From: Blastocystis sp. Blastoise
Taxonomy: Eukaryota; Protista; Bigyra: Opalinata
NCBI GenBank assembly: GCA_039096225.1
Contig: JBBPEB010000023.1
Coordinates: forward strand, 686,326-750,325
DNA length: 64,000 bases
Reading direction: 5' to 3'
The notes beneath the pieces were generated by a model. The model did not search any database, was not told where the DNA came from, and saw only the letters and a program-made list of their open reading frames with translations. Position 1 is the first letter of the stretch. The number at the start of each line of letters is the position of its first letter. The translations under genes were made by a program, and so were the position numbers. Positions 1 through 64,000 of the stretch are shown here, one piece after another.

Positions 1-90
1 ACAAAATAAATATAATAAACAAAATAAACAAAAAAAAAACATAATAAACATAATAAACCAAATAAACAAAAAAAAAAAAACATAATAAAC

Positions 91-130
<40 letters not shown>

Positions 131-1147
131 CGAACTGTTTGTTGATAATATTTGCCTATAGAAGTAACTGCATGTAAACCAATAGTAACTAATTGCTTTT
201 GTTCTTTTGTTAACTTTATATCGAATTCTTCTTCTATTCCTAAGTCAAATCCATCTAAAATATCTTCATCCTCCTCCTCATTATCTTCAATCATCTCCGT
301 AAATTCTTCAATTATATCTTTAAATACCACCATATGCTATATAAAAAAAAAGAATAAACATAAATAGAATAATATATAAATAGAATAACTAAATAAATAA
401 AACATAAACATAATAAACATAATAAACATAATATATCTACCTTAAATAATTGTGATTGAATAGCTAGCTTATTACTAGTAGGAAGTTTCTCGAGATCTAA
501 ACATGCGTCTTTTACAGCACCTACCATTGAGGGACTTAAGGCCTTGGATTTCTATATATATATATATCATAATATATAGTATAATAATAAAATAATTATA
601 ATATAATAATAATTCATAAAATATAAAAAAAAAACAAAACAAATAAATATAAAATTTTAATTTCTATATACTTTATTATAACATAATTGAAAATGTTCAA
701 AGAATTGAACACTGGCTACATAAATATTACTATATATAATAATATTATTATGAAAAACAAAGAATAATAGTATTGAAATTCTCAAAAACAATGTATAATA
801 CATTAGTTATACTTAATCTTATCTAGAGTGATTTGACGAGAAGCAAGGCACATTCCACAACCCATACTTAATCTAGAAACAGCTACTAATCCACTAAAAG
901 AATTCTCTATAACCTTAAGAAGACTATCTAACGCATCTTCATTCACTCCATTATAAAGAAGATGAAGTTTGGTTAAATCGTATTCTAATTTTTTTCCAGC
1001 CTCTAAGATGACCTTACGAAGATTCACATAATCATTAACAGAATATTCAGTAGGTTTAATGTCGACCGGACCATTCAATTCTTTATAATACTTTTCAAAA
1101 GTATCGATACAAAGTTTAAGTCTACTGTCTATAGGATTCTTACCCAT
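1..1147 (-). CDS. GCIP/CCNDBP1-like (Grap2 and cyclin-D-interacting) helical protein; multi-exon, 3' end runs off the window
   Basis: ATG at 1147. GT-AG exons at about 1147-813, 729-672, 552-441 and 336-131. 'MVGAVKDACLDLEKLPTSNKLAIQSQLFK' followed by 'VVFKDIIEEFTEMIEDNEEEDEDILD' resembles the GCIP pattern G.V..AC..L..LP..N..A....L....D..EE plus an acidic tract. Confidence 0.5.
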
Positions 1148-1740
1148 AATATACAATTTAATAGAATAAAAATGAATTAATAATGAAAAATAAAATTAAA
1201 AGAAAACAACGGTTATTGATTTTAGTTTTTCTTTTGTTCGTTGTGGATTAAATACAATTATATTAAGTATATAAACAACTTTATTATCTTTCATTATGAT
1301 TGGAAAACATAATTTTGATATTCTAAACATGATTTTCCACATCTTATAAAAACTCGAATTTATTATTTTTTTGCTTGGTTGTTATGATAATTCCAAGATC
1401 ATCAAGCTATGAATCAAAACATATTGAATTTTATGTTAAATAGAAAGTAATGCTTCAGGAATTTTCAAAAAATGTGTATACTATAAGAATTGTTGGCTAT
1501 TTTCTGAATATCATGATTTTTCGTATGATTTGACGCAGATTTTCAAATTCTTTCGATAAAAAAGAAAACAATGCGATAAAGCAGGTTTTGATTGAAAAAA
1601 ACGATTTTCTGGGTATAAAAACTAGATTTAACATGGGGATTGATATCTTCTGTTTTAAAACAATCCATTTGTTTTTGAAAACATATTGTTTTTATCTTTT
1701 TAAAGAAGACTAATAACTCAAATAGAGTTTAGAAAATATT

Positions 1741-9265
<7,525 letters not shown>

Positions 9266-9412
9266 AATTGTTATGAAAATTAAATTATGAATAGATTCAA
9301 TTTCTGAATTTTCATCTTATATATTTCTTTATATGTAAATAGAAAAATCTATTTTGTTATATCTATATATATAATAATTATTATAGATTTCTTATTTTTT
9401 TCATTTAAATTC

Positions 9413-9416
<4 letters not shown>

Positions 9417-9490
<74 letters not shown>
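9417..9490. repeat. (AT)n microsatellite in 3'/intergenic region
   Basis: Pure AT dinucleotide run. Confidence 0.95.
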
Positions 9491-9498
<8 letters not shown>

Positions 9499-10091
9499 TT
9501 AGTTTTATTTTCATTTCTTAATCGTTATTTGCTTCATAAATTCTGTTTATTGCTCTTTCTATTTGTTCTTTTTGTTTTGTCTCTTTTTTTATGTTGTTGT
9601 TATTTTTGCTACATATGTATATATTTGCAAGAAATTAATTGTTTTTTTTTATTTTTATTTTTTTGCTTTAGAGTTTATATATTATTATATATACAATATA
9701 TATTGTATTGTACAACTTTTTAAAAAATTTCATTTTTACTATTTTTAATTGTATTCTTTACTTACATTTTATCATTATGGGTTTACTGTTGTTTTGTTAT
9801 ATATTAAAATATTTTATAATAAGGGTTATAAAAAATCAATATATATATAAAATGTGTAAAAAACATAATTAACAATATTTGCTTCAAACAATAGAGAGAT
9901 AGATGAAAGACTTAGATTATATAAAGTTCATGAATATGAATATGAATATACTGATGATTATTTGAACATAAAAAAGTAATCATGATATGAATAAATAAAG
10001 ATAAAATATAAAAAAAGAAAAATAGAAAAGAAAAACATCTAAAAATTAATAATAGAACAGATTGATAAGCAATATAATTAATAAAGAATGA

Positions 10092-10584
10092 TTAGCAATC
10101 TAAATATAAAGAAGCTAACATAACATCAAGGATAATTTCAGGTTCAATGTTCGGATATTCTACTGGAGGAACAGATGAATTAGCATAACTACATAAATTG
10201 AACGTAATAAATAAAAAAAAGGAGATATTTTGAGAAGAGATGAACAAAAAAATAATTAAAAATACCGTTTTCTGAAATGCATGTAATCAAGAGCAGCTTC
10301 CAAGACGTTTTGATCAAATAAATTAAGTGTGATAGCACTTTCAACAGGATGAGGTTGATCTATGAATAGTATAGAATAGAAATAAGTATTGTTGAAAAAA
10401 CATTGACATACGTTGTAAGAGATTTGCCATTGTTTTAGACATATCTGTTAGTACGGATCTAGGGACAACGAAATCATGATTATCCTTGCTAAGAAGAGAT
10501 AGATGATGAGATGTACACAAAGTTATACCTTCTAATATGAACATATTCTGTATCTGATTTTTGTGAATAATTGATAGGATTCAT
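10092..10584 (-). CDS. ELOC: Elongin C (Skp1/BTB-like)
   Basis: Spliced product MNPINYSQKSDTEYVHIRSKDNHDFVVPRSVLTDMSKTMANLLQ...NVLEAALDYMHFRKR YANSSVPPVEYPNIEPEIILDVMLASLYLDC*. It matches Elongin C hallmarks (YVKLISSDGHEF; C-terminal PEIALELLMAANFLDC). A 40-nt first intron gives the real N-terminus, which the ORF track misses. Confidence 0.85.
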
Positions 10585-10999
10585 TTGTACTTTCGACTAA
10601 AAAGAATTCAGAACATAAAATCGATTTATTTTTTCTTTTGATATTTGTCGTTTTTTTAATTTTTTTGTAATATGTGTAAGTAATATCTTTTTGATAAATT
10701 AAAAGAAAATATTTTTTATCGTCAAAATTATCATTGAAACTTATCAACTGTGTTATACTAAAAAAGTAGTTTGTAAAAAAAAAATGTCGATTGATGCTTT
10801 GTATTGTTGTAAAGTTATATATTGGAAAAAGTATGGGAAACATAAGTATATTATGATAACAGCATGAATAAGAAAATATTATAAAAGAATGTTACATTTT
10901 TATTTTATAATTAAAGGAAAAACTTTTCTAAATATATCATTATTTTCTTTATTCACAATGACTGAATTAAAAAATAGTTCTGGGAAGAAAGATGATTTT

Positions 11000-12595
11000 T
11001 CAAAGTTGAAAAACTGATTGTAAAAGTGTGTTAAGAATAATCATTGAGAATAATATGAGGGAGTAGAATATTATAGATAAGGATATGAGTGTATATAGTT
11101 CATTATAAAAATACCATAAGCTTTGATGTCCTGGATAACTATAAAGAAATATAGACATAAGAATAATGTTAATTCTTTATGGCTGGTATAAATAGAATAG
11201 TTTTATATACAGAAGAATAAGTTGTTGAATTTCGTGAATATCAGTTTTATAAAAGTTTATAATTCTCTTTTGGAATTCTTTATGATTCAAATAATAAATC
11301 GAATTGAGTATATAATTATATATATTCTAAGCATAGAAGGAATAAATGATATATTTTATAATCATAATAAGTATATTAATATTTCTATATACTTTTCGAA
11401 TATTGAAAGCAGAGAGATCTGTGATATGATTATGTGTATATTGAAAACTAATTTCTAATTGATCAAATAACTAGTATAATAATAATAATAATAATATAAT
11501 AATATATCTAATTCTTAATAATTAGTCATAAGACTAAATGAATTAATGAATAATAATATAATAATAATAATAATAATAATAATATATATATATATATACA
11601 TTAGGAATAGAGAGAAGTTGAAGTAATTTTAGTATAAAGCACCAGCCATAATAATTACGGGAATAAGAAGAAGTATATATATATGCTTTCTTTATTTGAC
11701 TGATAAGAAATATATCATCAATTCTATCTGTTTCTATATATAATAATAATAAATATAATAAATATAATAAATATAATAAATATAATAAATATAATAAATA
11801 TAATAAATATAATAAATATAATAATTATAATAAATATAATAAATATAATAAATATAATAAATATAATAAAATAAATATAATATAATAAATATAATAAATA
11901 TAATATAATAAATATAATAAATATAATAAATATAATAAATATAATAAATATAATCAACATAAAAATATACTCAATAACTTTTGAATACACCAATATTTAT
12001 GAACCCATAATTCTTCTACTTTTGGCCAATGAACTATAATATAATATTCATATAAATATAAATTAATAATTAATAAAAAAAAGAATGAATTTTTGATACT
12101 ATACATTGAAGTGATGAAATAGTTTGAATTTCGTGAATAATGAATTCATAATTGTTTTCAATGATTGTTTTACGTCGATTTAATATTGTATAGTTAAATG
12201 GATTTATACATAACAATGCATAGGAACAAAGAAGATATTCATTGATATCAATCTTCATTTCCTTGGGTTTTATAGATAATAAAATGATTGAAAATAACTA
12301 GACTAATATATATAGATACTTTTATATATTGATTATTTTTATATAATAGAGTAAATGCCTCGTCATGTCTACAATTCTCATTAAAAATTAAATATAGGGA
12401 ATCTGATATACAATATTTTCATTACAGAGAATCCTATACCAAACTTAGAACCTTCCTTGACAAAATGAATAGATGTATCGAAAACAATGTCAATTTCATC
12501 TCTACAAAAAATAAATAACGTATAATATTACATGATTACATCTCAGGTGGTTGAACAATTAATTGTTTAAATTCATCAAGAATAGAAATTGACAT
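11000..12595 (-). CDS. PTAR1: Protein prenyltransferase alpha-subunit repeat protein (PTAR1-like)
   Basis: Multi-exon. Motifs 'ALLCINPFNYTILNRRK', 'WPKVEELWVHKYW', 'SRNYYGWCF' and 'YPGHQSLWYFY' correspond to PPTA repeats and the PTAR1 YPGHE.LW motif. Confidence 0.7.
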
Positions 12596-12711
12596 GTTAA
12601 TGAGAGAAATAAAAATAATTTCGTTCATTTTTCTTTTAAACTTTATTTTATTAAATTATTTCTTTTTCATAATTCGATTAATACTTTTCAATTGATTTAT
12701 CTTCACATATT
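12596..12711. promoter_or_regulatory. Probable bidirectional promoter (116 bp between divergent start codons)
   Basis: The PTAR1-like ATG (minus strand, 12595) and the DUF4460 ATG (plus strand, 12712) are head-to-head. Confidence 0.55.
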
Positions 12712-13493
12712 ATGAATAATTTATTCACAAGTTCGAAATCATTTTGTTTAACTTTCCATCCTTTATTGAGTTTTCGTTATTTCAGTGTGGTTTCGAATGA
12801 TCTAAGTATTGAGAAGATGGTTAAAAGGTTATATCTATTGATGCATCCTGATGTCATGAGTGATTATTCTGAGATTGTGAAACAAAAGAATGATAATTCT
12901 CTTAAGGTATTTTAAATGTTTTCTAATAGTATAAAATTGTATTTATTTTATTTCAAAACAATGATATCTATTAATTTGATATTCATTTAATAATAAAATT
13001 GTTTTATTTATTCTATTTAATATTTCTAGGTTCTTAATTCCTTTATACAAGATATGAAACCACTCTCTGATGAAACAAAGCGATTCACATCGTTACAATG
13101 TATTTTAAAAGAAATAATATTTTTTTTCGATTCTTCTATTCTATGATTTTATTTTTTTTGCTTTTTTTTAGTTAGTCGAAAACATTATGAGTTACAATTT
13201 GTCGTTAAAGACCAAGAAGAACCAAATAACAAAGAGAAATCAAAGACTATAGTATTTGATATTAAACTTCCTTCAAATCTTCAGACGTATATATAAATAT
13301 ACTTATTTTTATATAATTATATAAGTAAAATTATTATATATATATAGTTCTTTTACAAATATAGAAGTACGAAAGAAATGGCAAAGCTTTTATGATATTA
13401 CCATGAAACAATTATTTTATAAATGTGGGGTAAGATTAATAATTATTTATATTATATTTATAATTTATTATTATTATTATTATTATTATATTA

Positions 13494-13525
<32 letters not shown>

Positions 13526-13646
13526 GTTAATTATTATTTCATTTATCAGTTATTATATACATTATATATATGTATATAGCTTCTTGAAAGTCCTCCTCAG
13601 AAAGAAATTAGCTCTAATTTTGTGGGAACTGTCGATGATTTCTTTA

Positions 13647-13683
<37 letters not shown>

Positions 13684-14211
13684 TATATATAGTTAAATAG
13701 TCATCAATTGTCTGAATTACAAAATAAATATTTAAATGAAGAGTATATATATATAATAAGAATAATATTAAAAATATAATATAATATATATATATATTAT
13801 AGAATAGCTTTCTATAAACCCTCTCAATTTATGGATTATAAAGAAAAACTAAAATTTCAAAATACAATAAAACATAAAATATTAACACAATTCTTTGAAA
13901 CAAATCATATACTTTATGATAATTTATCTTCACCCGAAATCAAGTATATAAATGAACGATTGAATCGTACATTAAATATAAATATAAATAAAATAAATAT
14001 TTTTTCTCCTGGATGGAAATATATGCATATATTAGTCTCTAAACAATCAACATATCAACTCCTTAAAAATTATACATTATCTATACCTTATTATTATGTT
14101 AATTCAGATTTACTGAAGAATCTTCAAGTATTATTGAGACAAATAGAAACAGAAATTAATATTCTAAAACAAAATAAACATCAACTTTCACAACAAACCA
14201 AATCAAAATAA
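12712..14211 (+). CDS. DUF4460 / TCAIM-like protein with probable mitochondrial(-related organelle) presequence
   Basis: 'VKRLYLLMHPDVMSDYSEIVKQKNDNSLK VLNSFI' fits the DUF4460 pattern (L+.FY..VHPD........N..SLK.L). Ser/Phe/Arg-rich N-terminus with few acidic residues. About 7 exons. Confidence 0.6.
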
Positions 14212-14885
14212 TTAAAGTGTCTATTTTTTTGTGTTTAGTTAAAAAAAGAATAATCTACATATTCCTCAAATTCACTCAACATTATTAATGAAAAATATAA
14301 ATGTATTTTTAAAATTTACTCAACATATTTATTTCATTTATTATAAACTAGATATATAAATTAACACGAATGCAGAGAAAAGCATTTAGTAACAAATACA
14401 TTTGTTACTAAACTCTGAAGAAACAACTTGGAATATAAAGAAAATAAAAATGATTACAAAACATATTAGAATAGTGTAGCATTCTCATGTATTCATTGCT
14501 TTGTATGAGTAAAATACATACGTTTTAGAACAATAAAAAAAAACTTCCATAGCATTTCGATATAAGAGAATAAAAAAAATATTTTTTAAAAATTCAAAGT
14601 TTTTATCATCAAAATTCAGTCAAATTCAGAACAGTGTTATGGGTCATTTTACTAAAAATGGTATTTAAATAATAAGGTACATCTAAGGGTTATCGTGGGA
14701 AAATATCAGGAGAGTAAGAGGTTGTCTTGAATATATGTATCCTTAATAGAGATTTAATAGACTTAAAATCAATATTACTAAAAATACAAAAAAAAAAAGT
14801 GTTTTCTATTTATATTGTTCAGAAGACTTCTTAATTTCTTTATTATATTTTTCAAAAGATCCTATATATAATAGTTTAATATCCA

Positions 14886-24616
<9,731 letters not shown>

Positions 24617-26102
24617 TTTTTAATTTTGTTCTTAAAAATTTTAGATTAAAATTATGAATTTCAGAATTCTATTATTATAATATATAGAATTTTTTTTTTC
24701 ATTTTAATATATATATATTATTATATATATATTATTATATATATTTATATCAATATAGATTTCTATCTTTATATCTATTTTTATATTCCTATTTATGTGT
24801 ACAGTTCTTTGTTATCTTGTCAGCTGATATTTTTCGCTTTTTATATACATATCTATATATATATTTATATATCTATATATATTATTATCTCTATATTTAT
24901 ATAAATATCTATATCATTATATATATTCTTATACTCTTTCGTTTCTTTTTGTTATTATATCCTATATTTGTCATTATGTTTATAATAATTCATTATTATT
25001 AATCAAAATTTTTCTATAGTTTTTTTATATATGTATATATTTTGAATTTTATTTCTTGATTTTAATTTATTTTAAATTTTTTTTTAAATGTTTTAAATTT
25101 CTCTTTTTATACAGAACTAGTATTATGTTTTTTTATTAAAAATTCCATATAGCTATTTATTTATATATACAAACATGTATATAATAATTTAACATTATTT
25201 TCTTGTATTTTTCATTCTTTCTTTTTTTTTAATACTAATAATAATTTTTCAAATATTTTTATCTTTATGATCTTTGATCATATATGTGTATTATATGCAT
25301 TTTTAATAATTAATTATCTTAGAAAATTATATATTTATATTTATATTTAGTACTCCTTCATATCTATTTGTTTACATGTTTAACGAATGTTTCTGAATGC
25401 TTTATTTTATTTTTTTTTGCATTATTTATTTTCAGATCATTGATGGATCGTTGTTTTGTTGTTTTAGGAATATTAATACTCTATTAAAAACATATTTATA
25501 ATGTATTAAAGAAATTATTTATTGATTTCGTTTATTGTCACAATAACTATTCATATTCTATATATACATTTTAATTATTCTTTTTTATAATAAAAAAATA
25601 TTATGTTTCTATATAAAAGAGACACATATTGATCATAAATATCATAATGTGTTCTATAAAATTTTTCTGAGATTTAGTTAGCAATATAAAGATAATATTA
25701 ACAAATTTATATTGACCTTCTCAATGTATTCAAAGTTGTTCATGAATATCTGAATGACGTTTTGTTCAATCAATGAATATATTTTGATGAATAAAATAAT
25801 ATACATGAATAGTATGATACTATCATTTAAAAGAGATTTGATTTCATAATAAACGAATTATATTTATAGATAAAACTAGATAAGAAATCTAAATTGAAAA
25901 AAAAGAAAATTTGATAAAAATAAGTTCAAAAACCGTGGAGATATTTGATTTTTTGGGGTATTTATTTATATTATTATTTTGACGGTTCTAGGCGTGTATA
26001 CAACACATAGAGACAAGGAGAGTTTGTTCATTCCATTTTTTCTTTCTGGAAAACGCTTTTGATATTGATATAGATATTCTAGAGTTCTTTACTAAGATAG
26101 AA

Positions 26103-29100
26103 ATGGGATATATAGATGATAGTTATCAAAATGATTCAGAAATCACAGAAGCTGATTGCTGGACTGTAATATCTTCATTTTTTGAAGAAAAAGGTCTTGT
26201 TAGTCAACAACTTGATTCTTTTGATGATTTTATGAAATTTCAAATTTCTGATTTAGTTACAGATCAAAGTCGACGTAAAATTGAAATCACATCTACAAAT
26301 CAATATACGATGGTTAATAATGATTATCAAGGTTATAAGCATCAAGTTTTATATGGACATATTTCTATCCAATCTCCAGTTGTAAAAGAACCTGATTCTA
26401 AAGAACCAACTCTTTTATGGCCTCAATTTGCTCGTTTAAGAAATTTAACATATGCTGCTTCTGTTCTTATGGATGTTACTTATAAGAAAACACCTATTAA
26501 TATAGATGGAACACCTGATGGAGAACCTATTATGGATACTAATGAACGTCAATTACTTTGTAAAGTATTCTTTTTATTATTATTATGATCTTTATTTAGT
26601 TTTTGTGTTTATTGTTGTTATTTTATATTATATTATTATATTATTATATTATATTATATTATTATATTATTATTCTATATTATTATTCTATATTATTATT
26701 TTATATTATTATATTATATTCTTATATTATATTCTTATATTATATTCTTATTACTATATTCTTATTACTATATTCTTCTTACTATATATATAAATAGGTA
26801 CCTGTAATGATACGTTCATGTTATTGCCGTTTAAATGGATTAAGTGCAGATAACTTAGCAGAACAAGGAGAATGTATATATGACTCTGGTGGTTATTTTA
26901 TTATTGGAGGAAATGAAAAAGTATTAATTGCTCAAGAAAGACAAACAAATAATACTGTTTTTGTATTTAAAAGAGATCCTCGTGGAGCTATTTCTTGGAC
27001 TGCAGAAGTACGTTCTGTGACAGAAGATGCGACACGTCCTGCGTCAGTCACAAAACTACTTATGTATATATTATATATATATTATTATATTCATATTATA
27101 TTATTATTATTATTATTATTATATTATTATTATTATATTATATTATTATATTGATATTATATTATATTATATTATATTATTATATTGATATTATATTATT
27201 ATTATTATATATATATATATATATAGGTATTCTCGTAAAGCGTCTAAGAAGATGTGTGAGAGATATATGATTCACGCTGCTATTCCTTCTTTTATTACTG
27301 ATGTTCCTGTTTGTGTAGTATTCAGAGCTTTGGGGTGTATTGAAGATAGAGCCATTCTTGAACATATATGCTATGTATATATATATATATATAATGTATA
27401 TTATAGTATTATTATAATATAAATATTATTATTCTATAGACATTTGATGATATTGAGTTAATGGAGAGGTTTAGACCTTCTTTGGATGAAGCTTCTCCTA
27501 TTGATACTGAAGAAGTATATATATATATATATATATAATGATTATAATATATATATAATGATTCTAATATATATATAGTTAGCATTAGATTATTTAGGTC
27601 GTAGAGGTCCTTCAGAAAAGATTAATCGAGTCGGGAGAATTGCTTTTGCTCGTTCAGTCTTACAAAAAGATCTATTCCCTCATATTGGTACTGAGAAAGG
27701 TGGTTTAATAAATCGTAAGAAGGTATTCTATTTAGGTTATATGGTGCACCGTCTTCTCGAATGTTCTTTAGGAAGACAAGAAGAAGATGATCGTGATCAT
27801 TTAGCAAATAAACGATTAGATTTAGCGGGTCCCTTAGTAGGACGATTATTTAGAACATTATTATATAAGTTTACTACGGATCTCAAGAAATATATGAGTA
27901 AAGCAGCCAATGATACGAAAGGAAATGGTACGGTTAAGATTCTTGGAGGACTCAAGGTATATATATATATAATATATATAATATATTATTATTATTATTA
28001 AACTTATTATATAGTCTAAGACTATCACAAGTGGCTTACAATATGCTTTTGCTACAGGTAACTGGGGAGATCGTAATTCAAATAAACAAGTTTCAGCTGG
28101 TGTCAGTCAAGCCTTAAATCGTCTGACTTTCTCCTCTTCATTATCTCATTTAAGAAGATTAAAAACACCTATGGATACTTCAGGTATATATATATATATA
28201 TATTTATTATATATATTTATTATATATATTATTATTATGGTTTATTATATATATTATTATTATGGTTTATTATATATATTATTATTATGTTTATTATACT
28301 TATAATACTTATTATGTTTATTATACTTATAATACTTATTATGTTTATTATTATGTTTATTATTATGTTTATTATTAAACTTATACATATTATTATAACT
28401 CTCTCTCTCTATATATATATATAGGTAAGCAAACCAAGCCTCGTCAATTACATAATACCCAATGGGGTATGTTATGCCCTGCAGAAACACCCGAAGGAGG
28501 ATCTTGTGGTATTGTCAAGAACTTAGCCCTGCTTAGTTATATTAGTACTGGAAGAACTGTATATATTATATATTATATATACAATTATAGTCTTTTATTA
28601 TATAATATAATATACTAATAATAATATAGTATAATAATAGTAATAATATAGTATAATATAATAATAATATAATATAATATATTATTTATATAGCCTACAC
28701 GTATATTAGAAATCTTACAAGAGCATGGTATAGAAGATTTAGAAGAAATTCAACCTTCTCATATCCCGCGATTAACTAAAGTATTTGTAAACGGTGTTTG
28801 GATTGGTGTTCATCGTAATCCGAATGATCTATTGGGCTGTCGTCAACTGCTTGATCCTGATATTAGTATGATTTATGATATCGCTCAAAAAGAAATTAGA
28901 ATGTATATATATAATATATAATATATATTATATATATATTATATATTATATATATAGTATGTCTGATCAAGGTCGTTGTTGTCGTCCGTTATTTACTGTT
29001 GATGCTGTAACACAAACAATTAATTTGAAGCAGTCGCACGTGCAGCGTTTATTATTGTCTCCAAATGATCCTCAAAAATTAACATTCTCCAAATTAATTG

Positions 29101-31461
29101 AAGAGAATTATATAGAATATTTATCAGCAGAAGAAGAAGAATACAGTATGATCGCTATGGATCCACGAATGTTAAAGACTTGTACGGCGAACAAAAGTTG
29201 TGATACATTCACTCACTGTGAAATTCATCCCTCTATGATATTAGGTGTATGTGCTAGTATTATTCCATTCCCTGATCATAATCAATCCCCTCGTAATACT
29301 TATCAATCTTCTATGGGTAAACAAGCTATGGGAGTCTATATATCTACATTTATGAAACGATTGGATACTATGGGTCACGTGCTTTGGTATCCTCAACGAC
29401 CATTGGTAGGTACGAAAGCTATGGACCAATTAAAATTCAGAGAATTACCAGCTGGTATGAATATGATTATTATGATTTCTATTATTCTATATTTTAATTA
29501 TATTTCTATATATAGTAATAATAATAATATATATATATATATATAGGTATAAATTGTTGTGTAGCTATTTGTACATATAGTGGTTATAATCAAGAAGATA
29601 GTTTAATTGTTAATCAAAGTAGTATTGATAGAGGTTTATTTAGAAGTATGTTCTTTAGAACCTATACTGATGAGGAATCCAGTGAAGCTAATGGCAGTAG
29701 TGAACAATTCGGGAAACCACAAAGAGAATTGTGTGTCGGTATGCGTCATGGAGAATATATTAAATTAGATGATGATGGATTTGCACCTCCTGTATATATA
29801 TAGTTATTATGTTTATTATTATTATTATTATTATTATTATTTATTTTTATACATATATTCTTTGTATTTTATTATATTTATATATATAGGCTACTACAGT
29901 TCGTGGTAATGATATTATTATAGGTAAAACTACTCCGTTACCTGATGTAATAGGAAAACCTTCTAGTGGTCAACGAAAGGATAACAGTACTGCTCTTCGT
30001 TCTCATGAATTAGGTGTTATTGATGCTGTTATGTTAACTACAAATTCCCAAGGGAATCGTATGGTTAAAGTTCGAACTCGATCTATTCGTATTCCACAAA
30101 TTGGTGATAAATTATCTTCAAGACATGGTCAAAAAGGTACTATTGGTATGACTTATAGGTATGTTTATATATAGATATTATAATTCTATTAGAATAATAT
30201 AATAACTCTATTATAATTATATAATAATTATATAATAATTATATTATAATTCTACTCTATATATATATATAAAGACAAGAAGATATGCCCTTTAATCAGG
30301 ACGGTATTACTCCTGATATTATTATGAATCCTCATGCTATTCCTTCACGTATGACAGTAGGTCAATTGATTGAATGCTTATTAGGTAAATTTGGGTCTAT
30401 AGTAGGAAAGGAAGGAGATGGTACTGCATTTAGTGATCTTACAGTCGATGATGTCAGCAGAGATCTACAAGCAGCTGGATATCAAAAAAGAGGATTTGAA
30501 GTATATATATGTTATTTATATTTTATATTCTATATTATTATTTTATATATTAATATTTTATTATCATATATTATATATTTATATTATTATATTATATATT
30601 TATATTATTATATTATTATATATTATTATATTATTATATATTATATATTATTATATTATTAAGATAAAATATTTCAAACTTTTATTGAATAATAATAATA
30701 ATATATTATATATAGCGTTTATATAATGGTCATACTGGTCGTCCTTTATTGGCTCGTGTATTCTTAGGCCCTGTATATTATCAGAGATTGAAACATCTTG
30801 TTGATGATAAGATACATAGTAGAGCTAGAGGAATGACCACATTACTTACGTATATATATAATAATAATAATAATATTATTATTATATATTTTATGCTTTT
30901 ATATTCTTCTATTTTTATTTTTTAATATTTTTATTTTTTTAATATTTTTACATTTATTTTATATTCTTATATTTCTTTCATTACTATATATATATATAGT
31001 CGTCAGCCTCAGGAAGGTCGTAGTAAAGAAGGTGGTTTAAGAATGGGAGAAATGGAACGAGATTGTTTAATTGCTTATGGTACTAGTAATTTAGTTCGAG
31101 AGCGTCTTTTCTTTGGTTCTGATAATTATAGTGTATATATATGTGATATTTGTGGTCTTATTTGTGTTGCCGATCTTGATCATGGTACTTATAATTGTAC
31201 TAACTGTAATAACAGTACTAAAGTATATATATTATTTATTATTTTCATTATTATTTTCATTATTATTTTCATTATAATTATATAACAATAATAATAGTAA
31301 TAATAATAGTAATTATTGTATAGATATCTAAAGTATGTATTCCTTATGCTTGTAAATTGTTATTCCAAGAGTTATTATCTATGAATATTGCACCAAGAAT
31401 AATCACGGGAGGACCTGAAAAAGATGGATATGATAAATTTAATAATCCTATTTGGTCTTAA
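26103..31461 (+). CDS. RPB2: DNA-directed RNA polymerase II second-largest subunit
   Basis: Diagnostic motifs '[23 protein letters not shown]', '[18 protein letters not shown]', '[17 protein letters not shown]', '[17 protein letters not shown]', '[19 protein letters not shown]', '[12 protein letters not shown]', '[11 protein letters not shown]', '[11 protein letters not shown]' and the C-terminal Zn ribbon. About 15 introns. Stop TAA at 31459-31461. Confidence 0.98.
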
Positions 31462-32024
31462 ATAATATATATATATATATAGAAAGTCTTTTTTTATATA
31501 TTTATCTATTTTATTAATTCTATATAATTGAAATAACTATTGTCTTTTTCACAACTTTTTTTGCATATTCGTATATATATATAAATACGTTCTTTCTAAT
31601 AGTTTCATTTCATAAATCTAAAAAAATAATATATATATTTTTATAAATAAATTGAATCTTGTTTGATAAATCTTAATAAGTATGATATTGTTGTATATTT
31701 TTAATGTATAAATATTGGAGAATTCATGTTTATAATAATATCAAAACGATAAACTAAAATGATGATAAGAAATATAAAATAAAACAAGATTAAAAAAGAG
31801 AAAAGAAATGAATATATTATTAAGTAATCATATGAAAAATATATAATTATATTATAATATATATATTTTTGATAAAAAGAATAGATTGATTACTAGTAAT
31901 GATATTAAAGGAAATATATATTGTTATATATTTAAACAAAAAAATACAAATATATAAAAAAAACAAATAAATAAAAATAAAAATTCATAATAATTAGTAT
32001 ATAAATCTATATATATATATATGC

Positions 32025-32177
32025 TTATTCTATCATTTCATTTTCATCTTCTGATTGTTCTTCTGTATATACATCAGGAATAACAACATTAAATCCAGAT
32101 AAAGCAGTAGTAACAAGACAACCTGGAATTTGAGAATGAAAATGAACTTCTTTTATATCTTCTTGACCCTATATAAT

Positions 32178-32225
<48 letters not shown>

Positions 32226-34373
32226 ATAGAATAATTAGTGTTAATATATCCAGCATGTTCAAATAATAATTGTTGAGGAAGATCTTCTAAACCTTGAATA
32301 TCCTGTTGATTCTCTACAGAGTCACTTTCAAGAGATAAATCCCATAAAGTCATCTATTAATGAATAATAATAATAATATAATAATAAATATAATAATAAA
32401 TATAATAATAATATAATAATAATAAATATAATAATAATAATAATAAATATAAATATACTTGAGAATCAGTAGTAACAGCAAGAACAGAAGATTCACTTGG
32501 AGACCATTCCACTGAAGTTATACCTGCATAATTATTATTATACATATATACACAATTCTCACTATATAAATAATCATATATTAATATATACATATAATTA
32601 AGTATATATATATACTTCTTAAAAGCTCTAAGATCCCAGACTTTGAATGAATTATCATCACTTCCACTTACCATCAAATAACCAACAAGTCTATAATAAT
32701 AATAATAATAATAAATAATAAGTATAATAAATAATAAGTATAATATAATAAATAATAAATATAATAATAAATAATAAGTATAATAAATAATGAATAGAAT
32801 AATGAATATAATAATAAATATAATAATGAATAGAATATACTTATTCCAGGAGATGACGTTGACATCGTCATCATGAGCTAAAACACTTAAAACAGGTTCA
32901 TAAGTAGCAGATCGTGTATCCCAAATACGTATATAACGGTCACTACTACATGTAGCAAATACCTATATATATATATGTTATATAATAAGTATAATAAGTA
33001 TAATAAATATAATAAATATAATAATAATATACATTATCTTCATCTGTACTCCATTGAATATCTTCAATGCTTCTGCCATTACCACATGTAAATGGACGTT
33101 TATTTGTTGACCAACCACTTTGAGAATAAGTATGTAAATAAATATTACCATTATTATCACCTGTAGCTAATAATCCTTTATTCTTTCTATTCCAGTCCAT
33201 AGCATAACCCTCTGTAGAATGAGAATAACTATATATAGCACCCTGATTAGGATTACGAAGACTATTACCACCATTAAGAATAGTAAGTTGATTAGTAACA
33301 TCATAAATATCAATAGATCCCTTTTCACTCCATGTAGCTACAATCTGACTACTATCAGGCATACACTATTATATATAATATATAATATAATATAATATAA
33401 TATAATATAATATAATATAATATAATATAATATAATATATATACTCTAACTCTATTAATAGCACCTTTATGATTAATACATTGATACATAATTTGAGCAT
33501 CTGTATCTAATCCTTCACCATCATCATCTTCTTCAGGATCTATATATATATATATATATATACAACGTATAGAAGATATGCATATTAATAATAATAAATA
33601 TAATAAATATAATAACCATAATAAATATAATAAATATAATAATAAATATAATAATAAATATAATATACCTTCATCAAATTTAGTTTTATACATATCAAAC
33701 ATTTTCATAACAACAAGTTTATTATCATTTTCATTTTCAGCTTGAGTACCACCAACTGCAAATAATGTCATAGGAAACTATATAATAAATGTATCAATTA
33801 TTATATAGAAAAAACAATTAATAAAAAAAAAAAAATGAATAAAAAAAAACAATGAAAAAAAAAAAAACAAAAAAAAAAAACAACAACAACATACTCTAGA
33901 TCTTTCTAAACCTAAATTATCATTTACAACATCAAAAGAAAGACAAGGCCATTCTACATTAAGAGCATGATACATAATATAAGCACTACTATCATAATCA
34001 AGTTCTTCACCTTCAACTAAACTATCTTTACCAACTCGAAATACCTATATGAAATAATAAAATGAATAGAAGAATACTAAAATTAGAAAATCTAGTTATA
34101 TATATATGGATTTAACTAAAAATATTTTATATCGACTTGAAAAAAAGAAAGACTTACAGCATTTGGCTTTTCATCTTGTTCATTTTTATCTTCTTTTTCA
34201 ATATCAATACCAGTAGCATCCTCATCCATAGCATCGTGAGTTTCTTCATTTTCATATTCATCGATTGTAGGATCTTCATACTCCATGGTATCTGCTTCGT
34301 CAGGATTTTCAGGAGTTTGATTCTCATCAGTTCTCTTCTTCTGGAAATTACTATTTATATTATTTCTCTTCAT
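32025..34373 (-). CDS. GRWD1: Glutamate-rich WD40 ribosome assembly factor GRWD1/Rrb1
   Basis: Acidic N-terminus. '[21 protein letters not shown]' (CAF1C/H4-binding domain), 'GTQAE', 'EGYAMDW', 'SIEDIQWS', '[14 protein letters not shown]', and '[26 protein letters not shown]'. Confidence 0.92.
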
Positions 34374-35338
34374 CTTTTCTTAATGTAAATAACAAATTGA
34401 ATAAAAATACCACAATTTTTCTCTCTCATGGTTATTTGTTTTTTTAAAGATAAAAGGAAAATAATTTTTTTGATTTGTTTTCAGAACGCTTTTCATAGGG
34501 AATATTTTGTTTCTTTTTTTTTTTATTTTCACTTTTATGTAGTATACAGAAGTGATATTGGAATATAATTAATGATATAAAGCTAATAATAAAAGTAACT
34601 CATTGGAGCCTATAAGACTTCTGAAAAATGTTTTGGTCATAACATGTATATGTATTTTGTTGTGTATTTATGTGATGTAAATGAAATAGAAATGCATGTG
34701 AGAATCATTACAATAAATATTTAATTAGTGATTAACTCGAATAAGTATATATTTTATGAATAAAAAGAGATTTATTTCATTTATTAATGAAAACTGTGTA
34801 TGATATATAGATTAATTTGTGGATGAAATCAACTTTGTATTTCTGTTGAATTTGATTATTTACATATATATTATTTGATAGTTATTATGAATTGGTTTCA
34901 CAAATAACTTCTGAATCAAGTTTATTAACTATTGGATCATAATATACAAACTAATAGAATAGTTAAAACAAATATTTAATTTAGAAATCATTGACTTTTT
35001 CATTGTAAAAAGTTAAATTCTTAATTATTGTTTTTATTTTATTTTTAATAGTTGCAATATACGTTTTAAACAATTCCATGTATGATTTAAAAATATTTCT
35101 CTCTATTAACAGTATAAAATGACAATTATTATGCTATATATCTCGACATCTTCTTCCAAATTCATATTATATATATGAAGAATACGTGTCACGATTTGAA
35201 TAAATGAAAAATATCAAAAAATATTATTATGGAGCGATAAAGAAAAAGTAGACGTTTCGTGATTCGTTGAAACTTCTGATTCTATAAAAAGAAATTTAAA
35301 AATTCAAAGATTTTCATTTTTCTTTTTCTAAATTTATA

Positions 35339-36740
35339 ATGTTTAGTTCTTATTTAACTTCAATAATCATTTCATTTTTCCAAACACTTCTTACTACTGT
35401 GTTGTCGCCATTATTTTTTGTAGCTAGTGTGGTATCTCAGATTGCATATTACTTTACAACTAAAGAAGAAGAGCATCATACTGTCTTAATTACAGGAGCT
35501 ACATCAGGAATAGGCGAAGGATTAGCTAGAAAATATTCTAAAAATTGTTCAAAATTGATATTAATAGGTCGTAATAATGAGAAGTTATCTTCACTTAAAT
35601 CAGAATTATCTTCGGAACAGTGTTCAGTTTGTGTTCATTCTGTAGATATTACTGATAAAGAGAAAATGAGATCTATTATAAGTCAGTACAAAGATATCGA
35701 TTTAGTTATAGCAAATGCTGGTATTAGTTCTACTTTATTACAATTTGATGAAACCCCTAGTATATTAGAACAAGTATATTCTAGTTGTAATGATTATAAT
35801 ATATATATATTTATAAATATTCAATATAAATTAATTGAATAATATATTTATAAATATTCAATATAAATTAATTGAATAATATATTTATAAATATTTAATA
35901 TAAATTAATTGAATAATATATTTATAAATATTCAATATAAATTAATTGAATAATATATAGACAACAGAGAGAATATTTGAAACTAATGTCAATGGTACTT
36001 TTAATACACTTTTCCCGGCTATTGATAATATGAAAGTATATATATATAGAAACATATTTTTATAGGATTATAGTATAATTTCATAATTATTTATTATAAA
36101 TATTCTTTGAAATAGGTTATCTATATATGCTATTTATAATATTATTTTATTAATATAATAAATATATTGTATATTATTATTGTTATTTTATTTCTCTCTT
36201 ACTCTCTCTCTTTATATATATATACATATATAGTTACAGAAACATGGTCAGATCTGTATAGTTGCATCTATAGCAGGATTAGGAGGAGATGGAATTAATA
36301 CTTGTTACGCAGCTTCAAAATGTGCTCTTACTTCTTATGCCGAAGGATTAAGATCTATTTTAGAACCTTATAATATTAAAGTGAATATTGTTACACCTAG
36401 TATATATATATTATTATTTATATTGATTTATATAAATATTATACTTATAAAAAATAATATATTTTTAATTGAAATTTATATTTTGTATTTTAAAAATTAA
36501 AATCATGGGTTTTCATTGCTAAAAATTTATTATTATTAAAAATATAGTTATATAGATATGAATACATTTAATAATAAAAAAATAATAACTATAACTATAT
36601 ATATTATATATAGGTCCTGTAGCTACAAGAATGATTAATTCAAATGGTTCTTCAGATCCTCTTACTCTTACTGTTGATCAATGTGTTAATTATATATATA
36701 ATGGTATTCGAGATGATATGCTTTATATCTATTGTAATCC

Positions 36741-36783
<43 letters not shown>

Positions 36784-37074
36784 TAAATTTTTTATATATT
36801 CTAAAATATATTCTAAAATATATATTCTAAAATATAAATAAACAGTATTAATATTCTTTACACTTAAATGCTTATTCAATTAATAATATATATATATATC
36901 TATAGTTTCTTTATATTACTTACGTTAATATACAAAGTAATGCCAGTTACTCTTAAAAGAGTTTATTTACAGTTTCAGACTTATTTAAGACATATTCATG
37001 TAGATGGATGTGAATATTATGAACCACAAGATGTAAAGATGAAGTCATATACTAAATCAACAAAATCTGAATAA
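35339..37074 (+). CDS. Short-chain dehydrogenase/reductase with N-terminal membrane anchor
   Basis: TGATSGIG Rossmann motif, 'DLVIANAG', 'ETNVNGT', 'ASIAG' and catalytic 'YAASK'. About 5 exons. Confidence 0.9.
35807..35955. repeat. Intronic 37-bp tandem repeat, about 4 copies
   Basis: Unit ATATTTATAAATATTCAATATAAATTAATTGAATAAT recurs with period 37 (35821, 35858, 35895, 35932). Confidence 0.9.
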
Positions 37075-37517
37075 TATCTATTATATACTATTTAATAATT
37101 CTTTCTTTTAGCAAAAAAAATATTTTTTTTTATGAATCTGATTTATAAAAAGTATTTCCTATCTTATGTAGTTTATTTTTATTTTTATTTTTTTTGTGAA
37201 CTAGAAAATATTTATTTTAGATAATAAAAGATTGAATAATATTGTTTTAAAACACAAAAGAATAATAATAACTAATTAATTCAAAATTATATTAGTATAT
37301 TTTGAATAATAGAAAAAATTATATTTATACAAAAATGAAATTTAAAAATAAAACAAATATAAAAAAAAGAAAGAATAACAGAAGAAAAAAAAAAAATTAA
37401 TTTAAAAAAAATTAGTTATATAATTAATTATAGAAATTGTAATAAGCAATATAATTAAACACTATAAATAATATCAAATAAAGTGATATCATCAATAAAT
37501 AATAAAACTATATATCT

Positions 37518-39312
37518 TTATCGACAAATAGAATAAAAATGAGTTTTATTAGTATGATGAGTATATAATAGTTTTGATTGTTTTATGGTTATTTTATTTT
37601 TATAAATTATATCAGCTTCATTAAAATGTTTTAATACATGCTTAGGATATATATTATTATATAAAGTAAGAAGACTCATAAAAACATCATCATTTTGAAA
37701 CAAATTATCCATATATGGAAATGTATATATATGTTTTCGAAGTATGTCTTTTGTATATAGAGTAAATGGACCATCAACAAAAGGTATTTTCCAAGGTAAT
37801 ATAAAATAAGGTTTTGACCATTTATCACGTAAATTAATATCAGGAGATGAATTTTTTATAATTCCCATATATGTTTTTCTTCTAGATCTTAATAATAGTT
37901 CATCAACTTCACTTGGATTTACACATATATCATCATCACCAATAATTACATTAGTAGTGGTTGTATTGGATATAATAAATAATTCTTCAATCATAAAATA
38001 TTTTAATGTGTTATTACCATAATGTTCAACTATATTTGTACCTATAATATCTTGATACATTTCAGATTCTTTATAAATATTTGAAAATAATGGATCTGAA
38101 CTATTTTTACTTACTACAAAATAAATTTTAAAATTAAATGCATATTTATGTTGATATTGACCCCAAGTATTTCGTATACCATCACGAATATCACGATTAT
38201 AATAAGTAGATTTTAAAAAATAAATTAATTTATAATGATCAAAAAGATCTTTTAATTCATCATAACGAGGTAATATATAAAATGTAAAACGAGTACCTAC
38301 AGGAAAAAAGAAGAAATTACTATAATAATCACGTGCATAAAAATCTATTCGTTTTCTTTCTATAGTTTCTTTTTGTTGATATAAATATTTAATAGTAGTA
38401 TTTGAATCATAAATTTGAATAGGATTATAAGGATGATAATATTCTTCATAATCTATATAGCTAATACCTGAAGGGGGTAGAACTATATATTGACCATATA
38501 CTATTGAATCTTCTATAAATGAAAAAGGTAAATGATTCTTTTGTTTTAAAGAATGTAATATATCTTTTGGATTCTTTTGAATAACATGTAATTTATGTTG
38601 TATCATTTTATACGTACATCTCCAAAATAATGTTTTAGAAGGATTTCTTAATTGTGTTGGATCACAATAATCTGGATATAATGGAATACTATAAGATTCG
38701 TAGATAGATTGAATTTTTGGAATAAATTGAATTGAAGAATTATAATTAGATATATTCTGAATATATCTTGAAGAAGGAAATGTATTTAGTGTTATTAATT
38801 CATAATTACTATGAACTTGAGTCTTATTAAAATAAAGTAGCTGACGAAGATGTTCAAAAGGACGTTGATATTTTGAATGAATAGAATCACTCATTTTTTT
38901 ATAATTCTTCTTTATAATATCTATGTTATATTATATATAAAAAATAGATTTATAGGATATACTGAGTGCATTATTTTGATTAATCCACGAAGATTCTTTA
39001 CTAGAACTATCATAATAATAGATTGAATGATCTGAAGATGATTTCGAAAATTTAGTTAATGTTTTGTGAGAAATATTTGAAGATAATACACCATGATACT
39101 CTATAGAAAAAGGAATTGAAAGAGATTGACAATTTATTGATCTGGAATGAATTCTAAATGCTTTCTTTATTTAAAATCATACGATCAGAGTATAAAGGGT
39201 TATTTGTGAAGGATAATGGATTTGTAAATTGAGTTGATTTCTTGATATTATATATAGAGATCATGAAGGCAATCATGCATATTATAAAAACATAATTCTT
39301 TTCTTTGAACAT
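37518..39312 (-). CDS. GT31 beta-1,3-galactosyltransferase-family protein, type II membrane
   Basis: Signal anchor MFKEKNYVFIICMIAFMISIY. Two tiny 5' introns (29 nt at 39154-39182 and about 41 nt). Catalytic exon with 'RDGIRNTWG', 'EHYGNNTLK', 'GDDDICVNP' and 'NDDVFM'. Confidence 0.85.
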
Positions 39313-39910
39313 AGCAGCAATATTCGCAGAAAATGAATTAAGAAATTATTTAGATAATCATTAATGTTTTGAATTTCTTCGTAATTGAATTGAAAAATCC
39401 CATGATTTTTATTCTTTTAAATTATTTTTCTAAATAAGGGATTTTTGCAAACACATTGTTCATTAAAGTGTTTAGATACATTGCAAATATATTGAAATAT
39501 CTAATTAATGATAAGAAATCTATAAAATAAAATAATAAAGAAAAAAATAAGAATGAGTATAGAATTTCACTTTAGAAATAGTTACTATCGAATTCTTATA
39601 GTTGATACAATATAGATTTCATAATTACTATTTTTAAAGATTTATATTAATTGATTTTCTTATTATTAAAAGGAAAAATAAAAATAAATGAAAATTTTTT
39701 TAAAAATATTTCCGAAAAATACTATTCTGGTTCTCTATTTTGAAGAATATACATTTTTACAGTGACTTTTGTAGTCAAATCATGGGAATTGTGAATGAAT
39801 TCAATAAATAAAATTTATACGGAATTCTTTTAGTAAATAGTTTTTTCTCGTATTATCGTTCTTTTTGCCTTTACATTCAAGGTGATATAGGTCATTTCTT
39901 TTTTCTAAAC

Positions 39911-41506
39911 ATGACTCTATCTTTGCTGAGTAAATTTCTATGGTTTTCAACTATTTTAGTGTTATGTTTTATTCAAAGCAAAACAATTGTAGAAGAACAT
40001 TCTATAGATTTAATTCATTCATCAAATTCAAGTCATACCGTACATATCATGATTATTATGTTTAAAAGTCTTTTTTTTTATAGTATAAAGATTTAGATCA
40101 TATACAAACACACACCAAGTATGTATTTATTATATAAAATGAAAATGAATAATCGAATTTCTAGAAAATGTTTTCACAAAGATGCTAATAATATAATTTA
40201 TCCTTCAGATTATTCTAGATTTTATCAGAATTCATTTGCAGAATATTGGGAATGGCTTTCTAAACAAAATACTTCGAATGTGTTACAATCAACAAATATC
40301 TTATTTCATACTTCTTATGAACCAAATATTGATTATTCTTTTATATTTAGATTTTCTAAAAAGAATAGATTATCTGATATAATTGATACTATACAAGATT
40401 TTCCTGATATTAGTTATTATTGGTTAAATAATTTTACAAAGATTCACAGACAATCCCCAGTATTATATGGTACATATTATATACAAAAGAAACTTTATGA
40501 TTATCAGAATTCATTTGATTGTTCTAAAGCTAAATATATTCTTGTTGGTGTTGCTATATCAGGTATTGGCTCTCATGTTCATGTAATGGGATCTTTATTA
40601 GCAGAAGCTATCAATCACAATCGAATATTAGTTATGATTGATAATAATGATTCTTATTGGATAGAAAAATCGATTTGTACAGAAAATTCATTATTATGTT
40701 ATTTTGAAAATATGAGTCAATGTCAATCTTATATAAAAAATACATATCAACAATTAAGATCTACTCAATATGTTATATCCAATCCTAAAAAGAATGATTT
40801 GAAAACATATGATAATGTTCAATATATATATTCAAATACACAATCTATTACTGTATATGAGTCTAAAAACACTATTCCTTATTTTGTTCAAGAATTTTGT
40901 GATGAATTATCTTTATCTTCTGAAGAATGCTTAGTTTATTGGAGAATACAAGCATCTACATTCATTTCTAGATTAAATAAGAAATTCAGTAGTGTTTTAA
41001 ATTCTCGTTTAAAATTAGATTGTATAAATTGTTTAGATTCTTATGATGTTAATATACATATACGTAGTGCAGATAAAAAGAATGAAATGATTATTCCTTC
41101 TCCTTTAGTATTTAATTATCCAATAAATATTATTCAAAAAATACTTAATAAAAATAAACTATCAATATATATAAATGGTGATAATGATGAAGATATAAAA
41201 ACAGTTGTACAATCTTCTAATAATATATTTATATATATATCTAAAGAACGAAGAGAAAATAAAGATGTATATAATATAATAAAAAAAGAAGATATTGTAG
41301 TTTATTCTTTTCTCAATTTAAGAGAATCATTGAAATCAAGTATTCTTATAGGTACTTATGAGAGTAATTGGATAAGATTGATGATTGAACTTAAATTGAC
41401 AATTGGCTATGGTAGTAAGAGTTTATTCTTTGAAGTTGGACATGGCAATTGCATTACATATATTGATTGCCATAATACAAAGAATACATTTAATCCTGTG
41501 TGGTAA
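39911..41506 (+). CDS. Alpha-1,6-fucosyltransferase-like protein (GT23/FUT8-NodZ clan)
   Basis: Signal exon 39911-40039, intron 40040-40096. Motifs 'DCSKAKY', 'SGIGSHVH', 'IHIRSADKKNE' (cf. FUT8 VHVRRTDK) and 'IGTYESNWIRLMIEL'. Confidence 0.7.
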
Positions 41507-44129
41507 AAACAAACATACATTTAATCAACTTTTATTTCTATCATTTAATTTCTTCTATTAATGTATCATGTATTAATATTTATATGATATTTTTATCTAG
41601 CTTTTATTTAGTATTTGTTTTTTCTATTTAATTTTATAATAATAGTTATTAAAAAGTTTATATCTTTTTTCTATATTCATCATGAATTTATAATAATTAT
41701 TTTTTATATACGATGGTTTTAGTATTAATAATTATTCTTGTATTGTTTAAAGGGTTCTATTTGTTTTTTTTATATATTTTTAAACATATGATTTATTTAT
41801 TAATCTAAAAAAGACGTAAAATCAGTATGAACATCTTATTTTGTATTTTTTATTATGACTAACTGAAAGAAATTACTTTTTTAAGTTGAAAATGAGTTGA
41901 TCTATATTTGAACTTTTTGTGCTTTAGAAACCATGGAAATTTAAGATTCATTTTTTGAACTATGGAATGAATGACGGTAGTGAATATATATATGAAATCA
42001 TTTAGTTTATATAGTTAAGAAATTATTAAAAAAACAATTCTATATATTATATTTAAGCTTATTAGATATAAAACTATTTAAAACATAAAGAAAAAATGAT
42101 TATTTGTAGCTTATTATAATATTAAATATTATTCAAATTGAAATTGAATATATTTTTTGAGTATCTTATAATTATGGTTATATATAGATCTATTTATATC
42201 GAATATTCGATTAGAATGTTTGTATCCATTATGTATTAAAGATATATTCTATTCCTTAGAAAGAGTAACAATGCGTCGTATATAATATAATACTATAATA
42301 TATTTATTATAGTATAATATAATTGGCCAGCTTCTATGAGCCCTTTTTTTATCATATGGAATTGTCGCCAACATTTGTAACAAAATATTTATTTTGTTAG
42401 ATATATAATTTTATATTTTTATTCATTCAACTTATATTCAGCAGAAAATGTCAATAATTTATTGTCATAATAACTATCACAAAAATGAGGAAATATGAAG
42501 AAAAACGAATCTTTATACTTGTCTTTTTTATTACAGAAATGAATAAAAAACTGAGAAAATTACTTTTTTTATGTCTGTATATCTTAGAATTACTTGATGA
42601 ATATTATTTTGTATATATTTTGGTATCAAGTTAGTAAATTGACATAAAATAAAGAAAAAATGTTCATTAAAATGGGAAAATCATGTGTGTTATATATTTT
42701 AAGAAATATATTGATATACTTATATATATCTATTTTTTTATTCATTTTTTTATTATTATATTAATTTATTAATTTATTTTCATGATTTCTAAATATTTCT
42801 TAATGCTTTTATGATATATTTTTATTGAAAGTATTTTTGCTATAAACTAGTTTTTTCTTCAATGTATTAATAATTGTAGCTAATTAAAAAAAACTCTTCA
42901 TTTATTCTTTTTATAGATTTAGATATAAAAAACATATAAAAATGAATAAAGAATAATAAAATGGTATTTTTATTTAATTCTATCATCTATAGCAGCATCT
43001 TTTTTTGTATTATTACTTTAAACACACATTTATTTTTGCTAAACAAATGTCTAGACCATTAAAGACCTATAGTTCATAGAACAGGATCTAAAATTGGTTT
43101 TTGTTTCATTTTTAGGAAATAAAAGATCACGAAAAATTTTGTTACATAATAAAAGTATATTTATATATTGAAAACATGTGAAAAAAGAAAATAATAATAT
43201 ATCTTTTTGTAAAAGATGACTTTTTAAAAGTATTTAAGTGACTATTTTTATCTTTTTGCATTTCAATTATCTTAGAAAGGATCAACTATCTGGGAGAATC
43301 TTTTTTTTATTTCTTTCTTTCTCAAAAAAAAATTAATAAATATATATTTTTGTGTTTTTTATTTGTTGAAACTTTTAAAGTTGATAATGATATTAGAGTT
43401 GTGATGTTATAATTAGATTTTCAAAATAGTATATTGAAAATGTTCTAATTATTATTTATATCACTTTGTGGTACTTTTAATTATTTCAAAGACATCACGG
43501 GTAAAAATAGCATTTTTATCCAATTTAAAAAAAGAATCTAAACTGTTTAAGTAAATGATATGAATAAGTATATTATTTAAAGCATTAGAATTTCCTTTAT
43601 TCATTTGATACAGGAAATGTATTTTTTTAAATAAATTTTTATGAAATTTTACAAAGTTTATTTATTTTTAAATCATAATTTTAAAAGCATAATCCATTTT
43701 TTCTTCATGAATACAAAATATAAAAAAAACAATAAAACATAGAGTTTTTATTATTAAATTATATTTTAATTGTTCAAACATCGAATAAGTTAAAAAAACT
43801 ATTAAAGATATTATAAATAAATAAATAAATAGATTAACTAATATGATTATTATAATTTTCTTATATAATAGCATGTATAATTATATATGTAGAACATATA
43901 TGTGTAATGTTACAAATATAAAGTGATTTTTTGTAAAAGATATTCTTGATTATTTAAAAAAATATATATATACAAAATATCTTTTCGTGTGACATCAATA
44001 TTTATTCTGATTAATCTTATTAATTCAGTTTTTTATCTATGTTTTTATGAAATTTTATCGTTTTTTTTTAATAATTTGATCGCATAAGCATTTTGTTTTA
44101 GCATATATTCTTGTCTTTAATGCTATATG

Positions 44130-44645
44130 TGACGTAAACATTTAATTCTTTATTATTATATGACTTAGCATTTAATTATTTATTATTAATGTGACGTCAA
44201 TATTTAATTATTTATTATTATATGACTCAGCATTTAATTCTTTATTATTGATGTGACGTAAACATTTAATTCTTTATTATTATATGACTCAGCATTTAAT
44301 TCTTTATTATTGATGTGACGTAAACATTTAATTCTTTATTATTATATGACTCAGCATTTAATTCTTTATTATTAATGTGACGTCAATATTTAATTCTTTA
44401 TTATTATATGACTCAGCATTTAATTCTTTATTATTGATGTGACGTCAATATTTAATTCTTTATTATTATATGACTCAGCATTTAATTCATAATTATTATA
44501 TGACTCAGCATTTAATTCTTTATTATTATATGACTCAGCATTTAATTCTTTATTATTAATGTGACGTAAACATTTTGTTCTTTATTATTATATGACTCAG
44601 CATTTAATTCGTTATTATTATATGACTCAGCATTTAATTATTTCC
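44130..44645 (+). repeat. Tandem array 1: 17 units, 30-31 bp period, alternating TGACGT(A/C)A and TGACTCA cores
   Basis: TGAC cores at 44130, 44161, 44192, 44223, 44254, 44285, 44316, 44347, 44378, 44409, 44440, 44471, 44501, 44531, 44562, 44593 and 44623. Spacer CATTTAATTCTTTATTATT. Confidence 0.95.
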
Positions 44646-47600
44646 TTTTTATGCATCAAATATTTTTTTCAGACATAATTTTTGTCACTAATTTTTGAAT
44701 ACTATTAGAATACATTATCCTTTATATGTATTTTTTAATATTTTTCGTAGTAAAAAATTTTTATAGTTTATCTATTCTTGGGATCAACTCGATTTTTCGA
44801 ATAGCATAATATTTTTATGATTACTTTTTGTTTTTTTAAATATATTAAACTAATTTAACCCTAAAACAGAAATTTTATGTGCTTATTGATATCACAGTAT
44901 TATTTATATCAGATAACTTCCTCTTTTGTGACGATTTCCATAACAATAAAAAACAATTGAATATAAAATATATATGTTTATTATTCGAAGGTTAAAAGAA
45001 TATCATAAATTTCTATTATATTTTCTGTGTGTTAATTAAACTTTAAAAGGTAGTGAACATTTTTATAAACAAGCTAAAAGTGAGAGTGAATCTGAAACCT
45101 ATGCTTAAGAAATTGATAATAATTATATATTTTTGATATTTATACTTATAATATAAAATTTAAGAAATTGATTTAATATATTTCATTGATTAACTGTATA
45201 TTTTGGATAATCATATCATACCAAATAACTCAACTGCTTCTTTCCATACTTTCTTTGAGTTTTAATTTTGTTTTTGTTTTCTGTTTTATCTATTGTTTTT
45301 TCTTTTGAAAATATTATGTTATTGTTGAACATAGCAAGATAAGAACAAAAGAAAGCATTCAAAATGTTCGATTATTCTTAAACAATTATGCACATAACAT
45401 TTATTATATATATATTTAGAATTTGTAAATAAATTTTTATATCATAAACATCTAAAAGCGAATATTTTCATATGTTTTTCTATTTCCATCTGAGATAGCT
45501 CTTAAATAATCATCAATGAATAATATATATAAAATAACATATATATATATCGTTTAAAAAATATATATAATCATTTATTTTCCTAATCACACACTCTTGA
45601 CATTTGAAAAGACTTAAATATTTTTATGTTTCTATCAAATGAATTAATCAATAATACCAAAATACCATATAGTAACATTTATATCAAAATAAACAGATAT
45701 ATAAAAAAAATTATTAAGTACATGTTTAAAATTGAATAATACAAAATATTTTCCGGAACAATGCTAATTTCTAGCTATTTTAATAATATATATTTTTTGT
45801 AAATTTTGCCCCATAATGGTCTACACCAATAAAATGTTCGTATTCAAAATATATAATTATTATTCTGGACAAGTAGAATTATTATATCAAGTTGATATAG
45901 GCACAAATTTATTAAAAGCAATCCAAATATTTATTATGATTAAACGCTTTATATAATGCTCAGAATTTTCATATTCATATAGTAAAAGCAAAGGCATTTA
46001 AATTATTATTAATAGCAGGCATAAAAAATATATGAATCAACATATTCATATATTCTTAGAAACTACATATTTATTCTAAAAGATATAAAATTCTCCATAA
46101 GCAAAAAATGGAATAGCTAACAATAGAGAATGATGAATACATATTAGTGATAAATGATTTTTTTAGAAAAATTCAAAAAGAATTAAAAACAAGTCTTTTA
46201 TTAAATGATAAATAAAAATAATGATGAAAACGTAGGTTTAGAGGATATTAAAGTATATAGTATAATAATATGAAATACAAACTTAATTCCAAAAAATAAC
46301 ATACTATAGAAATGTTATAAGAAATTAATAATGATATAATTTTTTTTGCTTAATATTAGTTTTTTAAATAGTTTAATTTTTTTAGAGTTCTGTTGTTTGA
46401 TATCATAAATTGATTATGAAAATATATAGCTTAAAAACTTATTTTAAAGTTACAGAAGATGTAGCAATGAGATCAATTTGAATTAGATTTTTATTTAATG
46501 TGTTGATTTGCTATTTCTTTTTATGAGTATTTATTGTATTACATCAATTATGTTATTTTATGGAAGAAACTCAACTTTTGTGGTAATTATAATTAAATAT
46601 TTGACTGCCACTATAAGATAAGTTTGATTGTATTAATACAAAAAAAAGAAGTTTTCCAAAATGTATTTTTATGTCAAATGCTAGATATAAGTCTCAAATA
46701 TTAGTTTTTTTATAGAGAGATTATCCAAACCAGAAAGGGGTAATAACATGTTTAAAAAGTAAAATATTTAGTTTATTTACAATAAAAACACAGCCTTTTT
46801 TGTTACTAGCTAAATATTTTTATTTTTTTTAGAGTATTGGTGAGTTTGGGTTTTTATATATTTTATTACATAAAAAAAATAGATTCTTAATATAAAAACA
46901 ATAAAAACTAACAATAATATAAGTGCTTGATAAAAAAATAGTTCTATTTCTATTATTTAAATATGTATCAAGTATTTTCTTGAATATTTAGATTAATTCT
47001 TTAACATATTTTTTATAATTTTTCTGCTTTTATATTAAATAAGAGAAAGTCACTTATAACCAATTTTAAATAAATGCTATCTTTGAGCTATATATGTGTA
47101 ATTGCATTGTATTGTAATAAACACTTCAAAAAGAAGAAAAATAAAAAACTCAAAATAATATATTTTCAAAATAATGCAAATATACTTGATATACATATTT
47201 ATACACGATTGAGACTTTAATTATATTTTTCTGTATTTCAATTCTTATATTTCAATAATGTATAAGCAATTTGAGTTAGTATTCATAAATATTTTTATAT
47301 ACACTACAGTTTAAGTATATATATATATATATATATATATATTCTAATGACTTTTATGTTGAGATTAGCAAATTAAACTATATACAATTGAAGGATAAAA
47401 CTAAAAAAAATGTCTAAATTATTGGTATTATTAAGCCATCTATTTATTTATATAAACATTATATGCCACTTAATTTTTTAAGAAAAATGATTGGATAAAC
47501 ATTTCGTTTTTGCCAGTATAATAAATTATAAAAAGTCCTTACAGATGTTCTCATATTTTTGTGAGCAGTGTAGAATGACAGCAGAAAACAGCCTATTTGA

Positions 47601-48239
47601 CAATGGAAAAACCAACAAATAGTGTCGAAAATGATGGAGATATTGTCATGCACGCGTCAATCATAGGTTGTGTTTAATATTAAAAAAGCTTATACATATG
47701 CTTTCTATTATATTACAAGCTATTTTAAAAATTATGCGTTTACAAAACACTTGGCTATAAATAATTTGCTGAAAATTTTTTTCTCCAAATTAGAATACCA
47801 TAAAAATATCGTTGTCACGTTTTAAAACTTATATATATATATCTATTTAATAAACAAATAACATTTAATGTTCATACATAACTATAGCTATGTTTTTAGT
47901 TCAAATAAGAAATTTTCTCTCCAAGACACACAAATTTTTTTTTATCGAAAATATATATTTTCTTCATAAAAATCTGAAATCGTTTTTGAATCTTTAAAAA
48001 ATTAGAATAGTTGCATAAAATTTCATATATATTATTTATAAATGTAACAACTTGTTATAAATACAAAAAAAATTATGTTTTTAATAATATATTGTTTATC
48101 GTTTAACTAAATCATTATATATATATATATTTACTAAAAAACTAACAAATTATATACAGCTTCAAAATCAATTATTATTTCATAAAAGGCTACTCTTTGT
48201 AATATTTTTTGACAAAATATTTTGTTTAAATATTGTATA

Positions 48240-48932
48240 ATGAACTATTCTTACAGAAGGTATGATAATAGTATTTATATCTATTATTACTTTTATGATT
48301 TATATTCTATTTAATTAATTTATTCATTATTCTTTAGTTTGGTATTCATTGTAATCTTGATTATAACATTTGTTCCAATAGTGACGAGAGTTTTTCAAGT
48401 TAATTTTTTTTTTAATTCTTTAGGTAAAAATTTTTCTTCTCATTATTTAAATAATTCTTTTTTAAATAAAACTGAATTCAAAATGAAAGTTTCACACAAC
48501 AATTTTCATCCATTTGTAATCAATTCAATCAATGAAACAATTTTTTTTCATCCTTCTCTTATAATTGTAATTAAAACAAAGAAGATAACAGAAAAAACAC
48601 TTGAATTATCATTATTGAATTCTATTCATATTAATCGTCAACAAATATTTATTATTCAAACAAATACTCAAAAAGAATATCAATATTTTCCTTATGAATC
48701 TACAATCTGTTCTAATATTTCATTTCCTTATTGTATTTACACAAATTATGATCAAACTGATAATTTTTCATTCTTTTTATCTATTTTTTATCCTTCAGAT
48801 TATATTTTATTTATAGATGAAGATCAATTAACTTTAGATATTAAAGAAAAATTAACTAATGAATGGCTTTTTAATGCTATTAATTCTATTGAAAATAATA
48901 ATATTAATTTATTTTCTTGTTCTTCTACAATT

Positions 48933-49007
<75 letters not shown>

Positions 49008-49172
49008 TTAAATGAGAATAATATACAATTAAATACTTGTTTATTAGTTAAACAAGGATTAATTAGAAAAATATTATCTTATACATCAATTAATAAAAAT
49101 ATTATGAATGTAATGGATTATATTCCTTATTTCTTTCAAATAGAAAAGAAAACTATGTTTTATGATTCATTT

Positions 49173-49205
<33 letters not shown>

Positions 49206-50072
49206 AAAATTATTCATCCTTCTATTCTTCCTCAAATATTTAAATGTATTTATAATAATGATAATAAAAGTGATAATTCACTTACTTTATTATTACCTAT
49301 ATATAAGAGAATAGCTTCTTTAAATGTACTAAATCTAATAGAAAATCAAACAAAGAAACCAGATATAATAGTAATATTACAAAATTTACATTATATAGAA
49401 TTTCCAAAAGAAGCATTTTTAAATCGTACTATGCCTACTTATTATATATGGTGTAGTAATTGGAATAGTAAATATCATATGAAAACATTTTTAGCTTCTA
49501 TATTTACTACAACATTTGCAATGACAACAGATGATGATTTTTATATTGATGATTATAATGCTATAAATAATATTCTAGATTTATTAAAGAAAAGAGAATG
49601 CATGTATGGTATTACAGGAGGATTAAATTGGAGTAATCTAAAAGGTAAAAAATTCTTAAACCTGAAAAGAACAGATTATATAGTTGATCATGCTGCAGTT
49701 ATAGTATTTTTACGACCAAGAATGTCAAAAATTAATATGAGATATAAACAAGCTACTTATGACTATGGTGAAGATATTAGCTTAGGTGCTATAAATTATT
49801 TAGAATGTAATACAACTAGTCATAGGAATAGCTTTCATACTCATAATCATTCAGGTGACCAATTTCGAACTTTTGATAAGAAAGATAATACGATGAATAC
49901 AAATAGTTATAAAAACATATCTCTCCCAAAATTTAAAAATTTATTCATTAAAATGAATTACGAACAAGTGTATAAATATTATATAAATATGGGATATAAA
50001 AGCTATTTCTACCGAATAAATAATGAAAAAGTTGAAAAAATTTATGATGGAAGGTTGCCTATTAAATACTAA
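48240..50072 (+). CDS. GT-A fold (GT2-like) glycosyltransferase, type II membrane; paralog A
   Basis: ATG at 48240, intron 48260-48337, hydrophobic anchor. Motifs 'LTLLLPIYKR', 'AMTTDDDFYI' (DxD) and 'YGEDISL'. Clearly similar to the genes at 57117 and 62075. Confidence 0.7.
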
Positions 50073-52203
50073 ATATTATTATTCTTCATAATTTGTGTTC
50101 TTAAATAGAATTAATAAGAATTATTCAAAACTATATTTTTACAAATATATTTTTTATGATGTTTCATATAACTTGATAAGCCTTCAATAATTTCCTTTTT
50201 ATTTATTTATTTATATAATTTTAAATTCGTTAAAACAAACTTCTTATCACACAAAATCTTAATATATATGATTCATAATTTTATGAAAACTTTGCTATGG
50301 TTATTTTGACTTTTATTCTGTATATTATAAAACAAAAAAAAATTATATAATTATGTATTCCAAATATTTTTTATAAAAATTGTTTTGATAAAATAGAAAT
50401 TGCATTTGTTTTACAAAATATAGAAATGATATTGTAAAAAAAAATCAAATAATTTATTGCACATATAATTTATTTATAATAATTTTACAATCATATATTT
50501 TTCTGTATAGTAAAAGAAAAGATTTAATTATTTTAGACTACTTGAAAAATATTTAATAATTTTTATTCTTGTAAAAAAAGTACTTATTTAGTATCACAAC
50601 ATTTTTATCGTTGTTTATTTTTATATTTCACACAATATTCAATATTTTAAAATGTATATAATTGCTTTTTCCTTGCAATATATATAATATATATAATATA
50701 TATATATACTATTATACTAGATCTCTTTTCTTAAGTTTTTTTTGTTCATGAATTGTCACATATATCTGTGTTATTTTTTATCAATAATTTAATGCTATTT
50801 TTTTATATTAATCCATATTAAATCTGACTTCAAATGACTTTTTGTGAAATTCATTGCAACTATCTAAAAATATAGGGAAGACGCTGATTAAAATTTTACT
50901 AAATAATGCTGAATATTTATTTCACCATAGGATACTAAGCTTATTTAAGATTGTTCATGTGCTTTTTAACAAAAACTATTAATTTTCTTTAAAAAAAATG
51001 AGTTTAAAAAAATGGTATACAAAAGAAATATTCTCAAAAACAATCAGCCAGAAACTAAGTCGGTATCATTTTTTTTTAAATTTTCTTTTAATATAGTGAT
51101 AAATGATTTTTTAACTCTATGTATTTCAATATTCTTTATTAGGATATATATATATATATATTTTATTTGATTTTTTTAACATTAATAGCTTAGAAATGTT
51201 GACATATATCAATTAAAAAGTGTCAAAAGTTTTTCAAATTATGTGTAGACATATTATAAAGCAAATGAACTTACTGGTAATGTTTATATCAAGCAAAAAA
51301 AAACATACAGTCTATTTTTCAATAGCAAAATTTAACAAATTTTTAACAAATTGAAAAAACAAAAATGTCAAAAGATACAAAAATCTGAAACTTGATTTTA
51401 AATTTTGTTTTACTTAAATAAAATGTATTTTTAATTTATTTTATTTCATGATATCTTTTTTATTTACGAAAAATATATTATGGTATATGTTATATTTCCT
51501 TTTCTTTATATGACTTAATTGATTTCTTTATTTTAGAATTAAATATTTTTATTTTCAAAAACTTATTGTATTTTAAACAAGACTTATATTCCAAATGATC
51601 CAATTAGATCAAAAATACATTTTGTATCAAGTTATTTTGCCAGTTTTATTTATTTATTTACTTTTAGTTAGATTATTAATTATTATTTATGGTGTTGTAT
51701 TTCTTTTGTATTGGATCAACTATTGTGAATGTATATTTTTATTAATTAATATAATCAATAACTTGACAACATTATATGATATCTGATAAGAAATAACAAA
51801 AAAAATCAGTCTTTTTTATATGACTGAATAGAATATAAATGAAAATTTGATTACCAAAAGAATAAAAGGTGTAACAATTTCTATGATATTTACTCTCCAG
51901 CAAAAAAACATAGAGAAAGACTGTGATATTTTAATTAAAAAAGAAAAAAAAATCATTACTTATCCTATAGCAAATTTTCTATGGAAAAAGAATAAAAATA
52001 TAAAATAATTATTATAAATTTATATTTTTATATAAGGAATAAATGAAATAAAATCATGAATTTTGTTATATTTTTTTAGACTTTTACATATATAATACAT
52101 ACATATTTAAATATAAGAAACAAAAGAGTGGTGGCTATTTTTATTCTTTTTTCTATAAAAATATTTTTGATTTTATTATTTATTCATAGATATATTAATA
52201 GCA

Positions 52204-53783
52204 ATGTTTTATCTTTATTATGTTCTATTTTTTGGAATAATGCTATTTTTATTATATTTTCATTTTAATATGCAAATGTATTCTAACAAGAAAATGACAA
52301 TGAATACTTTTGCGCAATTAGAACATAGTAACTTATCATATTACGTAACTATGAGTGTTAAAAATACAAAACACAATTCATCTGAATATATAGAATCATT
52401 TCGACAATATTCAAATGACGATTTTCATTTTCAAGGTATTGATTCAAATAATAAGATTTTATTTCTTATATGAAACTATTATTATAATTGTATTAATCTA
52501 TTATTATTTTTTTTATATTTTTAGAATTCAAAAATTATTATGAATGGGATTATGATGTAATGCAGTATTATATTGATCCTAATAATACTTCATTTGAATC
52601 TTTTTTTGAATACTATAAGACAGTTCAAACAAGATGTGAGAACAAAACATTATCTAGAAATATTATTGTTTTTGAACCTACCACCTCTGGAATGGGTAAT
52701 AAGCTTTTAGGTTTATCATTAGCTATGTACTTTGCTATGATGACTAATAGCCACTTTATGAGTATGTAATTATATAATGTAATTGAATTTTTTTTTTTTA
52801 ATTATATTTCTTATATATTCTATATTTTGATCCTACTATTACTAAAGTTGTTTTATTTAAAAAATGTTTATAAATATAGTCTGTAATTGGCCTTCTTTTC
52901 CATTCTATTTCAATTTATCATTTCCTATAACTGTTACAGGTTGTAAAAGTATACATAATAATTATTAATATTATATATATATATAACTTTTTAATAATAA
53001 TTAGATGAAATTTGATTTCTATATATAGAATTAAACATTTCTAAAACTATATACTATACATCTCCATGTATAAATCATGGCAATGCTATTTTCCCTCCTT
53101 TATCTACATTATTTAATACTTCTTTAACAAGAATAACAATAAATTGTGGTGTAATCGATAGAATTCAATTGAGTAATCATATGAAAATGTTCCTTAATCT
53201 ATATAATATTAATAGTAAAGAAAATAATCGTGTATTTATTAGGAGTAGAGTTTTACATAATTTTTTAAATTATATGATATATCCAAGTAAGTATGTAGAA
53301 GATTCTATTAATGAGAAATATAAATCTTTTTCTTCTTATGATACAATTGGTATTCACTTACGTTTTGGGAAATATTCAGATTTTAATAAAACCAAAGATA
53401 AAAATGATGTATTCCTAATTCCTTCAGATATTGATTATTTTATTTCAGTAGCAAAAATAATATCGAAAAGAATAAAAAGTAATAAAATAAAGTGGTATAT
53501 CTCCTCAGACAGCACATTTTATAAGAATCAATTACAGCAACAATATCCAAACCAAGTTATTACTCTTAATACCACAGTTATTCATTCTGGACTTTCCTCT
53601 ATAACTGGCTATTCTAATGGTGTTGTTGATTCTATTTCAGAAATGTATTTGTTGTCCAAATGCAAATATATTATTCGTTATTCAGAAAGTTCATTCAGTT
53701 CTATTTCTTGTTCTCTTAAAGATGATGAAAATTGTGTCATTGTATATAAGAATAAAAAAACAAATAAATTAACATTTAAATAG
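52204..53783 (+). CDS. Fucosyltransferase-like protein (GT11/GT37/NodZ-type GT-B fold)
   Basis: Signal anchor. 'SGMGNKLLGL', 'IGIHLRFG' (motif I), 'WYISSDS' (motif II) and 'EMYLLSKCKYII...SSFS' (motif III). About 4 exons. Confidence 0.8.
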
Positions 53784-56019
53784 AATATTTTTTTATTTTA
53801 AAGATGATTGCGTATTTTTAGTCATAAATTTATAGATAGATTTGTACATTTTTTTTATAAATTATTATAGAGTTTTCTTATTATTATTTTTCTGGTATGA
53901 TTTTTGATAATTTACAAATATCTATTTTTATTTATTCTTAAACAATAATGACTTTCCGATATTTTTAACATTCTACCTTATTATGATCATTCTTTTATTT
54001 TTATATCTTGATTATTTGAGCTATTTTTTCTATTATTTATTAACTCACTAATTCTAGTATTGCTTTTATTGAATTTAGTAACAAAAAAATAATAACACTT
54101 GGTAAATGAATCTAGTCATAATTTATAGTATTCTTATTTATTAATAAATTTAGTTTTTTAATTATATAATTGTTATTAATCTTAATAAAATGAAACTCAA
54201 TTATTTGAAAAATAGTTAGGGAAATGCTAGTATAATTTCTAAGATATTTAAGAAGATTTTTAATATGTAATATTTTTATTAACTCAATAAAGAATAAAAA
54301 ATTAATTATATAAATGTTTAAATTAGTAAAATATAATTTTAGATTATTATATATAATAAACTTAAGAAAACAATATTCTAGGTATTTAGAAGTTAAATTA
54401 GATAAATAATATTTTAAAATTACTGAAAGATCTGGGAGTAGTATCACGTCAGCAATACATTATTTGATTTTTATGTGGATTCCAGAAATTTCTAAAGAAT
54501 TTTTGGGTAGTGGTTTTTGCATTATTTAAAAGTCCCCAAAAAAATATATTCGTCTCTTGTATCGAAAAAAAAATGTGTATTTTATATACAATGCCTTTCA
54601 AACTGTTTGTGACACTTGATGTGACTGTCACAATAAGACAATTTCAATCAGAATTGATATGACTGATCATTAAAAAATTTTATTTCATTGTTAACACTTC
54701 TCAAGAGTGTCACAAATAATGTGGCACTTACTATCAAAAAAGAAACTCATAAAAGAGACAACTTAAGAATATAAATATAAACATAAAGATGTTCTACATT
54801 CAAGTATAGTTTTTAAATAGTACATTTATAAATATAAATATCTAATTTCTTATTATAAATATTTAATAAAATAACATTTAAAAAGTAAGATAAAAAATAT
54901 AAACTATTATAATAAATAAATATAAAAATAGAATAATTTAATTACAATAATAAAAAATAATTATTATAAAACTATTATAAATACACAGTTAAATTTACAA
55001 ATAGAACATAAAAAGTACTTTAGAGAATCAGAAATCCTTTTATGCTACAAAAAAGATTTATTAATCAAATAAAGCGTATTTAAAAAATAATAATATACAA
55101 AAAGTATTTTTGATCTGTTAGGCCATTTAGAATGACATACAATTCAATTTCATAATAGAGAGAGTTACATATCTTTAAAAGACCTGATACCTAAATAAAT
55201 AAGTGAATAAAGTAAAATAGAATACAAAAGATTCAACAAGCCTGAAATGTAGACAATTTACCTAAATAGAAAATGATATAAACAAATTCAATATATAATC
55301 ATTCATCAAGTTCATAAAAAAAAAGTAAAATACCTGGTTTATATTTTTGTTGTTTTCTAGAAAAGATTTTGTTTTAATAAAAATTGACTGTCTAACTTTT
55401 CTTTATGTTTATTAATAAACATAATAAAATAAGTCATTCTATTTATATCATAAGTCTATATAGTCTATTAAATTCATTTTGATACCTTTTTATAAAAAAA
55501 AAACAACATTTCCAAAACACTAATATTAAGAAAAACAGATCAGAAACGAGCACTTTTTATCAAATAAAGACTTTATTGATAGAATATAAATACACAAAAT
55601 TCATATTAACTCTATACGAGAAGAATAAAGAAGAATAGAAAAAGTATTATCGACTTTTATTTATTTTTCTTATATTTTGGATAAATTCCTTCTCTAAACC
55701 ATTTCTTAGAAGATCATTTTTGTAAGAAATATTATTAGACTATATTATAAAATCAACCAATCAAAACTTGTAAATAGACCACCCTGCCTCATATTGTTAA
55801 TTGGGAAACTATATGAAGTAAGAAATACTAATATGAAAAAATGTGTAAGTGCCAATTATAAAATAGTATGAAATGTTTATTAAATAAAAGAATTCAAAAA
55901 TAAATATCACTCCTAATGATATAAACCAAATCAGTATTGATTGATTATTTCATAAGATGTCACTTATATATATATATATATAATACATAACATCAACAAT
56001 TATTGTAAATATTTTTTGC

Positions 56020-56700
56020 TATGTCAGTATTATATTCATTTATTTATTATGTGACATCAGCATAATATTCCTATTTAATTCTGACATAAGCAAAAAATGC
56101 ATATTATTTTGCTGACATCAACATTATATTAGTCTATTTATTAGTGACATCAGTATTATATTAGTCTGTTTATTAGTGACGTCAGTATTATATTCATTTA
56201 TTTATTGTTGACGTCAACATTATATTATTCTATTTATTATGTGACGTCAATATTATATTAGTCTATTTATTGGTGACATCAACATTATATTAGTCTATTT
56301 ATTAGTGACATCAGTATTTTATTCATTTATTTATTGTTGACGTCAGTATTATACTATTCTATTTATTAGTGACGTCAACATTATATTAGTCTATTTATTA
56401 GTGACATCAGTATTTTATTCATTTATTTATTGTTGACGTCAGTATTATATTTCTATTTAATGCTGATATAAGCATTATATTATATATTATTTTGCTGACA
56501 TCAGTATTATATTTATTTATTTATTATGTGACGTCAGTATTATATTTATTTATTTATTATGTGACGTCAACATTAAATAATTCTATTTATTAGTGACGTC
56601 AATATTATATTATTCTATTTATTAGTGACATCAGTATTTTATTCATTTATTTATTAGTGACGTCAGTATTATATTCATTTATTTATTAATGACATCAGCA
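56020..56700 (+). repeat. Tandem array 2: about 21 units, about 32 bp period, TGACGTCA/TGACATCA cores
   Basis: Cores at 56052, 56082, 56113, 56145, 56177, 56209, 56242, 56274, 56306, 56338, 56370, 56402, 56434, 56464 (degenerate), 56496, 56529, 56562, 56594, 56626, 56658 and 56690. Confidence 0.95.
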
Positions 56701-57116
56701 TATATTTTTGTTGATATCTATAGTTTTACAAATCTTTGAATAATAGAACATACAAACATTTTGTATAATTATTTTTAATAGAATGACACAAAATATCAAA
56801 AAAATATGATTATTGTTTTAAAAACATCATTCTGTTCCTTTTTAGGTTTCAATTATCTAAATTTTATTTCTTTATTATTTATATCAAAAAAATCACCAAA
56901 ATTATGTAAATAAAAATTATATTTATTAAGAATTGAAAGGAATTATTTCATAAAACCATTTAATTACTAAATCTATATATGACAAATATTGGTGATACAA
57001 AACTAATGTTCCTTTTATACTATTATACCTTTCAAAGCAACCAGTTTTGCATACAATATCAAACACAATAAAATAAACTTAGAATAATTTGAAAATATTA
57101 ATACTAAGGACGATAT

Positions 57117-58822
57117 TTAAAAACTATATTTACCATCATATATATTTTTTACAGTAATATTACGAACTTTATAATTATATGGAACAAATCCAATTGATAC
57201 ATAATAATGATAGAGTTTATGATAATCTAAGAATTGAATTTTTTGAAGAGTGGATTCACTAGTTAGACGAATATCTTTATATGTTTTTAACTCTGATTTT
57301 TTCTGATTAATCCAGTATTTTGATTTGAATTGATCCTTGTTAGTATCTTTTGTAGGAATATCAATGACATAACTTTTTGTTCCACATTCTATATTATTTG
57401 TTACACTAAAACCAACATCTTCTCCACTAGAATATGTAACTACTTTATATCTAAGAAATATTTTTGCTTTTTCGGGAGTAAAAAAGTATATACATCCACC
57501 ATGATCAAATGATCCATCTTCATTTTTCATTTCTTTTAATGGCTTATAATTAAAATCTTTTAAATAATTAGCTCCATATTTGGCATATATAGCATTATTA
57601 TTGATATTTAACAATGATACTATATTTTGAAAAATGTCTTTTGATTGAATAAAATGATCATCATCATTACTAACAACATATTTTGTATCAAAAATAGAAG
57701 AAGTAAACAATCTAGCATGATATTTCATATTCCAATTTGGAGACCATATATAATATACAGGAAATAAGGAATTAGAAAAAACAAAATCAGGTATTTCCAT
57801 ATAATGAAGACTTTGCTGAAATATTACATAACTTGGAAGAAATGTTTGAATTGAAAAACAATCAATCATTCTTTCAGCTGTATTTCTTTTAAACATAGGA
57901 ATTATTACAGAAATTGTATCTGGTATTGATATATCTGTATAATTACAAGTAAATGATTGTATATCAGATTTAGGTAATTTCCTGTTATAATAAGATTTTC
58001 TTAAGAAATTATTTATTTTAATATTTTGTTTCTGATCTTTTAAATAAGAATAAATAGTATTCATTATTGAAGAAGATTTAATATTTATTGTTGTATATGT
58101 TAATAATTTACGAATCCATTTTTGTTTTATTATTAAACATCCTGATAATGATTTATTATCATTATTTTCTGATATTATACAAGAAAATAAATCGATTTGA
58201 TTGTTTTCTAATGAATATATTGTTTCATCTAACCAATTTGATGTCATTTGATTCTGGATTTGAGTATTAATTTCATTTTCATTAATATAAAATACATAAT
58301 CTTCTTCATAATAAATAGATAACATGAAAGCATAATGATCTAAATCATCATAATTTTGAAAAATACAATAAGGAAATGAAAAATCATTACAAATTGTATT
58401 TTTATAATTAATAGATGTAAAATTATTGTTTTTATCTGTTCGAATGATAAATATTTGATCAAATAATGATGTTCCATTATAAAATGTAGTAATATCTAAA
58501 GTATTTGTAGTAATATTGTTAGTTTGAATGACTAATGCTATTTTCTTTTCAAGCTTCACTGATTGAAAACTATACAGTTATTATAGATAAAATAATGATA
58601 CTTTTCTTTGGAATTCTGACTATGTAAATTATTTAGTATTATTTTATTTGCATTGTGTACTATATATAATAATTACTTATGACGCAGAATCTTTACACTT
58701 AACATTTGATGAAAAAGGTTTAAATATAACACTGCTGATGATTATATTTATTATTTCACATAGTAATAATAGCCTATACATTCTAATTGTGTTATATAGA
58801 TTAAATACCATAAGATGTACAT
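57117..58822 (-). CDS. GT-A fold (GT2-like) glycosyltransferase; paralog B
   Basis: Long exon 57117-58567 with 'ISVIIPMFKR', 'VVSNDDDHFI' and 'SGEDVGF'. Small 5' exons, including an 18-nt micro-exon at 58602-58619, can be spliced in frame from ATG 58822 to give a hydrophobic N-terminus. Confidence 0.7.
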
Positions 58823-59252
58823 ATTATTTTGTTTAATTTTAAAAACAATAATTTTTATTCCTTTACCAGATAATATAAAGAATCATCGAAAAGGACACTC
58901 AAAAACATGACTATTTCTTACATATTTCTTACAAATATTTTAATATTTTCATCATTTTGTTATTATTTCTATTATTGTTTTATATATAATTTTTGTATGC
59001 TGATAATATAGTTCACTGTATGGTCAATTTTTAAATTTATAAAAAATAAATAAGCCAATAAATGCTAATAATCACTTATGTTTTAATTCCTTAGTTATTA
59101 ACATCTTGTTATAAAAAAGGAATAAACAATATTAGAGAAAATAAATTTAAAGTTAGTAGTATTAATAAAAAAAGATTAACTATATAGTAAGCAAACAAAA
59201 AGTAAAATGTTTATGAATGACACCGAATCTTGAAACTGTTTTTTTTTTCATA

Positions 59253-61239
<1,987 letters not shown>

Positions 61240-62074
61240 AGCTTATGTAGCATATAAACAAAATTATTTACAGCTATAAGAAAATATCAGAAAAAAAATA
61301 TATACTTGAAATTTTATCGCCATATTATTTTACACATTGATCGAAATAAAAAACCATAAGTATAAATTTCATGCAAATTTAATTAAAAATCGATGAGAAA
61401 GACAGCGGATACAATAAATAATATGTAATTTACAGTTATATACAAAACTTTATTACAATCTTATGTTTTTAATTTTTTTATGCATTCATTAGATATTCTT
61501 GAAAAATTCAAATAAAATAATCTTATAGATATATGGTGTATAAAACTTACTTTTGTTGTGAAATAACGAGTAAGATGGTTTGCTAATTTAGTATATTGAT
61601 TCTTTTGTTATAAGAAATTTATGTATATTTATTATCATTATTATAAAATGCTAATAAAATATCGATCAAGTAATCATATAATTTTACTACTAATAATAAT
61701 ATTATTATTATTTTAAAACTTTAAGATCTATTTAAGAAAGACAAATTTCACAAACACTAAAATATTTTACATATTTTTAAAGAATTCAATTCAAATATTA
61801 AAATATATACCAGCTATTATTTACATAATTTTTCATGAGTTTTTCTATAGTCAATAATGGTTATTCTGACAAAATGATAATATCATTAATGTGTAAAACA
61901 AATAGTAAATAGCATCAACAAAAATTTTTGCATGATGATTTATTATAACAAATAAACAATTATCAGTATTATTACATATTATTAACATTAGAATTGATAT
62001 ATGTTGAAGAGCAAAATGTAATATAATAATTAATAGAAAATGAGAAAAGATAAAAAGTAAAAAAAAAAATAAAT

Positions 62075-62951
62075 CTAAAATTTATATTTACCATCACCAA
62101 CTATTTTTTGGGTCAAGTTAAGAATCTTATAGTTTAATGGAATAAATCCAATTGACTTATAATAATGATAAACTTCCTCATATGATTTATATTTAATCAA
62201 ATCTAGAGTAGATATACTTGAAAGTCGAATATTTTTATATGTTTTGAAATCAGAGGGTTTTTGAGTAATCCAATAACGAGAACGATGTTCATCTTTATTT
62301 GTATCTTTTAAGGGGAATTCAATTGTACGACTCTTTGTTCCACATTCTATATTATTTGTTGTACAAAATCCTATATCTTCACCATATGAAAAAGTATATG
62401 GTTTATATCTTAGATAAATCTTTGTTTTTCTAGGAGAAAAGAAATATATACAACCAACATGATCATAACTATTCTCATTACTTTTATACTCTTTAAGTGG
62501 TTTATTCATAGGGTCTCTTGTATTAAAGGTTCCATATCTTCCGTATATAGCATTATCTTTATTTAAAACAGATGTCGCATTTTTAAATGTGTCACCAGAT
62601 TGAAAGAATTGATCATCATCAATGGTAACAACATATTTTGTATCAAAAATTGATGAGAAATAAAGTTTGGCATGATATTTCATATTCCAATTTGGAGACC
62701 ATATATAATATACAGGAAATAAGGAATTATTGAAAATAGAATCAGGTATTTCTATATAATGGAGACTTTGTTGAAATATAACATAACTTGGAAGAAATGT
62801 TTGAATGGAAATTGCTTTATATAATAAATAATAATTACTTCGTTTAAACATAGGAATTATTACAGAAATACTGTCATTTTGTTTTAGTGGATCATTGTCA
62901 CAAATGAAGGATTCAATTTGAATATTTTTCATTAAAAAATGATGATTTTTT
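62075..62951 (-). pseudogene. 5'-truncated GT-A glycosyltransferase (paralog C), cut by the terminal repeat
   Basis: Strongly similar to the C-terminal 60% of the 57117 gene. It lacks the anchor and N-terminal domain. The frame stays open (L-K-N-H-H-F-L-M...) right up to the repeat junction at about 62952. Confidence 0.75.
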
Positions 62952-64000
62952 AGGCCAGGGCCAGGGCCAGGGGGCCAGGGCCAGGGCCAGGCCAGGGCCA
63001 GGGCCAGGCCAGGCCAGGGCCAGGGCCAGGCCAGGCCAGGCCAGGGCCAGGGCCAGGGCCAGGGCCAGGCCAGGGCCAGGGCCAGGGCCAGGCCAGGCCA
63101 GGGCCAGGCCAGGCCAGGGCCAGGGCCAGGCCAGGCCAGGCCAGGGCCAGGGCCAGGGCCAGGGGCCAGGGCCAGGCCAGGGCCAGGCCAGGCCAGGCGG
63201 GCCAGGGCCAGGGCCAGGGCCAGGGCCAGGCCAGGCCAGGGCCAGGGCCAGGGCCAGGGCCAGGGCCAGGGCCAGGCCAGGCCAGGCCAGGGCCAGGCCA
63301 GGCCAGGCCAGGGCCAGGGCCAGGGCCAGGGCCAGGGCCAGGCCAGGGCCAGGCCAGGCCAGGGCCAGGGCCAGGGCCAGGGGCCAGGCCAGGGCCAGGC
63401 CAGGGCCAGGCCAGGCCAGGCCAGGCCAGGGCCAGGCCAGGCCAGGGCCAGGCCAGGGCCAGGGCCAGGGCCAGGGCCAGGGCCAGGCCAGGGCCAGGCC
63501 AGGCCAGGGCCAGGCCAGGGCCAGGCCAGGCCAGGCCAGGCCAGGGCCAGGGCCAGGCCAGGGCCAGGGCCAGGCCAGGCCAGGCCAGGCCAGGGCCAGG
63601 GCCAGGGCCAGGGCCAGGGCCAGGCCAGGGCCAGGCCAGGCCAGGGCCAGGGCCAGGGCCAGGGCCAGGGCCAGGGCCAGGGCCAGGGCCAGGCCAGGCC
63701 AGGCCAGGCCAGGGCCAGGCCAGGCCAGGCCAGGCCAGGCCAGGCCAGGCCAGGGCCAGGCCAGGGCCAGGCCAGGCCAGGCCAGGCCAGGCCAGGCCAG
63801 GCCAGGCCAGGCCAGGCCAGGCCAGGCCAGGGCCAGGCCAGGGCCAGGCCAGGCCAGGCCAGGGCCAGGCCAGGCCAGGCCAGGGCCAGGCCAGGCCAGG
63901 CCAGGCCAGGGCCAGGCCAGGCCAGGGCCAGGCCAGGGCCAGGCCAGGCCAGGGCCAGGCCAGGCCAGGCCAGGCCAGGCCAGGGCCAGGGCCAGGCCAG
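62952..64000 (+). repeat. Terminal G-rich repeat (CCAGGG/CCAGG)n, probably a telomere
   Basis: About 1.05 kb of mixed 6-mer and 5-mer units with the G-rich strand running 5'->3' to the window end, following a gene-sparse multigene-family region. Confidence 0.8.

Follow-up and report, generated by a model that had tools for sequence, protein, structure and literature searches.

In Blastocystis sp. 'Blastoise' (tortoise-gut isolate Rus-B; assembly of 33.3 Mb, ~20% GC), all genes that could be recognised in the last 25 kb of the chromosome at the right end of contig C32 (37518-62932), seven in number, are glycosyltransferase-like. We consider it probable that this is a natural chromosome right end at which a break inside a gene was healed by a telomere, and that the 25 kb inside it are a patchwork of segmental duplications. 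Positions refer to the window, the 64,000 nucleotides analysed, which form this contig end. An initial annotation of the same DNA had described all seven genes as glycosyltransferases, and Pfam, PDB, ESM-Atlas and paralogy evidence bore this out at the level of glycosyltransferase-like genes, with a strength of family evidence that differed from gene to gene. The set comprises one GT31, one FUT8-like, one NodZ-like and one weakly GT61-like gene, together with three two-domain GT-A paralogs. The earlier count of about five families holds for paralog families; since the gene first called GT11/37-like scores as NodZ/GT23, the number of CAZy-level groups is about four. Housekeeping genes (Rpb2-like, ARM, SDR) lie immediately upstream, and the cluster has the GC content of the remaining window, so that there is no compositional island. 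The features are as follows.

37518-39345, minus strand: GT31 (beta-1,3-Gal/GlcNAc-transferase-like) gene; main exon 37518-38894, with DDD motif
39911-41506, plus strand: tentative FUT8-like (GT23/O-FucT superfamily) gene; large ORF 40121-41506
44127-44643, no strand: minisatellite 1; 62-bp higher-order unit with TGACGTCA and TGACTCA
48339-50072, plus strand: two-domain GT-A (GT64-like) paralog, 'C13-type' subfamily; in-frame (ATA)24 poly-Asn linker
50939-51327, minus strand: incomplete copy of the dispersed 1-kb repeat, in inverted orientation; matches the genomic copies that 54768-55802 matches, but in reverse
52204-53783, plus strand: NodZ-like (GT23 clan) fucosyltransferase gene; probable exons 52204-52470, 52497-52766 and 53016-53783
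54768-55802, no strand: dispersed, non-coding ~1-kb repeat; at least 17 copies, 72-75% identity
56023-56706, no strand: minisatellite 2; ~21 units of 32 bp, core GTGACGTCAG / TGACATCA
57117-58559, minus strand: full-length two-domain GT-A paralog, terminal subfamily; public model WA158_007945, 493 aa
59256-61242, minus strand: tentative multi-exon GT61-like gene; (TA)54 at 60228-60335
62075-62932, minus strand: truncated GT-A paralog; C-terminal GT64-like domain only, 285 aa, open frame
62952-64000, plus strand: telomere tract, given in the assembly as (CCAGGG/CCAGG)n; nanopore miscall of (CCCTAA)n on the other strand

The terminal repeat, as printed, could be read as a genuine 'T-less telomere' motif, CCAGGG. 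This reading was ruled out: the real telomere is TTAGGG, which was present at 13 other contig ends of the Blastoise genome and is the telomere of Blastocystis ST1 (PMC5608401), and the nanopore error CCCTAA to CCCTGG is documented (Tan et al. 2022, PMC9414165). CCAGGG is the exact reverse complement of that error repeat, and the R9 flow cell and guppy 5 basecaller used for this isolate (PMC10690189) match in generation those of the documented case, from which we found no difference. The assembly thus prints CCAGGG instead of TTAGGG because of a basecalling error. There are 20 bp between the start of the repeat, at 62952, and the ATG of the truncated GT-A copy, which lacks the N-terminal 200 residues of its neighbour at 57117 and aligns with residues 200-480 of that protein (63% identical), just as expected of the telomere-truncated copy noticed at the outset. 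A telomere-associated repeat common to the ends of C4, C26, C13 and C16 was absent at the C32 end; here the truncated unique gene meets the telomere repeats with no normal subtelomeric repeat between them, as in a healed break. Chromosome breaks healed by de novo telomere addition within genes are known, for example from subtelomeric deletions in Plasmodium falciparum and from neotelomeres. They show the same abutment of repeats on a truncated ORF and the same loss of the usual telomere-associated repeat; the difference is that the junction described here is known from the assembly alone and has miscalled repeat letters.

The three GT-A paralogs had been correctly recognised from the start and are 32-63% identical to one another. 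The 48339 gene is 32% identical to the 57117 gene across 505 residues and has 81-93% DNA identity to C13:248346-249812, and a tree placed the truncated copy, which retains the DDD and GEDI motifs, as sister to the 57117/C21/C16 clade. In the AlphaFold model of WA158_007945 (pLDDT 90.7), the C-terminal domain superposed on the GT64 domains of EXTL2 and EXT2 with Z 17.8-18.9 and an rmsd of ~3 Å over 211-218 residues (EXTL2: Z 18.9, 3.0 Å, 218 residues, DXD as DDD; EXT2: Z 17.8-17.9), and the comparison with GT27 gave a lower Z of ~15. From the model, the C-terminal domain of the family is predicted to have the GT64/EXTL2 fold with a DXD motif, and the DDD is invariant across 56 relatives. With EXTL2 and EXT1-EXT2 this predicted enzyme shares only 14% identity, the likeness being known from the fold. 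By sequence the window proteins are not GT64 members, as none matched Pfam PF09258; among the 56 distant relatives PF09258 matched 2 and PF00535 matched 9, and one C21 paralog scored 23.7 bits with PF00535. The whole 57117 protein matched PmHS2, K4CP and LH3, which likewise have two tandem GT-A-like domains, and the DXD of the N-terminal domain varies among copies between DED, DEN and NEN.

As to the other four genes, the GT31 main exon scored 63.6 bits with PF01762 (Galactosyl_T; cut-off 23), has its DXD motif as DDD and matched B3GALT5 (1.7e-9) and B3GNT2 in the PDB; further exon pieces appear to extend it upstream to ~39345, and its family has ~20 loci in the genome, mostly internal. Head to head with it, at a distance of ~1.2 kb, lies the FUT8-like gene, to which a piece upstream of 40121 also appears to belong. 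Searches with its ORF 40121-41506 gave no Pfam match (E <= 0.1) and, even with a two-sequence profile, no sequence match in the PDB; the ESM-Atlas feature score was 0.96 and the Atlas model reached TM 0.62-0.65 to FUT8_N_cat clusters, and on these features and this structure alone we tentatively call it FUT8-like. Its closest paralog (C21:1065812, 59% identical) lies beside a GT-A copy. In the NodZ-like gene, which probably has three exons, the plus-strand segment 53169-53783 scored 34.5 bits with PF05830 (cut-off 28.3; profile positions 145-288) and contains the HxR motif. PDB matches to FUT8/NodZ were weak (E ~0.02), and ~20 related loci occur in the genome. For the GT61-like gene, the best exon reached 13.7 bits (E 0.076) with PF04577 (Glyco_transf_61), whose cut-off is 27; the score is a lower bound because the search was run exon by exon. 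The match covers profile positions 108-136 of 137 and falls on the right motif, but on the terminal motif only. A genome-wide scan of the GT61 family found 19 other loci and missed this one, which has a paralog at C2:765238-766773. In-frame GT..AG introns were found at every junction tested except that between pieces 4 and 5, where we infer an intron of ~120 nt since both pieces share one frame, and the (TA)54 likely sits in an intron. The earlier assignment to GT61 thus agrees with the motif and falls short in score.

Two further statements of the initial annotation were not confirmed. The 'type II membrane' topology found no support in the public GT-A and FUT8-like gene models, which lack a hydrophobic segment at the N terminus; among intergenic pieces, 22% contain hydrophobic ORF pieces of the upstream kind by chance. 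Relics among the genes were sought with tblastn, blastp and a family profile, and no intergenic glycosyltransferase remnants were detected; only the dispersed 1-kb repeat was found there.

Both motif arrays that had been described do exist, with periods of 62 bp (44127-44643) and 32 bp (56023-56706), and TGACGTCA was counted 13 times versus 0.13 expected. Two GT-A paralogs are followed, ~3.3 kb downstream, by arrays akin to minisatellite 1 (77-79% identity), at C16:30565 and C21:1135053. Minisatellite 2 lies 0.4 kb downstream of the 57117 gene, and its array type was found at six other sites; five of these follow a GT-A paralog on its 3' side at a distance of 0.4-3.4 kb, and one lies 8 kb from the C4 end. 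The order of gene, array and repeat recurs at C16:2099850-2104065, and the pair of GT-A and FUT8-like genes at C21:1060-1067 kb. This arrangement argues that a GT-A gene, its downstream 32-bp TGACGTCA array and the 1-kb repeat form one duplication unit. DNA identity among paralogs was 79-86% at best, apart from two short patches of 93%; the GT-A paralogs at C16 and C21 fall in this range.

The five families have ~94 loci in the genome, with ~12-22 loci per family. When these were placed at random, none of 20,000 placements reached five families or seven loci in 26 kb (P < 5e-5). The multi-family glycosyltransferase cluster is therefore real, unique in the genome and far beyond chance. Of the five families, four are scattered over internal regions, and only the GT-A family favours contig ends, with 13/20 loci within 120 kb of an end versus 21.5% expected. 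All six regions with the terminal GT-A subfamily lie within this distance, and other copies of the family lie 15-115 kb from contig ends. Since four families are otherwise dispersed, duplication alone does not explain the five-family cluster, and there may have been some selection for linkage. A rival explanation is a functional glycan-biosynthesis cluster, in which linkage is maintained since the families work one after another on a single lineage-specific glycan under common regulation, which might involve the divergent GT31/FUT8-like promoter and the TGACGTCA arrays as bZIP enhancers. The density of five families in 25 kb and the head-to-head gene pair are consistent with it, as is the recurrence of GT-A next to a NodZ-like gene at C19 and next to a FUT8-like gene at C21. 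However, such recurring pairs can be accounted for by segment duplication, and cross-family pairs within 6.5 kb outside the window were not above chance (3 observed versus 1.4 expected, P = 0.16), so we regard this explanation as rather unlikely.

The initial annotation had proposed a contingency locus for glycan variation, in which clones come to differ in their surface glycans because glycosyltransferases are switched or reshuffled, through silencing by telomere position and through ectopic recombination. In its favour, the cluster sits directly under the telomere (the 1-kb tract ends the contig), the GT-A family is common to several contig-terminal regions, fucose and GlcNAc are present in the Blastocystis coat, and two short patches of 93% DNA identity within otherwise 81-86% identical GT-A paralogs could be conversion tracts. 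Against it, the suggested check for enrichment at other chromosome ends came out negative, as no member of the five families was found within 30 kb of the 13 other TTAGGG-capped contig ends, and four families are internal. The paralogs are 14-40% diverged, and exchange has thus been neither frequent nor recent. A frameshift-prone repeat in coding sequence was also lacking: coding repeats are in-frame trinucleotides, and the window contains no hypermutable coding tract, with (ATA)24 in frame and (TA)54 fitting an intron. Because other GT-A copies lie well inside the contig ends, the extreme position seen here probably arose secondarily, through a terminal deletion. What stands of the proposal is a real end, an exceptional cluster, one terminally spread family and a healed break; the empty other ends and the old paralogs speak against the rest, and we find the contingency locus improbable. 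The same doubt applies to its extended form, a variably expressed locus with telomere-proximal silencing, occasional exchange with the terminal copies of C21 and C16, and the TGACGTCA arrays found downstream of every terminal-subfamily gene as bZIP-bound regulatory or recombination elements.

Comparison with known systems gives a similar picture. The telomeric SCG/SCA side-chain glycosyltransferases of Leishmania are, as presumably here, Golgi-type paralogs near telomeres; there, one family occupies many telomeres and modifies a surface glycoconjugate, whereas here five families lie at one end, other ends are without them, and the cluster is known from its genes alone. Subtelomeric multigene families that spread through ectopic recombination, such as Plasmodium var/rif and yeast MAL/SUC/FLO, likewise combine terminal-region paralogs with flanking repeats, pseudogenes and truncated copies, but the Blastoise copies are without near-identical blocks and are predicted enzymes rather than antigens or adhesins. 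Bacterial LOS/LPS contingency loci (Neisseria, Haemophilus, Campylobacter) also cluster surface-decorating glycosyltransferases from several families; they switch via homopolymeric or short-repeat coding tracts, which the Blastoise cluster lacks. We found no published work on Blastocystis subtelomere organisation or glycosyltransferase repertoires, and the genome paper is silent on telomeres and glycosyltransferases.

Very unlikely, in our view, is an assembly artefact in which chimeric nanopore reads joined a telomere to an internal gene, or in which a minority deletion variant of the culture was assembled. The tract consists of miscalled bases beyond repair by short-read polishing, and an identical tract 67 kb inside contig C22 indicates that the assembler can embed such tracts; yet at C32 the tract runs in the direction proper to a right-hand end and terminates the contig, and the consensus held through four rounds of long-read polishing. 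A laterally acquired or giant-virus-derived island, suggested by the Atlas, where the clusters closest to the GT-A and FUT8-like proteins are largely viral, and by the patchy range of the GT-A family (Blastocystis, Histomonas, gut metagenomes), is extremely improbable given the uniform GC content, the spliceosomal-type exon structure, the many dispersed paralogs of every family and the adjoining housekeeping genes.

In the explanation that we favour, a healed chromosome end on duplicated segments, the chromosome would have broken inside a glycosyltransferase gene, and an ordinary TTAGGG telomere would have been added de novo to heal the break. Segmental duplication would have built the 25 kb internal to it from five families expanded in the genome, with the two-domain GT-A family multiplying preferentially in contig-terminal regions, where each gene probably moves together with its 32-bp TGACGTCA minisatellite and the 1-kb repeat as one unit. 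Judged from the precedent of their families, these enzymes most likely work in the secretory pathway, where their targets would be glycans with fucose, galactose and HexNAc, either on the surface coat or on secreted glycoproteins; a Golgi location would follow from the same precedent. We conclude that subtelomeric duplication and terminal deletion probably produced the cluster, which is not a demonstrated switching device.

These results provide a statistically solid multi-family cluster that is open to tests of co-expression and of a role in the surface coat, and a confident model for an uncharacterised two-domain GT64-like family common to Histomonas and other gut eukaryotes. The C32 end is a probable natural example of gene-internal chromosome healing, and its miscalled repeat warns that a 'T-less telomere' should not be published as a novel motif. 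Were the variation hypothesis true, clonal lineages would display different fucose, galactose and HexNAc epitopes on their coats, and the locus would be a eukaryotic, enzyme-based counterpart to bacterial phase-variable glycosyltransferase loci and a new means of surface diversification in a very common gut eukaryote.

From about 37.5 to 63 kb the window carries seven glycosyltransferase-like genes, and upstream of 37.5 kb lie ordinary ones (an ARM-repeat protein, the second-largest subunit of RNA polymerase and a short-chain dehydrogenase). The seven are listed here; C followed by a number denotes a contig of the same assembly, and positions without such a prefix are those of the window.

Glycosyltransferase-like genes of the cluster
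37518-38894, minus strand: GT31 gene, PF01762 at 63.6 bits, PDB matches to B3GALT5 and B3GNT2
40121-41506, plus strand: FUT8-like gene, its ESM-Atlas model matching FUT8_N_cat clusters at TM 0.62-0.65
48339-50072, plus strand: GT-A paralog
52204-53783, plus strand: NodZ-like gene, probably of three exons, the last above the NodZ cut-off; weak FUT8/NodZ matches in the PDB
57117-58559, minus strand: GT-A paralog
59256-61242, minus strand: GT61-like multi-exon gene, its last exon corresponding to the terminal motif of Pfam GT61
62075-62932, minus strand: GT-A paralog (the three paralogs share 32-63% mutual identity)

Mapping every match to the five families in the genome gave about 94 loci, 12-22 for each family. 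In 20,000 random placements of these loci, a 26-kb span with five families or seven loci never arose, and four families met in one such span in 0.1% of placements; the window is also the sole place in the genome where at least three of the five families occur within 30 kb. The initial annotation was largely right in reporting a multi-family cluster, which is both real and unusual. Such genes are not typical of chromosome ends at large: of the 14 ends capped by a telomere, whose outer 30 kb make up 1.3% of the genome, the window's was alone in holding family members within that distance, and the other 13 had none. A scan with the tyrosine-recombinase profile PF00589 gave no match near a telomere. 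Loci of the GT31, Pfam-GT61, FUT8-like and NodZ-like families were scattered internally, as were the roughly 6 loci matching the GT2 profile, while the O-FucT, GT8 and GT10 profiles had no match in the genome. The GT-A family was the sole end-biased one: 13 of its 20 loci lay no more than 120 kb from a contig end, where 21.5% would be expected, and for its youngest subfamily all six regions were terminal (the ends of C32, C21, C16 and C8 and the starts of C16 and C14). Since the other copies of this subfamily lie 15-115 kb from contig ends, the telomere-adjacent position of the window copy is best explained by a deletion.

The spliced models of the GT31, FUT8-like, NodZ-like and GT61-like genes were searched as single, unjoined exons. 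Sequence searches with the FUT8-like gene gave neither a Pfam nor a PDB match. The assignment of a GT61 gene was not borne out, because the last exon scored 13.7 bits against a Pfam cut-off of 27, with a match confined to the terminal motif. GT..AG introns keep the frame at all junctions of this gene except that between pieces 4 and 5, and because these two pieces share one frame, an intron of ∼120 nt spanning (TA)54 would separate them; given these introns, the gene may be intact. The glycosyltransferase relics said to be mixed among the genes were absent from the intergenic DNA of the cluster in our search, and an Rfam search of the window returned no match. The proposed type II membrane topology finds no backing in the publicly available GT-A and FUT8-like protein models, which have no N-terminal hydrophobic segment. 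Distant relatives do have one. Hydrophobic ORF pieces are also present 5' of each gene but count for little, because in such AT-rich DNA 22% of intergenic ORF pieces have one by chance. The GT31 and FUT8-like genes stand head to head across a gap of ∼1.2 kb (38894-40121), and this gap may serve both as a bidirectional promoter. Beyond them, a 6.8-kb stretch (41507-48338), some ten times as long as the median intergenic region reported in this lineage, holds no ORF longer than 70 aa, and the sole part of it with a genomic paralog is array 1, a minisatellite of 62-bp period at 44127-44643.

None of the three GT-A paralogs had a Pfam match of its own. In a word search, the 480-aa ORF at 57117-58559 was 100% identical to the hypothetical protein WA158_007945 [Blastocystis sp. 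Blastoise]. Searching 1.8 billion representatives with a profile yielded 217 relatives, and GT2, GT2_3 or GT64 domains were present in the distant ones. An AlphaFold model, for which 56 sequences from the representative search were aligned, reached a pLDDT of 90.7 and a pTM of 0.92 and consists of two tandem GT-A-like domains, the same layout as in heparosan synthase 2, chondroitin polymerase K4CP and LH3. Its C-terminal domain superposed best on EXTL2/EXT2 of family GT64 (Z 17.8-18.9, rmsd about 3 Å over 211-218 residues), whereas GalNAc-transferases scored lower (Z about 15), and a DDD motif was invariant across the family alignment. Relatives came from Histomonas meleagridis and from gut-metagenome contigs with eukaryotic neighbours. 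This two-domain GT64-like family is patchy in unrelated gut protists (a stramenopile and a parabasalid) and also occurs in a pig-gut metagenome; its transfer among gut eukaryotes is possible.

A DNA self-search located paralogs of the 57117 gene on C16 and C21 (79-86% identity), of the 48339 gene at C13:248 kb (81-93%), of the GT61-like gene on C2 and of the NodZ-like gene on C19. The closest FUT8-like paralog, WA158_005440 (59% amino-acid identity), lies at C21:1.06 Mb, 4.4 kb from a GT-A copy, and this pairing spans C21:1059987-1067137; a GT-A and NodZ-like pair, 1.2 kb apart, recurs at C19:846566-850488. The clusters on C21, C16 and C19, like the other subtelomeres, are described here from the coordinates of their matches. 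The second minisatellite of the window, a 32-bp GTGACGTCAG array at 56023-56706, has six further sites, five of them 0.4-3.4 kb downstream of a GT-A copy of the youngest, terminal subfamily and the sixth 8 kb from the end of C4. Array 1, too, has relatives, at C16:30.5 kb and at C21:1135 kb, and their relative position is the same. A non-coding repeat of about 1 kb (54768-55802) is dispersed through the genome in no fewer than 17 copies, which are 72-75% identical; 3.4 kb upstream, at 50939-51327, part of it stands in inverted orientation. The repeat may be a non-autonomous mobile element. Because the same arrays follow GT-A copies elsewhere, and the order gene, array, repeat recurs at C16:2.10 Mb, the arrays belong to the duplication unit; they may also be bound by a bZIP factor.

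The window corresponds to C32:686326-750325, so that its right edge coincides with the end of this 750,325-bp contig in an assembly of 34 contigs and 33.3 Mb (GC about 20-23%). We take the genome to be that of the Russian-tortoise isolate Rus-B, whose genome paper mentions neither telomeres nor glycosyltransferases (PMC10690189). Positions 62952-64000 are filled by (CCAGGG/CCAGG)n. In a survey of 1.5 kb at both ends of all 34 contigs, CCCTAA was found at four starts and TTAGGG, likewise the telomere of Blastocystis ST1 (PMC5608401), at nine ends, while the odd CCAGGG repeat occurred on C32 only. Read on the other strand, CCAGGG becomes CCCTGG, a documented nanopore miscall of CCCTAA (PMC9414165), and the Rus-B data came from an R9 flow cell with guppy 5.0.16 basecalling and Flye assembly (PMC10690189). 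The ordinary repeats at other ends, the documented miscall and the matching chemistry rule out a novel T-less telomere; for the same reasons the C32 telomere is genuine and correctly oriented, and its printed letters are an artefact. The same miscall makes up a 0.8-kb (CCCTGG/CCTGG)n tract at C22:67025-67814, with last letters ...CCTAAACC, which lies 67 kb into this contig of 1.26 Mb and is either a chimeric assembly join or an interstitial telomere. One end sequence is common to C4, C5 and C22, another to C14, C20 and C33, and a third to the starts of C8 and C32, so these mark assembly breaks at dispersed repeats; the end of C27 is the 5' end of SSU rRNA.

The telomere-truncated gene copy noted in the initial annotation was confirmed. 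The GT-A copy at 62075-62932 aligns with residues 200-480 of the neighbouring 57117 protein and so misses its N-terminal part, yet it keeps an open frame of 285 codons with the entire catalytic domain, and the first telomere repeat lies 20 bp from its ATG. Among the ends with visible telomere-adjacent sequence, a tandem telomere-associated repeat was common to the C4 start, C26 start, C13 end and C16 end and partly to the C29 end; the C32 end, like the C17 start and C3 end, does not have it. Because the truncated copy abuts the telomere and this repeat is absent, the C32 end has, as judged from its sequence, the hallmark of a terminal deletion that a newly added telomere has healed. The initial annotation had read the cluster as a candidate contingency locus for surface-glycan variation. 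Only two patches, of 93% identity in the DNA self-search, hint at conversion. One pairs 48547-48922 with C13:248346-248721 and the other 57157-57446 with C14:91271-91558, where the copy is a fragment with stop codons; both lie in paralogs that otherwise share about 81-86% identity, and both may be gene-conversion tracts. The paralogs are old, the coding repeats in the window keep frame, and elsewhere in the genome members of different families are neighbours no more often than chance predicts (3 pairs, 1.4 expected, P = 0.16), which leaves glycan variation a minority possibility. Subtelomeric duplication together with a terminal deletion that was healed is the mechanism with the best support.

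Follow-up and report, generated by a model that had tools for sequence, protein, structure and literature searches.

A gene-linked minisatellite family with CRE/TRE-type cores in the genome of Blastocystis sp. 'Blastoise'

The locus

The window is the whole stretch of DNA that was analysed, 64 000 nucleotides of contig JBBPEB010000023.1 from the tortoise Blastocystis, Blastocystis sp. 'Blastoise', whose genome measures 33.3 Mb. It holds two tandem arrays, glycosyltransferase-like (GT-like) genes, an exon of the fucosyltransferase class and several dispersed or satellite repeats.

42038–42794, strand not assigned: short MITE-like dispersed repeats, with dozens of copies genome-wide
44127–44643, + strand: array 1 (member A), 17 units of 30–31 bp, from Tandem Repeats Finder and the read sequence
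48339–50072, + strand: distant paralogue of P0001, 577 aa, 32% identity to P0001, between the two arrays
53169–53783, + strand: NodZ-like exon (alpha-1,6-fucosyltransferase family; PF05830 at 34.5 bits, cut-off 28.3)
54768–55800, + strand: R, a non-coding repeat of about 1 kb, an insertion next to the left flank of array 2
55794–56022, + strand: left flank of array 2, 86–90% identity with flanks at C16:62k and C4:2503k (contig:position)
56023–56706, + strand: array 2 (member B), about 21 units, mostly 32–33 bp, from Tandem Repeats Finder and the read sequence
57117–58706, − strand: GT-like gene P0001 (493 aa; hypothetical protein in the annotation), with a 5′ exon that is short
62075–62932, − strand: 5′-truncated close paralogue, 62–63% identity to P0001, abutting the satellite below
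62952–64000, + strand: (GGCCA/GGGCCA)n satellite that reaches the contig end, not the canonical telomere repeat

A sequence-only reading of this DNA had described both arrays, and they are present with the cores and spacers that it gave. Array 1 has periods of 30 and 62 bp in Tandem Repeats Finder (16.4 and 8.4 copies, 84–91% matches). Its 62-bp higher-order repeat presents TGACGT[C/A]A and TGACTCA cores in turn, and its cores number three TGACGTCA, four TGACGTAA, nine TGACTCA and one TGACTTA. Array 2 has periods of 32, 64 and 96 bp (at most 20.9 copies), the longer two being higher-order repeats; its cores are TGAC[G/A]TCA, namely 10 TGACGTCA and nine TGACATCA, together with one TGACATAA. Both spacers are T-rich on the + strand, so that the shared orientation reported earlier holds.

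The remaining 61.7 kb of the window contains no TGACGTCA (0.14 expected). Clustering of this core in the two arrays is far above chance, though any tandem array multiplies its own motif. The Tandem Repeats Finder result and the core-count expectation rule out the arrays as a product of chance or low complexity. No RNA families or tRNAs were found in 38–64 kb.

One family of arrays

Triple-core and double-core pattern searches, whose reversed-pattern controls gave 0 and 2 hits per strand, found at least 10 array loci genome-wide: two on contig C32, three on C16, four on C21 and one on C4. The family that had been suspected from two examples therefore exists. A looser genome search for TGAC only returned 115 hits overall, against 168 in the reversed control, and no CRE-type array beyond the ten. 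Weak BLAST matches to the arrays on some 30 other contigs were rejected as AT-rich noise without cores. The two-unit pattern was not found in the viral contig collection; in metagenome collections it hit four GC-rich contigs, which are unrelated and carry 14–33-bp repeats.

The loci hold from 2 to 21 units of 30–34 bp. Identity between arrays is 72–88%, the head-to-tail units of different loci can be aligned with each other, and an 18-bp unit head, TGACGTCAGYATTWWATT, with short flanks is common to all. On these alignments the arrays are a single homologous minisatellite family by descent. The contrast between the two spacers of the window had been drawn too sharply: the different spacers are there, but array 1 and array 2 align at 72–73% (BLAST). 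This removes the earlier argument that a motif and phase kept across different spacers imply selection, because with homologous spacers common descent is enough to explain why core, phase and orientation agree, and selection is unneeded. The supposed three-turn period is likewise merely the inherited unit length.

Common descent also favours a neutral history, in which an ordinary minisatellite without a binding role arose by chance beside an ancestral GT-like gene and travelled with it through duplications, since it accounts for the core, period and orientation that the arrays share. Low-complexity repeats are abundant in this genome, at about 12% (PMC10690189).

Linkage to a GT-like gene family

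P0001 is the founding member of a paralogue family with arrays in the 3′ flank, and array 2 is located 411 bp downstream of its stop codon. With close paralogues defined by at least 46% identity and pseudogenes counted, 7 of the 10 arrays lie 0.4–3.4 kb downstream of a close paralogue's 3′ end, and the relative orientation of array and gene is constant in all seven. The proposed tie between arrays and a glycosyltransferase-like family thus stands. Of the 10 close paralogues, seven come with an array and three do not; the truncated paralogue at 62075–62932 has none downstream. Conversely, three arrays are without a gene. Array 1 is such an orphan, with no close-paralogue remnant in 41500–48400. 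For a neutral passenger, three paralogues that lost the array, three orphaned arrays and copy numbers from 2 to 21 would be ordinary.

The GT-like family may belong to the GT-A glycosyltransferases. Its Atlas features score 0.96–0.97 to GT2/GT64 clusters and structural comparison gives TM 0.41–0.49 over the C-terminal half; P0001 has no match in Pfam, and the Glycos_transf_2 match of P0003 (E 0.0097) falls short of the Pfam cut-off. In protein searches the only matches from close relatives were to proteins annotated to, or apparently from, the same genome. A pig-gut contig reached through one protein match is unrelated (36% GC) and has no arrays.

As the sequence-only reading noted, GT-like and fucosyltransferase genes do lie between the two arrays, as the distant paralogue at 48339–50072 and the NodZ-like exon at 53169–53783. 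That the arrays bracket them is incidental, and the pair marks out no cassette. Array 2 belongs to the right-hand gene at 57117–58706, outside the block, and the 11.4-kb inter-array block is not a repeated unit with arrays as its bounds.

Position relative to chromosome ends

The arrays had been placed about 18 kb and 6 kb from a telomere, but the tract at the end of the window is (GGCCA/GGGCCA)n and the telomere repeat of this genome is TTAGGG, which caps about 13 contig ends. The (GGCCA/GGGCCA)n tract occurs in two genomic places only, the other being interstitial, and was rejected as a telomere. As for the label of subtelomeric element, five contig ends account for all 10 arrays, none of which is more than 119 kb from its end, a possible enrichment near chromosome ends (p about 6 × 10−4 if the five ends are independent; four are assembly breaks, and a 98% duplication relates at least one pair). 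Recurrence beside telomeres is not seen. The right end of C16 is the only telomeric end that bears an array, 61 kb in, and of the assembled TTAGGG ends, roughly 13 in number, about 12 lack an array on the contig or within 2.5 Mb; the arrays are therefore not a general subtelomeric element.

These positions bear on the model first offered for the locus, in which the arrays would nucleate subtelomeric silencing or act as M26-like hotspots, controlling or shuffling glycosyltransferase cassettes that array pairs delimit. Closeness to contig ends, linkage to the GT-like family and homology blocks that end at arrays (below) agree with it, and it has genuine precedents in Atf1-Pcr1/CRE hotspots and SPE2/SIP2 arrays (PMC2396409, PMC2829057). 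Against it, beside the missing telomere at the window end, the array-free telomeres and the unrepeated inter-array block, array orientation is set by the gene and not by the chromosome end. The analogy to M26 also fails at the motif, the heptamer ATGACGT occurring just twice in nine arrays (both strands) and not at all in the two of the window. Meiotic hotspots would further need a sexual cycle, and to our knowledge none is established for Blastocystis. We judge this model improbable.

Flanks, breakpoints and dispersed repeats

Array loci were grouped by the similarity of each flank, with a reach of about 1.5 kb for members C, D and F and a few hundred bp for G and J. Left flanks fall into the classes {B,D,I}, {C,H}, {F}, {E}, {A} and {G}, and right flanks into {B,D,E}, {C,H,F}, {I}, {A} and {G}, so left and right flanks are assorted independently of each other. 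Homology between paralogous loci ends repeatedly at the array edge, which is the breakpoint signature that had been predicted. It suggests exchange at the arrays, which have served as rearrangement or duplication junctions. For a neutral passenger the same breaks would reflect dispersed repeats generally, as substrates of non-allelic exchange.

The family arose once and lies in fixed orientation, between a few hundred bp and 3.4 kb 3′ of a lineage-specific GT-like gene; with that gene it spread by segmental duplication to four contigs, near five contig ends. The range of 2–21 copies and the 62-, 64- and 96-bp higher-order repeats show turnover by unequal exchange.

Dispersed repeats adjoin both arrays, R at array 2 and MITE-like sequences at 42.0–42.8 kb and 47.3 kb around array 1, and might make the arrays the internal minisatellite of a transposable element family, an outcome that would have undone the proposal of a distinct element. 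At least 17 copies of R, at 72–76% identity, are spread over at least 11 contigs; they end alike on the 3′ side and are truncated to different extents on the 5′ side, and none of them carries an array. Arrays D and I have a left flank that is otherwise homologous but lacks R, which is therefore a later insertion. Dozens of other copies of the dispersed repeats also lack arrays, which occur at 10 loci only; the flanks of array loci differ except inside paralogue groups; and there is no transposase or reverse-transcriptase ORF near the arrays, nor any transposon domain. The arrays are not inside a transposon, and we give that origin very little credence. A viral or Polinton-like context was likewise rejected, the family-B polymerase fragment near array E best matching cellular DNA polymerase alpha. 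The MITE-like repeats of the window sit in a gene-poor stretch that also holds array 1, with a palindromic 27–32-mer matching them at about 47316–47346.

Taken as a whole, we are highly confident in a single family that is gene-linked, spread by duplication, not defined by telomeres and not part of a transposon.

Unit conservation and possible bZIP binding

The unit consists of a CRE/TRE-type bZIP palindrome with adjacent bases, the 18-bp head, followed by a faster-evolving AT-rich tail. Core half-sites are conserved at 85–93%, the AT that follows at 90% and much of the tail at 41–57%, where the figure for the core is inflated because the arrays were retrieved by their cores. The core centre is the most variable core position (61–67%), and several spacer positions are conserved to the same degree as the core. 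The head (core plus about 10 bp) is thus better conserved than the tail, and 12 of unit positions 1–13 are identical across all five sub-groups.

The cores are palindromic TGACGTCA or TGACTCA, as in a CRE/TRE bZIP-site array, and total 51 TGACGTCA, 9 TGACTCA, 17 TGACATCA and 4 TGACGTAA; array D shows a perfect TGACGTCA in every unit (16 of 16). Of the 207 perfect TGACGTCA sites of the genome, 51 are in the arrays, which cover about 3.4 kb, and outside the arrays this sequence is only about 2-fold above expectation. Five bZIP_1 domains in the genome exceed the Pfam cut-off, with basic regions NR(V/E)SAR(E/Q)SRRK, NRESAHRSRARHK and NREIARNCRKRK in the candidate binders. In stramenopiles, binding to TGACGT is reported for the bZIP modules of aureochromes (PMC4937327, PMC5812316).

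The arrays may therefore be multimerised landing sites for one of these bZIP proteins and, as a gene-linked module on the 3′ side, would regulate the adjacent GT-like gene or its chromatin. This rests on retention of the unit head in lineages of paralogues where the non-coding DNA around it can no longer be aligned, and as the likeliest role we adopt it tentatively, at somewhat less than an even chance. The neutral history weighs against it as a plausible, if doubtful, alternative. Core variants move with the higher-order repeats, as that history expects, but the arrays persist in lineages with 63–65% protein identity, where flanking non-coding DNA is at the background of 45–60%, and the near constancy of the first 13 positions does not extend to the tail. 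The complete explanation, a homologous gene-linked family that is probably a bZIP-site module, we consider evenly balanced.

Units with TGACATCA (17), TGACTCA (9) and TGACGTAA (4) spread within higher-order repeats as neutral variants would, which speaks against a bZIP role. So do the array-to-gene distance, which varies about eightfold, and the close paralogues without an array and arrays without a gene, three of each.

Blastocystis is the commonest eukaryote of the vertebrate gut, and we know of almost nothing on its cis-regulation and chromosome-end biology. A bZIP-site module on each copy of an expanding GT-like family would offer a handle on the regulation and rearrangement of that family, in the form of an 18-bp probe and five candidate bZIP factors. 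If the arrays are passengers only, they still mark the duplication history and the assembly breaks of the genome.

Comparison with known repeat systems

Plasmodium falciparum SPE2 arrays are bound by PfSIP2 (PMC2829057) and, like the Blastocystis arrays, for which binding is putative, are tandem motif arrays that accompany a multigene family close to the ends of chromosomes. The two systems have different motifs and factor classes, the factor class being ApiAP2 in Plasmodium, and SPE2 lies upstream of var genes, in telomere-associated repeats at most chromosome ends, whereas the Blastocystis arrays lie downstream of genes. Having neither the bipartite motif nor the upstream position, they resemble SPE2/SIP2 by analogy only. 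One could imagine a bZIP counterpart of that system, with the arrays as multivalent platforms that set the chromatin state of this rapidly duplicating GT family, turning the family on or off, and channel ectopic exchange between its clusters, possibly a route to surface-glycan variation; we hold this to be a long shot.

Fission-yeast M26/CRE sites are bound by Atf1-Pcr1 and act in both recombination hotspots and heterochromatin nucleation (PMC2396409, PMC9775316). A CRE-type core is shared, and the Blastocystis arrays coincide with the edges of homology blocks; however, their units are mostly GTGACGT or TTGACGT, and M26 sites are single, not arrayed.

With ordinary minisatellites the family has in common units of 30–34 bp in 2–21 copies, higher-order repeats, copy-number differences between paralogues and breakpoints of non-allelic exchange. 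It departs from neutral ones in its retention beside old paralogues and in the conserved 18-bp unit head.

Tandem CRE/TRE sites are familiar from the 19-bp CRE repeats of the cytomegalovirus major immediate-early enhancer and the 21-bp repeats of the HTLV-1 LTR. As in these, the putative Blastocystis binding sites are tandem TGACGTCA or TGACG-type motifs with a short constant spacer, and the bZIP class is encoded. Unlike them, the arrays reach up to 21 copies, belong to an AT-rich protist and are found on the 3′ side of cellular genes that form a family.

Array family and gene linkage

The CRE-core arrays very probably form a single family that is linked to genes, has spread by duplication and is not defined by the telomere. 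Tandem Repeats Finder and reading of the sequence agree with the sequence-only reading that the window holds two arrays with a common core (a CRE/TRE-type bZIP palindrome heading each unit), strand and period of ~31-32 bp. The features concerned are:

44127-44643, array 1 (A), period 30/62, 84-91% matches
54768-55800, R, a dispersed non-coding repeat of 1 kb, left of array 2
56023-56706, array 2 (B), period 32/64/96
57117-58706 (-), gene for P0001, a glycosyltransferase (GT)-like protein of 493 aa, right of array 2
62952-64000, irregular (GGCCA/GGGCCA)n tract, reaching the contig end

Cut at its cores, array 1 resolves into 17 units, each 30-31 bp long, with heads ATGTGACGT[C/A]A and ATATGACTCAG in alternation, hence its 62-bp higher-order repeat. 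Array 2, cut likewise, has ~21 units of 32-33 bp each, with cores TGACGTCA (n = 10), TGACATCA (n = 9) and TGACATAA (n = 1). In the 61.7 kb of the window outside the arrays (window G+C 20%, last 1 kb excepted) TGACGTCA occurs 0 times vs 0.14 expected. Across the array family TGACATCA is found 17 times and its mirror TGATGTCA about once, and the TGACATCA variant of array 2 goes with the 96-bp higher-order repeat. The abundance of TGACATCA points to one mutated unit that was amplified, not to recurrent CpG deamination.

Array 1 is isolated, in 6.8 kb of gene-poor sequence that has no long reading frames. Short MITE-like dispersed repeats, present in dozens of copies, also occur in this stretch (42038-42794 and 47274-47346), among them a 27-32-nt perfect palindrome; two of the MITE-like pieces, ~0.3-0.6 kb apart in other copies, are here separated by 4.5 kb that includes array 1. 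[quoted passage not shown]

Three pattern searches of the assembly combined gave ten arrays. Three CRE-type cores at 29-34-bp spacing matched 69 times genome-wide, vs 0 for a reversed-pattern control. Three TGAC at 30-33 bp, a pattern unspecific overall (115 matches vs 168 in the control), yielded no further CRE-type arrays in the genome, and a two-unit pattern added one more small array. Perfect TGACGTCA sites fall inside the arrays in 51 of 207 cases genome-wide. The numerous weaker BLAST hits that the arrays gave were rejected as AT-rich noise without cores. Unrelated, GC-rich metagenome contigs have tandem repeats, 14-17 or 33 bp long, starting TGACGTCAG[C/T]ATT, a likeness to the array unit that is probably coincidental because the search pattern forced it.

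Table. Arrays of the family: contig position (C32 is the contig of the window), distance to nearest contig end, and close P0001 paralogue alongside
A, C32:730.5k (window array 1), 19 kb, no paralogue or detectable remnant
B, C32:742.3k (window array 2), 7 kb, C32:743445
C, C16:30.6k, 31 kb, C16:34080
D, C16:61.9-62.4k, 62 kb, C16:58506
E, C16:2102.6k, 61 kb, C16:2099841 (pseudogene)
F, C21:1045.2k, 109 kb, C21:1048635 (fragment)
G, C21:1080.6k, 73 kb, no paralogue or detectable remnant
H, C21:1135.1k, 19 kb, C21:1138568
I, C4:2502.8k, 8 kb, no paralogue or detectable remnant
J, C21:1035.3k, 119 kb, C21:1038709

A six-frame genome search found ten close paralogues or pseudogenes of P0001 (at least 46% identity). 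In seven cases an array lies 0.4-3.4 kb past the 3′ end, its T-rich strand always oriented the same way with respect to the gene; the three without an array are C21:1059975, C8:2282645 and the truncated C32:748403. The proposed association of arrays with GT-like genes is thus borne out for seven of the ten arrays. The recurrent position 3′ of the paralogues places array 2 with the gene on its right, outside the 11.4-kb block between arrays 1 and 2, so the idea that the two arrays bracket a glycosyltransferase cassette fails; nor was this block found as a unit recurring between arrays elsewhere in the genome. Array I lies 2.6 kb from a gene for a Ser/Glu-rich, acidic, low-complexity protein of 778 aa (C4:2497807-2500143, minus strand).

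P0001 has no Pfam match. Because it resembles GT2/GT64 clusters in language-model features (0.96-0.97) and, over its C-terminal half, in predicted structure (TM 0.41-0.49), the label 'glycosyltransferase-like' seems reasonable, if weakly supported. A protein search with P0001 returned seven proteins, six annotated 'Blastocystis sp. Blastoise' and one unlabelled and encoded in the window. The nearest Atlas cluster of P0001 (TM 0.70, 119 members) is labelled Nucleocytoviricota, which could mean either giant-virus relatives of the family or AT-rich protist contigs binned as viral.

Unit homology and conservation

The units of all arrays can be aligned, with the consensus TGACGTCAG[C/T]ATT[A/T][A/T]ATT followed by an AT-rich tail ending TTTATTAG or ATG. 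The spacers of arrays 1 and 2, which had been set in contrast, are versions of one sequence (72-73% identity between the arrays; up to 88% for other pairs), and short flanks are also common, the last unit running into ...CATATATTTTTGTTGATATCTA in B, D and I. Core, phase and strand are therefore shared through common ancestry, which suffices without the selection that had been read from them; likeness by itself is no proof of selection.

A conservation profile from a segmentation made without anchoring on the core shows the unit head better kept than the tail: the core half-sites are 85-93% conserved and the AT at the third and fourth bases after the core 90%, vs 41-57% for much of the tail. 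The central G of the core is 61% conserved; the palindrome centre is the weakest core position, and centre variants follow the higher-order repeats. In paralogue groups whose proteins are 63-65% identical, the flanking non-coding DNA no longer aligns, yet the array is still there, and unit positions 1-13 agree at 12 of 13 across five sub-groups. This persistence and agreement argue for either constraint on the unit head or exchange between arrays. Unit variants track the flank groups (see Mosaic flanks), which argues against recent homogenisation.

Five bZIP_1 domains in the genome, at C16:1337k, C21:181k, C26:669k, C33:496k and C28:79k, exceed the Pfam cut-off, with basic regions reading NRVSARESRRKRK, NRESARQSRRRKK, NRESAHRSRARHK and NREIARNCRKRK. 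The bZIP modules of stramenopile aureochromes reportedly bind TGACGT (PMC4937327, PMC5812316), and by analogy binding of the arrays by the candidate bZIP proteins is plausible. The chance that the arrays are bound by protein and would serve as a gene-linked module is put at a little under even. Several observations speak against function: the core centre varies, some arrays have been lost and others orphaned, the distance from array to gene is not constant, and the arrays were ascertained via the core; that the arrays are pure passenger minisatellites is a sizeable possibility, of roughly one chance in three. Unlike fission-yeast sites, the arrays nearly lack the M26 heptamer ATGACGT (two occurrences in nine arrays, 0 in the two of the window).

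Mosaic flanks

We compared 600 bp either side of every array and ran BLAST between loci. Left flanks group as {B, D, I} (86-99%) and {C, H} (97-100%), right flanks as {C, H, F} (77-100%) and {B, D, E}, the latter running into the gene; identity in the remaining pairs does not rise above background (45-60%). D and I have left flank and array in common and not the right flank. F resembles C and H, and E resembles B and D, in the right flank alone. Homology stops at the array, or within about 35 bp of it, in three independent comparisons. Such end points are consistent with arrays having been breakpoints of exchange or duplication; any dispersed tandem repeat could leave the same signature.

Dispersed repeats

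No fewer than 17 copies of R, at 72-76% identity, are spread over 11 or more contigs; they are truncated to varying extents at the 5′ end, share the same 3′ end (...CCACCCTGCCTCATATTGTTAATTGGG) and resemble a non-LTR or SINE-type retroposon. The corresponding flank of D and I is homologous but lacks R, which therefore arrived later, and the other R copies are without an array. A search for transposon domains around the arrays came up empty, as did one for Rfam families and tRNAs in the array region of the window. That the arrays are a minisatellite internal to a transposon is accordingly highly improbable.

Two inverted copies of R flank the array-E cassette on C16. A polymerase fragment near array E best matches DNA polymerase alpha; exons matching its catalytic subunit (C16:2095516-2097153) end where a copy of R starts. 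The region is repeat-rich and 65 kb away from the C16 telomere, and the exons may represent a duplicated, truncated copy of a housekeeping gene.

Contig ends and telomeres

All ten arrays are near contig ends, and with about 22% of the genome within 110 kb of an end, p is roughly 6e-4 for five independent ends. Only the right end of C16 is telomeric among the array-bearing ends, and some 12 further assembled telomeres are without an array on the contig or within 2.5 Mb. A subtelomeric system for silencing or shuffling, as the sequence-only reading suggested, looks unlikely, at about one chance in ten.

The telomere repeat is TTAGGG (2,568 18-mer matches in the genome), which forms the physical end of C16 and, listed with a junction-type pattern, about 13 contig ends (C3, C4, C13, C14, C16, C17 x2, C19, C25, C26 x2, C31). 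By pattern search the (GGCCA/GGGCCA)n tract occurs in two places only, the window end and C22:67042-67813, the latter interstitial with unique AT-rich sequence on both sides. Arrays 1 and 2 therefore lie 18 kb and 6 kb from an assembly-end satellite rather than from a demonstrated telomere, and since this tract is not TTAGGG, a healed break with telomere addition looks doubtful as a reading of the contig end. The satellite in the window directly adjoins a 5′-truncated GT-like reading frame.

C14 has, besides its terminal tract, a second TTAGGG tract ~26 kb inside (C14:25751-26713), which is an interstitial telomere repeat or else marks an assembly join. Three contig ends share a telomere-adjacent sequence that has no relation to the CRE arrays and lies 1.3-6.7 kb in (C4:1302-1345, C16:2162295-2162338 and C29:6737-6780).
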